Of a DNA stretch of 64,000 bases, positions 1-64,000 are shown one piece after another. This DNA is from Candidatus Thorarchaeota archaeon (GTDB taxonomy: Archaea; Asgardarchaeota; Thorarchaeia; Thorarchaeales; Thorarchaeaceae): the NCBI GenBank assembly GCA_016933575.1, contig JAFGAR010000151.1, positions 96,001-160,000 of the forward strand, given 5' to 3'. The notes under the pieces are model-generated. The model was not told the origin of the DNA. It did not search any database and saw only the letters and a list, made by a program, of their open reading frames with translations. The position numbers and the translations under genes are program-made. How positions within the stretch are numbered: position 1 is the stretch's first letter; each line of letters opens with the position of its first letter.

Positions 1-438
1 GCAGTAAGGGAGTCCGATTTACGTACTCGTCTACGAACCTTTCCTCGAGACGCACAATCTTGGTATTCACTTGGAGCTTATTTACGATTAGTTGGACGAT
101 TTAATGAAGCTGAGGATGTACTGCGGAGGGCAATCTCTCTCAATCCTGGACCCTCTCATTTTTGGGAAGAACTTGCTCGTACTCTTATGGATCTAGGTAG
201 GATTGATGAAGCCTACCAAATATACGATAGTTCAACACGAGGTAGATCATCCATCACAAAGGAGATTCAGGAGTTGAAACAGATGGAATCAAGTAGAACT
301 CACGATATTGATGACACGTCTCCCTGTATCTCATGCAAAGATTATACCTACTATGGCTGCTCGAAAGGTGGGACTTGTGATGCTATTATTCGATGGCGGT
401 CCCGAGCTCAGCACTTATCAATCCAGAATAGAACCTAA
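1..438 (+). CDS. TPR-repeat protein with C-terminal Cys cluster (5' truncated by window)
   Basis: Frame +1 is open from base 1: AVRESDLRTRLRTFPRDAQSWYSLGAYLRLVGRFNEAEDVLRRAISLNPGPSHFWEELARTLMDLGRIDEA, a TPR consensus; C-terminal CISC-x7-C-x5-C. Confidence 0.75.
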   Translation, partial: AVRESDLRTRLRTFPRDAQSWYSLGAYLRLVGRFNEAEDVLRRAISLNPGPSHFWEELARTLMDLGRIDEAYQIYDSSTRGRSSITKEIQELKQMESSRTHDIDDTSPCISCKDYTYYGCSKGGTCDAIIRWRSRAQHLSIQNRT

Positions 439-528
439 AATCTGCGGAGAACCTGCATGTCCCTTCCGAATCACTGATTTGGCGGAGAGTTCTTCAGCAG
501 TCAGCATTACAGATATGGATGATAAGAG

Positions 529-2340
529 ATGTTTGACCTTTCTAAACTCGTTAGCGATCTTCCCGATCAACCGGGAGTCTACCTTTGGAAGAACGAGAAA
601 GGTGATATTCTTTATATTGGAAAAGCAAAGGCGCTTCGAAAGCGTGTCGGTTCCTACTTACGCACAAGGAGTCTTGTGCGTAGAACTTGGGAAATGATGC
701 AACAAGCTCGAGACTTGGAGATAATAATCACAAACACAGATCGTGAAGCACTTGTTCTTGAGCAGACACTTATCAAGAAACATCAACCACGATACAATAT
801 AGCTCTCAAGGATGACCGCCGCCATGCTTGGATACGGGTGAATCTTCAGGATTCCATTCCAACCTTTGAGATTACACGTGATACCGAAAAAGATGGTTCT
901 ATCTATTTTGGCCCTTATGGGAGTACAAAACGATTAGAGAGGTTTCTTGATACAATTCGAAAGACCATACCTGTAGCAAACTGCAAAGAACCATGGAAGG
1001 TGAAACGTGCTTGTATGGACTATCACCTAGACCGATGTACTGGTCCGTGTGAAGGTCATATTGAATCTGAAGACTATTGCACTCTTGTTGAACAGATGTG
1101 TCTATACCTTGAAGGTCGATCGGAAGAGCTCACAAGCAATATTGAGGAACAGATGAAGAACGCCTCAGCTGAAATGCAGTTCGAAGCCGCTGCAGAGCTC
1201 CGTGACAGACTTACTGATATTGAGATAATAATGAGCCGACAGAAGGTAGTTGAGTTCGAAGGGATCAACCGAGATATCTTAGGTATTTCACGTACTGAAC
1301 AAGCAGCACTGGTAGAAATGCTCATTGTTCGTAATGGTCGTCTCATCGGTCAGGACAATTTCTATTTCGAAGTAGACCTCGAGGTAAAAGATGCCGAAGT
1401 TTTGACTGCTTTCATAGAACAATTCTATTTTGAAGCTCCTCGATTGCCCGATGAGATTGTTGTGCCATGCAAAATTCCTGAAATGGCGCAACTAAGCGAG
1501 TGGTTGAGTGAAACAAATGGTCATGATGTTCGAGTGACAGAACCTCTTGATGCACGAAGTACCGACCTTGTTGATATGGCAAACAAGAATGCTCATCGTG
1601 CACTTAGAAAGTTGTTGATACTTGGTGAGAGTGAAGAAGAGATTGTGAACGATGGTGTAAAGGAGTTAAAGGAAATTCTCAATCTAAGTCAAGCTCCAAT
1701 ACACATTGAAGGATTTGACATTGCCAATATCCAGGGAACAGATCCAACTGGTTCGTGCGTGGTCTTTAGAAATGGTGAACCCGATAACAAGAGATACAGA
1801 ATGTTCAGGGTAAGAGTGAAGGAGCGTCCTGATGATTATGCCATGATGCGAGAGGTTGTCTTCCGACGATACCGAGGTGTCTTAGAACGAGGTCATTCTC
1901 TCCCAGATTTAATACTGATTGATGGCGGGAAAGGACAACTCAATGTTGCCTTAGATGCACTCAAAGAATTAGGTCTGGAATATCTCCAAGTCGCTTCAGT
2001 TGCAAAAAAGGAGGAACGCGTTTTCACTCGAACTATTCCAGATGGTGTTGTCTTAGATTTAGGTTCTGATAGCCTTCATCTCATACAGAACATCAGAGAT
2101 GAAGCCCATAGATTTGCTCAAAAATATCACCACAAACTTAGAGAGAAGCGATTCAGTGGTTCCATTTTGGAAGAAGCACCTAGTATTGGACCCAAACGTC
2201 GCAAGGTTCTCATCGATAAGTTCGGTAGCTATGATGGAGTGATGAAGGCTTCAGTTGAACAGCTAGCCAAGGTCGAGGGGATGTCTGATTTTGCCGCAAA
2301 GAAATTGCGAGCTTGGCTTGATGCTCAAGACCAAGATTAG
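529..2340 (+). CDS. uvrC: Excinuclease ABC subunit C
   Basis: GIY-YIG N-terminus (PGVYLW..YIGKAK.LR.RV.SY), Cys-rich region, UVR domain (FE.AAELRD), RNase H-like domain (IEGFDIAN, DDYAMM, DGGKGQL, RDEAHRFA), C-terminal HhH. Confidence 0.97.
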   Translation: MFDLSKLVSDLPDQPGVYLWKNEKGDILYIGKAKALRKRVGSYLRTRSLVRRTWEMMQQARDLEIIITNTDREALVLEQTLIKKHQPRYNIALKDDRRHAWIRVNLQDSIPTFEITRDTEKDGSIYFGPYGSTKRLERFLDTIRKTIPVANCKEPWKVKRACMDYHLDRCTGPCEGHIESEDYCTLVEQMCLYLEGRSEELTSNIEEQMKNASAEMQFEAAAELRDRLTDIEIIMSRQKVVEFEGINRDILGISRTEQAALVEMLIVRNGRLIGQDNFYFEVDLEVKDAEVLTAFIEQFYFEAPRLPDEIVVPCKIPEMAQLSEWLSETNGHDVRVTEPLDARSTDLVDMANKNAHRALRKLLILGESEEEIVNDGVKELKEILNLSQAPIHIEGFDIANIQGTDPTGSCVVFRNGEPDNKRYRMFRVRVKERPDDYAMMREVVFRRYRGVLERGHSLPDLILIDGGKGQLNVALDALKELGLEYLQVASVAKKEERVFTRTIPDGVVLDLGSDSLHLIQNIRDEAHRFAQKYHHKLREKRFSGSILEEAPSIGPKRRKVLIDKFGSYDGVMKASVEQLAKVEGMSDFAAKKLRAWLDAQDQD

Positions 2341-2422
2341 AATAGCAATCTAGTATTCCGGTAAAAAGAAATAATGGCTTGTATATTTATGATATCTGTA
2401 TTGAAGTAGTAAGTTGATTAGA

Positions 2423-2662
2423 ATGACAATCAAAGTCTTCCTTACAATCAATGTTGTTTCTGGTCGTGCTCGAGACATCCGTGATAAGATAAAGTCATTT
2501 CAAGAAGTCCGTCTAGTCTGTACTATTGATCATGGAACCTTTGATGTTGTTGCCTTTGTCGAAATTGAATCACTTGAAGATTATAGGACTTTTTCAATCG
2601 ATAAAGTTGGAAAGCTTCCTTATATCGAAGACTATACTTCTTTCATTACTCTGGATGGTTAG
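2423..2662 (+). CDS. Stand-alone Lrp/AsnC ligand-binding (RAM) domain protein
   Basis: VFLTINV..G....I...I..FQEV......GTFDVVAFVEIESLED pattern; no HTH. Confidence 0.8.
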   Translation: MTIKVFLTINVVSGRARDIRDKIKSFQEVRLVCTIDHGTFDVVAFVEIESLEDYRTFSIDKVGKLPYIEDYTSFITLDG

Positions 2663-2824
2663 TGAATCTTCAAAGGGGTTTTTGTGGTCTTTCGAAACAG
2701 TTTATAAAAAACAATAGAACGTAGAATTTCGTTCTCAAAAAGTCAGACCCCGAAATTTAAATGGGAATGCGTGAGGGTTTGCGACGTGGGACTCATATAG
2801 ATGTCCCGAAAAGATGTGGTCTAA

Positions 2825-3007
2825 ATGATCTGGAAAGTAACTGACGCATGTACAGCATGTGGCACCTGCGCAGACGTTTGTCCCGTTGATCCCACCCTAT
2901 ATGTGGTCAACGACAAAGCTGTGTATCAAGTTGCTCGTGCTGACGAATGCACTGAATGTTATGCATGTGTTGATAGTTGCCCCGAAGGCGCTATCGAAGA
3001 AGCATAA
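2825..3007 (+). CDS. 2[4Fe-4S] ferredoxin
   Basis: Two CxxCxxCxxxCP motifs (CTACGTCADVCP, CTECYACVDSCP). Confidence 0.95.
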   Translation: MIWKVTDACTACGTCADVCPVDPTLYVVNDKAVYQVARADECTECYACVDSCPEGAIEEA

Positions 3008-3040
3008 TACCAGTGATTGTGCTTACCCTTGCTATTGAGC

Positions 3041-3106
3041 GAGGGGTGGAGTGACAGGAGTACTCTCTTTAACAAGAGGGTGTTCCTGTCAGTGATTCCT
3101 CTTTTT
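3041..3106 (+). terminator. Long RNA hairpin plus U-tract after the ferredoxin gene (terminator or structured 3' element)
   Basis: 18-bp stem 3052-3069/3074-3091 with 3 G-U pairs, outer stem 3041-3047/3095-3101, then TTTTT. Confidence 0.7.
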
Positions 3107-3121
3107 CTTATTCTAACATTT

Positions 3122-3382
3122 TTAATCTTTCACCAGAAATGGCTCACCAAGGATTGAGTCAAAGAACTGCCTAAGGGATTTATCATGAATCGTCACGCGT
3201 ACTTGAGCAACATCATCAGATTCCGGATCGTATGTTCCAATAACTCGCTCTATCTGAGAATCATCCTCACCTGAAAGAATAGTACGTGCTTCATCAACTT
3301 CTTGGTGAAGTGAGAACTTTTCACGTATCTGGTCCATACTTGCCTTGTAACTATCTGGTTTGATTTTGTAGAAGAGTCTCAT
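3122..3382 (-). CDS. Small hypothetical protein
   Basis: ATG at 3382 preceded by GGAG; MRLFYKIKPDSYK...; ordinary globular composition. Confidence 0.7.
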   Translation of the reverse strand: MRLFYKIKPDSYKASMDQIREKFSLHQEVDEARTILSGEDDSQIERVIGTYDPESDDVAQVRVTIHDKSLRQFFDSILGEPFLVKD

Positions 3383-3485
3383 AGGTCTATCTCCTGTATC
3401 TATGGTTAAATAATAATACGCGCAGGAAGGTATAAGTGATTTAGTCTTATAGACTAAGTGCATTGCAAGTCGGGAGGATTTTGAC

Positions 3486-5114
3486 TTGATTAATTACCAC
3501 CACAAAATGATTAGCATTCTGATGCTTACCTTACTGATTTCAGGTTTCATTCCTCTTGTGATGTCTCCAACGATTTCATTTGAGAGCCCGGGACAAGTCT
3601 ATGCTCCTTCTGCTTTCACATGGGAGACATTCAACAAGAATATGAACGTGACAACATTTGTTTCTCCGGACGGTAGTCATGATGCCCTCTGGCACTTTCT
3701 TAACTCCGCTCAAGAGAGTATCTATGTGGAGATCTTTGGTATTAATAATCCATACTTATTAGATCTCATCCATGATCTTCATGCGACTAAACCCTCGCTT
3801 GAGATGAAGTTCTTGATTGGTTGGAACAGCCTTGGATACTATAGTCCTAACGATTACGTAGCGAACAATCTGACACTTCTTGGATATCCTGTGAAATGGA
3901 CGAGTGACACTGAATTTACTTATGCTCATCAGAAGTTTGTGATCATTGATAATAAGACAACTATTGTTCATTCTGGCAACTGGGCAAAGACAAGCTTCCC
4001 AGAGGATGGCATGAAAGCGAACAGAGAATGGAGCATTGCAATGACTGATACTGAAGTTACAAGTTACTACCGTGATGTCTTTGATTATGATTGGAGTAAT
4101 GGTATCGATTATGATGCAGGTACCCATGGAACTGGCGACCCACTCTCATACTCCGAATCTACGAGTACCTACACCCGCCCCTTTGCTACACCTGGCACAT
4201 TTAGTGGTTCAATGAATGTGACTCCAATATTCAGCCCTGATACAAGTCTTCAGGGAATCCTGTATTGCATCAATATTGCACAGGCAACACTCGACATTCA
4301 AATCCCATACTTTACAAGCTATCTGGATGCTGGTGAAGTTGATCAAGTAGTAACTGCAATTATCGCTGCCAAAGAACGAGGAGTTACTGTCCGTGTGATC
4401 ACCGAAGAGGAATATGATTTTCTCGAGATTGCTGAGCTCTTTGGAGAACACAACATTCCAATTGTCTGGCAGGATACACGGTGGTTCACTGCAAATCATA
4501 ACAAAGGTATCATCGTTGACGGAAGGATAGTCCTCATTAGCAGCATAAACTACAGCGATGGAAGTATTTCTGAAAACCGTGAGGCTGGTGTGATCATTGA
4601 GCACGAAGGTATTGCCCAATGGTTTCAAGAAGTATACGACTTTGATTGGGGCATTGCAGACTGCGATGAGATGAATGAAGTCAATCTCTACTGGAATCCA
4701 AATATCCCAACGAGTACTACTCCAATCAATGTGACAGTTTACGCTCACATGCTCTTTTCTGAACCTGTTACTAATGTCAAACTTGGTGTCAAGATTGGTT
4801 CTGGAAGTTGGGCTAATTACACCATCTTCAGTAATGTCTTTGAGTCTTCTGAAGGTGACCTCGAGAACTACTTTTACGTTATCTCACCTCAAGCTGATGG
4901 GACAAACATCACTGTTCAGGCATCAGTAGAGGCTGGTGGAGTCTGGCATGTTGGTGAAGAGATGGTGATTAGGGTTCGAAACTCAATTGGTTCTGGAACA
5001 ACAACCACGACTACAGTTGATTCCCTCACCCAATTACTAGTGGAACTTGCACCATACATTGCACTAGCAGTAGTAGCAGCGATTGGTGGAATTTGCGTCA
5101 AGAAAAAGCGATAG
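3486..5114 (+). CDS. Secreted, membrane-anchored phospholipase D-family (HKD) protein
   Basis: Two HKD motifs (HQKFVIID..SGNW, HNKGIIVD..SINY), N-terminal signal-like helix, Thr-rich linker, C-terminal TM plus KKKR; GGAGG before the TTG start. Confidence 0.9.
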   Translation: MINYHHKMISILMLTLLISGFIPLVMSPTISFESPGQVYAPSAFTWETFNKNMNVTTFVSPDGSHDALWHFLNSAQESIYVEIFGINNPYLLDLIHDLHATKPSLEMKFLIGWNSLGYYSPNDYVANNLTLLGYPVKWTSDTEFTYAHQKFVIIDNKTTIVHSGNWAKTSFPEDGMKANREWSIAMTDTEVTSYYRDVFDYDWSNGIDYDAGTHGTGDPLSYSESTSTYTRPFATPGTFSGSMNVTPIFSPDTSLQGILYCINIAQATLDIQIPYFTSYLDAGEVDQVVTAIIAAKERGVTVRVITEEEYDFLEIAELFGEHNIPIVWQDTRWFTANHNKGIIVDGRIVLISSINYSDGSISENREAGVIIEHEGIAQWFQEVYDFDWGIADCDEMNEVNLYWNPNIPTSTTPINVTVYAHMLFSEPVTNVKLGVKIGSGSWANYTIFSNVFESSEGDLENYFYVISPQADGTNITVQASVEAGGVWHVGEEMVIRVRNSIGSGTTTTTTVDSLTQLLVELAPYIALAVVAAIGGICVKKKR

Positions 5115-5143
5115 TTGTGTACTGAAAATTACATGATACTGTA

Positions 5144-5164
5144 AAGGGGTCTGTGCGACCCCTT
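5144..5164. terminator. Hairpin between convergent genes
   Basis: AAGGGGTC-tgtgc-GACCCCTT, followed shortly by a T-tract. Confidence 0.6.
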
Positions 5165-5173
5165 CAACATTTT

Positions 5174-5779
5174 TTACGAGTTCTCTGCCATTTCTGCAAA
5201 CTTGTAGCAACTATCAGCATCTTGCATCTCGCCACGTTTCTCATGAAGTCCTGCTGCTATTCGATAAGCTCTAGCAACAGCAGCCCAATTTTCTTGAGCG
5301 TCTAGACAGAGAGCAAGTGCTTTCCAAGTCTTAGGGTCTCCTGATTCATATTTGATAGCTTCATTATACGAATCGATTGCTTCTTGAATCCGTAATAGAC
5401 TCTCGAGCGCTCTTGCCTTCTTTATCCAGAGTTCTGCACTCTTTGGTACCAATTTTATTCCCGCATCTGCAGTATCATTTGCTTCTTCAAAAGCACCTAC
5501 GGTCAAATGAGCCTCTGCTTTATTGGAGTGACCTCTATAGTCTTTGGGATCAATATCAATTGCTAGATCAAAGGCGATAATTGCATCCATCTGCTCACCG
5601 ATATGAATGTGAGTTAGACCCAGCTCATTCAATACGTCAAGATTATTCGGTTCTAACTCGAGAGCTTTCCGATAAACCTCGATGGCTTTCTTATTCATTC
5701 CTTGTTGCCGCAGAGTTCGAGCCTTACTAACTAGCTCTTTTAAGGTCAATCCTTCCAAAGACATAATTGATTTTGTCAT
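5174..5779 (-). CDS. TPR-repeat protein
   Basis: Repeated A...Y.KAL.L.P / W..KA.AL TPR units. Confidence 0.9.
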   Translation of the reverse strand: MTKSIMSLEGLTLKELVSKARTLRQQGMNKKAIEVYRKALELEPNNLDVLNELGLTHIHIGEQMDAIIAFDLAIDIDPKDYRGHSNKAEAHLTVGAFEEANDTADAGIKLVPKSAELWIKKARALESLLRIQEAIDSYNEAIKYESGDPKTWKALALCLDAQENWAAVARAYRIAAGLHEKRGEMQDADSCYKFAEMAENS

Positions 5780-5920
5780 TCATGTCGTTTTAATCATTCT
5801 TAGGTTAAATAGGTCAGAAATTCGTGGAATATACTCGTCGAGCAATAGAATCTATCAGACAATAAGGATTTTAACGGAGCCATTCCCCCTCCTGTTACCC
5901 TAAATCGTGAGGAAACACGG

Positions 5921-6475
5921 ATGAAGAGAGACGACGACACATTCTTCGAAGATGACTATGATGAAGAGGATGAAGAAGAAGAGGAAGATACCTTCCCAGA
6001 TGAGGATGAAGTAGAAGAAGTGGATGAAGACGATTACGAAGAATTCGAAGATGTATTCGAACAACCAAAAGAACGATTCATAGGATTTATGCAAGATCCA
6101 TGGCCAAGGGTAGTGTTCGTCCTGACACTAATTGGATTAGGGATTGTTCTATTTACGCCTCATGATACTTGGCGAGCTTTTGGATACTTTATTCTTGGTA
6201 TCTATTTCCTATGGGTCATGGTTGGAGTGGCATTTGTCTTCTCAATAATGACTTGGAACCGTGCTGGTACGCATAGATTGCGATGGGCGGCACCAACCAA
6301 TATCCTTGTAGTATTGGCCTGTGGTGGACTAGGATCCGTAGACACAGCAAGTTGGATCATTCAAGGAAGTGGATTCCTTGACACACCAATAATCTCACTC
6401 TGCTTTGTGTTGGTCCTATTCTCACTGTATACACTATGGTTGGTCCAGAGAAGTTTTGGGCCTCAGAATCGCTAA
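5921..6475 (+). CDS. Membrane protein (about 4 TM) with highly acidic N-terminal tail
   Basis: About 45-aa D/E-rich N-terminus followed by four hydrophobic segments. Confidence 0.75.
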   Translation: MKRDDDTFFEDDYDEEDEEEEEDTFPDEDEVEEVDEDDYEEFEDVFEQPKERFIGFMQDPWPRVVFVLTLIGLGIVLFTPHDTWRAFGYFILGIYFLWVMVGVAFVFSIMTWNRAGTHRLRWAAPTNILVVLACGGLGSVDTASWIIQGSGFLDTPIISLCFVLVLFSLYTLWLVQRSFGPQNR

Positions 6476-6481
6476 GCAAAG

Positions 6482-6862
6482 GTGTCTTCAGTGGGCGATG
6501 ATCCCTGCACTCTAAAAGAACTCACAGAGATGATACGCGACTTCGTTCGAGAACGTGATTGGGAACAATACAATCGACCTCTAAATCTTGCCATCTCCAC
6601 CTCAATTGAAGTCGGAGAGCTCTTGGAACTTTTCCAGTGGAAGAATGAAGCTGACATCGAGGTAGCACTAAACGATGAAAGATTTCGTGAAGATCTTGCT
6701 TCAGAGATAGCTGATGTTCTTGTATATCTATTAAGAGTAGCAGATACAACAGGTATTGATCCAACACAGGCTGTTATCGACAAGATGAAGAAGAATCGAG
6801 AAAAATATCCGATTGACTATTGGAGTGGGCGTGCACCAAGCAAGTTTAATCGTCCTGAGTAA
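6482..6862 (+). CDS. MazG-like nucleotide pyrophosphohydrolase (DCTPP1-like)
   Basis: F..ERDW.QY..P.NLA....EVGELLELFQW, EIADVL.YL, K...N.EKYP. Confidence 0.92.
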   Translation: MSSVGDDPCTLKELTEMIRDFVRERDWEQYNRPLNLAISTSIEVGELLELFQWKNEADIEVALNDERFREDLASEIADVLVYLLRVADTTGIDPTQAVIDKMKKNREKYPIDYWSGRAPSKFNRPE

Positions 6863-7643
6863 GGCGAGTATAGAGTCCTGGACGTCTATCTCTTAGCGAG
6901 TCATTGCGCGCAGTTATTGATTTGCTATCTGCAAGTTTCAATTCTACATCAGCCCATCCAATACCGCTATCTGAAAGACCCATCCGAACGAGTCTTTTCC
7001 CGTTTACATCAGTTATCTGCGACGATCCAGAGAACGTAACTCCTCTCTCCGTACCAGTTCTATTTGCAGTTGCAGTAAAGATATGGTTCTCAATTGATCG
7101 TGTGACCATTGCATCCTGACAATATGGTAGAACCAGATTTGAAGGGTGTAGGATAATCTGAGCTTGTTTTAGAGCAAGAATACGGGCAACCTCTGGAAAA
7201 GCCCAGTCAAAACATATCATGACTCCAAAACGATTCTCATTGTGCTCATACACTGGCGGTTCTTCGTTTCCTTGGAGAAACCAGTCGCGTTCATTTAAAA
7301 AGAGGTGTATCTTTCGGTAGGTCCCAAAATGCTTTCCATCTCCAAATGCTGCAGCTGAATTATGCAAGCCTTCTTTTGTACGCTCACAAATCCCTGCAAC
7401 CACAAATCTCCCATCTCTCGACCAAGATATGAGTTCCCTTGATGTCTGTCCTTCAGGAATGGATTCTGCAGAGGCTTCTACCTCTTCCCTGCTCTCGAAT
7501 ACATATCCAGAATTGCAGAGCTCAGGAAGAACAAGGACATCTATCTCCACATCCTTTGCCTCACTAAGAACATCCCTGATTATTTGCAGATTTCTCTTGT
7601 ATTCGGATACATGAGGCTCTATCTGTCCAACTGCTACTCTCAT
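6846..7643 (-). CDS. Nitrilase-superfamily carbon-nitrogen hydrolase
   Basis: E-K-C triad motifs LPELCNSGY, YRKIHLF, ICFDWAFPE; C-terminal DRRP.LY. Confidence 0.93.
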   Translation of the reverse strand: MRVAVGQIEPHVSEYKRNLQIIRDVLSEAKDVEIDVLVLPELCNSGYVFESREEVEASAESIPEGQTSRELISWSRDGRFVVAGICERTKEGLHNSAAAFGDGKHFGTYRKIHLFLNERDWFLQGNEEPPVYEHNENRFGVMICFDWAFPEVARILALKQAQIILHPSNLVLPYCQDAMVTRSIENHIFTATANRTGTERGVTFSGSSQITDVNGKRLVRMGLSDSGIGWADVELKLADSKSITARNDSLRDRRPGLYTRLTQDD

Positions 7644-7699
7644 TGAAAGTCTCTCGATAATATCTTATGAAGACCAATGCTATGATTCCTTCGGTCTAT

Positions 7700-8560
7700 C
7701 TAGAAGAGAGCATGTTTCATGGCAGTCTGACAGTCACAACTTGCTTCTTTTGGAATATGAGAAATCATTTCGAATGTTAGTTTTCTCACTCTATCCACAT
7801 TTTGTGCCATTGTCTTCAAGACTAACTCGTGTGTAACTACCTCTTCTCCATGCACATCATAGTCGGTTGGCATACTAATGTTTACAAAACATATTCCTGC
7901 TTCTCGTGCTAATGCTGCTTCAGGATAGGCTGTCATACCAATAACATCGAATCCTTGGTTGTGATAGAACATTGATTCTGCTCTCGTTGAGAATCGAGGA
8001 CCATTGATACAGACATATGTTCCTTTGTCATGCACCTTATACCCAATCTTATCCGCTGTTTGAGCCGCGACTTTTCGGAGTTCCGGGCAGAATGGTTCAG
8101 CAAAGGCTAGATGTGCGATTGGACCACCTTCAAAGAATGTATCTTTTCTTACGCCAAAAGTCCTATCGAACAATTGGTCAGCAATTACAAATTCGCCAAG
8201 CTTGATTTTCTCTGGCTGAAGGCTTCCTGCAGCTGCTGGACTGATTATCCGCTTCACACCCAGAGCCTTCATTCCCCAGATATTAGCACGATAGTTTATG
8301 GCATGTGGCGGTATTGAATGTCCACGATCGTGCCTAGCTAAGAACACAAAGCTCCGACCTTTAACTGTGCCAAGTATGAAATTATCCGATGCTGCTCCGT
8401 AAGGAGTGAATATTTTCGCTTCAATTGGATTCTCAATGACTGTAGCGTCGTAGTTGCCGCTCCCCCCAAACATACCAATCTCAACGGGTAGAAGATTATG
8501 CAATTCTTCTGTCTGATTTCGGTCAACTGGTACTATTGACAAATTTGCTTCAAATGCCAA
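7700..8560 (-). CDS. mtnP: S-methyl-5'-thioadenosine/purine nucleoside phosphorylase
   Basis: GGSG, TPYG, ARH..GH..PPH.INYRANIW, GPRFSTRAES, IGMT..PEA.LARE, TDYD. Confidence 0.93.
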   Translation of the reverse strand: MAFEANLSIVPVDRNQTEELHNLLPVEIGMFGGSGNYDATVIENPIEAKIFTPYGAASDNFILGTVKGRSFVFLARHDRGHSIPPHAINYRANIWGMKALGVKRIISPAAAGSLQPEKIKLGEFVIADQLFDRTFGVRKDTFFEGGPIAHLAFAEPFCPELRKVAAQTADKIGYKVHDKGTYVCINGPRFSTRAESMFYHNQGFDVIGMTAYPEAALAREAGICFVNISMPTDYDVHGEEVVTHELVLKTMAQNVDRVRKLTFEMISHIPKEASCDCQTAMKHALF

Positions 8561-8572
8561 CTTTCATACACC

Positions 8573-9238
8573 TCATTTATTTAATTTCCATGCCTTATCC
8601 AGTGGGTATTCAATTTTTCCTAGAAATCCCATGTGTGCCTTTATCTTTGAGAGTTGATCGTCTGCGAGTACAATATTATTGTATTCACGGAGATGTTTCT
8701 TCAACTCCATTGTACTCAGCTCAGTTACTTTCTCACCCTCGAAGATCTTGACTATGAGTGATGACACATCTTCATAGAAGTTCCATGGGAAGATTTCCCA
8801 TGCCCAAGTCACCTCGACCCCATAGTAATCAGGTGTAAATTTGGAACCAGCAATATGCATGAGCGTTGCACTCTTCACCTCAGACGGTCCGCACCCCTTA
8901 ACATGATCCACAGCAGTGGTAAGGCTTTCTCCTGTGTCGGTAATGTCATCAATTACGAGAACACGTTTGCCAGTTACATCAACAGTTAGTGGACATGTGA
9001 GCTTTGCTTTTCCATCTCTTGTGGCTGTAACACCCCAATGGTCTACTTTTACAGAGTACAACTCCTTGACGCCTAAGAGGTCACATGCAATTCGTGCATG
9101 TACCCAACCTCCCCTTGCGATTCCGACGATCACTTCAGGTCGCCACTTGGACTCTTTTACTTTCTTAGCAGTCTGGTACGCATAATCATAGATATCATCA
9201 AAATCAAGTACATAACATAGAGGACCCTTAAGTTCCAT
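8573..9238 (-). CDS. Purine phosphoribosyltransferase (HGPRT/XGPRT-like)
   Basis: GIARGG, PRPP motif VLVIDDITDTGESL, W.IFPW; lies directly upstream of mtnP. Confidence 0.9.
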   Translation of the reverse strand: MELKGPLCYVLDFDDIYDYAYQTAKKVKESKWRPEVIVGIARGGWVHARIACDLLGVKELYSVKVDHWGVTATRDGKAKLTCPLTVDVTGKRVLVIDDITDTGESLTTAVDHVKGCGPSEVKSATLMHIAGSKFTPDYYGVEVTWAWEIFPWNFYEDVSSLIVKIFEGEKVTELSTMELKKHLREYNNIVLADDQLSKIKAHMGFLGKIEYPLDKAWKLNK

Positions 9239-9343
9239 AGCATTCAGCCACCATGCCAAATTCAGAATGACATCGATAAAAGTGTGACTCTTTCATCTTT
9301 TTATTATCAATAAGAGTAATAGGAGCCTCTGCTGAGATATTGA

Positions 9344-9667
9344 ATGATATCAATGTCTAACGAGTGTAAGTGTATAGGAAAAGAGCCTCGGAAAATCATA
9401 GCTCGTGTGATCAGTCAGGAAGGACATTGTGCCATTGGTCACAAGGTTGGAGATACAATCGAATTTGATCATTATGGTGCAAGAGGTGACATATGCATCA
9501 ATGCACTCTTTACTATGTTGCCTGTAGTCTATGCAATGATGCACAATGCTTTCTTTCCGTGGTCAAAGGACCATTGCAAAGAGCTTCATGCATGCCCAGA
9601 CCCTGAGAATCCAGTAGTTTTCGAGCTGGATAGGTCTCAAAGCATGGAAAGAAAAGCAACTGGGTGA
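9344..9667 (+). CDS. TIGR04076-like small Cys-containing protein
   Basis: G.C..GHKVGD, C..AL....P, CPD..NPVVFEL pattern. Confidence 0.75.
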   Translation: MISMSNECKCIGKEPRKIIARVISQEGHCAIGHKVGDTIEFDHYGARGDICINALFTMLPVVYAMMHNAFFPWSKDHCKELHACPDPENPVVFELDRSQSMERKATG

Positions 9668-9669
9668 GT

Positions 9670-10506
9670 TCAGAGAATCTTGAGAAGCAGAGAATCATAC
9701 TCACCTGGTCGAAACCTAAGATGTAGACGAATACTATCTCCAGCTTTGACCTCGTGGGATTCTTCTAGAGGCAAGAAGACTTCCCTCCATCCATCCTCCA
9801 TCTGAAGAGTGATTTGTCTATTCAGGATGCAATCAAACATTCCACATAATCCATGTAATGTACCATTCTCGACTATTTCGAATTGAAGTATTCTATCGAC
9901 AAAAGCGTCCGGATTTAGTTCTGTCAGATTGAAACTGACTAGCTCTATGAGGTTTGCAAGATCCCTGCTCTCGATTCGATCAGTGGTCTGAATGACGCGG
10001 GGAAAGGTTAGATCTTCGACATTGAATCTAATCCATTGAGTTTCATTTTCAACTGGTACCACAAAAAGATTGACACGCTCAGGAATGATATGACCTGTAG
10101 GTTTCAAGAGTCTAGATACAGCATACGTACTGGCAGGTATTTGCTGTTCGATTAGCATCAGCGATGATAACATTTCGCAAATAACTACATCCGCAAGTTC
10201 AGTTGGGATGAACACAGAATAATGCGAGTTGACGAAGTCTATTCTATCTTGGACACCATTTAACTGAGCAGCTTTTTGAGCGTAGACAAGTGATTCTTTA
10301 TTGATATCGATAGCTGTGACTCTTGCGCCTGCTTTTGCTGCAATAATTGCAAGGACTCCTGTACCAGTTCCTATGTCAATTACATAATCATCAGGTCTAA
10401 CAACTCCCTCAATGGCCTCTTTGAATTTCCTCAGTCTACCCCGATGACTAAGCAGACTCGCAGCATGAAGCACCGAGAATGGTGTTGCATATTCTCTATT
10501 CGTCAT
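9670..10506 (-). CDS. Class I SAM-dependent methyltransferase with PRMT-like core
   Basis: VIDIGTGTGVLA, ADVVICEMLSSLMLIE (double-E loop), RLLKPTGHIIP, HGLCGMFD, W in the THW-loop position. Confidence 0.85.
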   Translation of the reverse strand: MTNREYATPFSVLHAASLLSHRGRLRKFKEAIEGVVRPDDYVIDIGTGTGVLAIIAAKAGARVTAIDINKESLVYAQKAAQLNGVQDRIDFVNSHYSVFIPTELADVVICEMLSSLMLIEQQIPASTYAVSRLLKPTGHIIPERVNLFVVPVENETQWIRFNVEDLTFPRVIQTTDRIESRDLANLIELVSFNLTELNPDAFVDRILQFEIVENGTLHGLCGMFDCILNRQITLQMEDGWREVFLPLEESHEVKAGDSIRLHLRFRPGEYDSLLLKIL

Positions 10507-10601
10507 TATTTTTCCCCTATCAATGTCTCTTTATAATATGAATTATGCAATTTTGTAACGGAAAAAGGGATGTTTATCCCTGATGGAAGGCTGTATATTC
10601 A

Positions 10602-11762
10602 GTGACTGAAAAGGTTCTGGAGTCTGCAAGGAAAGCTCTTGAAGAATGTAGACCGCATGATGCAATCGTTGCACTTGAACCTCTTGTTGAATATGATGAT
10701 GAAGATGTTGACGCACTTGTCTGCCTGGGAATAGCTTATGTTCAAGCCGAGATGCCCGAGAAAGCTGTCGATGTACTCAGTCGAGCAGATGAGCTTGTTG
10801 AAATGCACTATGTAGTAGAGCTCTTTCTAGGACGTGCTCTTTGGGCACTTGGTAAAATTGAAGCAGCTGAAGATCGTATTCGTGAAGCACTGAAACTCGA
10901 TTCGACTGAACCAGAACCATGGATTGATCTCGGTCGAATCATGATGCAAAAAAAGGAATATCGTGATGCTATCGATCATCTTAGACTCGCACTCAGCCAT
11001 TTTCCCGATGAGATAACTCTTGTTTTTCTCCACGCTCTTGTTTTATACAGACTTGGAGATTTCACAGCTGCAACTGAGGAATGGGGGCGTGTTCATAGAC
11101 TTCAGCCCAATCTCATGACAGCAATCTCAAACTATGCATACATTCTACTCCTTCAAAATCGTGTCTTTGAAGCTGCTCCTTTTGTTGGACATGCTAATAC
11201 CATGGATCCTGATGACTATAGGTCTCTTATTCTATTGGGTGAACTTCGATATCAATCTGGAGATCACGAAGGCGCGTTGGAATGTTTTGGTAAGGTTCTA
11301 GATTTAGATCCAATCAATATTGAAGCATTATCAAGAATGGCAGTCATTTCTCATAATGCTAAGAATGATGTTGCGGCGAAGGAGTACCTACGACGGGCAG
11401 AACTTGAATTGGGACGTGATCCAGAATCTTGGAGAGGGCTTTGTTCTTCATATCCTCTATTAGATATGCAGGAAGATTATGTTGACTGTCTTATTCGATG
11501 GACCAAAGCTGATAAAAATTCAGCTGCACCTTGGGTCATACTTGCTCATGAATATGACAAAGTGGGGAAGATCGAATATGCAAGAAATACTTGGCGTGTT
11601 GTGTTCGAACTTCGAGGGTATGTGAAGTGCAGATGTGCATCCTGTGAAAATGAGAAGAGAATACCTTACAACAGCACACTTGGTTTTGATGTGTACTCTG
11701 ATTTGATCTGCGAGTCATGTGGTTCGGTGATGCGTATGCCTGCATCGATGCCAATCGATTAA
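10602..11762 (+). CDS. TPR-repeat protein with C-terminal zinc ribbon
   Basis: Many TPR units; CASC-x20-CESC at the C-terminus. Confidence 0.88.
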   Translation: MTEKVLESARKALEECRPHDAIVALEPLVEYDDEDVDALVCLGIAYVQAEMPEKAVDVLSRADELVEMHYVVELFLGRALWALGKIEAAEDRIREALKLDSTEPEPWIDLGRIMMQKKEYRDAIDHLRLALSHFPDEITLVFLHALVLYRLGDFTAATEEWGRVHRLQPNLMTAISNYAYILLLQNRVFEAAPFVGHANTMDPDDYRSLILLGELRYQSGDHEGALECFGKVLDLDPINIEALSRMAVISHNAKNDVAAKEYLRRAELELGRDPESWRGLCSSYPLLDMQEDYVDCLIRWTKADKNSAAPWVILAHEYDKVGKIEYARNTWRVVFELRGYVKCRCASCENEKRIPYNSTLGFDVYSDLICESCGSVMRMPASMPID

Positions 11763-11776
11763 ACGATGTGAGATGA

Positions 11777-12223
11777 ATGAGTGATAGACGATATCCTTCT
11801 CATCCAATTCCTGGTGTCGGTGCTATAATTGTTGGCAAGAAGGGGATTCTTTTAGCAAGGCGTGATAAAGATCCTGGAAAGAGTCTTTGGAGCATTCCTG
11901 GGGGCGGCGTGGAGATTGGAGAGACTCAAATCGAGGCTGTCCAGCGCGAAGTAAAAGAGGAAACCAATATCGATTGCGAGGTAATTGAACTTATCAGCAC
12001 TTTTGATCTTATAACGCACGATACAGCTGGCAATATCGAATACCATTTCTTATTGAATCACTATCTTGGAAGGGCTCTCAGTGAGAAGACACAGGCTGAA
12101 ACCTCAGATGGTGAAGTATCTTGGTTCCATCCGGATAAGTTGCCACATGATATGGCGAATGCTAGGATCACGAATCTCATATTATCACATCGAGAAAGGA
12201 TACTCCTGTTAATGAGGGCATAA
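11777..12223 (+). CDS. NUDIX hydrolase (ADP-ribose pyrophosphatase-like)
   Basis: RRYP..PIPGVGA; Nudix box GGGVEIGETQIEAVQREVKEETN. Confidence 0.92.
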   Translation: MSDRRYPSHPIPGVGAIIVGKKGILLARRDKDPGKSLWSIPGGGVEIGETQIEAVQREVKEETNIDCEVIELISTFDLITHDTAGNIEYHFLLNHYLGRALSEKTQAETSDGEVSWFHPDKLPHDMANARITNLILSHRERILLLMRA

Positions 12224-12327
12224 TAGACCAAATTGAGCCATTCCTGAAAATTGCTAAGAAATATAAGAATCTCCGTGCTGAACATTTGTTAACAGCAATT
12301 TCCTTTGCAAAGGAAGAGTTGATTACA

Positions 12328-12789
12328 ATGTTCAGAACTATAATCGCATTACTAATAACACTAGTTACAGCTGTTTTGATCGGAGCTTTCCAAATACTAG
12401 GTCTTGATCTTACTACAATTCAAGCTATCATTGGTAGCACAGACATTACCAGTGACCTTATGGTACTCGGTGGAACCTTATTTGCCTCACTTCTATTTCC
12501 ATATACTGCTGCTCAAGCAAGCATCTTTGCACCGCTAGTTGCACTTGGTGTTGCTGGATTTATCGCTGGATTGATTTCTAAGAGTGGTGTTCGCATGCTC
12601 TTTGTTTCAATCTTTGCATTGGTTCTCTTCTTCTTAGGATTCTATATCCTGACCCTTGCCGGTGATCCAAGCAACTTCAATGGCATGTTCACTGTAGCTC
12701 GCAATATGGTAATTGACTTAGGTGTTGCATTCGGACTCCTCTTCATACCTGGAATCATTGGAGCATCACTAACAGCAGAAGACTACTAG
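12328..12789 (+). CDS. Hypothetical membrane protein
   Basis: 4-5 hydrophobic segments. Confidence 0.75.
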   Translation: MFRTIIALLITLVTAVLIGAFQILGLDLTTIQAIIGSTDITSDLMVLGGTLFASLLFPYTAAQASIFAPLVALGVAGFIAGLISKSGVRMLFVSIFALVLFFLGFYILTLAGDPSNFNGMFTVARNMVIDLGVAFGLLFIPGIIGASLTAEDY

Positions 12790-12809
12790 TTAATTTACTT
12801 TAGTAGAAC

Positions 12810-12827
12810 TGGGGGTTTTAACCCCCA
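12810..12827. terminator. Hairpin between convergent genes
   Basis: TGGGGGT-ttta-ACCCCCA. Confidence 0.55.
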
Positions 12828-14363
12828 TCACTCCTTTTTTTCAGAGCTGTTCTTATTTGATGATTTTAGAACTTCCCACATTTCATTGGAAGAGCGTCTG
12901 AGAAATTCATCAAGATGATCCTTTTGTACAAAAGCGCCAGCGGCCATGGGATGACCACCTGCTTCAGCGACAAGCATTCCATGAGTTTCATTCATGAAAT
13001 CGGCAACTGAAACGAAGGTTTCCTTTAGATTTATGCCTCTCTTGATCAAGTCCTTGTAGGCACGACCGGAGAGTTTTGCTAGGGGGCTGTCATTGGTTGT
13101 GTTAATACTCACACCAACCACTGGTTTATCGACGGGAATTATTCTCGAACCTTGGGCCATACCTATGACAACACCGATTATTGTGTCTGGTATCTCTGGG
13201 TCGTTTACGAGATAGAAACCCGGCATAGTAACAAAACCCCCATCCTCAAGACGTCGTAGAGCCATGGCAAGATTCTTCCGATGTTCTTGTAGTAAGTACC
13301 TACCTTCACTAATTGCATCTGGGTCTCCTAGACATACTTTGACGCCAACCTCTGGTTTTCGATTTCTTCCGCATGCATTTAATAGAGTGGAGAATTCTTT
13401 TGCACTTCTCATCTCCGTCTTCTTTGGTCTCTTTGTCAGAATCACAACATCGCCAATCAAGCCTTGAGCTATATTGGGATCATTATATACCTCAATGATG
13501 TTCTGAATTAGGTGTTGAATAATTAGCTGCTTCTCGTCAGATTCAAGACTGACCCATGTTCTCCATTCATCATTTTTATCTTTCAACTCAATATTGAGAT
13601 TCTCAAAGAACTCAAAGCATGCTGGTTCTACTCCAGTAATTCCCGGCAAGTACGGGTCTGTTGCATATTGAAGCAGGTATGGCAGAGGACGTGTATGTAT
13701 CCCAAAGAAGGTAAGGTCTCGGCTTACCTTGAGAGTTCCTGCAATCTCTCCCAATTCGAGTATCTTGCGATTAAGTCCAGTAAAGCCTTTTCCGTAATAA
13801 TCCTGAAGGTCTCCAGTAGCTCCAACAATTGCGAGTTCCGTCAAGTCAAGATTGCTTGGTGATAGAAACAGCGCAAATAGGAAGGCAACACCAGCCCCGG
13901 AGAGTTCAAAGCTGCCATTCAATCCATGTTGGCATGGATTAATTTCTATCACCTTGTTACCCAAAGAGGATGATTCAACTTCAACGATCTCTTCGGAAGG
14001 TAAGTGATGATCTAGCACAATAATATGCTTTAGACTCTCTAATGTTGCAATATGATTCCTAATTAGAGTAATCTGCCCAGTTCCAAAATCACTGAATAGA
14101 ACAGTATCTGGTTGATACTTTTCAATTTCATTTTTGATGTCAATAATTGTTTCCGAATTAATTTGGTGAATATTTCGCCACTCGATCTTCTTATCTTCGC
14201 GTTCAATAGCCTGGATCACGATGGCCAATGCAGAAATGCCATCTGCATCAATATGAGAGAACGCCATCACCTTGTGAGAATCTTTTACGATTCGTGCTGC
14301 ATCTCTGAGGAGTTCTAACATAGATTCCGGTATTGACTCGAGAAGATTTTCCATGTCTACCAC
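12828..14363 (-). CDS. Archaeal RecJ/Cdc45 (GAN-type) DHH-family phosphoesterase
   Basis: HIDADG, DFG, LDHH, INP..G..G..ELSGAG, GD.Q, FG..TRPL...L.Y.TDPY.PG insert, EFSTLLNACGR, GGHPMAAG. Confidence 0.92.
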   Translation of the reverse strand: MVDMENLLESIPESMLELLRDAARIVKDSHKVMAFSHIDADGISALAIVIQAIEREDKKIEWRNIHQINSETIIDIKNEIEKYQPDTVLFSDFGTGQITLIRNHIATLESLKHIIVLDHHLPSEEIVEVESSSLGNKVIEINPCQHGLNGSFELSGAGVAFLFALFLSPSNLDLTELAIVGATGDLQDYYGKGFTGLNRKILELGEIAGTLKVSRDLTFFGIHTRPLPYLLQYATDPYLPGITGVEPACFEFFENLNIELKDKNDEWRTWVSLESDEKQLIIQHLIQNIIEVYNDPNIAQGLIGDVVILTKRPKKTEMRSAKEFSTLLNACGRNRKPEVGVKVCLGDPDAISEGRYLLQEHRKNLAMALRRLEDGGFVTMPGFYLVNDPEIPDTIIGVVIGMAQGSRIIPVDKPVVGVSINTTNDSPLAKLSGRAYKDLIKRGINLKETFVSVADFMNETHGMLVAEAGGHPMAAGAFVQKDHLDEFLRRSSNEMWEVLKSSNKNSSEKKE

Positions 14364-14429
14364 GAATACCTTTTACTCTCTAGAATATAAGTAGGCCTCT
14401 CTTATATCGTGAGTGTCCCAAGAGCTTGG

Positions 14430-14768
14430 TTAATCTGTTGCTCTAAAGACTCTGGATATTGCTAAGAAGAGTATGAGAAACACACTAGCAACTGCTGCAA
14501 TTGCTTTGGCAGCCTTTTGCCAAAAATTAAGTGGTATCTCAATATCACGAAGATCATTCTTCACTCGTTTAAGATATACTCGTTTTTCGGTATAAAGCGC
14601 ATCTTGATTGTCACTCTTTACTGAGAAACGTTCCCAACTCTCGAATAGAGGTGTTTCAGGATTAGTTCTCAACCACTCCTCCCAGAGCTGTAGGATTTCT
14701 TCACGATGTGGTTCTGGGAATCCTTCAATTATGCTACGAATATGGTCTTCCCAATTGTCAATTGTCAT
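14430..14768 (-). CDS. Hypothetical protein with a single C-terminal TM helix
   Basis: Soluble N-terminus; hydrophobic tail AIAAVASVFLILFLAI followed by SRVFR. Confidence 0.7.
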   Translation of the reverse strand: MTIDNWEDHIRSIIEGFPEPHREEILQLWEEWLRTNPETPLFESWERFSVKSDNQDALYTEKRVYLKRVKNDLRDIEIPLNFWQKAAKAIAAVASVFLILFLAISRVFRATD

Positions 14769-14958
14769 CTTTTATTGTGCACCTCTGATTTCCCGGTCAA
14801 GTACTATTAATTTCGACTTAATTTTTCTATTAAATGTTGACTTAATTCCATTCTAGCATTTGTCAATAGCGCGAAACATTGTTTCCAAATTTATTACTCC
14901 TCTTTGCCTTTAAGTAGTCCTAAAGAAGCATTATGTGAATGCTTTCAGGATATTGTCA

Positions 14959-15480
14959 TTATCGCATCTTGGAGATTTCGCGGCTCCACTCTTTGATATC
15001 ATCTCTAAGCTTTTGGAGATCTGAAGGACTTATTGTATCAACGCGACCATAAGTACGAAGAATACGTGTCCATCTCTGCATCTTTACTATGAGACCTCCT
15101 GATGCCCCCTTGCTCTCAAGCATATCTGCTGAATCGTTTATTTTCTGTGCAAGGTCACTAGCAATGACTCCCTCTCGAATTTGAGTTTCAAGAGTATCAA
15201 GTACAGCCTGATGGGATGATACTGCTCCTTTTTGACTAATTGATGGGCCACTACTAGCAGCACTAGGTCCTGCTTGTTTGATGTTCTTTACAGTCTCAAG
15301 TATCTCTTCAATTCTCTCAGCATTGGCGTTCACAGCTAATGCAATATCTGATTGAGCCTCCTGAACCTCAGTGATCTTCGCAATGACCTCAATCATTCTG
15401 TTCAGCATCTGAGTGAGTCTCTCAATGGCTCCATTTATTTCTGTGAGCTTAGCTCTTAGGTACGTGTCTTCTTCACTCAT
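14959..15480 (-). CDS. Coiled-coil protein with C-terminal helical bundle (Vps28-CTD-like candidate)
   Basis: Heptad-repeat N-terminus, Ser/Ala/Gly/Pro linker, C-terminal KMQRW...L......DTISPSDLQKLRDDI. Confidence 0.7.
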   Translation of the reverse strand: MSEEDTYLRAKLTEINGAIERLTQMLNRMIEVIAKITEVQEAQSDIALAVNANAERIEEILETVKNIKQAGPSAASSGPSISQKGAVSSHQAVLDTLETQIREGVIASDLAQKINDSADMLESKGASGGLIVKMQRWTRILRTYGRVDTISPSDLQKLRDDIKEWSREISKMR

Positions 15481-15627
15481 TATGATCCCCACTTTAGTGG
15501 TCTGCGCATCGTCTATATAATATCAGTGACATACTTACTCCGAAGATTAAGCTTTCTGTGGCGTTTACTCTTTATCTATATCAGATGTACATAACCGAAT
15601 ATCTATATTCAGCATCAGAAAACATCA

Positions 15628-15666
15628 CTCCTGACCAGATATCATATCTGGCTGTTCTCAGGAGGT
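15628..15666 (+). promoter_or_regulatory. Inverted repeat overlapping the Shine-Dalgarno of the cupin gene
   Basis: CTCCTGA-CCAGATAT-C-ATATCTGG-CTGTTC-TCAGGAG; SD AGGAGGT at 15660-15666. Confidence 0.5.
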
Positions 15667-15677
15667 AATCTACCCTA

Positions 15678-16031
15678 ATGTATGTGGTCAGTTACAAGGA
15701 GCGCGAATTGAAAGACGTTGAAATGGATGGGGTGCAAAAGGTAACGGTTCGCTGGTTGATTGGGAAACAAACAGGTGCGCGAACCTATGCCATGCGATTA
15801 TTTGAGATAGCTCCAGGTGGTATCATTCCCTTGCACAACCATGAAGAAGAGCATGAGATTTTCGTTCTTAACGGCAAAGCGAAGCTTCTGGGTAATATCG
15901 AGGGTATTGCTAAGAAGGATGATATCGTATATGTTCCTTCAAATGAACTGCATGGTTATGATAATACAGAAGGGAAGGAAGTCTTCAAGTTCATTTGCGT
16001 TATTCCACTAATTGAGAAGGAAAATGCATAA
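15678..16031 (+). CDS. Cupin-domain protein
   Basis: PLHNHEEEHEIFVLNG and VP.NELHGY.N cupin motifs; strong SD. Confidence 0.93.
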   Translation: MYVVSYKERELKDVEMDGVQKVTVRWLIGKQTGARTYAMRLFEIAPGGIIPLHNHEEEHEIFVLNGKAKLLGNIEGIAKKDDIVYVPSNELHGYDNTEGKEVFKFICVIPLIEKENA

Positions 16032-16077
16032 GTTACAACTCACTAGGTATCTTTTTCACTGTACCACGTGAGGCAGG

Positions 16078-16899
16078 ATGAGAGCTGGTAGTATGAATCT
16101 TAGTGGAAAGAAACTCTGGATCTTTGATGTCGATAACACCTTGATTCTAGATGTTGAACACCCGAATCCCTTTGATGATGCACTCAAACTATGGAATGCA
16201 CTTGAGAAAAGAGATGTTACTCTTGCGATTCTAACTAACGTAGGAAGATTATCTGGAAGGCAGGTTCATGAAGCTCTAAAGAAAGCTGGATTTAATCTTC
16301 CTATTGAGAATGTATATACTGCTGGGGCGGCAGCAGCAGCTTATATACATAACAGGTCTTCAGGTGCTCGATGTTTCATAATTGGCGAGGGTGGAGCACA
16401 GGAGGATTTTGTTTCGCATGGTCTTGATGTGACGAATAATCCACCAATTGATTATGTTGCTGTTGGTGCAGACCGCGGCATGACTTTTCAAGAGTTGAAC
16501 TTTGCAACAAAGATGGTAAATCAGGGTGCTCGACTCATTTGTATCAGTGGAAGTCGGGACTACCCTGGAGTATATCTTGGGCAGGAAGATATATACATTG
16601 GAGAACGTTCGATTGTTGCCGCTATTGAACATGCTACTGGAGTTGAGGCTATTGTCGTTGGGAAGCCATTGCCTGAGATTGTTATCGAAACAGTCAAGAT
16701 CTTAGGTTTCGATACTTCTGAATCTATCATTATTGGGGATAATCCTCGATCTGATGTAGCTGGCGGAAAGGCGGCTGGAGTTACTACAGTACTTGTTCAA
16801 CGAGACCCCGATAATATTGTAGACTTTGATTCTGGCGATTTGGATACTACTCCTGATATCGATGTGACTAGTTTGGAAGAGCTCATCGAGTATCTGTAG
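16078..16899 (+). CDS. HAD-superfamily subfamily IIA hydrolase (NagD-like)
   Basis: FDVDNTL, LTN, GKP, IGDNPRSDVAGG. Confidence 0.92.
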   Translation: MRAGSMNLSGKKLWIFDVDNTLILDVEHPNPFDDALKLWNALEKRDVTLAILTNVGRLSGRQVHEALKKAGFNLPIENVYTAGAAAAAYIHNRSSGARCFIIGEGGAQEDFVSHGLDVTNNPPIDYVAVGADRGMTFQELNFATKMVNQGARLICISGSRDYPGVYLGQEDIYIGERSIVAAIEHATGVEAIVVGKPLPEIVIETVKILGFDTSESIIIGDNPRSDVAGGKAAGVTTVLVQRDPDNIVDFDSGDLDTTPDIDVTSLEELIEYL

Positions 16900-16946
16900 C
16901 CAGTCCTCTAAAAACACTCATAGGCTGAAGTTTTCTATGAACACCT

Positions 16947-17633
16947 ATGAGCCCTTCAAGGTCAATTAGATTTGAAACAGGTCCTTCTGGAACAAGCATC
17001 ACAGTGGTTGCGATCACAGAACTAAAACTTGGGAAATCATCCGCTGATTTTGAAAAGTATGAACAAGAGATGTTCGAGGAGATACGATTGCGGAACGATT
17101 TAGAAGATCTCAGTAGTGATTCGTTGCTTCTCTCATATCGCGCAATGCATTGGACGTATGGAATTGATCCGACAAAAAAACGGGGCTCGAGCGAAGCAGT
17201 CTTACGGAGAGTTCTTCAAGGCGAAAATCTTTGGCGTATCTCAGACCTTGTAGATATTGTGAATCTCTCATCAGCCTATCACAAGATTCCAATAGGATTG
17301 ATTGATGAAGCAAAAATTAACGGTCAATTAACTCTTAGGCAAGCCAAGAAAGGAGAACTCTTTCATCGTATCGGTGGTGACACTATCAAATGTCGAGGAC
17401 GAGAGATTGTTCTTGCTGACGATAGTGGAATCGTCTGTTATGGATATGCCATTCATGACTCTGATCGTACCAAGGTTACAAAAGAGAGTACGACTGTATT
17501 GATGCTTCACTATGGTGCTTCTGCTGCCACAAAGGAAATCATCTCAGATGCAACAGATTTCACATCCCATCTAATCAAACGATGGGTGGACTGTGAAGTG
17601 TCTGAACCAATAAGGTATGTATCTCCAAATTAG
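16947..17633 (+). CDS. Stand-alone B3/B4 (PheRS beta editing-like) domain protein
   Basis: YR....GIDPTK.R.SSEA.LRR, LVDI.NL.S....IPIG..D, EIVLADD, DS.RTKVT. Confidence 0.85.
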   Translation: MSPSRSIRFETGPSGTSITVVAITELKLGKSSADFEKYEQEMFEEIRLRNDLEDLSSDSLLLSYRAMHWTYGIDPTKKRGSSEAVLRRVLQGENLWRISDLVDIVNLSSAYHKIPIGLIDEAKINGQLTLRQAKKGELFHRIGGDTIKCRGREIVLADDSGIVCYGYAIHDSDRTKVTKESTTVLMLHYGASAATKEIISDATDFTSHLIKRWVDCEVSEPIRYVSPN

Positions 17634-19609
17634 AATTCGAGGAATGGTTCACCCAACACGATACGTTCTAAGAAGTTGTTTCTATTCGCTTTCTTTACAA
17701 GCTGCTCGAATCTCATTCTTAGTCTCTCCTCATCAATATAATCTGGTTCTTTCACGCCCATACTATCAATGACTTTCTGCAACATATAATTGAAGTCATA
17801 AATCAGATAGTCTTCCTTCTTTGTTCCTCCTCTCTTCTTGATCTCCCGTTTTTCTTTTCTTGCGAGACCCTGTTTTAGTGCCACACGTGTTTCTGTAAGA
17901 TAGAATGACATGGACTTCTCATAATGGAGGTCTCCTCGTTTTACCAGTTCCCTTAGGAATTCAAGACCAAAGGTTGTCTTTGCAATAGCTTCGATTCTAG
18001 CAATGAATGCGTTGATTAGATCATCATAGGAAACGCTTCCTGCTTGTCCGCGTGTATCAAAGACTTTGTCGGTATCTGATGCTGATTTGAACTTCTTTTT
18101 CTTTTCCTGTAATAGGCGTTCTTGTTCTAAACGCGCAGCTTCTTCAGCTTTGGCTTGTTCCTTCTCAGCCTTTAGCCGTTCTGCTTCTTTCCTTGCAGCC
18201 TCTTGAGTCTTGTATTTCTCTCGCTCTGCTGCTTCCATCTCAGCTAGCTTGCGTTGTTCTTGCGCAAGTCGTTCCTCTTCAAGCTTCTTTAAGATCTTAG
18301 CCTGTTCTGCTACAAGTTTTTGCATGTGCATCTGAACATCTTTTTCTGTAAGGGTCACATGATTGGTCAAGAGCCATCGAACCCCGATATGATTGACCTT
18401 TGGTTTGAGATCTGCAGATGAGAAGATGAAATTCGCTGTCTGTTGGCCTGGAAGTTGAGTGATAATCTCCTCGGATTCTTTCTCGCCAGCGATTGGTTCT
18501 AGGATTCGCTCAAGAACCTTCAGCGATTGCTCACTGCTAATCCGACCCGCTGATATTGTGTTGAATTGTTCGAAGGCCTTGTAGTCAATATCTTTCGGGC
18601 TCTGAGTGGCGATAAGACATTCAACACCATATTTCCTTGCTTGTCTAAATAATAATAGAAAAGTTTCCTTTGGCCCTGGTGATAACATACCCGCAGGAAT
18701 GAACGGTGCTGCCTCATCCTGAAATATCATCATTCGAGGTCTCTCTGTGAAACCTTGCCTGAGCATCCATGAATAGAGTTGATTCAGGACTATTGAGATA
18801 AAGAAATGTTTCTCTTCCTCGCTACGAAGGGTCTTCAAAAAGATTACATTGATTGGTGTTTTGCCATTTACTGGTTTAGTGAGTTCATCAAAGTTGATTT
18901 CGCCCTCTTCTTTGAATAGGAGTTGGGATGACCCGACGGTTAGACTTCGAATGCGAGTTGCTAGAGTCTGTCGTTCTGAAAACTTCATGAATGGTTCTAG
19001 GTCAACGCCTATCTCTTCTGGATCAGCAATCAACATATCTGCAAGTTCTGCGAGTCCTTTGATCTCTGTTTTTTCATTCTCCCAGATTGTTCTTAACAGT
19101 TCGTAGATTGCAGCAAAAGCTTTGCCTTCCCAAGATCGTGATAATCCCGAGACCTTCATCAATACTTTGACAAGGGTTCGTGCGGAATTATCTAGTAGCC
19201 TTATGATATCATCTTGGTCAGCTTTCCTATCTGGCAATTTTAATGGGTTAATCGAAATGGCAAGACCTTTGCTACTAGCTGGCGTATAGACTCTAACAAT
19301 CACTTTATCCATATATTCCTTCAACCGCTCAGGCGCTACTCCCTTTGATGATAGTTCCTTAGGGTCTCCTGGTAGCATGAGTGATGCAATGTCGCCCTGT
19401 GGATCAAATGCCAGAATGGGTATTCCTTCCATTGCGGCTTCTTCTAGAATGCATTTTGAAAGTACAGTCTTTCCTGATCCTGTGGATCCAAAGACTCCAC
19501 CATGGCGTCTTAAGAGATCTATACTAATCTCAAATTTTTCATCTGTTCGATTACCTTGTTCATCAAGCCTGAAGCCAAGCCAGAGTTTACCGTCTCCCAT
19601 GTCTAACAC
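17630..19609 (-). CDS. HerA/FtsK-superfamily ATPase (DUF87/DUF853-like) with coiled coil and C-terminal domain
   Basis: RHGGVFGSTGSGKT (Walker A), DPQGD, FQDEAA (Walker B), RQARKYGV...ATQSP.DID; E/K/A/Q-rich coiled coil. Confidence 0.9.
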   Translation of the reverse strand: MLDMGDGKLWLGFRLDEQGNRTDEKFEISIDLLRRHGGVFGSTGSGKTVLSKCILEEAAMEGIPILAFDPQGDIASLMLPGDPKELSSKGVAPERLKEYMDKVIVRVYTPASSKGLAISINPLKLPDRKADQDDIIRLLDNSARTLVKVLMKVSGLSRSWEGKAFAAIYELLRTIWENEKTEIKGLAELADMLIADPEEIGVDLEPFMKFSERQTLATRIRSLTVGSSQLLFKEEGEINFDELTKPVNGKTPINVIFLKTLRSEEEKHFFISIVLNQLYSWMLRQGFTERPRMMIFQDEAAPFIPAGMLSPGPKETFLLLFRQARKYGVECLIATQSPKDIDYKAFEQFNTISAGRISSEQSLKVLERILEPIAGEKESEEIITQLPGQQTANFIFSSADLKPKVNHIGVRWLLTNHVTLTEKDVQMHMQKLVAEQAKILKKLEEERLAQEQRKLAEMEAAEREKYKTQEAARKEAERLKAEKEQAKAEEAARLEQERLLQEKKKKFKSASDTDKVFDTRGQAGSVSYDDLINAFIARIEAIAKTTFGLEFLRELVKRGDLHYEKSMSFYLTETRVALKQGLARKEKREIKKRGGTKKEDYLIYDFNYMLQKVIDSMGVKEPDYIDEERLRMRFEQLVKKANRNNFLERIVLGEPFLEF

Positions 19610-19684
19610 CAGATATTGGTCTATCTAACTCTGAGTTTTAAGAGCCTTTCCACTGTATATACAATTCGTAGAAAAATGAAAATG

Positions 19685-19708
19685 ATGGATGGAGCTGACT
19701 CCATCCAT
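19685..19708 (-). terminator. Hairpin terminator
   Basis: ATGGATGGAG-ctga-CTCCATCCAT, followed by T-tracts on the minus strand, just after the 19720 stop. Confidence 0.65.
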
Positions 19709-19719
19709 TAATTTAGAGA

Positions 19720-20331
19720 TTATTCACCCACCGGCTCGTAGCGATATCCCAGAAACACCACAATGAAAGATACGAGAGCTACAGCAAATACCATTAGAAC
19801 ACCAGCAGCCAAGCTGTACTCAAGACTGTCTTTGACAACACTCATCAAGAGATATGCTCCCGCCAAGACTACTCCCAATAATAGTGAGATCAGCATAAAT
19901 CTGGATGTCATCTCTTTTACCTTTCCAGTTTCTGCATCTTGTGAGATTCTACTTCCGAAAAACATAAAGATAAACAAGAAGACATATGCTATCACAATCA
20001 TGGTGCCCATATCAAATAGGTACCCCTGCATCACTACATCTACACCTGTCAAAAGTCCGTATACAAGAAGCGTTGCCAGAGCATGAATATACACGAGCAT
20101 ATTCGATATCATCTTGTCATCGGGATGAACAAACCCAGTTATCTCAGTGAACGTGTTTACTACGCTTATTGCCAACACCACTACTAGAAATCCTAAAGCT
20201 ATAAGCCAGATGTATAGTGGATAAAGTACTTGATCTGGTTGAGTTGCAATTGCTTTTACCACTACAGTAAAAGCCAGTGATGCCAATCCCAGTCCTGAAA
20301 GGAAGTTACCGATTGTTGTTAACCTAACCAT
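19720..20331 (-). CDS. Hypothetical membrane protein (about 6 TM)
   Basis: Six hydrophobic segments; GGAG upstream of ATG. Confidence 0.78.
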   Translation of the reverse strand: MVRLTTIGNFLSGLGLASLAFTVVVKAIATQPDQVLYPLYIWLIALGFLVVVLAISVVNTFTEITGFVHPDDKMISNMLVYIHALATLLVYGLLTGVDVVMQGYLFDMGTMIVIAYVFLFIFMFFGSRISQDAETGKVKEMTSRFMLISLLLGVVLAGAYLLMSVVKDSLEYSLAAGVLMVFAVALVSFIVVFLGYRYEPVGE

Positions 20332-20462
20332 AAGTATCTCTCCCCTACGGTAGAGTTTCTTAAAGCATCCATGCCTTTGTTTCTATTAACTCTTTGCAAT
20401 ATTAGGCATATATTGCACTTTCTAGATTTTTGATGGAATGGTTTGACACAAACTGCATGGAA

Positions 20463-21695
20463 TCATGAAATCTCTTCAGAAGTCTGTTTTGCCTTTGAGG
20501 GCGCCAATTCTTCTAGGAAATAAGTACCAATACATGCGATAGCAATTAACGCTGCAACAAGTAATGCTAATCCGGGAAATAGCCCTCCAACAGAATATGC
20601 ATACTCAGCTGATAATGGTCCAATAATCATTCCTGAACCAAAGAAGATGGAATATACTCCCATTGTACTTCCCCGCGACTCTGCACTTGAGATGTCTGTT
20701 AGATACGCCATAGCTGCTGGTGGGAATGATCCAGCAATAAATCCAAGAATTGGAAGTAACGGCCATAGGCCTGATGTCCATAATGTATCGAAGGTCTCTG
20801 CATTTGCCACTAGCATGTAGGCAAGAGCACCAAATCCAATGAGACCAAAGACAATGAATGGCCTTCTTTTCATCGTGTGGTCTGAGAGATGCCCCATAAC
20901 AATGATACCAAGAACTAGAGACACACCAAGCAGTCCAAAGAGGACAATCATGTCTGTGGCTGTGATATCGAAGTAGGACTCAATGATATATTTAGTCTTG
21001 GAAATGACCAATCCGTACAATGAGATTATTGGAATATAGACTGGAAGCATCATTTGTATGTGTTTGTCTCGAGCAACTTCTCGAAGTAGTCCAAGTACAC
21101 TGACCTCCTCGTGATGCACGACCCGAGTTTCCTTAATCAATAAAATAGTCAGAACTCCTGATAGTGCACATGCTCCTGCAGCTGCAAAGAGTAGCAGTGA
21201 TGGTGCTAATCCAAATTCCAATAGAATGATTCCTAAGCCAAAGCCTCCTGCAAGCCCCATCAACGTAGAAAGATCATAATAGCCCATCAGTCGAGCTCTA
21301 TTTTCCTCAGAGGAACAATCAGCAATCATGGAGAGTGTTGTTGTGACTTTTGAAGCTGCACCAATTCCAAAAAGCCCGGCCAAGATGTAAGCAACTATTT
21401 CAATTGTGGCTATTCCAAAAAGAAATGCAGCTAAACCAGTAATAAAAAGGCTTGCAGCAAGAATTGGTTTTCTGCCAATCTTGTCGCTATAAGAGCCAAA
21501 GAAAGAAACAGTACTTAGTTCTGCTATTGGGTATATTGCAAGTACGATTGCAACTCCCCAACCAACGAGTGCTCCTCCCATGTATAAATTACTTGAAATT
21601 ACCGCAATTGTAACATAGAATGATGCTCTCATTATGAGAGTAACAAGATATAGCATAATTAGAGTAAGTGCATGACCTGATTTTCTAAGTCCCAT
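20463..21695 (-). CDS. MFS transporter
   Basis: About 12 TM; motif A GSYSDKIGRKP and GHLSDHTMKRRP; ..RG..MG.Y. Confidence 0.92.
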   Translation of the reverse strand: MGLRKSGHALTLIMLYLVTLIMRASFYVTIAVISSNLYMGGALVGWGVAIVLAIYPIAELSTVSFFGSYSDKIGRKPILAASLFITGLAAFLFGIATIEIVAYILAGLFGIGAASKVTTTLSMIADCSSEENRARLMGYYDLSTLMGLAGGFGLGIILLEFGLAPSLLLFAAAGACALSGVLTILLIKETRVVHHEEVSVLGLLREVARDKHIQMMLPVYIPIISLYGLVISKTKYIIESYFDITATDMIVLFGLLGVSLVLGIIVMGHLSDHTMKRRPFIVFGLIGFGALAYMLVANAETFDTLWTSGLWPLLPILGFIAGSFPPAAMAYLTDISSAESRGSTMGVYSIFFGSGMIIGPLSAEYAYSVGGLFPGLALLVAALIAIACIGTYFLEELAPSKAKQTSEEIS

Positions 21696-21769
21696 CAGTT
21701 TTCTCTCCAGACTCTTTACTTCGCCCGTGCATTAGCGTTTATAAGCTATGTAGGTACATTCTTTCAACT

Positions 21770-22132
21770 ATGGTAACCGGTAAAATCCCTGGAGAAATTG
21801 GTGCAACAGAATATGTGTATCTCACACTCTATCGGTTAAAGACATTATCTGATGATGAAAAGCATCAGTGGTTCAAATCGTGGCAGAAAATTCGGCATAA
21901 CCTTCCAAATGGAATTAAAATCATTACCGAAGCAACGAGTGCATTTGGAACTGAATTCACTGGATTTACAGTCTATGAAGGACCTTTAGATCGGTTTGAA
22001 GAGTTAGAGAAAATCCTTGAAGATGCTTCTTTTGGATTTGTGGAAAGGTCTCAAACTATTATTGGGACTCGGGGTTTCTCACTACCAGTAGCGGATTTCC
22101 AGAAAATCCTTGAAGGCCGTCCTGTGGACTGA
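21770..22132 (+). CDS. Hypothetical protein, possibly dimeric alpha+beta barrel
   Basis: Alternating beta-alpha pattern (YVYLTLYRL / helix / IKII / FTVYE / helix / TIIG). Confidence 0.65.
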   Translation: MVTGKIPGEIGATEYVYLTLYRLKTLSDDEKHQWFKSWQKIRHNLPNGIKIITEATSAFGTEFTGFTVYEGPLDRFEELEKILEDASFGFVERSQTIIGTRGFSLPVADFQKILEGRPVD

Positions 22133-22211
22133 TAGAGATTTTGCCGCAGAGAACTGCTTTTTAGAGCGAATAGTCCGGCTTGAACTTAGGAATTATTGTG
22201 GATGGTTCGTA

Positions 22212-23975
22212 ATGACATTCAAAGCTTCACGTAGAACAATTGTGATCATTATAGTAACCATCATAGTGGGTTTTGTCCTTTACAATCTAGCTCCTCCTGA
22301 AATCGATGCTGGTAAGTATAATGCATCTTTGACCATACGGTCGGAAGGAATTGACGTTGAGCAAGCATTCAATATAACTCTAGTAAAGACCGGAACAACG
22401 AGTCAGGTCACCTATATTCTCAATGGATCAGCTACCTTTGTTCGGTTTACCATTCCCACAGTGAAAGTGATTGGCACTGATAATCCTCTACGATTCATCA
22501 TTAATGCAACTGGCGATCCGTTACTTGCAGATCAAATTCATCTGGTCTTGACTAATGATGAAGGATTCAATGTGTCACTTCGACCAACTCGTCAAGTTGG
22601 TCAAGTGTTTACTATCGACTATCAGCCACTTGTCAATTCACAAGCTTCTGTAATGATTCTTGGAGTTGTCGCAATTCTTTGGTTCACTGAAGGCATTAGC
22701 TTAGTTGCAACATCCCTCTTAATTCCTATACTCATTGTCCTTACAAATATTAGAACTCCTGGTGATGCTCTTGCACCATTCTTTGATCCATCTGTAGTTC
22801 TAATTTTAGGCGGATTTTTAATTGGACGAGCGCTCACAAAATATGAATTGGATAAACGATTAGCTCTTCTCATCTTATCAAGAAGTAATGGATCTGGTGG
22901 GGCACTAATCATTACAGTAATGGGAGTAACAGCTTTTCTCTCTATGTGGATAAGTAATACAGCATCAGCTGCGATAATGATTCCCATTGCCTTGGCTGTA
23001 ATCAGTCGAATACAAAATTCGGAGATTCGTACAAAATATGGAAAAGCTCTTGTTCTTGGCGTTGCTTATGCTGCAACCCTTGGTGGTGTAGCAAGTCTTG
23101 TTGGTTCTCCTCCAAATCCGCTTGCTGCAAGTTACATCAATTCGTTCTTGGGAAAGGAATTCTCCTTTGCGAGTTGGATTCCATTTGGCCTTCCGATTGT
23201 CCTGATTATGTTACCTCTGATATGGCAATGGATTATGTTCAGATTTAAGATACCTAAGGATATAGATGAGATGGATGACCTGAAACAGATTTCAATCAAA
23301 GAGTATTTGCGTTTGGGCCCGATGTCCACAGAACAGAAATTTGTCATTCTGATTTTTGTTAGCGTGATCATTCTCTGGTTCACTGAAACACTCCCTGACT
23401 TTATTGCCAATGCAATCGGATGGAGTGGTCATGGAATCCATAGCGCGATAATCTCTTTGATTGGAGGGCTTGCACTAATGATTCTTCGACTACTGGATGA
23501 AAAGGATATTTCATCTCATATCAGTTGGTCATCACTTCTAATCCTTGGCAGTGGGATTGCTTTAGGTGGAGCGATGATTGATACTGGCTTGTCTGCCTTC
23601 ATCGCTCAACAGATGGTTGGACTTGGAATCTTTCCATCCTTTTTGGTGATTATCATTATTGGTTCTGTCGGTGTTCTTGTTACCATGGTAGCATCAAATA
23701 CTGGTGCAGCTGTCATTCTTATTCCAATAGCTATTCCCTTGGCAATAGGGTTGGGAATAGATCCATTATTGATTACAATGGTCATAGCAATTGCAGTTTC
23801 AATGGACTTTGCATTACCCACGGGTACACCTCCCTCTACAATCGCTTATAGCACTGGCAAGCTTGAGATACGTGAAATGATATCTACAGGTCTCGTCGTG
23901 GATTTCATTGCTATTATCGTTGTCACCGTGATTGCTGTTTGGTTATGGGCTTTCCTAGGGCTCATTGTTCTATAG
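22212..23975 (+). CDS. SLC13/DASS sodium-coupled anion symporter with extra N-terminal domain
   Basis: LW.TE.I.L..T, SMWISNTA, GSPPN, ASNT, LP.GTPP..IAY. Confidence 0.92.
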   Translation: MTFKASRRTIVIIIVTIIVGFVLYNLAPPEIDAGKYNASLTIRSEGIDVEQAFNITLVKTGTTSQVTYILNGSATFVRFTIPTVKVIGTDNPLRFIINATGDPLLADQIHLVLTNDEGFNVSLRPTRQVGQVFTIDYQPLVNSQASVMILGVVAILWFTEGISLVATSLLIPILIVLTNIRTPGDALAPFFDPSVVLILGGFLIGRALTKYELDKRLALLILSRSNGSGGALIITVMGVTAFLSMWISNTASAAIMIPIALAVISRIQNSEIRTKYGKALVLGVAYAATLGGVASLVGSPPNPLAASYINSFLGKEFSFASWIPFGLPIVLIMLPLIWQWIMFRFKIPKDIDEMDDLKQISIKEYLRLGPMSTEQKFVILIFVSVIILWFTETLPDFIANAIGWSGHGIHSAIISLIGGLALMILRLLDEKDISSHISWSSLLILGSGIALGGAMIDTGLSAFIAQQMVGLGIFPSFLVIIIIGSVGVLVTMVASNTGAAVILIPIAIPLAIGLGIDPLLITMVIAIAVSMDFALPTGTPPSTIAYSTGKLEIREMISTGLVVDFIAIIVVTVIAVWLWAFLGLIVL

Positions 23976-24049
23976 TCTACTAGTACAGCTATGCATATCA
24001 CGAAGGGTTTAAATCGAACAATCATAGGATGCACTCTGAGGTTACTAGG

Positions 24050-24820
24050 GTGAGCTGGATTGCCAAGATAGTATCGGGAACTCCGGATGAATTTGTTCAT
24101 GCTAAGCTCATGAAATATGGTATTGGATCACATCCTGGTCCAAGAGCACGCATATCTCTGAGTAAGCCTACAATCAAATTCAAGGCAGACATAGACCAAG
24201 AAAAGATGTTCATCAAAGGTTACACCTTAAACGCCCCTGAAGGCACGCACAAGGTCAAGGGGATGATTATTACATATAGCGATAGAACAAATGAATTTGG
24301 TAAATTGACAATGCCTATCTCTTGGTCGAAATCCAAGGGAAAGGGTGCACCTGTCTTCAAGGCAAAGATTGACGAGTCTGCTCCACTGAAAGACATTAAA
24401 GCATTAATAGAAGTTGACGATCCAACCACATTCTACCTATTTTCCTTGAATCCAAAAGGCGGAGCAAAGCCTTGGAAAATAGCCACAAAGACCTCTTTCC
24501 CCAAAGGCGGACCTGCTGAGGAAGATGAAGAAACAGAAGGAAAAGATCCAGTGTTTTCGAAAGGCGCATTAGCCAATACGCCAGAAACCCTCGAATTCAT
24601 ACTTGATAACTATCTCCCTGATCTTAAGAACAAAATCAGTTCCAAGACTAAGGACATATGGATTCGTAATAATTTCGAAATTACAGATATTGTCATTCCA
24701 ACTGATTCAAACCTTTCCTTTTCAGAGAAGCGACGGTTAGCAAAGAAACGAGGAAAACTAATCCGCAATGTGAGTATCGATGGTGAGGACTTCACTACGG
24801 AATTTGATTTCTTTGCTTGA
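24050..24820 (+). CDS. Hypothetical protein (basic)
   Basis: GTG start after GAGGT; MSWIAKIVSG.PDEFVH...; C-terminal AKKRGKLIR.V.IDG. Confidence 0.8.
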   Translation: MSWIAKIVSGTPDEFVHAKLMKYGIGSHPGPRARISLSKPTIKFKADIDQEKMFIKGYTLNAPEGTHKVKGMIITYSDRTNEFGKLTMPISWSKSKGKGAPVFKAKIDESAPLKDIKALIEVDDPTTFYLFSLNPKGGAKPWKIATKTSFPKGGPAEEDEETEGKDPVFSKGALANTPETLEFILDNYLPDLKNKISSKTKDIWIRNNFEITDIVIPTDSNLSFSEKRRLAKKRGKLIRNVSIDGEDFTTEFDFFA

Positions 24821-24886
24821 TTGCATGACCGTGACGTTTAAATTCGTAATAAAGACGGCCCCAATAGAAACAGAGTGGTGAACTAA

Positions 24887-25087
24887 ATGCTCCAAAGTCT
24901 CGAAAGCAATTTCCTCTTGATATCAATACTTTTCTTATTCTTCGGTCTATTTGCCATGGCCTGGCTAGTTATTCATATTGAGCATGGGCGTCACTTCTCA
25001 AAATTAAAGGTAGTATCAGCCTTGGGTCTAGGTGCCATTCTCTTGGGCTTTGGTATACACTTTCTCTTACTCTCCGCTGGAATGTGA
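24887..25087 (+). CDS. Small 2-TM membrane protein
   Basis: GGTGA upstream; two hydrophobic helices flanking HIEHGRH. Confidence 0.7.
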   Translation: MLQSLESNFLLISILFLFFGLFAMAWLVIHIEHGRHFSKLKVVSALGLGAILLGFGIHFLLLSAGM

Positions 25088-25216
25088 AACTATCTTTTTT
25101 CCTTATATTTGCAGAGACCTGCTATGCACGAATAACCATTATTTACTTACTGGGAGCTTTATGACTCGTTACTATCTAGAGGATATTATGCTTGATTTGG
25201 ATGCGAGGCTCTCTTA

Positions 25217-26407
25217 GTGATACCTGAAACTGATATTCAGAAATTGGCTATCGAAAGTCGTCAGAGATTGATTCAGGAATTCGCTGAGACTTATGCCAAT
25301 CTCAGAGAGAGAGTGCGTCGTGTTCCAGATAATGACGCTCTAAATGTTTCAAAGCAGTTATCTTGTCCATTGGAGGTGGCAATGGTTGCATACCTCATTA
25401 ATATGGATGGCATAATGGGTCTGCGTCAAGCAGTTGATTTGTTCACAACAGAGCTTGAACGTAGAGCCAATATTGGTGAAGATGTGCCTAATCTCCCTGG
25501 TAATGTTATGGAGTTTGCACTCATTGAAGGTCGTTGGATCTCTCATATCTATGGTCGTTTTGCTAGGCAGCTTGAACTTCACTCAAGGAGTCTATCAAAC
25601 CTAGAAGATGTTGTAGACTTCAATGATATCGAAGTGGAAAAAGCCCTATCAATAGTTGCTGAACGAACAAAATTGGCTGAAACCTACATCTTGCCCATTA
25701 TTGAGGAGTGGCAAAAAGAACACATCAAATCTACAAGTGCTGACATTATATCCTCCTTTGGTCCTGCAATAACCAAATGGAATCAGAAGACAATCAACGG
25801 TAAATTCAAACAAGTGATACGTAGAACCCAAGCTCACTTCAGGCTCATTCGAGAGGTTTTAACCAAATCATCTGACTCCTTCACCATTGATGCTTCAATA
25901 ACCCGATTGGATCGATTAATAGATGAACTAAATCAACCACTAGATTCCCTCACACTCCAAGCAGTGGCTCATTTTCTTGTTCATATAGTTCCTCGATCAA
26001 GTACGGGTCGGGGAGATCGATCGCCCTTTGTAGATGTAGGTGTCAGTTCCACTCGTGGAAATAAGGCAGAACCTGATCTCTCTTCTCCCTTTGATTTTCT
26101 TGAACGCGATGTAAAACTTGGAAAGAGAAGAACAGGGGAAGAACGCGAAACATACTTGAATGAACGAATAGGTCGGGTTATTCGAGTTTTAAAATATCAA
26201 GGCAATGATCTTGCTGATTGCATACAGAAATGTTTGAGTGAACTCAAGGATAGATTCGGGCTTGCGAACGTTTCAATAGAGGATTCATTTCAATCTGTGA
26301 GAACGCAATTAATAGAAGCGCCTGTTGCAGAGAGGGATCAATTGGCAAATCAACTTGTTCATGACTTTATTGACAAGCACATCTATTCGGAGGGTGCAAC
26401 TTTTTGA
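25217..26407 (+). CDS. Hypothetical mostly alpha-helical protein
   Basis: 396-aa ORF overlapping the next ORF by 4 nt. Confidence 0.8.
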   Translation: MIPETDIQKLAIESRQRLIQEFAETYANLRERVRRVPDNDALNVSKQLSCPLEVAMVAYLINMDGIMGLRQAVDLFTTELERRANIGEDVPNLPGNVMEFALIEGRWISHIYGRFARQLELHSRSLSNLEDVVDFNDIEVEKALSIVAERTKLAETYILPIIEEWQKEHIKSTSADIISSFGPAITKWNQKTINGKFKQVIRRTQAHFRLIREVLTKSSDSFTIDASITRLDRLIDELNQPLDSLTLQAVAHFLVHIVPRSSTGRGDRSPFVDVGVSSTRGNKAEPDLSSPFDFLERDVKLGKRRTGEERETYLNERIGRVIRVLKYQGNDLADCIQKCLSELKDRFGLANVSIEDSFQSVRTQLIEAPVAERDQLANQLVHDFIDKHIYSEGATF

Positions 26408-27177
26408 TAGATAGAACTCCGCTATATTGGCTTATAGATATAGAGACCTATGATTTCACTCTTGGCGGTTTTAAGAATGCTGATTTATCAGGGAAGGCTC
26501 TGATACTCTCAACTCAACTCTGGTCTATCATTCGAGATACTGAAGTGTATTCAATTCTCATCGGTCCTGGAATATTCAAGGGTATAGCAAAAAAAGGAAA
26601 TATCCAGATCGATGTGCTTGAGTTTATCTCCTGTTTGATGTTTGATCCAACCCGGCTTAGATATGACGAACCTCTTCCACAAGTGGATATTGTCAGTCCC
26701 GAGGTCATCGATCCTCTTGGTTCTAAGAAACAAGAGGAGATTGTCACCCTGATACGCAACTTGGTAATTGAACGTGGAAACGTGCTTGCTGGCGATGCCC
26801 TTGCTAAGGTAAAAGCAGAAGCTGGTGTCCCACAGACTGCTCATTATGAAGAGATGTTCAAACGGATTAATGTCTCACACGTGTCTGGTGAACAACGGGC
26901 TAAATTTATTCTTGGAGGGACTTACGGATTTATCTTCAGACCATTTGTTGAGAACTATCCTAAACTAAAATTACAGAGGACTGAAAGAACAAAGGTCCTA
27001 GCCACTCCATTTTACAAATTCACTGGTTTCTCTGATATTGAAATTATGACTGATTGGATGATTGTAGAAAAAGCTGGCAGCGATTCCAAAACAGGTATGG
27101 AAGCAATATCTGCGGAATATGAGCAAACTCTTGAGATAATCGATAAGAACAAAGAGAAGATCATCTTCGAACTGTGA
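26404..27177 (+). CDS. Hypothetical protein
   Basis: 257-aa ORF; TTG start overlaps the upstream TGA (coupled). Confidence 0.78.
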   Translation: MIDRTPLYWLIDIETYDFTLGGFKNADLSGKALILSTQLWSIIRDTEVYSILIGPGIFKGIAKKGNIQIDVLEFISCLMFDPTRLRYDEPLPQVDIVSPEVIDPLGSKKQEEIVTLIRNLVIERGNVLAGDALAKVKAEAGVPQTAHYEEMFKRINVSHVSGEQRAKFILGGTYGFIFRPFVENYPKLKLQRTERTKVLATPFYKFTGFSDIEIMTDWMIVEKAGSDSKTGMEAISAEYEQTLEIIDKNKEKIIFEL

Positions 27178-27228
27178 AGACCGCAACTGTCTTTTATGGA
27201 TATGTTTCTGATTGGTTGAGGTTGCCAG

Positions 27229-29871
27229 TTGGAAATTGCTGATGCTGATGTTCAGAAAAGACTCTCGAAATCCTATATGATTGTCTTAAGATCATCAAAA
27301 CAAGAAATGACCGCGAGAGTCGATATTTTCTCAGATGTATTGCGAGACCGTCAGCGTTCCACTTTGAACGGGATTATTGAATTTGGCTACCGTGAATCAA
27401 GAATCTTGGAAATCAAAAAGTTCTGGTTTGTAAAATACAACAAGCCAGTCTATATGTTTGTCCCAAAAGAGGCTCATGATATTCTTCGGAAAGCGAAGGG
27501 AATTATTATTCCTCGAGAACAAAAGCCTGAATTCTTGGACGACCTGAAAGATCTCTTAAAACGTTTGGAATCTCCAGAACCAAGAGTGGTTCCAACATGT
27601 CAGCACTGTTTGAGAGATGACCGACTGACTGTTCTTACAAAAAGGAATGCTGTGAAACTGACTGCAGATCAGGTCACATGTCTCTCCTGTGCTCAGACTG
27701 ATCTGAAGACAGAACTCAAGACACTCGGAATTCATATGTCTCGAGCTATGATGAATCAATTAGAGCGTCAAGTGTCCCGAGTAAAATCTGTTCCTCGGCT
27801 GATTGAAATGCTCACTCCGGGATTTGACCCGACCCAAGAGCCTGATCTTACTCTCATCGATACAGTAGTAGCTCATGATGTTAGTAAGAAGAAGGACATC
27901 AAGGACTTACCAATACCCGATGAATTCAAGGAGGTTCTGAAAGAAACCGGTCTTGAGATACTTTTACCAATACAACGAAAGACTGTCGATTCAGGGCTCT
28001 TCAAAAACACTTCTCTGCTTATTGTTTCTTCAACGTCATCAGGAAAGACACTATTGGGTGAGCTAGCTGGTGTACCCAAAGCTATGAAGGGGAAGAAACT
28101 CATCTATATGTCCCCTCTTGTAGCACTTACGAACGAAAAATACGAGCAATTCAGAAAGCGGTATCGAAAACTTGGCCTTCGTACTGGTATCAAGGTTGGA
28201 ATGTCGCGTTTGGACGTGGGAAAAGAAGGCAAACCTATCGTTGATACGGATATCTCAAAAGCTGATATCATCTGTGCAACCTATGAGGCTCTAGATCTTA
28301 TATTTCGTTCAGGAAATACTGATGACTTGGGTGATATTGGAACCGTAATAATCGATGAGATTCAGAACCTTGCTGATCCCGAGCGAGGTCCTGAATTGGA
28401 TGGAATTATTACACGAATGCGCCTTCACTATCCAAAGGCTCAGTATATTGCTCTCTCAGCTACAGTTGGGTCTCCAGAGGTTCTCGCGAAGGAACTAGGA
28501 CTAAAACTTGTGAATTATGAAGGTCGTCCAGTACCTCTTGAACGTCATCTAGTCTTTGCAAGAACTGATGAAGAGAAACGCTCTATCATCCGAAGATTAG
28601 TAAATGAAGAATTCAAACACAAGAGCTCTTTCGGTAATAAGGGTCAATCTATTATCTTCACATACTCTCGACGACGTGCTCATGCATTGAGTGATTGGTT
28701 AAGAGAACATCATGTGTCTTGTGCTGTCTATCATGGCGGTCTGTCTTATAATCAGAGGCGAGGAATTGAACATTCCTTTGACAAACAGAGGTATGCATGT
28801 GTTGTCACTACAGCCGCACTTGGTGCGGGGGTCGATTTACCAGCATCACAGGTAATCTTTGAATCATTAGCAATGGGTGCAGATTGGTTATCTACTGCAG
28901 AATTCGAACAGATGCTCGGTCGAGCTGGACGCCTTGGAAAACACGATCGTGGCAAGGTGTATCTAATAGTCCAACCTGAACGGAAATATCATAGTGGTCA
29001 GGATGGAAATGAGGATGAGATTGCAGTACGACTCCTAAATGGCATCATTGAAGATGTTGAACCATTTGCGGACAAGGAAACAAGTGCTGAGCAGATTCTG
29101 GCTACGATTTGCTCTAGAGGGCTTGTTGACCTAAAAGTAATTGCAAGAGCATACCTACGGATGCTTTCAATGTCTGTGCCACCTTCCGAAGCTCTGAAGC
29201 ATCTTGTAAAGACCCATATGATCCGGGTGAAGGAAGGTGGAGCTCATCCGACTGAATTAGGAAGAGCCACTTCACTCTCTTTCTTGACTCCCAGTACTGG
29301 TCTTGAAGTTATGAAACTCACAACATCATATGATGTTCTAGATATAGCAATCATGCTTGAACCATTTGAAAACGTATACCTTAGTAGTAAATTACAAGAG
29401 GAGATTAACTCAGCATTCCGGACTCATATGCCGACTAGACTCTTTTCTGGAGTTTTCAGTGAGATTAGCGATGTGAGTAAACCGGGAAGCGGCGCTGGAA
29501 GACTTCCACAATGGGTGTTTGAGGTTTTTGGAAGATGGGCAACTTCTTTCTTCAACTGTGGTTGTCGAGACTTTCCTGAATGTGACCATGGTAAGATAAA
29601 ATTGGGTCGATGGCTCGTTGACCGGAGGGAGGAGGGATTGAATCCATCTGGACTTGCAGGACGCCTCCATGATGAATTTGAACTCTGGGCATACCCCGGC
29701 GACCTCTTTTCATGGCTTGACTCCCTCATTCACAGTCTTAAAGCAGTTCAACGTATTGCAAGTGTTGCTGGAAAAATAGATCTTAGTGAAGAGATTGATA
29801 GTCAGATAGCTCGTATTGAAAGACCACTTGAGAATTATAACGTAGAAGAGGCAGAAGACACTAAGAAGTGA
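27229..29871 (+). CDS. Archaea-specific SF2 Ski2-like helicase (ASH-Ski2/COG1202-type, DUF5814-like C-terminus)
   Basis: SSTSSGKT, PLVAL.NEK, DEIQ, LSAT, YHGG, TTAALGAGVD.P, QMLGRAGR; N-terminal CQHC/CLSC; C-terminal CGC...P.C.H. Confidence 0.92.
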   Translation: MEIADADVQKRLSKSYMIVLRSSKQEMTARVDIFSDVLRDRQRSTLNGIIEFGYRESRILEIKKFWFVKYNKPVYMFVPKEAHDILRKAKGIIIPREQKPEFLDDLKDLLKRLESPEPRVVPTCQHCLRDDRLTVLTKRNAVKLTADQVTCLSCAQTDLKTELKTLGIHMSRAMMNQLERQVSRVKSVPRLIEMLTPGFDPTQEPDLTLIDTVVAHDVSKKKDIKDLPIPDEFKEVLKETGLEILLPIQRKTVDSGLFKNTSLLIVSSTSSGKTLLGELAGVPKAMKGKKLIYMSPLVALTNEKYEQFRKRYRKLGLRTGIKVGMSRLDVGKEGKPIVDTDISKADIICATYEALDLIFRSGNTDDLGDIGTVIIDEIQNLADPERGPELDGIITRMRLHYPKAQYIALSATVGSPEVLAKELGLKLVNYEGRPVPLERHLVFARTDEEKRSIIRRLVNEEFKHKSSFGNKGQSIIFTYSRRRAHALSDWLREHHVSCAVYHGGLSYNQRRGIEHSFDKQRYACVVTTAALGAGVDLPASQVIFESLAMGADWLSTAEFEQMLGRAGRLGKHDRGKVYLIVQPERKYHSGQDGNEDEIAVRLLNGIIEDVEPFADKETSAEQILATICSRGLVDLKVIARAYLRMLSMSVPPSEALKHLVKTHMIRVKEGGAHPTELGRATSLSFLTPSTGLEVMKLTTSYDVLDIAIMLEPFENVYLSSKLQEEINSAFRTHMPTRLFSGVFSEISDVSKPGSGAGRLPQWVFEVFGRWATSFFNCGCRDFPECDHGKIKLGRWLVDRREEGLNPSGLAGRLHDEFELWAYPGDLFSWLDSLIHSLKAVQRIASVAGKIDLSEEIDSQIARIERPLENYNVEEAEDTKK

Positions 29872-30121
29872 GATCGTCCTTTTCAATCTCAAATAGAACT
29901 CTGATATTTCCTACAAGCTCAGGCGGCATCGAGTCCAGATTAAGATCAATCCAGCTATGCAGATCTCTTCGTATTGTTTCTTTATTCTCCAGCGCTGGAG
30001 GCAAATCAGACCTATCCTCCGAAACAATCTGGAAATGAGAACATCCGCAACTGCATTGTCCTTCCAGAACCATGTCAATATCAACTGAAGTCTTTCCACA
30101 ATTTCTGCATAGGAAGATCAA
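29861..30121 (-). CDS. Small zinc-ribbon protein (OapC/COG3364-like)
   Basis: CRNCGK...CSCGCSHF. Confidence 0.65.
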   Translation of the reverse strand: MIFLCRNCGKTSVDIDMVLEGQCSCGCSHFQIVSEDRSDLPPALENKETIRRDLHSWIDLNLDSMPPELVGNIRVLFEIEKDDLTS

Positions 30122-30248
30122 ATGTGATTGTCACCAAAGACTTGTGTGAGTTATGAGCCTATGAGACTTGGTATGGCTTGAGTAATACACGCGTATGTAG
30201 GACTAGACTTATTTGCCACATATTCTGGCTATATGGGGGGCAAAATAA

Positions 30249-30506
30249 ATGGCTAAATTATGCACAACCTGTCGGGAAAAAGCAAAGGTTCGTTGTGATA
30301 GATGTCACAACGAATATTGTTTGGATCATGCTATCAAATGCCCTTCTTGTGGTACAATTACATGCATTCGAGATCTTGGGAAGAAACGGAAATGTCCGAT
30401 CTGTAGTCATTCCTTAGATATTTGCCCTGAGTGTCTTATGAATGGCAAGATTGTTCGAACTCTAAAGAATACGAACTATTGCCCAGAGTGCGGCTGGAGT
30501 ACTTAG
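30249..30506 (+). CDS. Small multi-zinc-finger protein (14 Cys in 85 aa)
   Basis: Six CxxC motifs plus CxxH and CxxD. Confidence 0.8.
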   Translation: MAKLCTTCREKAKVRCDRCHNEYCLDHAIKCPSCGTITCIRDLGKKRKCPICSHSLDICPECLMNGKIVRTLKNTNYCPECGWST

Positions 30507-30757
30507 AAGTACAATAACAACCATATCATCATTAATCCGACGCCAATAATTCCTGCAATCATCCATCCTTTCTTTCCATAACCCCAAACGATTGGTATCG
30601 GACCAAGAAATATGACGCCTTTACTCTCTGATTTTATTTGGGACGTTTCTTTAGATTGAGACATATTGAGTATTGAAAATAGTACAAGAAGAATACCACT
30701 AATCAACAGTAACCATCCGAGAGCATTAACAATTTCAATTAATTGCATTGAGGTCAC
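30503..30757 (-). CDS. DUF131/TIGR00304-family membrane protein
   Basis: GVIFLGPIPIVWG signature between two TM helices. Confidence 0.88.
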   Translation of the reverse strand: MTSMQLIEIVNALGWLLLISGILLVLFSILNMSQSKETSQIKSESKGVIFLGPIPIVWGYGKKGWMIAGIIGVGLMMIWLLLYF

Positions 30758-31317
30758 CTAGTGTCCAGAATTTTACTTGGCAATTCAAACACCATCTTCT
30801 CATATCCTCCAACTTCATCCCCGTCCATTGCCCATAGGGTGATGATATCACTATAGACGTCATAATCGAGAGCTGTTTCTATTTCCATTATTTTTGTCCC
30901 AACTGGAAATCTCCATAGAATTTCAAAATCATATGGTGCTATCTCTTCCTCTAACCAAGTTTCTATTTTATTCGTTCTCTCTGTGAATCTACCTGCAAAA
31001 TCTATCAGATAGGTCACTGCCACAACATCTGTGTCTCCCTTTAGAAAGATATCACAATAATCAATCCTTGACTTGACACGTTCTCCATTTATTTCGACTC
31101 TCTCCTTATCGAGAAAGAACTGCATATTTCCAGCTAACTTATCAATCTCTTCAGCAAGTAAAGCCTCGTCTCGTATGACTCTAGGATAATACTTACCAAG
31201 ATCAAGATATTCAAAGGTAAGCTTCTCGTGTATCTCACCAGAGATTGATACTGAGAAAAAAGACTCTGCATGCACCGGTTCTACTAGTTCGGAATCTGGA
31301 ATCTCCACTCTTTTCAC
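30754..31317 (-). CDS. Hypothetical acidic protein
   Basis: GTG start immediately after the MBL gene stop; overlaps the DUF131 gene. Confidence 0.75.
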   Translation of the reverse strand: MKRVEIPDSELVEPVHAESFFSVSISGEIHEKLTFEYLDLGKYYPRVIRDEALLAEEIDKLAGNMQFFLDKERVEINGERVKSRIDYCDIFLKGDTDVVAVTYLIDFAGRFTERTNKIETWLEEEIAPYDFEILWRFPVGTKIMEIETALDYDVYSDIITLWAMDGDEVGGYEKMVFELPSKILDTR

Positions 31318-32322
31318 CTACTCAAGTGGGACTGCATTGATTCCCACTTCTGATAGATGCTTGGCAAACAGATGTGCCTTTTCTGTAAAAACATATGTGA
31401 CTCGTGGTTTTACAGCCTCTGCGAACTCAAGAAGCCCTTGAAAATCAGAGTGTGCACTTAATGGAAAGCCTCTCTCACTATATTTGCCCAGAGTCCATCC
31501 TGAGAGGCTGAAGCGTTCCGTATTCAATTCAAGTCTTCTAGATGTCTTCCTATCCAGTACATTTCTGGCAGTTTCAATTGTATGCTTAATCGAAGAACTG
31601 ACTATTACTGCACCAGAATCCAGAATATCAGATACATTGATTGATTTGAGAGATTGATGTCTTAGATCAACTCCATGGTCTTTGTATACCTTACAAATTC
31701 TATCAATACTCATATTTCCACTGACTACTCGAAATCCTCCACTCTGCAGAAGGGCAATGGCTTCCTGTGATTTCCCTAGAGAATATGCATTGAATACAGG
31801 TATCTTTCCTTCATCTAAAGAGGTTGTTGCCGCATCAAGAATATTATCATAGACTCCTCTACGATCTGGAAATATCCACTCTGGAGTTCCGTAAGTTGCT
31901 TCAGTGATTAGAACGTCAGCTTCGACTGGTTTAGCCGCTTTGTGGACAAAGCTATCAACATTGTTGAAATCACCCGTATATAGCACGGTCAAACCATCAT
32001 CAAACTCAAGATGGAACATTGTTGAACCAAGGACATGTCCTGCATTTAGTAGAGTTATATTCACACCTATTTGGCCGAACATATCTCCAACTCTCAAGAT
32101 GATCTTGTTCTCAAATGCATTTGCATTTCTAGCAAACCATGTATCAAAGGTGGCTTGCGTGGCTATGATATGTGCTGCACGGGTCAGTCCTCCGATATGA
32201 TCCGAATGCGAGTGCGAAAGAAGAGTTGTTTCTCCCTTAATACCTGCATCAAATGCCAGCCTAATATTGCCATATTCAAGAAGGAAGCCGGTTCCAACTT
32301 TCTTTACGCTAAGTGTGGACAT
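31318..32322 (-). CDS. Metallo-beta-lactamase/beta-CASP nuclease (COG1236-like)
   Basis: HSHSDH, AGHVLGS, YTGDF, EATYG, YSLGKSQE, LSAHSDF. Confidence 0.92.
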   Translation of the reverse strand: MSTLSVKKVGTGFLLEYGNIRLAFDAGIKGETTLLSHSHSDHIGGLTRAAHIIATQATFDTWFARNANAFENKIILRVGDMFGQIGVNITLLNAGHVLGSTMFHLEFDDGLTVLYTGDFNNVDSFVHKAAKPVEADVLITEATYGTPEWIFPDRRGVYDNILDAATTSLDEGKIPVFNAYSLGKSQEAIALLQSGGFRVVSGNMSIDRICKVYKDHGVDLRHQSLKSINVSDILDSGAVIVSSSIKHTIETARNVLDRKTSRRLELNTERFSLSGWTLGKYSERGFPLSAHSDFQGLLEFAEAVKPRVTYVFTEKAHLFAKHLSEVGINAVPLE

Positions 32323-32380
32323 GGGATGACCTTTCTAAAGAGAGCCCATTGACAACAAAAGGGTTTCTCACTATTGCATT

Positions 32381-33274
32381 CTATAGATGCTTTCTCATAA
32401 GTGTCATTGTTCTGCTCTTAAGAGTCCCTCCAAAATTGTGGGCAATCTCTTCCATAAGCATTCTCTGACCTTGTCCAATTAATGGTAGATGAATTGTTTT
32501 GACATCGCTCTCGGATAGAATATTAGAGATATGGTGCATTATCTCACCATAAGGAACATTGGGGTCTACAACTAAGAGACCTATGATGATGGATTTCCCT
32601 ATCTTGTCATAACTAATGCATAATCGGACTTTTCCCTCTACTGAAACCGTTCTCAGTGTTTTTCTAAAAGAACTAAAATCAAGGCTCGCCCATACGAGAG
32701 ATGTTGTAAGTCCTAATTCTTTCGCAACATCCCAGATAAGCTGCTTTGCTCCTTCTCTATCTGCAATCACATCCCATCCTTCACTTGCTCCTTTGAACTC
32801 TATCTCTTGTTCCAGATCAAATGAATAGTGGTGCAGTTTAGAGATCTCGTGAAAACCAATCTTCTCTAGAGTGTCTTTGGTCCAAGAATCTAGTTCGAAG
32901 CTAAGAGGAAAATCCAGTCTATTTACGTCAATATCATCAGAAACAAGTGCATCAACATCTCTGATTGCCACAGTCTTCATGAATGGGAGTGAAGTCTTAA
33001 TGATATGGTAGGCAATCTTGTCCCTATCTATTTCTCTCACAGCCACTGAAGCCAGCATCATTCCAAGACGTGTTTTGTCACGATAGATTGATGTTCCACC
33101 AACAATATCGTCTTCAACTGATGATACAAATGCAATTGAATCAGGTAAGTTCAGGAATTGTGTTGCTAAATTTTTATTAACATGTCTGCCTTTGGTGTTG
33201 TTTTCTTGGAAGTCCAACCATTCTTCTAGTTCATCTGCTCGAAGTCTTCGATTGAACATCACCGGAGTACTCAT
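32381..33274 (-). CDS. Hypothetical protein (possible degenerate GNAT folds)
   Basis: 297-aa ORF; IVGG..., L.SVAV, LEKIGFHE resemble GNAT elements. Confidence 0.7.
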   Translation of the reverse strand: MSTPVMFNRRLRADELEEWLDFQENNTKGRHVNKNLATQFLNLPDSIAFVSSVEDDIVGGTSIYRDKTRLGMMLASVAVREIDRDKIAYHIIKTSLPFMKTVAIRDVDALVSDDIDVNRLDFPLSFELDSWTKDTLEKIGFHEISKLHHYSFDLEQEIEFKGASEGWDVIADREGAKQLIWDVAKELGLTTSLVWASLDFSSFRKTLRTVSVEGKVRLCISYDKIGKSIIIGLLVVDPNVPYGEIMHHISNILSESDVKTIHLPLIGQGQRMLMEEIAHNFGGTLKSRTMTLMRKHL

Positions 33275-33297
33275 GATATTCTCAATCCGTAAGATGG

Positions 33298-34362
33298 CTA
33301 GAATTCTGAGATGTTAGGGATGATTTCTCTACCTATTTGCTTTATTGCTTCGATTTTATCAGGACCGATTGGCGACCCGACAATCAATTGTGTGACTCCG
33401 GTCTTGACCAAGTCTTCGATTCTGTCAAGACATTGACGTGTATTTCCGACAACTGCAAAGGCATCAATCATCTCATCTGTTACGACCTTATCCAAGTCAT
33501 TCATTCTACCTTGGGCAAGTGTATCAGTCACTTCTTGACACTTGTCAGAATCCAATCCATGTCGATCAAGTACTATCTTGGGAGAACCTGCAACGATAAA
33601 TCCGACCACGAGTTTGAGATCTCCTCCCTTAGCCTCTTCAAGTGTGGGAGCAATACTAAATGCAGTATAGGCTCCGATATCGATTTCTCTGATATCTCTT
33701 TGAGATCTCTCTACTCCTATCTTTATTCGTTTCATAGCTTCATCAAAATCCCTTGGATGGCTTGCATTAATCAATAATCCATCAACGATTTCTGCAGTGC
33801 GTTCAAGCATCTCCGGACCCTGTACACCTGCATAAATAGGAATCTTGGGTGCTTGCTTCACTTCTTTACCATTCACCACCAATATGGAACCATCATCTTG
33901 TACGACGGGTTTCTTTTTTACATGAGTGAGTTTGGCTCCTTTAATTTGAAACACATTTCCATTAAATGATACTCTCTCACCTTGAGTGAGCTCTCGTATA
34001 ATTCTGATTCCTTCTAACACTGTTGTGACAGGTTTCGTCCATTTAATTCCGAGATCATCCAAGGTTATCTTGTCTCCAGCTCCCAGCCCAATTGCTGCTC
34101 TTCCTCCAGAAATCTCATTCACCGTGACTATAGCAGCTGCAGATAAGGCTGGGCTAGTATGATACGGATTAGTGACTCCTGGACCAATTATCACCCTTTC
34201 AGTGTTCAATGCAATAGCAGTGACCGTGACCCAGAGATTTCTATTATTGTAGTGGTCTGTAATCCAAATATGGTCAAATCCCACTTCTTCCGCAAGCTTG
34301 GACATTTCGATTATTTGTTTTATTGAACGATCCGGTACAAACTCAATGCCCATCTGTAACAT
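33298..34362 (-). CDS. mer: 5,10-methylenetetrahydromethanopterin reductase (F420-dependent)
   Basis: GIEFVP, WITDHYNNR, GPGVTNPY, G.GAGD, QGP.ML, DGLLINASHP.DF, GSPIGP. Confidence 0.93.
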   Translation of the reverse strand: MLQMGIEFVPDRSIKQIIEMSKLAEEVGFDHIWITDHYNNRNLWVTVTAIALNTERVIIGPGVTNPYHTSPALSAAAIVTVNEISGGRAAIGLGAGDKITLDDLGIKWTKPVTTVLEGIRIIRELTQGERVSFNGNVFQIKGAKLTHVKKKPVVQDDGSILVVNGKEVKQAPKIPIYAGVQGPEMLERTAEIVDGLLINASHPRDFDEAMKRIKIGVERSQRDIREIDIGAYTAFSIAPTLEEAKGGDLKLVVGFIVAGSPKIVLDRHGLDSDKCQEVTDTLAQGRMNDLDKVVTDEMIDAFAVVGNTRQCLDRIEDLVKTGVTQLIVGSPIGPDKIEAIKQIGREIIPNISEF

Positions 34363-34488
34363 TGATCATTCCTCTCCTGAATAGTTTGAAAATGCCTTTC
34401 AATGGCTCATAAGTCATACTACTTAGTCCAATTCAATATCAATACTATCGAAGGGTTTATCCATCTAGGCACGTCGCAGATTCTACCG

Positions 34489-35478
34489 ATGCAGTCATTA
34501 GTGTTAACCGCAGATGGATTGCAGATTGCAGACACTCCTATTCCACCACTCCTACCAGGTGATGTACGTATTGAGGTTCGCTCAGTAGGAATCTGTGGTA
34601 CCGACTTAGCAATCTGGAGAGGCGACTATGAAGTAGACCTGCCTCTTGTCCTAGGTCACGAGATAGCTGGTTCAATACACGAGAGTTCTGTTCCAGGTAT
34701 TGAAGTTGGAACCCTTGTGACCACTGAGATTGACCTGTCTTGTGGAAGATGTTGGTATTGTAGAAGCGGCGATAGGCAATATTGTGAAAAAAAGAAAATC
34801 TTGGGAATTACATGTGATGGGGGTCTATCGGAATATCTGAGTGTCCCCGCAGATATAATCCATCCATTGCCTCTAAGCGTTACTACTGTCCAAGCCACAT
34901 TTGTAGAACCACTGGCTTCAGCAATCCAGACTCAAAAACGAGCTCCAGCCAAAGAAAATGAAGTTGTCGTCATCTTTGGAAGCGGTAAACTTGCTTTATT
35001 ACTAGCTCAAATCTATGATGCTTCAGGTGCCAATGTACATATCGTTGGTCGAAATCGTCAACAGCTAGGTCTTGCAAGACAATTGGGTCTTAGAAACACC
35101 TATGATAGTATCGAATCTAATTGGAAATCAAAGATACTCAATGTGACCAATGGAATTGGACCAAGAATCGCAATTGAGGCAACAGGGAATATCGATGGAT
35201 TTTCGCTAGCGCTGCAAACTGTGAGGAATGGAGGAATTGTTGCTCTAAAGAGCATGCATGGTTGTCAATTCTCTCTCAATCCAACTGATATTGTTAATAG
35301 AGAACTCACTTTATTTGGAATTAGTAGAGGTCCATTCAAGGAAGCTATTGATATGCTTGATAAAGGTCGAATTGAAGTCACTCGCTTGTTATCAAAAGAA
35401 TTCAAACTTGAAGAAGGAACAAAAGCCTTTGAATTCGCCTCACAACCCTCTGTGACTAAGGTTGTAATCAATATCTAG
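34489..35478 (+). CDS. Zn-dependent medium-chain dehydrogenase (threonine/sorbitol DH-like)
   Basis: GICGTD, LGHE, CGRCWYC...C, VEPLA, G.GKL. Confidence 0.92.
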   Translation: MQSLVLTADGLQIADTPIPPLLPGDVRIEVRSVGICGTDLAIWRGDYEVDLPLVLGHEIAGSIHESSVPGIEVGTLVTTEIDLSCGRCWYCRSGDRQYCEKKKILGITCDGGLSEYLSVPADIIHPLPLSVTTVQATFVEPLASAIQTQKRAPAKENEVVVIFGSGKLALLLAQIYDASGANVHIVGRNRQQLGLARQLGLRNTYDSIESNWKSKILNVTNGIGPRIAIEATGNIDGFSLALQTVRNGGIVALKSMHGCQFSLNPTDIVNRELTLFGISRGPFKEAIDMLDKGRIEVTRLLSKEFKLEEGTKAFEFASQPSVTKVVINI

Positions 35479-35489
35479 GGTAATCTATC

Positions 35490-36767
35490 ATGCTTCAATT
35501 CAATGTTGACTTGCATATTCATTCACTCCACTCAATCGGAGTGAGTAAGGTCATGACAGTCCCAAAATTGGTTGAGGGAGCAAAGGAAAAGGGGCTCGAT
35601 CTTATTGGAACCGGTGATGCTACCCAGCCTCAGTGGTTGAAACATTTGCAGTCCCATCTCAAGCAAAACAAGGATGTCTATGTCTATGACTCAATCTCGT
35701 TCATTCCAACCGTTGAGATCGAGGACATTGAATCAATTCATCATGTGGTTCTTCTGCCTGATTTTGAATCTGTTGAGAAACTTCGAACATCTTTGAAATC
35801 ATCATCTCCAAATTTGGATCATAAGTGGGGTGGCAGACCTCGTGTCAATCTACGAGGCGAAGAGATTGCTGGTCTAGTTAGAGATGCTGGGGGTATGATT
35901 GGCCCTGCTCACGCCTTCACACCTTTCAAATCAATATTTCGAGAGAACAAACATACATGCCTGAAGACATGCTATGGTAAAGAAACGGACTATATACATT
36001 TCATAGAACTTGGTCTATCTGCAGATTCAGAGATTGCAGATTTTATCCCTGAGCTTCGAAATCTGACATACATAACATCAAGTGATGCCCACTCTCCAAG
36101 TCCAAATAAACTTGGAAGAGAATTTGTTCGTTTTGAGATGCAAAATGCCACTTTTGAAGAGGTATCCCGAGTCTTGAAACGGGAGCGGGGCAGGAAGAGC
36201 CTACTAAATGTGGGGCTTGATCCGCGGCTTGGTAAGTACTTCTTATCGTTTTGTTCAAAGTGCCGTAGAACCCTCAATATTATTGAAGGGACACACTCAC
36301 CTAGTTATGACGAATTGAATATTTACATGAGTTGCATAAATGATGATGAAACGGAGCGACTCCTGCGAGATATTCATCTCCGAAAAATAAAATGTCCTGC
36401 AGATGGGAAACCACTTCGACTCGGTGTCCGAGACCGTGCAGCAGCAATTGGTGATGGAGTTTCTAAAGCTCCTTCTCACCGACCACCATACCTTCGTATA
36501 GCTCCCTTGTTAGACATAATTGTTTCAGCACTCGGAGTCAAATCGGCTTCTTCAAAATCTGCAATCAAACTCTATAATGAGATGAGAGGGACTCTCGGTC
36601 CTGAATCCATAATTCTTACTACTGCTCCCATGACGAAACTGCATAAGTTACATGATAAAGTAGCTCAAATGATTCAAGCATATCGTGACGGAACTGCGTG
36701 TTATGTTGCTGGAGGTGGAGGTCGATATGGGAAATTAATTCCTCCCTGGGAGTGTGAGTCATCCTGA
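35490..36767 (+). CDS. PHP-domain endonuclease Q / TIGR00375-family protein
   Basis: DLHIHS, GTGD, PAHAFTP, ELGLSAD, SDAHS, GRE, GLDPRLGKY, CSKC, GV.DR, RPPY, GGGG.YG. Confidence 0.9.
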   Translation: MLQFNVDLHIHSLHSIGVSKVMTVPKLVEGAKEKGLDLIGTGDATQPQWLKHLQSHLKQNKDVYVYDSISFIPTVEIEDIESIHHVVLLPDFESVEKLRTSLKSSSPNLDHKWGGRPRVNLRGEEIAGLVRDAGGMIGPAHAFTPFKSIFRENKHTCLKTCYGKETDYIHFIELGLSADSEIADFIPELRNLTYITSSDAHSPSPNKLGREFVRFEMQNATFEEVSRVLKRERGRKSLLNVGLDPRLGKYFLSFCSKCRRTLNIIEGTHSPSYDELNIYMSCINDDETERLLRDIHLRKIKCPADGKPLRLGVRDRAAAIGDGVSKAPSHRPPYLRIAPLLDIIVSALGVKSASSKSAIKLYNEMRGTLGPESIILTTAPMTKLHKLHDKVAQMIQAYRDGTACYVAGGGGRYGKLIPPWECESS

Positions 36768-36772
36768 CAGTT

Positions 36773-37072
36773 GTGCGTGGTGTGATACGCGAAATTGGTC
36801 AGAGTCGAACGACTAGAGTCAGCACACATCAATGGTATGGTTCGACCGATATTGTAATTCAGGATGAGTCCACAGGGAAGACCTATACTATACGTATCTC
36901 TGCTAAAGTGATGGACAAACATAGATTCCTTCCTCGAGTTGGAATGTCTGTCATTGTCCATGGTTATGTTGAAGAAGCTGAATTTGGGCTGTCTGATTAT
37001 ATGGTCACGAGAGTGACAGATATCAAACATGAAGGTGCTGGAATCAAGAAAATCTACAAGTTCGACGATTGA
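36773..37072 (+). CDS. Small single OB-fold-like protein
   Basis: RGVIREI...IVIQDES.G...I........PRVGMSVIVHGYV beta pattern. Confidence 0.7.
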   Translation: MRGVIREIGQSRTTRVSTHQWYGSTDIVIQDESTGKTYTIRISAKVMDKHRFLPRVGMSVIVHGYVEEAEFGLSDYMVTRVTDIKHEGAGIKKIYKFDD

Positions 37073-37073
37073 A

Positions 37074-37373
37074 TTACTTCTTATCTCTGATCAAGAACGA
37101 TGGCGCAAGAATCCACTCTGACTTGCATTTTGGACACTTTGTTGGCGCCTTTACAGATCCCTTTACTCTGAATGCATAATGACATTTTCCACAACTAGCT
37201 GGTTTTACTACTACTTCCTTCCCCTGATTTCTTACAGAGCGTGCAATGTGATCGATATCATCATAGACAATCGACCTCTTCTTAATCTCCAGTATTTCGC
37301 ATATCTCTTGTGCAGTCAATGGGACTGTGGCTGAATCAAGTAACCTTGTGATTTCTTCTCTTCTCGTCAACAT
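37074..37373 (-). CDS. HTH plus Zn-ribbon transcriptional regulator (COG3357-like)
   Basis: TRREEI..LL, VYDDI.HIARS, P..C.KC.Y.F.....P.KCPKCKSEWI..P. Confidence 0.9.
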   Translation of the reverse strand: MLTRREEITRLLDSATVPLTAQEICEILEIKKRSIVYDDIDHIARSVRNQGKEVVVKPASCGKCHYAFRVKGSVKAPTKCPKCKSEWILAPSFLIRDKK

Positions 37374-37547
37374 GATATTGTTCCAACCTATCATCTGTCT
37401 GATTACGTATGAATGCTTTGATTATGTAAAGAAGATTTACTAGCACCTTGTTTGACTCGGTAGTCTTGAGAGATAGATATAGGTCCAAATCCTTAGAAGG
37501 ATACAGTACTTCTATTAGATGAAAAGACCACTTATGGTTGATGTTGG

Positions 37548-38810
37548 ATGCCTCAGACGAAATTAGTTTCCACACCTTCCTCACCAAGACAACTATCCTA
37601 TGATGAGAGAGTGTGTTCTAATTGTATGGGGCATAGAGCCCTATGCGGAGTTCGACCTTGTCCCTTACTTATGCGGGCAAAGGCTATGGCAAAGATTGAT
37701 GATGCTTTTACTGGAACAGAACTTACTGGCGCTTCTCCTCCCTCCGTATTCATTGGAGAAACTGGTTATCCAAAGGTGCTAGCAGGTCCATTGATTCCTC
37801 CAGTTCGAGTTGATGAGGCACCACTCATGGAGCGGCCTGACCTCTGGTTGAACCACACAATTGATGAGATACTAGCTCTTCGATTCAGTCTTGTTAGAAC
37901 AAAAAAGTATACTGCGGTAGATGCAGCAGTCAATCCTCCTCGAGACTTGGCTGAGACTCAGACTCTTGCATTATCAGACTCAGCACTATTTTCTGAAGCA
38001 TCTCTCTTGAAGAAACCTTCTTTCACGTCTGTATTCTCTGATAGGACTCTTCCTATCGGTCCTTCTGCACCTCTTCGAGACTTCAGATTGGAGGACAATC
38101 CAAAGATTCCCAAGTCTGTTGATAGAATCACCTCAGACACTGATCTGAAGGCAGGCAGTGGAGTGATGGATCTTTTCGAGGATGGAATTCGTCAAGAGCA
38201 CATCACCCGATTGCTCTCTGTAGGTGTCCTTGGGCAGAAGAAGAAAAGACGTCTAGTTCCAACAAAGTGGAGCATCACTGCGATTGATGATATTGTTGGA
38301 AGACGTCTTCACAAACAAGTCTTACGATTTCCTTCCATCAATGATTTTCTCGTTAGTATTGATCATGCATTAGGAAACACAGTAGCAATCTTGTTCTTTC
38401 CAAGTGGTTGGCAATTTGAGGCAATGGAGTCTTGGCTCGGAGGATTGAATCCTACGATAATCAACGACTATGAATTTGGCAAGGGTCGGAAAGACTATGC
38501 AAAATATGTCGTTGGTGCTTATTATGCCACTCGACTACCAGCTCTGGAATATCTGGTCAGTATTCGTAGACAATCTGGTGTCATTGTCTTTATGGAGATT
38601 GATCCTCAGATATGGATCCCTCTTGGTGTGTGGCGTTTCAGAGAAATTGCTAAGAGAGCCCTAGAAAAAGGTGTTAAGAAATTCCAGAGTATGGATGAGG
38701 CTACTGCAGAGATAGGAAAATATCTTCGGAATCCACTTCACCGTTGGCTCAATAAAAGCAAACTCTATGGAGAATACAGAACCCAGACCAAGCTCTCCGA
38801 TTTTATTTAA
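37548..38810 (+). CDS. nreA: Nre-family DNA repair protein
   Basis: N-terminal C..C.G...LCG..PCP, SPPSVFIG..GYPKV, LVPT.WSITA.DD, GAYYA.RL, P.GVW; C-terminal PIP box QTKLSDF. Confidence 0.92.
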   Translation: MPQTKLVSTPSSPRQLSYDERVCSNCMGHRALCGVRPCPLLMRAKAMAKIDDAFTGTELTGASPPSVFIGETGYPKVLAGPLIPPVRVDEAPLMERPDLWLNHTIDEILALRFSLVRTKKYTAVDAAVNPPRDLAETQTLALSDSALFSEASLLKKPSFTSVFSDRTLPIGPSAPLRDFRLEDNPKIPKSVDRITSDTDLKAGSGVMDLFEDGIRQEHITRLLSVGVLGQKKKRRLVPTKWSITAIDDIVGRRLHKQVLRFPSINDFLVSIDHALGNTVAILFFPSGWQFEAMESWLGGLNPTIINDYEFGKGRKDYAKYVVGAYYATRLPALEYLVSIRRQSGVIVFMEIDPQIWIPLGVWRFREIAKRALEKGVKKFQSMDEATAEIGKYLRNPLHRWLNKSKLYGEYRTQTKLSDFI

Positions 38811-38883
38811 TCGTGAACTATGTATCTATCATACATTTTCTTTTAATACATAATTTGCAATGACATCTTGGAGAGTTTGATAT

Positions 38884-40236
38884 ATGCGCGCTACTAAAAG
38901 TAAGCTAATGACCCTGTGGGTCTTAGTTCTCTTAATCATACCCTTTGCTTTCCTCCCGACCACGACTGCCTGGGAAGCAGGTGATGAAGCTGGGCTTTTC
39001 GGACACACGTTTGAAGAAGAGTACTGGACAAACAGCTCGATACTAGTCGAAGGCGAGGATGGAACGAATTCAAGTGTGACTGCATCGTTTGTACATGTTG
39101 GAGAATTTTCAGCCTTCTTACTGGCCTTTAACAATGCAAACAAGACAGATGGAACCCAATTGATATTACCCTACTAACTATTTGGTATGCATTTCAAGAC
39201 ACCACAAGATAGAGAGGTATTCATTGGAGCAATCTTCGCGTTCTTATTGGTCCATAACGAAACGTTCGGAAGCAACAATCTGCCTGACATGGGTCATGAT
39301 GACGCATGGTATATCGTTCCTCTGGCCTCAGATACTACATGGCCCGATGCCCGACCTTCTGTAGAACCAATTCCTGCTACAGAGGTCAGTGATGGACATT
39401 ATAGATTTGGAATGAGATATTACAATCTAACCTGTAGAGTCGTTGATGCAAACAATCCAATTGGATTCTGGTTGTCATTAGCCATACCATTCCTGACAGT
39501 TCTATTCTCGGAATTCACTGTTCAATATGACATCATCATAGGCGAAGATGGATCGGTGAGTGCTGAAACGTTGTATACAATTGGGCAAGTAACACGTGCT
39601 AAGGACTTGTTCATCGAGCGACCTACATCAGATTTCCTCAACGAGACAATGGAGATCTCAGCTGTGCATTTTCTATCTGTATTCACATCTCAGTACACAG
39701 TTTCTCGCTCAACAGATGGCAATACTATAACCCCACCCACACAAACCACTCCCCTCGATTATAACATTACGATTGGAGTCGGCAGCAATAATGAACGTGC
39801 TTTCGATATTGGAATGGGTCAAGAATATGCTCTTGTGAATGAAACCAGCGATCCGTGGACAACTATATCCGATTCAGAAACTGCACTGAACACACTCTTA
39901 GGAGTTCACCTCAGCGATCTCATCCTGATTGCTTGGCAAGCTCCATTATCTGCTTTCCTCTTTGCTCACATGGCTTATGGGCTGTCTGCTCAGATGAGAA
40001 ACACCTACTCATCAGTATCTGCAATGGTGACCAATGTCAATACTGCTTTCACCAATACTAATTGGTGGTATGCTGTGACCTTCCCCGAGTGGAATGGTTA
40101 TCGTGTGCAACAGGACCCAGTATATACAGCATATACGAACTTGGCTATTGAGCCAGATAGTAGTGGTCTTGGTGTTGTCGTACTTCTTGTTGTAGGAGTT
40201 CTTGCAGTTATCTGGATTATCCGTCGTCGTCGTTGA
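38884..40236 (+). pseudogene. Secreted, C-terminally anchored surface protein interrupted by one in-frame TAA (39175-39177)
   Basis: ORFs 38884-39177 and 39187-40236 are in the same frame (..LILPY*LFGMHF..); the signal peptide is in part 1 and the TM+RRRR tail in part 2. Confidence 0.75.
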
Positions 40237-40250
40237 TACTTATCTGATTA

Positions 40251-40290
40251 CCTTGGAGTCGCATCTGTGTACTCCAAGGCCTCTTTTTTT
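40251..40290 (+). terminator. Hairpin plus T-tract terminator
   Basis: CCTTGGAGT-11nt-ACTCCAAGG followed by a T7 run. Confidence 0.7.
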
Positions 40291-40346
40291 GACATAGGGT
40301 AATTTAAGAGAAGCAATTTGGATTCTATTAGTAGAGGACCTGAGCA

Positions 40347-41873
40347 GTGATTTACGAAAAACTATGTCGAGTGAGTTCAAGGACTCCGTTATTCTCACGC
40401 ATCAGTAAGAGAAAGGATGACAAGGACCTTACTAGAGCTGTACGCTTTTTGGCTCCCATAATGAAGGTGACAGTCGAAGGCATAGTTGCTGCTGCGTATC
40501 TATCTGCATTATTGGTTCTTATTGGTGCCTCTCTTTCTCTCCTCTTCTTTGGAGTAGATTTTCTTATTATAGTCCCCCTCTCCGCAATGCTCTGTGTACT
40601 TGTCTACTATATTGTCATTAATTATCCCGTTTCAATGATGAATAGTTACAAATTAGGTCTCTCTGAAGAAGCAGACATTGTCTACGAACAGTTCATTCTC
40701 GTCTTTCAGACTGGTGGTACAATCTTCGATGCTATTGAGATGGTCGCTCAATCAGAACATCCCTACCTATCAAAAGCGTTTCAGATGATGTTAGAACGAA
40801 TATCTGAAGGAGTTCCTCCAGAGGAATGTCTAATGGAGTTCGCCAAAGATCAACCTTCTGATGACATTAGACGCTATTTTACTACCATTGTTTCTTCACG
40901 GGAAAGACGGACTGAACTCCTTGATGAGATCTCAGGAGAATCGTATGAAGCAGACCTTGCACTCCGACAGAAGAACCTTGAACTTGAGAGTAGGATTTTG
41001 ATAGTTTCAGCTCTTGTGACCTATGTCCCGATTATGCTTACTCTTGCAGTTTCCTTGTCTGGTTATGCAACACAACCTATCGTAATACTACTTGCTCCTC
41101 TTTTCATTTTCCTTAATGCTATACTTCGAAGCCGTTTTTCCAGACAGTTCTCAGCATATTTTGACCGACCTCGTGCATCATCAATCATTCCTCCTACACA
41201 GAATGATATCTTAATGGAGTATGACGAATTTCTGAATTTTCTTATTCTACTAGGACAACGTCTAAGCTTAGGGGATACACTTGAAGTAGCATTGGCTGAG
41301 ATACGAGATGATTTGGAGCCTACTTTGCAAAGGCTGATTGATATAGCAATGACCTCAATCTATCAAGAACATACCAGTAGCCTAGAGGCCATGCAGAGAG
41401 CATCAGATGCAGCTATTGGTCAGAGAGTATCTCAAATGTTAAAGATGATAGCTCTCATGAGCGAGACCTCAACATATGACACTGGTGAACGTATCTCGAA
41501 GATTGCAGCACGTCTCATAAAGCGCTCAGCAGTAGCAAAGGAACGAGATTCGATCATTGCTGCTCAACGATTGAAAGTGTATCTTCTCACAATCACAAGT
41601 GCCGCAGTTTTAGGTATGCTTGCTTCTTTGGCTCCATTCCTATTCATTGGTTCTCTATTGAGCCACGGACCTACATGGACCCCTGGATCCCTCTCTGCAC
41701 TAGATATTGCACCATTACTCATTACCTTGGGCATTACAACACTCTCAATGGGATACCAAAACACACGAATGGTTGGCGGGAGAAGACCACTTCTCATATC
41801 TCTGGTTTGCATGCTTCTGTTCTGGGTCGCATTTGCTTTTTCATCAACTTTGATGGGTCTGAATCTAGTGTAG
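40347..41873 (+). CDS. Type II secretion/type IV pilus platform (T2SSF, TadB/C-ArlJ-like) membrane protein
   Basis: Two repeats of G.T...A.E.V/I......L...F........G...E separated by TM pairs. Confidence 0.78.
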   Translation: MIYEKLCRVSSRTPLFSRISKRKDDKDLTRAVRFLAPIMKVTVEGIVAAAYLSALLVLIGASLSLLFFGVDFLIIVPLSAMLCVLVYYIVINYPVSMMNSYKLGLSEEADIVYEQFILVFQTGGTIFDAIEMVAQSEHPYLSKAFQMMLERISEGVPPEECLMEFAKDQPSDDIRRYFTTIVSSRERRTELLDEISGESYEADLALRQKNLELESRILIVSALVTYVPIMLTLAVSLSGYATQPIVILLAPLFIFLNAILRSRFSRQFSAYFDRPRASSIIPPTQNDILMEYDEFLNFLILLGQRLSLGDTLEVALAEIRDDLEPTLQRLIDIAMTSIYQEHTSSLEAMQRASDAAIGQRVSQMLKMIALMSETSTYDTGERISKIAARLIKRSAVAKERDSIIAAQRLKVYLLTITSAAVLGMLASLAPFLFIGSLLSHGPTWTPGSLSALDIAPLLITLGITTLSMGYQNTRMVGGRRPLLISLVCMLLFWVAFAFSSTLMGLNLV

Positions 41874-41928
41874 TATAGTTTATTTGTAGCCGTGAGGAAT
41901 GCGGAAGTAGTTAGCTTGAGGTGTTATC

Positions 41929-42573
41929 ATGCTTCAAATTCCATTTCTAGACTGGACACTTCCTGAAATCATGGCATTCTTCCAAGATGATTGGATATTG
42001 GCATGGGTTCTAATACTATCAGGAGGTCTCTTAGCTATCTGGCTGCTTGAGAATATTACAGACCCAATTCCATTGCTGGGCTCAATATTCGATCTGCTTG
42101 TACATGTGGGAACCTTCATCGGGTTCTTCGTGGGAATACTGGATATTTTCGTTGGATACGTGGTCTGGACTTTACAGCCCGGAGCAGCCATTGTTGCTGC
42201 TGTATTGGTTCTTATGGGATTCTCCCTCGTGATGAGAGTTCTCTCCAAGTTTCCACTTGCTCTAGTATTCGCTCTTGGTGTTGCAGTCTTTGGAGCCGCG
42301 ACAATCTATGGCTTGTTGACTCCCTATGTAACAACGCCTATCATTGGTGAATACATTGCTTGGTTCACATCTGGTAAGGGTCTGCTTGTTATCGGATTCA
42401 TTATCTTCTGTGTTGCCTATGTGATAGGTGGTCTGATAATTAAACTCATACAGTTAATTGGCAAGATCTTTGCGTCTGTACCAGTGAGTGTTCTCGTTGG
42501 ACTTGCAGCAATTGGTGTTGGTGTAATTGTGATTCTCAATCCTGCACTACTTGGCCTTATTGCTTGGCCATGA
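41929..42573 (+). CDS. Hypothetical polytopic membrane protein
   Basis: About 6 hydrophobic segments; GAGGTG SD. Confidence 0.8.
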   Translation: MLQIPFLDWTLPEIMAFFQDDWILAWVLILSGGLLAIWLLENITDPIPLLGSIFDLLVHVGTFIGFFVGILDIFVGYVVWTLQPGAAIVAAVLVLMGFSLVMRVLSKFPLALVFALGVAVFGAATIYGLLTPYVTTPIIGEYIAWFTSGKGLLVIGFIIFCVAYVIGGLIIKLIQLIGKIFASVPVSVLVGLAAIGVGVIVILNPALLGLIAWP

Positions 42574-42577
42574 GTAT

Positions 42578-42597
42578 AGAGAGGGTTTTCCCTCTCT
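42578..42597. terminator. Hairpin between convergent genes
   Basis: AGAGAGGG-tttt-CCCTCTCT followed by T-rich sequence. Confidence 0.6.
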
Positions 42598-42607
42598 CTT
42601 ATTTTTA

Positions 42608-42874
42608 TTAGCCTGATGATGGTTTTCTAATCTCTCGGAAGAAGAGGAACTTAAGGTCCCTGTCACTATAGAATTGGGCAGCATCCTCAATGGATTTCTT
42701 TGCTGCTTTAATCCCATCAATTGCCTTAGAAAAGTATAGTTTCTTGTCAGGGTCTGTTTGAACATCTGAGAGTGTGAATCCCTCAGGTAGTTCAAATTCC
42801 TCTGGTGCCAATAATGCCACTCGAAAACAAGACATACCCTCTATTGATTCCAACCAGAGTTCACAATATGTCAT
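42608..42874 (-). CDS. Small hypothetical protein
   Basis: 88-aa ORF with GAGG upstream. Confidence 0.65.
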   Translation of the reverse strand: MTYCELWLESIEGMSCFRVALLAPEEFELPEGFTLSDVQTDPDKKLYFSKAIDGIKAAKKSIEDAAQFYSDRDLKFLFFREIRKPSSG

Positions 42875-43088
42875 GATTCATCCTCATTTTCAGTTTCAAT
42901 GTAGTCATTTATCGCGTTTCAAAAAGGTCCCTAAATATTTAAGTTGCGCTTCATACCTTTGAAATATCCGATGTTCCCAAGAGTTCATATAGTATGTTTG
43001 CATGTATTCTAACTGATTCAAGTAGTTACGAATACAGTCTATTTGAATTAGTTAGACATAGACTCGATTCCTGAAGGAGGCGATACAT

Positions 43089-43634
43089 CTGAGTGACGAC
43101 GCAGATAAGAAGAAGATAATCAGTGTTACAATGAGCCAGTCACTTGTAGGTAGAATTGACGAGTTGGTATCAGATAGAACTGGTCGTTCTCGTGCTCAAT
43201 TGATAGAGGATGCAGTGCGCTGGTTTCTTGATTTCACTGTGCATAAATGGAATGAACGTGGACTCTATGTCAATAATTCAAGGTCCATTTTTGAATCCGA
43301 AACTATCTCTTCATTGTTCTTTTCGAAAATGACTCCCAATGAACAATATGAACTTGGATTGACTGCTGGTGGTCAGTCTCCAATTGCGGACGTCATAAAC
43401 CTATTCCATGGTGTCGACCCGGGAGATAAAAAGAATCGAGAACTTGTGCTACGATTGTTGCAAGACAATGGTTGGGGATCAATTTCTATAAACGATCAAG
43501 GACTGATAGTTATTGGTAGTCCATTCTATCCAGCTTCATTCATTCGTGGCTATCTGGAGAAGCTCCTCAAAGTCAAGTTAGAAGCAATAGAAACTCACGA
43601 TAAAGAGAATGTTGCACTTAAGATAATCAAATGA
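43089..43634 (+). CDS. Ribbon-helix-helix (CopG/NikR-like) regulator with V4R-like C-terminal domain; probable CTG start
   Basis: KKIISVTMSQSLVGRIDELV....RSRAQLIEDAVR matches RHH; GWG.I and FIRGYLE are V4R-like; GGAGG lies 8 nt before CTG 43089 (first ATG is 43131). Confidence 0.8.
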   Translation: MSDDADKKKIISVTMSQSLVGRIDELVSDRTGRSRAQLIEDAVRWFLDFTVHKWNERGLYVNNSRSIFESETISSLFFSKMTPNEQYELGLTAGGQSPIADVINLFHGVDPGDKKNRELVLRLLQDNGWGSISINDQGLIVIGSPFYPASFIRGYLEKLLKVKLEAIETHDKENVALKIIK

Positions 43635-43686
43635 GATTTTCCTAGTCCGTAATGCAATGAATTGCAGCCCAGTCATTATCACAATC

Positions 43687-44112
43687 TTACCATTCCTGGC
43701 CAATCTCAAGAATCTCGAATTCACTCTCATAGAGACCTGGAATATTATTTATCGTTCTTCTGATATCGGGCTCTTTAGTTCTAATATTATCCGCAGAGAA
43801 GTACACCTCATAGATGCATCGATTTTCTTCAAAACAGAATCCTGTAGTGAAGAGCACTTTCAGATCATGATGTTTAAAGAGCTGTGTCATTGTTTGCATG
43901 AGTGCAGGATTGACCTTTTCAACCTCAAGTCTAACACGGGCTCCACCTTCTTTCATCATGGGAATAAGCCTAATCTCGCCTGATCTCTCGAAGAAGATCA
44001 CCATGGCGGCTTTCATATCCTTGAGAGCTTCATTTTGGAAGAAATCCTCAGGAAGCTTGATCTCTCTCTTCCGGTGAACGTCTGCAATCATTCCCTTTGT
44101 CAGTCCGGCCAC
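43687..44112 (-). CDS. AbrB-like N-terminus plus ACT-like domain protein
   Basis: IADVHRKREIKLPEDF resembles AbrB/MazE; C-terminal half has an ACT-like beta-alpha-beta-beta-alpha-beta pattern with TGFC...CIYEVY. Confidence 0.6.
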   Translation of the reverse strand: MAGLTKGMIADVHRKREIKLPEDFFQNEALKDMKAAMVIFFERSGEIRLIPMMKEGGARVRLEVEKVNPALMQTMTQLFKHHDLKVLFTTGFCFEENRCIYEVYFSADNIRTKEPDIRRTINNIPGLYESEFEILEIGQEW

Positions 44113-44294
44113 GCATATCGCCTCTTACCTTTCAGTATGCCATGCGTCATTGGAGTATTTGTATCTTCGTGCCATCTACTAATAGACATTTCTGGATAGC
44201 TTCTTCGCGTTTTTTTAGTCTTCTACTCGTCATAACACATAAAACTAGATGTAATTGTGGATGAAATTATAAATAATTATAGGAGAATCGAACA

Positions 44295-44417
44295 ATGGCA
44301 AAAGAAGGAGCTATCTATGTATGTGATATCTGTCAACAAGTTATTGAAGTTAAGAAATCTGGTGTTGGTACGCTAGTGTGTTGTGGAAAGCCAATGCGTC
44401 TCTACGAAGATGACTAA
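44295..44417 (+). CDS. Stand-alone desulforedoxin (FeS4 iron-binding domain), 40 aa; absent from the ORF track
   Basis: MAKEGAIYVCDICQQVIEVKKSGVGTLVCCGKPMRLYEDD: Y.CxxC...EV...G.G.L.CCG.PM; AGGAG SD upstream. Confidence 0.92.
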   Translation: MAKEGAIYVCDICQQVIEVKKSGVGTLVCCGKPMRLYEDD

Positions 44418-44471
44418 ATCAGCCACTGACTTCCACATCTGTGCAAGTGTACCTTCTCATTAAGAACACTT

Positions 44472-44485
44472 GATAATGTTTATAT
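44472..44485 (+). promoter_or_regulatory. Putative TATA box of rpo5 copy A
   Basis: GATAATGTTTATAT ends 44 nt before ATG 44529; near-identical to the motif before copy B. Confidence 0.6.
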
Positions 44486-44528
44486 TCTTTCCAAGTTGGC
44501 GAAGCAAAGTTCCCAGGGGTGTTTTTCC

Positions 44529-45086
44529 ATGATTGAACTGCCTAACACAGTCGTGAAAACCAGAGGTCTTCTCAATCTCCGTTCTTACAAGACTGATCAG
44601 CTACTAGAGTACGAAGATAAGTATGTCATGTACCCGATCAAAGAAGTTGGCGGAGTACGTTCAAAATATGTAGTCTGGATTCTCAAAGAACCTAAGGTCG
44701 TCGGAATTGCTTTTGTCAAAGATATAGCTCGTAAAATGGAAGAAGAGGAAGCCCAGAGGGGACTACTTGTTGGTGGGATTCGCTTTACTCCAGCAGCTAA
44801 GAAGGAGGCCGCTTCAGCTCGAGTGGAACTGATTGAGGGTGGGTATGCATCATTCGATCTCTTTCAACATGAACTAGTGCCCCCACACATGATTGCATCA
44901 GACGATGAAGTAAAACTAGTTCTTAACCATTTTAAGATTAGCAAGACTCAACTTCCACGAATAAGTACCGATGACCCGGCAGTTCGAGTTCTAGGTGCCG
45001 TTTCTGGTCAGGTACTTCGAATTGAACGCGAGAGTGAGACCTCCGGCAAGTCTTACTACTATAGACTGGTTGCTCGTGGTAGTTAG
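44529..45086 (+). CDS. rpo5: RNA polymerase subunit Rpo5/RPB5, full-length two-domain form, copy A
   Basis: C-terminal HELVPPH..., QLPRI..DDP....GA..GQV.RI.R.SETSG..YYYRLV; N-terminal jaw-like domain (L.LR.Y, VG...VK....M......GLLV....TP.AKK). Confidence 0.9.
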   Translation: MIELPNTVVKTRGLLNLRSYKTDQLLEYEDKYVMYPIKEVGGVRSKYVVWILKEPKVVGIAFVKDIARKMEEEEAQRGLLVGGIRFTPAAKKEAASARVELIEGGYASFDLFQHELVPPHMIASDDEVKLVLNHFKISKTQLPRISTDDPAVRVLGAVSGQVLRIERESETSGKSYYYRLVARGS

Positions 45087-45111
45087 TGATTCACAAAAGT
45101 AGCATCTATTA

Positions 45112-45125
45112 GACAATGTTTATAT
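45112..45125 (+). promoter_or_regulatory. Putative TATA box of rpo5 copy B
   Basis: GACAATGTTTATAT ends 43 nt before TTG 45168. Confidence 0.6.
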
Positions 45126-45167
45126 CAAACCATCCAAAATGGTTCATTGTAATGGATGTTTTTTATA

Positions 45168-45725
45168 TTGTCTGAGATTCCAAAAATTGTAGAGAAGACT
45201 CGTGCCCTTCTCGGACTTAGAGGTTTTAGCACGATTGAATTACTTGAATATGATGACAGATACGTAATGCATCCGACTAAGGATGTTGATGATCGAACAC
45301 TCAAGTACGTTGTTTGGATCCTGAAACAAGAACGTGTAGTAGGCGTTGCAGTAGTACGTGAACTCGCCAAAGAAATGGAGGAACTCGAAGCACCTCGAGG
45401 AATGCTTGTTGGTGGAGATCGTTTTACTCCTGCATCCAAGAAGTTCGCAAAATCTGCAAGAGTCGAATTGGTCGAAGGCAACTATTCCTCGTTTGATCTA
45501 TTCGGTCATGAACTTGTTCCCCCTCACATTATTGCTGAACCCACAGAGGTCGAACGCGTTTTAGACCATTATAAGATTAAGAAGACTCAGCTACCAAGAA
45601 TTCGCACATCTGATGCTGCTGCGAGAGTTTTAGGTGCTCGAGCAGGTCAGGTTGTCCGAATTCTAAGAGATAGTGATACTGCGGGTGATTCCTATTATTA
45701 TCGACTTGTAGTAGAACATAGTTGA
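45168..45725 (+). CDS. rpo5: RNA polymerase subunit Rpo5/RPB5, full-length two-domain form, copy B
   Basis: Same architecture; aligns without gaps to copy A over 185 aa (about 63% identity, counted by hand). Confidence 0.9.
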   Translation: MSEIPKIVEKTRALLGLRGFSTIELLEYDDRYVMHPTKDVDDRTLKYVVWILKQERVVGVAVVRELAKEMEELEAPRGMLVGGDRFTPASKKFAKSARVELVEGNYSSFDLFGHELVPPHIIAEPTEVERVLDHYKIKKTQLPRIRTSDAAARVLGARAGQVVRILRDSDTAGDSYYYRLVVEHS

Positions 45726-45728
45726 TGA

Positions 45729-46493
45729 TTATACAACAATGATTCCCATTAGTATAGCAGCAATGAACATCACAACACATGAGATCATTGGAAGAGTAAC
45801 ATTGTCTGTTCCTTTAGGACTCACAAGTTCTACAAGAGTGGCTGTGGTAGCTCCAATGAGAGCAAGAACAACCATGTTGATATAATCAGCAGTAGTGATA
45901 AACACTCCATAATTAACAATCCCAAACCACCAGAATGCGATTATTGCACCCAAAAAACCAAAGATGAAGAGTGCTAAGCATCCGTGAGTGCTTCTCTTTG
46001 ACCCAAAGATTGTGCGTGTGCAATTTGTTCCATATTTCATACCAATCGGGGCACTCATTCCATCGCCAAGCATCATGATATGAATTGCAGCTGCAGGTAT
46101 GAAATATATCGCCTCATTTCCTGTGAAGGTGAAAATTGCAGTAAGGATAGTAATAGAAACTGCATACCAGAAAGGTCCTCTAACACTACCATGTTCCAGA
46201 TCTTCCGGTCGTGCCATCGCTGCAAAGAATCGGCCGAAACGCTCTGAATTTGCCATACCTAGCATCAAGACGAATGTGAGTGCTACGAAAGTTGCAACCC
46301 AAGGATGTGGATAAAACGGGACTGTCCAAATTGCTGCTCCCGCGAATAGATGCACTATCTTTCTTGTAAAATCTGAACCAAAGTTCATCTTTCTCCTCGC
46401 GACATCTGCAATTGTAAGTATGATAATGGCATAAATTATTGCGATGAAGAAGACTATAATATCATCCAGAACAATGGTGAAATCAACCTGCAA
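45729..46493 (-). CDS. Dolichol/phytol kinase-like (cytidylyltransferase family) membrane protein
   Basis: TRKIVH, GP.WY, GDG.SA.IG.KYG, KRS..G, ELVSP.GTDN. Confidence 0.88.
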   Translation of the reverse strand: MQVDFTIVLDDIIVFFIAIIYAIIILTIADVARRKMNFGSDFTRKIVHLFAGAAIWTVPFYPHPWVATFVALTFVLMLGMANSERFGRFFAAMARPEDLEHGSVRGPFWYAVSITILTAIFTFTGNEAIYFIPAAAIHIMMLGDGMSAPIGMKYGTNCTRTIFGSKRSTHGCLALFIFGFLGAIIAFWWFGIVNYGVFITTADYINMVVLALIGATTATLVELVSPKGTDNVTLPMISCVVMFIAAILMGIIVV

Positions 46494-46557
46494 GATAATC
46501 GTTCTCCAGAATTAATGCCATGAAAACTAGGGAATATAGTTATCGGCAGTTGTAAAA

Positions 46558-47370
46558 TCACTCTTCGACAGGTGTTGATGTCAACCCTGTTACCTTCTCT
46601 AATTCTCGTATAGTATTTTTAACCAGTTCTTTAAGATCCTGATTGTCATTCCCTCGTGCAGACACCCATACTCTCAATGTCTTTGATGTTCCATATGTCT
46701 TAGGCATTGACTTTACGTAGACACCTGGATGTTTCTTCATAGCTATATCTATAGCTGGAGAAAATACCGACTCGTCATGTATACCAAACTCCACAACCTT
46801 TTCATAAAATCTCTGAGTCACATTCTCGATTATCCAAGGGACTATTGAATCTTCAAAGATGAATTTCAGCTCACTAGGAACTCCCGGCAGACAGAAAATC
46901 ACAACTTCCTCAAGTTGAATCATCACACCTGGAGCACCCCCAACTCGATTATCTAGGGGAGTTGCACCTTCTGGTATGTGAGCCATTTTTCTTCTTGCTT
47001 CTGTTATGTCAGGTGAGCTGACTATTCCTCTCTCATATAGTGACTGATATTGCCGTTTAACGATGGAGAGTGCGTCTGAATTTTCAACGACTTTACGACC
47101 AATTGCTTTTCCTATCGCTTTCAAGGTCATATCATCATGAGTTGGTCCAAGACCTCCAGTGGTTATGATAATGTCGCAAGAATCTCTTAGAAAATTCAAA
47201 GCTTCTCTAATCTCATCCAACTCATCCCTTACAGATACTAGTCGTTTGATATGAGCTCCTTGAGCAACAAGTCTTAGTTCCATCCAATTCGAATTCGTAT
47301 CAAGAACAACGCCATCAAGAACTTCATTCCCAATTGCCAAGATTCCAACCGTTTTTGATTCTCTTTTCAT
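46558..47370 (-). CDS. CinA-like/MoCF-binding domain protein (COG1058)
   Basis: IGNEVLDG.VLDTN, TTGGLGPTHDDMT, N.VG.APG, LPGVPSE. Confidence 0.9.
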   Translation of the reverse strand: MKRESKTVGILAIGNEVLDGVVLDTNSNWMELRLVAQGAHIKRLVSVRDELDEIREALNFLRDSCDIIITTGGLGPTHDDMTLKAIGKAIGRKVVENSDALSIVKRQYQSLYERGIVSSPDITEARRKMAHIPEGATPLDNRVGGAPGVMIQLEEVVIFCLPGVPSELKFIFEDSIVPWIIENVTQRFYEKVVEFGIHDESVFSPAIDIAMKKHPGVYVKSMPKTYGTSKTLRVWVSARGNDNQDLKELVKNTIRELEKVTGLTSTPVEE

Positions 47371-47383
47371 AGATATCAGACTC

Positions 47384-48061
47384 CTATGAATCCGAACTTA
47401 ATTCTGAACCAAGAATTCTAGTCAAGTTCTGTAGTGTTTCAAGTCGTTCAATTGCAAGCTCTTTCCCTCTTTCAGTAACAACACTTCTCGCAATTTTTTC
47501 TGCAAGTGGGAGAAATTCAACAAGTTTAGTATGGAACTCAAGGAGACTATTTCCTGGATAGATTCTAATCCCATTCAAAATATATTGCAGTAATCCTACT
47601 AACCCAAGTTTATGTATCTTGTCCGCTTCCCAAAGGATTTGTGCCTCGATTGGACTTAGAGGTGCTTCCAAGGTAAGTCCTACATGTTTCTTAATTACAT
47701 CACAGACCTTTCTAATAAGCAACTCTTCAAACCCATTCTTGAGGAGCCAATCTTTTGCTAGTTCCGCGCTCGCTACTCCATGGTCGCGAATTGCTACGCC
47801 GCCGAGACCTGGCTTTGCAAAATCATGGAACCAAGCGGCAAGGCTAACGACTTCTATGTCTGCATCTATCTTTGACGCAAGATGTTTTGCAAGGTTAACG
47901 ACCTGTTCTACATGGTCTCCACGATAATTATAAAGCGGAACATTCTGATTCTCAGATGCATCCTTCCATTCTTCAATAGCTGCCACGCTGGTAGTAGCTA
48001 TTACCATCTTCTTAATCTGAACCTCAATATCTGGTCTCATTTTGTGTCTAAAAGGTTTCAA
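47384..48061 (-). CDS. HD-domain phosphohydrolase
   Basis: H...V, AAWFHD.AK, H...SA, H......., EADK. Confidence 0.88.
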   Translation of the reverse strand: MKPFRHKMRPDIEVQIKKMVIATTSVAAIEEWKDASENQNVPLYNYRGDHVEQVVNLAKHLASKIDADIEVVSLAAWFHDFAKPGLGGVAIRDHGVASAELAKDWLLKNGFEELLIRKVCDVIKKHVGLTLEAPLSPIEAQILWEADKIHKLGLVGLLQYILNGIRIYPGNSLLEFHTKLVEFLPLAEKIARSVVTERGKELAIERLETLQNLTRILGSELSSDS

Positions 48062-48085
48062 GCTTTGTCGCTCTTATGAATTATC

Positions 48086-48859
48086 TTACTTTGGTCTAAT
48101 TCTAGAATACAATCGACATATGTTTTCAAGAACTATTTTTCCAATTTCTTCTTCTTCCATGTGAAGTATTGATGCTATCTCTCGTAATGCAATTGGTAGG
48201 TTTGCTGGTTCATTCAACTGTCCAATTACTGGACTAAGGACAGGACTGTCGGTTTCAATCAATAGACGATCAATTGCTACAGCTTTGACTAATTTTCTCT
48301 TTTGTGGCGATCTCACAACTGAAGTAGGTATTGAAAAATAGTAACCTAGTTCAGTTGATGCAATTCTAGCCAAATTTGATTTTCCGTCAAATGCATGCAG
48401 ATGAACCCTCTGTGCACCATTATTTCTTAATACAGCAAGTGCAGCTGCACCAGCTGACCTAGAGTGAATTTGTATTGGCAACTTCAATTCTAATGCTAAA
48501 TCTATCATCTTGACAAATACAGATTCTTGTTTCTTTCTTTCATCATGATCTCTTTCTAAATAGTGATCAAGTCCGCACTCTCCTATCGCGATAATGCTAT
48601 CTCTATGTTCTTTGATTAATGAAATCGCTTTTTCGCATTCATAATGATTGATTGGATTCAAACCCAAGGCTGTGTATATTGATGCAGATGAGCTGGCAAG
48701 CTCTAAATTTAGCGAGTATTGATCAATTCTTGTCGCTGATGTTATCATCACAATATCTCGCTCGATTGCCCTCTTTATAATTTCATTACGATTCTGATCA
48801 TATTCTAATTCGCCAAGATGGCAATGTGTATCAATCATTTTCAATTGCATCGCGCTCAT
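48086..48859 (-). CDS. tatD: TatD-family hydrolase/DNase
   Basis: IDTHCHL, IGECGLD, IHSR, HLHAF, IETDSP, NEP.N. Confidence 0.92.
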   Translation of the reverse strand: MSAMQLKMIDTHCHLGELEYDQNRNEIIKRAIERDIVMITSATRIDQYSLNLELASSSASIYTALGLNPINHYECEKAISLIKEHRDSIIAIGECGLDHYLERDHDERKKQESVFVKMIDLALELKLPIQIHSRSAGAAALAVLRNNGAQRVHLHAFDGKSNLARIASTELGYYFSIPTSVVRSPQKRKLVKAVAIDRLLIETDSPVLSPVIGQLNEPANLPIALREIASILHMEEEEIGKIVLENICRLYSRIRPK

Positions 48860-48956
48860 TTTACTGTTTAATAGATCTCATGAATTTTAGTACTCACTAG
48901 TTTTCTTGGACTTCGTGGGAAAAATAATTTAGGGCACAGTCAATTGTCAGATTGCT

Positions 48957-49940
48957 GTGACGAATTTGGATGTGAAATGGACAATTAGAAGATTCAATCC
49001 TTCAGATCGACCTCATTATCTAGCCTGGAGGAAGTTAGTAGCACACAGAGACAAAAATCCCGAGTTCATAGAGTGGGAATACTACTCATCACCATATGGA
49101 CCTGTAGAAACATGGGTCGCGGATGTCGATGGTAAAATTGTTGGTCAGTACTCTCTTCAACGATACGATTGCTACTACTTTGGAAAGCTTATACGAGCAT
49201 CACTATGTTTCGATGTAGCAACGCATCCTGATTACAGGAACCAAGGAATGTTCACCAAGTTGGGTTTCCATTCCTTGAAGAAGGAAGGAGAAAGTAATGT
49301 TTCTTTTACAATTGGATTTCCTTGGGTGGGGGGCATCGCAATCCCTGGACATATGAAAGTCGGATGGTCAAAGCTTGGTGAATTGGGCATTTATTCAAAG
49401 ACTGACCTTATCACAAATGAACACCAAGATATCGACGCATTTCAGATAAAACAAATCACCACATTTGATGATCGATTCGATGAACTAGCAGAAACTCACA
49501 AAACCGACTTGCCTATAATGCTTAAGCGAAGTGCAGCGTATCTTAATTGGAGATACATTCAGAAACTGGGCTATGTTTATCACTGCTTTGAAATTCTGAA
49601 AGGTGAACAATTAGTTGGATATTTCATTTTGAAACTATATGTGAGTGAGAAGAGCAAGACCCTTCATATCATTGATTATATCATTCCAAAGAATCCATCT
49701 CTCTATCAAGAAGTACTTGATTTCGTCATTACTTATGCAAAGAATAATGATGTCCAGAAGGTCAACCTTGTTATCAATGAAAACCATCATTTCTTTCAAT
49801 TCCTAGAAGAATCCAATTTCAATCGTGAAGAGCGATTCTTCATACCAATAGTACATAGAAACAACGATACGATTGACAATGACCTGTTGATTGATTTCAA
49901 GAATCATTACCTAACAATGGGTGACAATGATATCTTCTGA
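48957..49940 (+). CDS. GNAT-family N-acetyltransferase (tandem fold), glycan-locus associated
   Basis: W.Y..SP.G, DVATHPDYRNQGMF, GFP, R...YLNWRY, MGD.DIF. Confidence 0.85.
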   Translation: MTNLDVKWTIRRFNPSDRPHYLAWRKLVAHRDKNPEFIEWEYYSSPYGPVETWVADVDGKIVGQYSLQRYDCYYFGKLIRASLCFDVATHPDYRNQGMFTKLGFHSLKKEGESNVSFTIGFPWVGGIAIPGHMKVGWSKLGELGIYSKTDLITNEHQDIDAFQIKQITTFDDRFDELAETHKTDLPIMLKRSAAYLNWRYIQKLGYVYHCFEILKGEQLVGYFILKLYVSEKSKTLHIIDYIIPKNPSLYQEVLDFVITYAKNNDVQKVNLVINENHHFFQFLEESNFNREERFFIPIVHRNNDTIDNDLLIDFKNHYLTMGDNDIF

Positions 49941-50006
49941 ATTCGAATCTTCATACAATAAGATAACCCTTAATTGCACATCTCGTTACAAGAGAAAACC
50001 AATTCA

Positions 50007-50678
50007 ATGAGGTTCCTCGCCTTGAAAATTCAATCGAAACATGCACTCTTCTTATCCGCTCATGCTGACGATGCAGAATTTGGCTGTGGTGGTATTATTC
50101 AGAAATTGATTGCTGCTGGGACCAAAGTCACTTCACTCGTATTCTCAATTGCAGAAGAAGCAGCAGACACAACAAAATACCCAAGAAACATTCGTAAATC
50201 TGAGTGTGAAGATGCTGCTAAAGTCTTAGGAATAGAAGACTTACGAATATTGACCTTTCCAGTAAGAACATTCCCTAGTCGAAGACAAGAGATTCTGCAG
50301 GCGATTGTTGATATCCGAAAAGAGAATGAATTCGACTTAGTTCTCACGCATTGGCCCAATGATATTCATCAAGATCATCAAATCGTTGCAATTGAATCAC
50401 TGAGAGCATTCAAAGGAGGCGAAGCGACTGTTATGAGTTACGAGGTTCCCTTGGATTGCCTAAGTTTTTCACCCAACGTTTTTGTACCTCTTACTGAAAA
50501 AGAAGTGGATCGTAAAATTGAAGCTATATGGTGTTATCAATCCGAAGTTGCACGAAGAAGCTATTTTTCAAAAGATATGATTCGTTCCGCACTTGGATAC
50601 AGAGGTCCTTTTGCACAGACAGTCTATGCGGAAGCATTTGAATTGAAGATTCTTGTTGCAAATGTTGAATCATACTGA
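50007..50678 (+). CDS. PIG-L/LmbE-family de-N-acetylase
   Basis: AHADDAE.G.GG, R..E...AA..LG, D.HQDH, YQSE, YAEAF. Confidence 0.9.
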   Translation: MRFLALKIQSKHALFLSAHADDAEFGCGGIIQKLIAAGTKVTSLVFSIAEEAADTTKYPRNIRKSECEDAAKVLGIEDLRILTFPVRTFPSRRQEILQAIVDIRKENEFDLVLTHWPNDIHQDHQIVAIESLRAFKGGEATVMSYEVPLDCLSFSPNVFVPLTEKEVDRKIEAIWCYQSEVARRSYFSKDMIRSALGYRGPFAQTVYAEAFELKILVANVESY

Positions 50679-50733
50679 GTATTTATTGTATGATTCTTAT
50701 AATTCAAAAAATAGACATATACTTGAAGATGCA

Positions 50734-51972
50734 TCACGAATCGACAACAGTTTTCAAGACTGATGCTAGGTCTGCAGTAAGAATCCTGCGACTGAATCGT
50801 TGACTATCCTCTGTTGAGGGACCTAGAATTTGTTCTCCCCTCTTGAACATATCAAGGAACTCTATGATTTTCGTTGCACCTTCTTCTGGTTTTAAGCCAT
50901 TGACTGAAGTTCCAAGACCGTTTCTAGTAATGAAATCACCAAACACCTCAGGATTGTCAAAGCTTAGTGTGGGGTGACCAGATGCGGCATATTCGAATAT
51001 CTTTGCTGGAAATGATCTACTTACCATACCCCCAAATTGCACTAAAACATGACATTGATGAATGAAGGATAGTGCTTCAAAATGAGGAACAAATCCCCGA
51101 ATAGAAATCAAATCATCAACATTCATCCTCCTTGCTTCATTCTTCACAAATTTTGGTTGCATATTACCTACAAAAACAACATCAATCAGCTCACGCATTT
51201 CGGGTCTTTGCTTCAAGGCAAGGTTGAGAGATTCGAAAAATGGCCTTGGTGACACTTTTCCATATATGGAGCCAACATAACCAAATACAAATCTATCATT
51301 GGGTGGATTTCTCATTTCGACTGAGAAGTCGTCAGGATCATAACCATTTGTTATCATTGTGATACGTTCTTCCGATTGACCTAATTTTTCAGAAAGGTCT
51401 ACGCTATGGCTTTCATTAGTTGTAATCAGATGGTCAAAACTTGCCAGTAGTTTTCTTTCATAAAGTGAATAGAACTTCTTATGACACTTTGTTGGCCACT
51501 TCATGAACTCATTTGTTGTATAAGGATCTCTCAAATCAGCAATAATAGGAATTTTGTATATTTTATTCAAAGCTCTAGCGACTCTGAGAGCGGAGTACGG
51601 TGGAGCAGTAGCAATAATCGCTTCATAATTGCCTTCCTTTATCAGTTTCTTTCCTGTTCTTATTGCATCTGGTACCCAATCATATTGCGCATCAAGGAAT
51701 GAGTAAAGCAGTGATTGTCTTCTAAGAGGTCCTTTGGCAATTCTCCCGAGTGTACTAAAAATTGGTAGTCGATAGCTTCTCGCAATTTTCTGTCCTCTGG
51801 GTATTGACGCAAGCATTGATAGATCATTGGGATAATGTCCATCATTTTTCACAGATAATACACTTGATCTCCACCCGTATTCGGGTAGGTATTTAGAAAA
51901 TTGGAGTGGTCTGACAGAGCCAACACTACCTAATGGTGGGTAGAAGTATGCAATGAATAATACTTCTCTCAT
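50734..51972 (-). CDS. Glycosyltransferase family 4
   Basis: AYFYPP.G..G..R, ATAPPY, DLRDP, ITNGYD, YVGS.Y, PAKIFEY..SG.P. Confidence 0.9.
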   Translation of the reverse strand: MREVLFIAYFYPPLGSVGSVRPLQFSKYLPEYGWRSSVLSVKNDGHYPNDLSMLASIPRGQKIARSYRLPIFSTLGRIAKGPLRRQSLLYSFLDAQYDWVPDAIRTGKKLIKEGNYEAIIATAPPYSALRVARALNKIYKIPIIADLRDPYTTNEFMKWPTKCHKKFYSLYERKLLASFDHLITTNESHSVDLSEKLGQSEERITMITNGYDPDDFSVEMRNPPNDRFVFGYVGSIYGKVSPRPFFESLNLALKQRPEMRELIDVVFVGNMQPKFVKNEARRMNVDDLISIRGFVPHFEALSFIHQCHVLVQFGGMVSRSFPAKIFEYAASGHPTLSFDNPEVFGDFITRNGLGTSVNGLKPEEGATKIIEFLDMFKRGEQILGPSTEDSQRFSRRILTADLASVLKTVVDS

Positions 51973-52375
51973 TTCCTTTTCACACACTCGTCTTTTTTTA
52001 CTAGAGGCTATGCTTATTCTTTCCTATTGCTTGTTCCAAAATTCCCAATCTTTTCAATATAACCAATTAGAGTTTTTTAGCCTGGCAAAATGCTGTATCT
52101 CTAGTTTATCCATTTTGACCCTATTGATAGCTTGGGGTCGTATTACTCCAATGGCTAAGATTCAATTCAGGAGAGCATGTAGTAGGAGATAATGAAGGAA
52201 AATCCAAAGAATGAGATAAAGGTTATTACTTCAAAACAGATGATAGACACAAATCTGTAGATATATGACTTCCAATAGTTCCCAAGCTACCGTAGAATAG
52301 ATCCTTTTTCAATTGATGAGAATTGAAACGTATCGTCAGAAGGAGATATATGACCGAGAGGCTATCGAATAAATC

Positions 52376-52903
52376 ATGACGAATAATCAGGGTGTAAGGA
52401 TAATTAAAACGAAATTCAAAGAGGCTGTGCTAATTGAACCTGTTGTTCATGATGATTACAGAGGTTACTTCAAAGAAACATTCAGAAAGAATTTGTACCA
52501 CGAATTAGGGATTGACACAGAATTTGTACAAGACAATGTTTCTTGGTCATATAGAAACGTCATAAGAGGAATGCATTTTGATTTTAATGTCGCGAAGCTT
52601 GTTCAAGTAGTACAGGGACGAACATACCATGTTATAGCGGATATGCGCGAAAGCTCGGAAACCTACAAAGAATGGCAATCCTTCATATTATCAGATTCAA
52701 ATCATCGTCAATTGTTTGTACCTGCAGGCTTTGCAAATGGCTTTCTTGTTCTAAGCGATACAGCCTTGGTTCACTATAAACAAGGGACATATTGGAACTC
52801 AGAAACCGATCAAGGATTTCCATGGGATGATCCTTCAATAGGTATCAAATGGCCGATTGAGAATCCAATCCTCTCAGAAAAAGATGGTATGAAGTTCAGG
52901 TGA
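52376..52903 (+). CDS. rmlC: dTDP-4-dehydrorhamnose 3,5-epimerase
   Basis: D.RGYF.E, FVQDN.S.S..NV.RGMH, KLV..V.G, VPAGFA, WDDP.IGI.WP, LSEKD. Confidence 0.95.
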   Translation: MTNNQGVRIIKTKFKEAVLIEPVVHDDYRGYFKETFRKNLYHELGIDTEFVQDNVSWSYRNVIRGMHFDFNVAKLVQVVQGRTYHVIADMRESSETYKEWQSFILSDSNHRQLFVPAGFANGFLVLSDTALVHYKQGTYWNSETDQGFPWDDPSIGIKWPIENPILSEKDGMKFR

Positions 52904-53057
52904 ACTTCATCGAATAGGGTGCTATCAACACACAGAGATTCCGTTTGACCTGAATTTCAGATGTCTTCTCATCAATGGAACCTATGTTTTTAAAAGGTAA
53001 TATATTCGAGAATCCACATTGTTCAGTATACTGGATACTTATGGTGTGAATCATCAT

Positions 53058-53786
53058 ATGACAACAATCGTATCAGGTGGATCAGGCAATCTAGCAAAAG
53101 TTCTCAAGGAATCTCATCCTGAGTATTTGTATCTTTCACGAAAAGAGATGGATGTTACAGATCGAGAAACTGTCATGAGTGTCTTCGATAGAGAACATCC
53201 CACAATGTGTATACATCTTGCCGCGAACACAGATGTCGCTGGATGCGAAACAAATCACGATTTAGCATATTCAACCAATTCAATTGGCTGTAGGAACATC
53301 GCTGATGCCTGTATCAAGTATGATACATATGTAATCTATACATCTACAGATTATGTATTCGATGGCGAAAAAGGACTGTATAAAGAGGAAGATCCTCCAA
53401 GTCCGATTAACTACTATGGTCTAACGAAGCTTCTAGGAGAATTTGAAATACGTCATGTTCCCCGGCATCTAATTATAAGAGGCACTATGAAACAGGATAC
53501 AGGTTGGAGACATCCTCGTGTTCCAGACGATATTTTCCAAAGTCTTTTACATTATTCCCAATATAGTTGGATTTTATTTCAATTGATAAAACTGAATCAA
53601 ACTGGTATTATCCATGTTGGTTATGACCGATACAATCTTTATGAATATGCAAAGTCAAGACGTCAGGATGTTGAAGCAATTAAAAGGAGTGACATCAAAT
53701 CGGTGCGTCTACCTGGCGATTGCTCGTTGGACATAACGAAATTAAAATCAATCTTGAATTTGGAGTTAATGCCAAAACCACAATAA
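53058..53786 (+). CDS. rmlD: dTDP-4-dehydrorhamnose reductase-like SDR
   Basis: GGSGNL, HLAANTDV..CE, STDYVFDG, P.NYYGLTK. Confidence 0.88.
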   Translation: MTTIVSGGSGNLAKVLKESHPEYLYLSRKEMDVTDRETVMSVFDREHPTMCIHLAANTDVAGCETNHDLAYSTNSIGCRNIADACIKYDTYVIYTSTDYVFDGEKGLYKEEDPPSPINYYGLTKLLGEFEIRHVPRHLIIRGTMKQDTGWRHPRVPDDIFQSLLHYSQYSWILFQLIKLNQTGIIHVGYDRYNLYEYAKSRRQDVEAIKRSDIKSVRLPGDCSLDITKLKSILNLELMPKPQ

Positions 53787-53815
53787 AACAATATCATAGT
53801 CAGGTGTATGAAAGA

Positions 53816-54763
53816 ATGGTCATTCTAGTAACAGGTGCATGTGGATATCTCGGTTCAGAATTAATCCGGGAATTACCACGAGTCAAGGAGTTCGAAGGTG
53901 AAACTATTCGAATCATGGATAACATGTTTCGAGATCGTTTTGTTTCTTTGTTTGATTTGCCCTCTGGGCGTAGATACGAGATGGTTCATGGAGATGTTCG
54001 CGACGAGGAAAAAGTGCGAATCGCAATGAAGGATGTAACGCATGTCTTCTCGCTCTCTGATATAACCAATGCACCATTATCTTTTGAAAGAAAAGACTTG
54101 ACATTTGAAACCAACTATGAAGGCGCACTGAAAGTGTACACGCAAGCTTCGAATTCAGGAGTTGAACGATTTATCTACACATCAACAGCCTCGGTATATG
54201 GCCTGACAAAAGATATTGTAGATGAAACCTTTGATTGTAACCCCAAGAGTCCATATGGAGAATATAAGCTCAAAGCTGAGAAAGAGATGCAAAAACGTTC
54301 ACGCGAGAATGGTTTTAGTTGGACTGCTCTTAGATTAGGTACTGTCGTGGGACAAACAATTGGAATGAGATTTGATACGGTAATCGATAAGTTCACATTC
54401 TACGCATCAATCGGGCACAGCCTAACCGTATGGGAAACAGCTTTGCAGGAAGCTCGACCATATGTTGAAGTTCGCGATGTTACGCGATCTTACATCTTCT
54501 CGATGAATAATAACAAAATGGACTATGAAGTCTATAATGTTGTAGCTGAAAATCTCAATATGCATCAAGTCATTGAACGGATCAAGAAATATTTCCCCAA
54601 TGTTGATGTGAAAATCTCACCAGCTCCTGATCTGAATCAAGCTAGCTATGTATTATCCTCTGATAAAATCAAGAAAGTCGGTTTTAAGTTTAATTACACG
54701 ATTGATGATGGAATCAATAAACTTGCTTCAAAGTTCTCAGGTCTGAGTGAATTCAAGCAGTAG
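53816..54763 (+). CDS. NAD-dependent sugar epimerase/dehydratase (extended SDR)
   Basis: LVTGACGYLGS, STASVYG, PYGEYK, LR.GTV.G...MRFD. Confidence 0.9.
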   Translation: MVILVTGACGYLGSELIRELPRVKEFEGETIRIMDNMFRDRFVSLFDLPSGRRYEMVHGDVRDEEKVRIAMKDVTHVFSLSDITNAPLSFERKDLTFETNYEGALKVYTQASNSGVERFIYTSTASVYGLTKDIVDETFDCNPKSPYGEYKLKAEKEMQKRSRENGFSWTALRLGTVVGQTIGMRFDTVIDKFTFYASIGHSLTVWETALQEARPYVEVRDVTRSYIFSMNNNKMDYEVYNVVAENLNMHQVIERIKKYFPNVDVKISPAPDLNQASYVLSSDKIKKVGFKFNYTIDDGINKLASKFSGLSEFKQ

Positions 54764-54773
54764 TTCTTTCACC

Positions 54774-55502
54774 TCAACCCTTTCGAGCGAGAAAATTTGC
54801 AGCTCTAAGTAAGGTAGGAAATGTTCCTGTATCTGACCAGAAACCTTTGAGTTTATGTGCTCTACACTGGTTTCTTTGAATATAGTAGTTATTAACATCT
54901 GTGATTTCTAGTTCATTGCGCCACGAATAACCTATGTTCTCTTCGACCCATCCAATTGCATCATAAATATTGCTAGGGTAGAAATAGAGCCCCGTTACGA
55001 TATAATTGGATTTGGGTTTCTTGGGTTTTTCTTCAATTGAAATAACTGAGCCATTAGCATCAAGTTCTGCTACACCAAATCTCTCTGGTTGGTCATTTTC
55101 TGTTAGAAAGAGATTGCACATATCAGGATTTTTTTGGAAATCTTCCACATATTTCTTTATATTATCTTCAAAGATGTTGTCACCAAGAATTACCACAATA
55201 GGTTCTCCATTAGCAAATCTCTTGGTATATTTCAGTGCCTGAGCGATTCCACCCGGTTTATCTTGGTGAACATATGATAAAGTTAGACCAAAATCAGAAC
55301 CACTCCCACAAATCTTTACTATATCTCCTACTCCATTTCCTCCAATTACCATCTGAATATCTTGAATTCCTGCTTCTGCTAATGTATTGATAGGATTGAA
55401 AATCATAGGTCTGTCATAAACTGGCAACAAATGCTTGTTGGTTACTCTCGTGAGTGGATCCAAACGAGAACCAGATCCCCCTGCAAGTATTATCCCTTTC
55501 AT
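54774..55502 (-). CDS. rmlA: Glucose-1-phosphate thymidylyltransferase (short form)
   Basis: MKGIILAGGSGSRL.PLT...NKHLLPVYD.PMI, ILGDNIF, EEKP, RNELEITD, WSDTGT. Confidence 0.93.
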   Translation of the reverse strand: MKGIILAGGSGSRLDPLTRVTNKHLLPVYDRPMIFNPINTLAEAGIQDIQMVIGGNGVGDIVKICGSGSDFGLTLSYVHQDKPGGIAQALKYTKRFANGEPIVVILGDNIFEDNIKKYVEDFQKNPDMCNLFLTENDQPERFGVAELDANGSVISIEEKPKKPKSNYIVTGLYFYPSNIYDAIGWVEENIGYSWRNELEITDVNNYYIQRNQCRAHKLKGFWSDTGTFPTLLRAANFLARKG

Positions 55503-55607
55503 CGTAAAACTCTCCTTAAATAGCTGAACGAATTTAGTTCTCTTCTTAAAATTTGCCATCTTACTTCTTTGAATAATAAAGCTAAAAACAAATCATATAC
55601 CAATTCA

Positions 55608-56696
55608 TTATTGTAGATTGTTCATATCCTTCAGATCCTTGATGAGTTGCGCTGCAATCACATTCGGTATTGCAAACTTCCTTACCTTTTCTATTGGATT
55701 TAAACATCTTTTTAGATCCGCAAGATTTTCAATTGTGTACATAATTTTCTCTGCAAGATCTTTTGAGTCTGCAAACTTGCATCCAATATAATCCATTCCT
55801 TCTTCAAATAACTCATCCATTGCGATTGATTTTCCAGATATGAAAATCTTGTTCATTCCCGCATAATCATACACTTTGTTTGGTATCACGTTTCGAGCTT
55901 TTATTGACTCCCCAAAGATCCCAAGGCAGATGTCTGCTCGTTTCATTAGACTCACTAGTTCATTGTATGGGGAATAGGGATACAGGATTATCGACTCTCC
56001 TAAATCATAGGTTTCGATCATCTCTTTGCACTTTTTCTCCTCTTGCCCAGAACCAATCAGAATGAATTTGAAGGAGTACTTGTTCTCTCTTAAAATATCC
56101 AATGCTTCGATTATGTAAGGAATGCCTTGTAATGGAATATAAGTTCCATAGAAATATATCACAACTCCATCAAACTCAAGTGGATTCTCAATGATGCTTT
56201 CTTGTGCTTCTAAGTCAACTCCAACAAAGACTCGAATTATTTTTTCACTCTTCAAACCAAAGCGATGTATAAAATATTCACCATGAATATTTGTATCAAT
56301 CATTACTACATCCGAAATTGCACAAGTAATTTTATCAAGTAGCCATTCATGAATTGCTCTAATTGATAATTCTGGTATGTTTTTCCTGTCTTCAACCCGT
56401 GTATTGTAATTAGAGATGTGTGCATCAAAAACTAGTGGTCTTCTTGACACCACACTTACTATTTTTGCGAAGAAAGTCATTCTCCAACCAGGATATGGTA
56501 CTATAATAAAATCGCTTCTGAAGGCGTCCCGAAAAATTCTTGGAAACCACAAAGTAAAACGGATAATTTGAAGAGCAAGCTGGCATTTAATATTCCATTC
56601 AAATATCGTATATCCAATTTGACGGAGTCCTCTCAATAGGTTTCTGGTGCGAGGATAATCTGGATAATAAGCCCCAAACCAAAGCACACTTTTCAT
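55608..56696 (-). CDS. Glycosyltransferase family 4
   Basis: YPR...L..GL, FYGTYIPLQG, DICLGIFG...KA..VIPNKVYD. Confidence 0.88.
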   Translation of the reverse strand: MKSVLWFGAYYPDYPRTRNLLRGLRQIGYTIFEWNIKCQLALQIIRFTLWFPRIFRDAFRSDFIIVPYPGWRMTFFAKIVSVVSRRPLVFDAHISNYNTRVEDRKNIPELSIRAIHEWLLDKITCAISDVVMIDTNIHGEYFIHRFGLKSEKIIRVFVGVDLEAQESIIENPLEFDGVVIYFYGTYIPLQGIPYIIEALDILRENKYSFKFILIGSGQEEKKCKEMIETYDLGESIILYPYSPYNELVSLMKRADICLGIFGESIKARNVIPNKVYDYAGMNKIFISGKSIAMDELFEEGMDYIGCKFADSKDLAEKIMYTIENLADLKRCLNPIEKVRKFAIPNVIAAQLIKDLKDMNNLQ

Positions 56697-56806
56697 GACT
56701 TGTGCAAAAATCATGTGATTGTTATAACTGTAACTAAGAAATCTGTAACTAAATGTCCTATATGGAATGAAATGGACTCCGACTACATCTCTCTGGATGA
56801 ATGTCG

Positions 56807-58498
56807 CTATTCCAGAGTTTCTTCTCTCAATTCTAAGTTGGGTTTATTTCGCATTAAAATTCTCTCTATAAGGCGAAGAAGCGGTCGCGATACCCACCAT
56901 AAGGGGGGAACCTGTTTTAGGAATTTCTTCAGATTCTCTAGGTCTTGAAAATTCATCAATCCCAAAACTAAACAGAATCCCAAGAAAACATACCAAAGTG
57001 GAATTACGAATAATAGTTTGGCAAGAGATTTTATTGTCAGATAATTCAGAAAAGGAAGGAATGAAAGTCCATTCACTACAAATTCTGCTACGAAGTAAAC
57101 GCCGATCATGAGAGCTCCGAATAATATACACATCAACAGAGCTCTAGCTAAGTATGAACTTCTAACGTTAATTTTCAATGTTTTCCGACAGTACAAATGA
57201 TAAGTAATGAAAACCGGGAATATAGATACCCACCAGAGCGAAATTCCGAGAACACCCAACATTGGTTGCATAATAATTGTCCAGACACTCTGCAGTATCA
57301 TTGAGAAAACGCCAATACCAAGTAGCACTTTCATCTTATCAGAGGCTAGAACAAGTTGACTATATAGATTTGTTATGGGTACAATTAGGAGTATTGGCGA
57401 CATTACAATGAAGTACTGTGCTGCTGAAAACCCACCTGTGACATCTAGTGCTCTTACTCCATAAATCGCTCCTAGTAAGTTAGGACCAAAAATGAAAGCA
57501 GATAGAAACATGAATATCAATGTTGGAATGATGATTCGATATGCATCATCAAATCTATTTCGGAGACGTTGCAGCTCTCCTCGTGCTCGCATCCCCGCCA
57601 TGTTAGGAAGAAGTATTGCAAATGGGGCATTGAGGAATGTCTTCAGAGTTTCAATACTCCTTTGTGCAATTGCATATCGTGCAAGTTCGGTATCTGAACC
57701 AACAAAATCCACAATAAGAGGTGCGATGATATTACCAAAAGTTGCGAGCAATGCGAGTGCAAAAATAACAGAACTCACTTTGAATAGTGGACCTGAAATC
57801 TCTCGCCACCCCTCCACTGATATTGAAATACCCTCACTTCGCATCTCTCGTCGAAGAATTATTGCCGCTACGATGAATCCAACAACTGCAGTTCCTAAAT
57901 ACATGTACAAGATTTCTCTTATCCCAATTAAATTAGTCAAAAAAAGGAGAACCAGTATGACTCCTCTTGAACCATTGTAAAGCAAGTTGATGTAGAGGAT
58001 CCGATTCATCCTCTGTAAACCAATGAATACCGAACCAGCTATAGAGTAATACGCTGTCGGTAGCATTGCGAATAATACCAAAATCCAGAGAACTCGCAAT
58101 TCGTTTGTTACTTCTGGAGTTTCACCTACTAGAAATCCGATTTGTTCCGCAAGAAAAACAGAAACGAACGAAACTGCAAGAAATGCAATTGTTACTGCTA
58201 TCAGTGACACTCCAATCACTGAACCCATTTTCTCTCGTTTGTGAGCTGCCTCTGATACAGATTTGATAATCCCTGTTGTTAAACCTAACATGATAATGAT
58301 TGATAGAAGACTACTCCAGTACATCAGAACTTTAATGTGCGCATAATCAGAAATTGTCCAACTAATATCTATGGATCGCACGAGCAACGATGAAGATAAC
58401 AGACCTACTACCACAGCTACTACTTGAGAAACCGAGTTGACAAATACATTCTTCTGCATACTATCGCTTTTCACGATGGAATCCGAGTCATCTATCAT
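56807..58498 (-). CDS. MOP-superfamily (Wzx-like) oligosaccharide flippase
   Basis: KNVFVNS..Q N-terminus, about 14 TM, ELARYAIA motif; located within the glycan locus. Confidence 0.85.
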   Translation of the reverse strand: MIDDSDSIVKSDSMQKNVFVNSVSQVVAVVVGLLSSSLLVRSIDISWTISDYAHIKVLMYWSSLLSIIIMLGLTTGIIKSVSEAAHKREKMGSVIGVSLIAVTIAFLAVSFVSVFLAEQIGFLVGETPEVTNELRVLWILVLFAMLPTAYYSIAGSVFIGLQRMNRILYINLLYNGSRGVILVLLFLTNLIGIREILYMYLGTAVVGFIVAAIILRREMRSEGISISVEGWREISGPLFKVSSVIFALALLATFGNIIAPLIVDFVGSDTELARYAIAQRSIETLKTFLNAPFAILLPNMAGMRARGELQRLRNRFDDAYRIIIPTLIFMFLSAFIFGPNLLGAIYGVRALDVTGGFSAAQYFIVMSPILLIVPITNLYSQLVLASDKMKVLLGIGVFSMILQSVWTIIMQPMLGVLGISLWWVSIFPVFITYHLYCRKTLKINVRSSYLARALLMCILFGALMIGVYFVAEFVVNGLSFLPFLNYLTIKSLAKLLFVIPLWYVFLGFCLVLGLMNFQDLENLKKFLKQVPPLWWVSRPLLRLIERILMRNKPNLELREETLE

Positions 58499-58815
58499 TG
58501 CACTGTCACACCCATTGTAGCTGACATAAACCCTTCCTCAGTTCACTATACGTACTATGTCAAAATCCATAAGTTGCTTGAGGTTAGTGGAGAATTGTCT
58601 GGACCGTTATCTTACGTTTTTTAACTATATCCCCAGACTAATTAAAAATATCATCATGATAAGCGCTTAAGGTTCAAACTAAACAAAGTTCCTTGGAAAC
58701 TCGATTCTTGGTTATTCTATTCTCAGAGATTTTTGGGGCTATGAAATTAAATGTTGAGAAATTTCATCACCAACTATAATAAGAATAGACAAGCAAATAA
58801 AAATGGAGTATAAAG

Positions 58816-60066
58816 ATGAAGATTGTATTTGTTCAACCGCTAACAGGTTTCAAAGGGCACACTTGGGAGGCATTAAACATTGGTTATCTCTCATCGTATC
58901 TAGAGAAATATTATAGTAGCGATTTGGACATTGAATTCTATTCTGGTTTTTATGATTCTGATGAAACCATCTTACATGCGTGTGAAGATGCAGATATTAT
59001 CGGTATGAGTTGTACGTCCCCCCAGTTTAGACATGGAGTAGAACTTGCAAATCAAATAAAAAATAAAGATAATCTAATCGTCTTTGGTGGAGTACATGCC
59101 TCTGCTCTTCCCGATCTAGTGGCCCAAGAACCCTCTATTGATGTTGTTGTAGTTGGCGAGGGTGAAAAGGCAATGCTTCAAATTGTTAATGATTTTAATG
59201 AAGGGAAAAAGACACCTAGTAAATTACTCCATTTCGATTTTGTTGAAGATTTAGACACAATCCCATTCCCTGATAGAACCGTAATTAAAAACGAAAGACA
59301 TATTCAACAAGCATACAAAGATAATGGAGTTAGAATCACATCAGTTCTTACCAGCAGAGGATGTCCATTTCGATGTGCTTTTTGTTGCAGTGAAACAATC
59401 TGGCATAGAAAAACAAGAATTCGGTCAGTCGGGAATGTTTTGCAAGAGATTGAAGAACTGGTCAAAGATTGGAATATTCAATTTCTCAAATTTTCAGACG
59501 ATACGTTCACACTCAATAAGAAATGGATAGCAGAGTTCTCGCGTCGCAAAATTGAGATTGGGCTCAATTTACCATATGGAAGCAATGCTCATGTAAATAC
59601 TATTGATGAGAATATGTTGAAACATCTTGCTGATAGTAATTGTACAGAACTATGGTACGGTGTTGAAAGCGGTTCATCCAAAATATTGAAGGATATGCGT
59701 AAGAGTATTAATGTCGAGCGAATAAAGAAGGTCTTCAAACTGACTAAAGATTACGGTATTAAAACTCGCGCCTATTTCCTATTGGGAATGCCAAATGAAA
59801 CAATTGAAGACATTAGGTTGACAGAGAAGTTATGCGACGAGATTGAACCCGACGTTGTCGGATTCTCTTTACTTGCTCCATTTCCAGATAATGAATTCTA
59901 TGATTATGAAACCATGAAAGATTGGGACTGGTCAATGTTTGACGAGTACAGTAACGATTGGGTTCAAACGAAAACCTTGACAAATCAACAATTGAAAGAT
60001 GAGCAAAAGCGACTGGTGGAAAAATACCAGAGAAAAATCACGTTTAGACAGAAGCAGGAGAAATAA
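58816..60066 (+). CDS. Cobalamin-binding radical SAM protein (class B methyltransferase-like)
   Basis: B12-binding N-terminus (GGVHAS, GEGE), SRGCPFRCAFC, DDTFT, GVESGS, F.LG.P.ET. Confidence 0.92.
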   Translation: MKIVFVQPLTGFKGHTWEALNIGYLSSYLEKYYSSDLDIEFYSGFYDSDETILHACEDADIIGMSCTSPQFRHGVELANQIKNKDNLIVFGGVHASALPDLVAQEPSIDVVVVGEGEKAMLQIVNDFNEGKKTPSKLLHFDFVEDLDTIPFPDRTVIKNERHIQQAYKDNGVRITSVLTSRGCPFRCAFCCSETIWHRKTRIRSVGNVLQEIEELVKDWNIQFLKFSDDTFTLNKKWIAEFSRRKIEIGLNLPYGSNAHVNTIDENMLKHLADSNCTELWYGVESGSSKILKDMRKSINVERIKKVFKLTKDYGIKTRAYFLLGMPNETIEDIRLTEKLCDEIEPDVVGFSLLAPFPDNEFYDYETMKDWDWSMFDEYSNDWVQTKTLTNQQLKDEQKRLVEKYQRKITFRQKQEK

Positions 60067-60072
60067 CAAAAG

Positions 60073-61215
60073 ATGAAAATTCCTCTGTTCAAGATCTATT
60101 GGGATAACGAGGATATTGAAGCAGTCAGTAAAGTCATTAAAAAAGGAGCATATTGGACAACAGGTCCAATTGTTAATGAATTTGAAAGTAAGATCTCCGA
60201 ATATATCGGTTCCAAATACTGCGTCACTTTCAACTCAGGAACGTCAGCGTTGCATTCCATTCTCTTAGCTTATGGCGTTACGGTGGGGGACGAAGTCATT
60301 GTTCCTTCCTTTACGTTTATCGCAACAGCAAACGCACCACTCTTTACAGGGGCAAAGCCGATATTTGCCGATATCGAGGAGAAAACTCTCGGATTAGATC
60401 CTTTAGATGTTAAAGAAAAAATCACAAAGAAAACAAAGGCTATTATTCCTGTCCACTATGGAGGTTCACCTTGTCGTATTAATGAATTGAAAGAGATTGC
60501 TGAGGATCATAATCTGATATTGATAGAAGATGCTGCGGAATCTTTTGGTGCGATGATCGATGACAGAAAAATCGGAACCTTTGGAGACTCTACCATGTTT
60601 AGTTTCTGTCAGAATAAAATAATCACCACTGGGGACGGTGGGTGCATTACAACTAATTCAAAAGATGTCTATGAGAAATTGAAATTAATTAGATCTCATG
60701 GTAGACAAGAGACATCGAATTATTTTTCCTCAACCGAGTTTATGGATTATGTTACATTAGGATACAATTTTAGAATATCTGATATCACTGCTGCCTTAGG
60801 TGTATCTCAAATCAATAAAATTGATAAAATCATTGAACTGCGACGGAAAAACGCAAATTATCTAAATGATAGACTTTCATCAATCGATGAGATAGATCTT
60901 CTAAATCCACCAGAGGAATACTTCCACGTATATCAAATGTACACAATTAGAGTCGCAGGAGGGGCACGAACAAGGGATGAGCTGATGAGATATTTATCTG
61001 AGAAAGGTATTGGCACAAAAGTGTACTTTTATCCTGTTCATTTAACGCACTTCTATAAAACCAAATTTGGCTACAATCGCGGCGAAGTACCTCGCACTGA
61101 AGAAATATCTGATTGTGTATTGTCTTTGCCAATGTTTCCAACAATGGTCAAGGAAGAGATGGATTATATTGCCGAGACTTTGAACAACTTTTTTGAAAAG
61201 CATCCCTACGAATGA
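60073..61215 (+). CDS. DegT/DnrJ/EryC1/StrS sugar aminotransferase
   Basis: NSGTSALH, VPSFTFIAT, EDAAESFG, SF.QNKIITTGDGG, GYNFR, LSLPMFP. Confidence 0.95.
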   Translation: MKIPLFKIYWDNEDIEAVSKVIKKGAYWTTGPIVNEFESKISEYIGSKYCVTFNSGTSALHSILLAYGVTVGDEVIVPSFTFIATANAPLFTGAKPIFADIEEKTLGLDPLDVKEKITKKTKAIIPVHYGGSPCRINELKEIAEDHNLILIEDAAESFGAMIDDRKIGTFGDSTMFSFCQNKIITTGDGGCITTNSKDVYEKLKLIRSHGRQETSNYFSSTEFMDYVTLGYNFRISDITAALGVSQINKIDKIIELRRKNANYLNDRLSSIDEIDLLNPPEEYFHVYQMYTIRVAGGARTRDELMRYLSEKGIGTKVYFYPVHLTHFYKTKFGYNRGEVPRTEEISDCVLSLPMFPTMVKEEMDYIAETLNNFFEKHPYE

Positions 61216-61304
61216 TAAGTTCATCATCAGCTTCTCAAAGACGAAGGTACTTGCACTTCACAAAAAAAGCAGTATTAGTAATTTCTTCTTTATTCCAAGT
61301 TATC

Positions 61305-62747
61305 TTAACACGAGTCATTTGCTGCTGGATTGTATTCAGGTATTATTTTTTTAAGCATAGTAATTATCGAGGTTCTATCAGAGCATTCAGCATATTTTGC
61401 TAGGGCTTGAATATCACTTTCCATATCAGTCCAATTACTCCGTCGTTTATTGGTGATTTTCAATATATACTCACTACTTGTTGATTCTATTACCTCTCCA
61501 CTACCTATCAATTCTTCACTCAACTTTTCACCATTTTTGAGACCAGTAATGACAAATTGAATTTGATGATCAGGATCATAACCATATATTCGACACATCT
61601 CTTGGGCAATATCTAAAATCTTCACTTGATCTCCCATTTTCAGAACATAAATTGCGCCATTCTGGGATAATGCACCAGCTTGTATGACTAAGTGCGCTGC
61701 TTCTGAAACACTCATGAAGAATCGTTCGACTTCTGGATGTGTGATGGTAATTGGACCGCCGTTTTCAATTTGCTTGCGGAATAGTCGTACTACACTCCCT
61801 TCACTATCGAAGACATTTCCAAAACGAACAGCGCTTAATTTCGTATATTTACTACGTCGAGCATATTCTTCCATCAAAAGTTCGACGAATCGTTTGGATG
61901 CTCCCATTACGCAAGTAGGATTGACTGCCTTATCAGTTGAAATTGTGATAAGTCGTTTTGTTTTGTGTTCTAGTGCAATTCTAAACAGACAATCTGATGC
62001 TAGTATATTATTCTTCACTGACTCTTCAGGGTACATCTCCATGAAATTGACATGCTTGAATGCCGCCGCATGAAAAACGACATCCGGGGAATATTCAGAG
62101 AATAGATCATCAATTCTTTTTTCATCCTGTAAATCTGCTATCACCGGTACAACCAAATTCCTTAGTTCATCCATTTCAAGATTCCAGAGGAGTTCAGCCA
62201 TTCCATTTTCAGATCGATCAATAAGAACAAGTGTGCGGGGTTTAAGATGTGCAACCTGATCAACAATCTCTGAACCAATAGATCCTGCAGCTCCAGTCAC
62301 GAAGACTACAGCTCCCTGCAAATATGATACAACTTCATTTCTATTGGTCTTAATAGGATCGCGTTTTACAAGGTCCTCAAAACGTACTTCCCTAATTGAT
62401 GATGTTACTCTACTTTCTCCAGTTAAAATATCGTATACTCCAGGAAGAATTCTACATTCTACTCCCGCTGTTTCACACATGTTCCGAATTCGCTTTACTA
62501 CAGCTCCATGAGCGGATGGCATGGCAATTACGACATCATCAAACCCTAGCTCACTTGCCAATCGTTCAATATCAAAAGTAGTTCCAATAACTTTAACGTT
62601 CTCGATCTTATATCCTTGGAGTGCTGCGGAATCATCAACAAATCCAACGATTTCCACTTTTTCTGAGTGGCGGCTCTTTAACTCCTGAAGAGCGTATTTT
62701 CCTCCATCCCCAGCACCAGCAATCAGAACTCGTGTTTTTTTAGGCAT
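61305..62747 (-). CDS. CapD/PglF-like UDP-sugar 4,6-dehydratase (no N-terminal TM part)
   Basis: IAGAG..G, VTGAAGSIGSE, FHAAAFKHV, ISTDKAVNP..VMGASKR, VRFGNV..S.GSV, GEKL.EEL. Confidence 0.93.
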   Translation of the reverse strand: MPKKTRVLIAGAGDGGKYALQELKSRHSEKVEIVGFVDDSAALQGYKIENVKVIGTTFDIERLASELGFDDVVIAMPSAHGAVVKRIRNMCETAGVECRILPGVYDILTGESRVTSSIREVRFEDLVKRDPIKTNRNEVVSYLQGAVVFVTGAAGSIGSEIVDQVAHLKPRTLVLIDRSENGMAELLWNLEMDELRNLVVPVIADLQDEKRIDDLFSEYSPDVVFHAAAFKHVNFMEMYPEESVKNNILASDCLFRIALEHKTKRLITISTDKAVNPTCVMGASKRFVELLMEEYARRSKYTKLSAVRFGNVFDSEGSVVRLFRKQIENGGPITITHPEVERFFMSVSEAAHLVIQAGALSQNGAIYVLKMGDQVKILDIAQEMCRIYGYDPDHQIQFVITGLKNGEKLSEELIGSGEVIESTSSEYILKITNKRRSNWTDMESDIQALAKYAECSDRTSIITMLKKIIPEYNPAANDSC

Positions 62748-62869
62748 GTGTAATCAACTCAGGCACACTCGTGTTCGTTCTTATATACCTTTAAACTGAG
62801 CGTATTCCTCAACCATGTTTGTGAACTAAATTCTATGCCTAAAAAACCAGTGTCAATGACTCGTTTTTA

Positions 62870-64000
62870 TCATTGATACTGTTCCTTAAGTCTCTCAAAA
62901 ATAGCGATATATTTATCCAAGAATAATTTACGATTATGTTTCCTTAATGCAATTTCCCTTGATTTTGTTCCCATTTTCTTTCTCAAATCATCATCAGTTA
63001 GAAGAAGTATTATTTTTTCTGCATAACTTTTAGGATTATCAGGTTCTTCCACAAAGAATCCACTGACCCCGTCCTGAACAAAAGCCCTGGTTTCACCTAC
63101 ATCATTTGCTACAATTGGTATTCCTACTGACATCGCCTGCATTCCAGAAATTGAGACTCCATCATTCGTTGGACACTGGATGTATACATCTGAAACAGCA
63201 TATGCTTTCGCCATTTCTTCCTCGTATATGTAGCCTGTAAAGATGACGTTATCAGATATACCTAGATCTTTGCAGAGTTTGATTAACTGCTGTCTCTGAG
63301 ATCCATCATTCCCGACGATGAGAATTGCATCTGGAATTTCCTTCAATACCAGCGCAAATGCACGGATGATAATTTCTGGTCTGTAGAATAATTCAAGTGG
63401 CCTGAATTGAATTATCACCGGTTGATTACCTATCCCATGTTTTTGGCGAAAATCCTCTGCATCAATCTCTCGGACAAAGAAATCCGTATCAACTCCCCAT
63501 GATGAAATAAATAGGTGATCATCATCAATAGGATGGATTTCTCTTATTATATTGGCTGAAATCTCGCTTTCTGTATGAACCACATCTGCCCATTCGATTG
63601 CCCTCTTAACCAACGGGCGTAGGTATGGATACTTTTGAGGGCCTCTGATTAGATCAGATCCCCATGATGCGATTACTGCAGGTTTGAATTTTGCAGCGTG
63701 CGCGAGAAGAACTCCTTCTGTTAGATAATGTCCATGAACGACATCTATCTGATTGTCACTCAGAAATTTTCTAATGATAGGTCCATAAAACTCGAGTTGG
63801 CTGTGTAGCGAGGTCTTGTTCATCATTCCTCGTATCAAAGTTCTAAATCGCCCTTTTCGAATCATTGAAGTAATAAGTTTGGTTCGCTTGGGTTTATTGA
63901 GAAGGAATTGCTCACAATTGTACTCTGGAGTTCTGACGATTGATTTGCCTTCCCAATCTTTGACATAGATAACATAGGGTTCAACACCTCTCTCAATTAA
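62870..64000 (-). CDS. Glycosyltransferase family 4 (5' end beyond window)
   Basis: Frame stays open from 63865 to the window end (LIERGVEPYVIY...); WGSDL, GVDT..F, DG.S.....AM..G.P.VA.DVG. Confidence 0.9.
   Translation of the reverse strand, partial: LIERGVEPYVIYVKDWEGKSIVRTPEYNCEQFLLNKPKRTKLITSMIRKGRFRTLIRGMMNKTSLHSQLEFYGPIIRKFLSDNQIDVVHGHYLTEGVLLAHAAKFKPAVIASWGSDLIRGPQKYPYLRPLVKRAIEWADVVHTESEISANIIREIHPIDDDHLFISSWGVDTDFFVREIDAEDFRQKHGIGNQPVIIQFRPLELFYRPEIIIRAFALVLKEIPDAILIVGNDGSQRQQLIKLCKDLGISDNVIFTGYIYEEEMAKAYAVSDVYIQCPTNDGVSISGMQAMSVGIPIVANDVGETRAFVQDGVSGFFVEEPDNPKSYAEKIILLLTDDDLRKKMGTKSREIALRKHNRKLFLDKYIAIFERLKEQYQ

Follow-up and report, generated by a model that had tools for sequence, protein, structure and literature searches.

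A conserved tandem pair of long-form, RPB5-like Rpo5 genes in a Thorarchaeia genome

Two adjacent genes in the window (the whole 64,000-nucleotide stretch of DNA analysed) encode RNA polymerase subunits of the Rpo5 family, here called copy A and copy B (Table 1). Each reading frame offers two possible starts, 44496 or 44529 (to 45086) for copy A and 45156 or 45168 (to 45725) for copy B. The conserved position of the Shine-Dalgarno sequence indicates that copy A begins at the ATG at 44529 and not at the TTG at 44496. Comparison with orthologues places the true start of copy B at the TTG at 45168; the ATG at 45156 is spurious, having been created by a G-to-A change within the conserved GGGTG Shine-Dalgarno sequence. 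The orthologue starts thus uphold the length of copy B, and with it the original prediction of two intact genes of 185 residues. The predicted ungapped identity of about 63% was likewise close: BLASTP aligns the two proteins with no gaps and 117/183 identical residues (64%, E = 2e-85). Differences had been said to cluster at residues 41-45, 61-70 and 121-130, and counts in 10-residue windows agree roughly, the least identical being 1-10, 61-70 and 121-130 (4/10 each), followed by 41-50 (5/10). As also predicted, no RNA polymerase gene adjoins the pair, whose neighbours are a 40-residue desulforedoxin-like open reading frame, an RHH protein and a membrane protein.

Table 1 Features of the tandem Rpo5 locus (positions in the window).
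Feature	Position	Strand	Basis
Copy A (upstream, A-type), long-form Rpo5/RPB5-like subunit, 185 aa	44529..45086	+	Pfam/NCBIfam matches, profile, AlphaFold model
Copy B (downstream, B-type), long-form Rpo5/RPB5-like subunit, 185 aa, TTG start	45168..45725	+	Pfam/NCBIfam matches, BLASTP against A
Copy A domains: jaw-like inactive PD-(D/E)XK; Rpb5_C assembly domain	residues 1-105; residues 106-185		
Copy A promoter-like box TTGATAATGTTTATAT (BRE/TATA-like)	44470..44485	+	44-50 nt 5' of start codon
Copy A Shine-Dalgarno-like GGGGTG	44516..44521	+	orthologues conserve GGGGTG/GAGGTG 8-12 nt 5' of ATG
Copy B promoter-like box TAGACAATGTTTATAT	45110..45125	+	box-to-start spacing equal to that of copy A
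Copy B Shine-Dalgarno-like GGATG	45154..45158	+	orthologues: GGGTG

The two paralogues are complete, each encoding a full-length RPB5-like Rpo5. Pfam RNA_pol_Rpb5_C (PF01191) is found in copy A with 90.6 bits and in copy B with 90.5 bits (cut-off 23.5; E = 5e-26 for both), and the NCBIfam RpoH equivalog (NF007129) scores 91 and 90.4 bits against a cut-off of 83. The corresponding N-terminal model, Rpb5_N (PF03871), found no match in either copy at E values up to 1. When the N-terminal domain alone was compared with PDB sequences, the top six matches were all RPB5, yet with E values of just 0.05-0.15. The family profile aligns with human RPB5 over residues 36-181 (E = 1.8e-37) and with plant NRPB5A over residues 18-182. 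A Foldseek search with the AlphaFold model of copy A (pLDDT 87.9) returned full-length eukaryotic or viral RPB5 as the top 34 matches (TM 0.73-0.77 over ~200 columns); short archaeal Rpo5 covers the C-terminal domain only, with an rmsd of 1.1-1.4 Å. These profile, PDB sequence and fold matches are all in register with the C-terminal domain, and the proposed homology of the N-terminal domain to the RPB5 jaw therefore stands. Among the aligned long forms, R18 of the RGY motif is invariant, positions 19-20 are mostly GY or GF, and at least 90% keep T87 of the TPAA/TPAS motif, with Pro next in both A and B. Copy A carries the variants LRSY and TPAA, and copy B carries LRGF and TPAS. The residue R26 of DRGY is indispensable in yeast RPB5, and the TPSA motif touches DNA (PMC1802627, PMC6690254).

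A genome-wide count identified these two genes as the sole Rpb5_C matches in the 3.47-Mb genome, a metagenome-assembled genome (MAG) that is 85.5% complete with 6.9% contamination, and rpoH was absent when sought 5' of rpoB in this genome. The genome has a single catalytic core, encoded by one rpoB-rpoA'-rpoA'' operon. A second RpoB fragment, considered as a possible second core, was rejected because its 1.5-kb contig is Thermoplasmatota contamination.

Copy B is predicted to dock on Rpo1'' through its C-terminal domain. In ESMFold2 predictions of this textbook pair, computed for copy B only, the ipSAE was 0.73 in three runs, compared with 0.00 for the best of 3 controls; the runs shared at least 53% of contacts, and partner pLDDT did not fall below 77. 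An ipSAE of 0.73 is attained by 58/80 solved complexes and by 2/110 mismatched pairs, but a similar complex has already been solved, so this result may reflect likeness to, or memory of, solved complexes. Of the 22 residues in the predicted Rpo1'' interface, A and B share 17, and 14 show no variation in either clade. Both copies thus keep the residues predicted to contact Rpo1'', which argues against the possibility, raised originally, that only one of them can bind RNA polymerase.

Other genomes share the duplication. The tandem pair occurs in 37 of the 72 Thorarchaeia genomes with a match, which fall in 5 of 17 Thorarchaeia genera (g1, g3, g11, g12 and g16), and the order of the two copies is always identical. 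Across the home genus, g1, A and B form persistent separate clades, one of 26 upstream or A-like copies (support 99/95) and one of 21 downstream or B-like copies (support 100/99). Neither copy bears signs of relaxed selection: in 19 close genome pairs the median dN/dS, from pairwise Nei-Gojobori estimates only, is 0.11 for the upstream and 0.09 for the downstream copy. In both, the C-terminal domain is conserved at least as strongly as the N-terminal domain. Synonymous sites have reached saturation between A and B. Copy B evolves more slowly than copy A in 143/171 genome pairs; B is the conservative copy, and A is the faster and more derived one. Rpo5 trees of 124, 48 and 59 rows gave a backbone without resolution among genera. 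AU tests left standing both genus-specific duplications (p = 0.27 for g16, 0.14 for g11 and 0.44 for g12) and one clade uniting all downstream copies (p = 0.41). The duplication dates back at least to the origin of the genus and probably to that of the family.

Each copy also has a promoter-like box and a Shine-Dalgarno sequence that are conserved among its orthologues. The box cacTTGACAATGTTTATAT lies ~51-53 nt 5' of every upstream copy in the five genera. The box TTTGACAATGTTTATATCAAA is kept 5' of downstream copies in g1, and related TATA-like boxes precede those of g12, g16, g11 and g3. With at most one mismatch, the copy A box occurs at only 4 sites genome-wide, compared with 0 for a control pattern; its use as a regulon marker was rejected, as the two other sites at this threshold precede nothing informative. 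In all five genera the upstream copy starts with ATG and the downstream copy with TTG or GTG.

The sequence differences that separate the two types are few. Only three positions are fixed for different residues in A and B within the genus, all of them conservative changes, and two of these lie in jaw helix α1, which is critical in yeast RPB5 (PMC1802627). Derived residues specific to one type include K64 in A-type and R153 in B-type copies, where other Asgard long forms have R64 and K153. A comparison of the net charge of the A and B domains revealed no consistent difference. The change of a conserved DP to DA, originally noted in copy B, is real in this genome but sporadic, and we rejected it as a defining feature of B: DA occurs in 4/21 B orthologues of the genus, 6/10 downstream-type copies in g12, 0/35 upstream copies, and two copies outside g1 and g12. 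The altered Pro is residue 154, inside the predicted Rpo1'' interface, and the recurrence of DA in other downstream copies and beyond these two genera suggests that the change is tolerated. Some relatives have a single type. Two genomes (G041 and G034) have A alone, cleanly joined to the gene that follows, two others (G030 and G052) have A and an unrelated open reading frame, and one (G035) has B alone; single-copy genera have the ATG/K64 type in some cases and the TTG-GTG/R64 type in others. Because relatives retain either A or B alone, either copy can probably serve as the sole Rpo5.

We consider it likely, with a probability of roughly 70%, that the locus encodes two working Rpo5 copies, an old tandem duplicate that provides two lower-jaw isoforms and is kept mainly by partition of expression or dosage. 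Both genes would encode a functional Rpo5 of the long form, in which an N-terminal jaw, a putatively dead PD-(D/E)XK nuclease fold bearing the RGY and TPAA/TPAS motifs, is joined to the universal C-terminal domain that would dock on the largest subunit. The duplicated unit may have brought its own promoter and ribosome-binding site, from which we infer that A and B are expressed separately, copy A from an ATG and copy B presumably from a weaker TTG start. With one catalytic core in the genome and room for one Rpo5 per polymerase, A and B should be rivals for a single place in the enzyme, and a cell that makes both would contain two isoforms distinguished by the lower jaw alone. The cell thus probably has two versions of a single RNA polymerase, provided that both copies assemble into it. 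The retention of both copies over a long time, with dN/dS of ~0.1 and in five genera, disfavours pure redundancy and makes some functional difference likely. The pair would most likely have been retained through partition of expression or dosage together with modest differences in the jaw surface, and division into polymerases with separate gene sets would be a less likely cause.

Other explanations of the pair differ in how much of this evidence they can accommodate. That it reflects a recent duplication, or misassembly or strain collapse in the MAG, might be suspected from the completeness and contamination of the assembly, but this is scarcely credible given that the same ordered pair recurs in 37 genomes, synonymous sites are saturated between A and B, the copies fall into separate orthologous clades, and the flanking genes are syntenic in relatives. 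Almost as improbable is that the N-terminal domain has no kinship with the RPB5 jaw and is instead a working Mrr-type restriction nuclease joined to RpoH. Pfam Mrr_cat (PF04471) does exceed its cut-off of 21, with 26.3 and 33.2 bits, and Rpb5_N gave no match; however, the Mrr_cat match is partial, covering only HMM positions 48-108 of 115, and a family of inactive REases also matches weakly. In a manual register against the Mrr_cat consensus, anchored on K53, Ile51 (W-I-L-K) occupies what we take to be the acid position of (D/E/Q)xK, and the preceding strand appears to lack the conserved Asp. At the position of K53, other Asgard long forms instead have P, E, D, F, G, N or L, and the best PDB sequence and fold matches are to RPB5, in register over both domains. 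The concern that the domain is such a nuclease thus finds little in its favour, as the catalytic residues appear to be missing and the sequence points to RPB5 homology. A role of one copy outside the polymerase, for instance as a free DNA- or factor-binding jaw protein or as a decoy in assembly or regulation, with the other copy alone as the structural subunit, would suit the versatility of the PD-(D/E)XK fold and the faster evolution of the more derived upstream copy. We regard it as quite improbable, because neither copy has lost any invariant residue of the predicted Rpo1'' interface, the C-terminal domain is conserved as much as or more than the N-terminal domain in both, and each type is the only Rpo5 of some genomes.

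True specialisation, put forward in the original prediction of exchangeable jaw subunits resembling eukaryotic polymerase specialisation, deserves more weight. Here an A-polymerase and a B-polymerase would serve different gene sets or conditions, and the alternative jaws might recruit different factors or treat downstream DNA or chromatin differently, as a prokaryotic counterpart of plant NRPE5 or trypanosomatid RPB5z. Strong purifying selection on both copies over a long time in five genera, separate conserved promoters with different start codons, the derived residues K64 and R153, and the location of two of three fixed differences in a helix that is critical in yeast (PMC1802627) would all be expected under specialisation. 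Against it stand the reciprocal loss of copies within the genus and across genera, such that either probably suffices, the presence of only three fixed differences, all conservative, the single catalytic core, the lack of a paralogue-specific partner gene linked to A or B, and the lack of a consistent charge or surface signature. On balance we judge specialisation to be unlikely. Exchangeable jaws are a reasonable inference, but eukaryote-like specialisation does not follow for a genome with one core, A-only and B-only relatives, three fixed differences and a sporadic DA. We are tentative, and on the doubtful side, about the broader idea that Thorarchaeia have kept two lower-jaw subunits since before the radiation of their main family, so that their one RNA polymerase exists in two forms with different functions. 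If such distinct isoforms exist, they would be the first case of archaeal RNA polymerase subunit heterogeneity by paralogy and might offer a living precedent for a subunit-swapping route of eukaryotic polymerase diversification.

The locus turns polymerase heterogeneity in a close relative of eukaryotes into a concrete hypothesis open to testing, since it supplies two defined proteins, each with its promoter, and since relatives that have A alone or B alone provide natural controls. If the isoforms differ in function, they bear on the origin of the multiple eukaryotic polymerases; if they are alike, the pair is a clean case of long retention of a duplicated core-machinery gene by expression partition. 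According to reviews, archaea possess a single RNA polymerase in which no small subunit is duplicated, and the RPB5 jaw is a eukaryotic addition (PMC6690254, PMC3906176, PMC1802627). The Asgard long form challenges the latter view, and the present locus adds a conserved, selection-maintained pair of long-form Rpo5 genes in one Asgard class. A literature search, with most subscription journals and supplementary tables outside its reach, found no paper on long-form or duplicated Rpo5 in Asgard archaea.

The closest architectural counterpart is eukaryotic RPB5/RPABC1 (PF03871 and PF01191; PDB entries 1dzf, 5xog_E, 8uhd_E and 7vba_E), which has the same two domains in the same arrangement. Shared features include: a contiguous profile alignment over both domains, RGY at the end of helix α1, the TP(A/S)A motif, an inactive PD-(D/E)XK fold, and a C-terminal domain predicted to dock on the largest subunit. 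The Thorarchaeia proteins differ in being ~25 residues shorter (185 versus 210-215 aa), with 24-33% identity, in escaping Rpb5_N, and in serving one polymerase, not three, from two tandem genes. Canonical archaeal Rpo5/RpoH (75-85 aa; PDB entries 8cro_H, 4qiw_H and 7ok0_H) is orthologous to the C-terminal 80 residues; to this the pair adds a 105-residue jaw domain, and it is duplicated and lies away from the head of the rpoB-rpoA operon. Mrr-type restriction endonucleases share a fold superfamily with the N-terminal domain, which differs from them in its apparent lack of catalytic residues and its fusion to an RNA polymerase assembly domain.

The long form occurs in many Asgard families and by itself does not single out this locus. 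In BLAST comparisons with copy A, several of the long forms taken from other Asgard families align over almost its entire length, and the alignments of the others begin at about residue 40-77. These forms are single-copy, whereas the ordered pair is found here and in four further Thorarchaeia genera; one genome of an unrelated family (G164) has two dispersed Rpo5 copies that are 74% identical. Plant NRPE5/NRPD5 (PDB entries 8hyj_E and 8hil_E) and trypanosomatid RPB5z (PMC6690254) are likewise fifth-subunit paralogues kept by selection at the same jaw position. The plant and trypanosomatid paralogues pair with distinct catalytic cores or distinct polymerases, whereas in the present genome there is one core, either copy can probably stand alone, and the divergence between the two is small.

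The two reading frames, an upstream gene (A) and a downstream gene (B), are intact, in agreement with the original prediction of a tandem pair of RPB5-like genes. Their products align without gaps at 64% identity over 183 residues (BLASTP, E = 2e-85; N-domains 60%, C-domains 67.5%), contain the Pfam domain RNA_pol_Rpb5_C (residues 109–181 in A and, numbered from ATG 45156, 114–185 in B; E about 5e-26 each) and both exceed the cut-off of the NCBIfam RpoH equivalog. All named homologs are Thorarchaeota RpoH proteins of about 185 aa. The predicted length of 185 aa also holds for B: downstream copies in the home genus (g1) begin at a TTG about 9–10 nt past a conserved GGGTG, and ATG 45156 is spurious, having arisen by a G-to-A change within this motif in the source genome.

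Directly 5′ of A is a 40-aa ORF, below the default ORF-list length, with a desulfoferrodoxin N-terminal (desulforedoxin) domain (PF06397, E = 2e-12); it is syntenic 5′ of copy A in related genomes. The conserved flanking genes encode a 141-aa protein (87–92% identical in four relatives compared) and a 254-aa multi-pass membrane protein, neither with a Pfam match at E 0.01. The G+C content of the window, about 0.41–0.43, falls to about 0.37–0.39 from about 48 kb on (about 48000–64000), a stretch that may be an island or just a different gene set.

Coordinates of the features discussed (window positions unless a contig or region is named)
Feature	Position	Strand	Remark
Copy A ORF	44496/44529–45086	+	open frame in window
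Copy B ORF	45156/45168–45725	+	open frame in window
Promoter-like box of A	44470–44485	+	cacTTGACAATGTTTATAT-type
Promoter-like box of B	45110–45125	+	TATA-like, same spacing to start as in A
Desulforedoxin-like ORF	44295–44417	+	40 aa
Flanking gene	43687–44112	−	141 aa
Flanking gene	45729–46493	−	254 aa
Rpo1″ (P0123)	L095 (rpoB region, contig C16), 6445–7779	−	low-complexity N-terminus
Region 5′ of rpoB	L095, 13824–14400		about 600 bp
Second RpoB fragment	contig C17, L134, 1–1537		contaminant
Rpo5 copies of genome G164	contig C1, ~150104 and ~254160 (L085, L096)		two long-form genes

Every upstream copy has a box, cacTTGACAATGTTTATAT with small variations, about 51–53 nt 5′ of its start, which is ATG (GTG in one genome) with a GGGGTG-like Shine–Dalgarno motif. 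A separate TATA-like box, equally spaced, and a GGGTG motif precede each downstream copy, whose start is TTG or GTG in g1 and the other four pair-bearing genera alike. With at most one mismatch, the box occurs at four sites in the source genome versus zero for a control pattern. The presence of boxes and Shine–Dalgarno motifs on both copies indicates that the duplicated unit included the predicted promoter, the leader and the coding region.

A count across the source genome (3.47 Mb, 215 contigs, completeness 85.5%, contamination 6.9%) found Rpb5_C matches in A and B only. The rpoB–rpoA′–rpoA″ operon is on a separate contig, and no rpoH lies directly ahead of rpoB. A second RpoB fragment, on a 1.5-kb contig, shares 53% identity with the RpoB native to the genome and was rejected as Thermoplasmatota contamination of the bin because it is 85–96% identical to RpoB of that group. 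Thus, the source genome has a single catalytic core with two candidates for its Rpo5 subunit. The stretch 5′ of rpoB has no convincing ORF, and its six-frame translations look structured-RNA or tRNA-like. Rpo1″ has a Lys/Ser/Thr-rich, low-complexity N-terminal extension of about 60 residues (1–60) preceding the Rpb1_5 domain; this tail is variable, as alignment with relatives starts only at about residue 45–57.

The N-domain of A and B is an RPB5-type jaw, as had been proposed. Residues 48–181 of A align with human RPB5 73–209 (phmmer against PDB sequences); the N-domain alone ranks RPB5 first, but with an E of only 0.05. A family profile built from 50 Asgard long forms matches human RPB5 at 1.8e-37 over 36–181 and plant NRPB5A over 18–182. 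An AlphaFold2 model of A (pLDDT 87.9) superposes on the full-length subunit: its 34 best Foldseek matches are full-length eukaryotic or viral RPB5 (TM 0.73–0.77, about 200 columns), whereas short archaeal Rpo5 chains match it in the C-domain only. The Arg of the RPB5 (D)RGY motif, whose charge inversion is lethal in yeast (PMC1802627), is invariant in long forms (R18), and their conserved TP(A/S)A motif is the counterpart of the RPB5 TPSA motif, which touches downstream DNA (PMC6690254). The alternative of an active Mrr-type nuclease draws on an Mrr_cat match above cut-off in the N-terminal half of both proteins (HMM positions 48–108 only) and a weak match of both to an inactive-restriction-endonuclease family. 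The Mrr_cat match is compatible with RPB5 homology because the RPB5 N-domain has itself been placed in the PD-(D/E)XK superfamily (PMC3424549). K53 varies among other Asgard long forms. In a manual register on the Mrr_cat consensus, with K53 as anchor, Ile51 occupies the (D/E/Q)xK acid position and is preceded by no conserved Asp. These features, together with RPB5 as the best match in sequence and fold, led us to reject an active nuclease.

The pair extends well beyond the source genome. Among 87 Thorarchaeia genomes, 72 had a match, and 37 of these have two tandem copies on the same strand, about 650 bp apart, in five genera (g1, 20/28; g12, 10; g16, 4; g11, 2; g3, 1). The remaining 12 genera have one copy each, with no extra short rpoH in any of them. 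Maximum-likelihood analysis of 124 long forms placed the upstream (support 99/95) and downstream (100/99) copies of g1 in separate clades, which makes A and B persistent orthologous lineages, at least within this genus. Upstream and downstream copies each form clades with 100% bootstrap in g12, g16 and g11 as well. By pairwise Nei–Gojobori estimates for 19 closely related genome pairs, median dN/dS is 0.11 (upstream copies) and 0.09 (downstream copies); neither copy is decaying or under relaxed selection. dN is lower in the downstream copy in 143 of 171 g1 and 31 of 36 g12 genome pairs, which are not independent, and A–B synonymous divergence is saturated in every genome.

The pair could stem from separate genus-level duplications or from one older event. 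The A and B clades of g1 are sister groups (99/89), Rpo5 trees of this short gene do not resolve the branching among genera, and AU tests rejected neither genus-level duplications nor a single clade of all downstream copies. Several independent characters favor one old event: (i) Gene order and the ATG versus TTG/GTG starts are constant. (ii) Same-position identity exceeds cross-position identity in 10/10 genus pairs, by 0.7–5.2 points. (iii) Some derived residues are type-specific: upstream copies have K64 (R in the long forms of other Asgard archaea) and downstream copies R153 (mostly K there). Genera with one copy divide into an ATG/K64 group (g2, g5, g8, g10, g13) and a TTG-GTG/R64 group (g4, g6, g9, g14, g15), which interleave with pair-bearing genera in a concatenated RpoB, A′ and A″ tree: pair-bearing g16 has B-type-only g6 as its sister (99/98), and a B-type-only clade of g9, g4 and g14 adjoins g11 (81/91). 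We consider one duplication near the family base, followed by differential loss, the probable history; the sister position of A and B in g1 would then be explained by partial gene conversion, or by co-evolution with the one partner they share.

Binding to the core was modeled with ESMFold2 for B (41-row alignment) and Rpo1″ residues 60–445. The predicted complex reached an ipSAE of 0.73 in three runs (best of three controls, 0.00), although this pass may reflect nothing more than likeness to a solved complex of the kind; that mark is reached by 58/80 solved complexes and 2/110 mismatched pairs. The three runs agreed in at least 53% of contacts, with partner pLDDT of at least 77. The confident predicted interface is entirely in the C-domain, including D153-A154-A155 of B, where the DP/DA site lies; A and B share 17 of its 22 residues (14 invariant in both g1 clades). 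The DP-to-DA change reported for B is present in the source genome but sporadic among orthologs (4/21 g1 B copies, 6/10 g12 downstream-type copies, two copies outside these genera, no upstream copies). Natural deletions are more telling than the predicted complex or the interface residues. Among the nearest relatives of the source genome (RpoB 96% identical), two g1 genomes (G041, G034) retain A alone, joined cleanly to the following gene, two have A and an unrelated 152-aa membrane ORF (G030 and the 97%-complete G052), and one has only a B-type gene (G035); therefore, either copy can evidently serve as sole Rpo5. Fixed A/B differences across g1 number three: L4I, N16A (jaw helix α1) and V152A (beside the DP motif). 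A is the more variable copy, B mostly retaining the residues found in other Asgard lineages and in genera with one copy; no consistent charge difference between them was found.

In published accounts, archaeal Rpo5 has no N-domain (PMC6690254, PMC3906176), and we found no description of the Asgard long form in the searchable literature. The long form is common among Asgard archaea: across 268 genomes that are 85% or more complete, Rpb5_C lies within open frames of 180–250 aa in many families and of 81–125 aa in others, including the largest sampled. Long forms of other families align with A, several across nearly its full length. Two genomes of the largest, short-form family (G230, G260) have two Rpb5_C matches each. 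In a different Asgard family, a 5.8-Mb genome (G164) carries two long-form genes that share 74% identity and are dispersed, lying about 104 kb from each other; they represent an independent duplication, so Rpo5 has been duplicated recurrently among Asgard archaea. The subunit family is known; the conserved paralog pair is undescribed in the searchable literature.

In the most economical reading, both proteins function as Rpo5 and compete for a single site on a single core. Cells would then have two polymerase isoforms with slightly different jaws, and retention of the pair would depend mostly on partitioned expression, through separate promoters and a strong versus a weak start codon, and perhaps in part on slight differences of jaw surface. 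The original interpretation is partly supported. Exchangeable jaws are a fair inference, whereas its likeness to eukaryotic polymerase specialization exceeds what can be concluded from one core, reciprocal losses and so few fixed differences.
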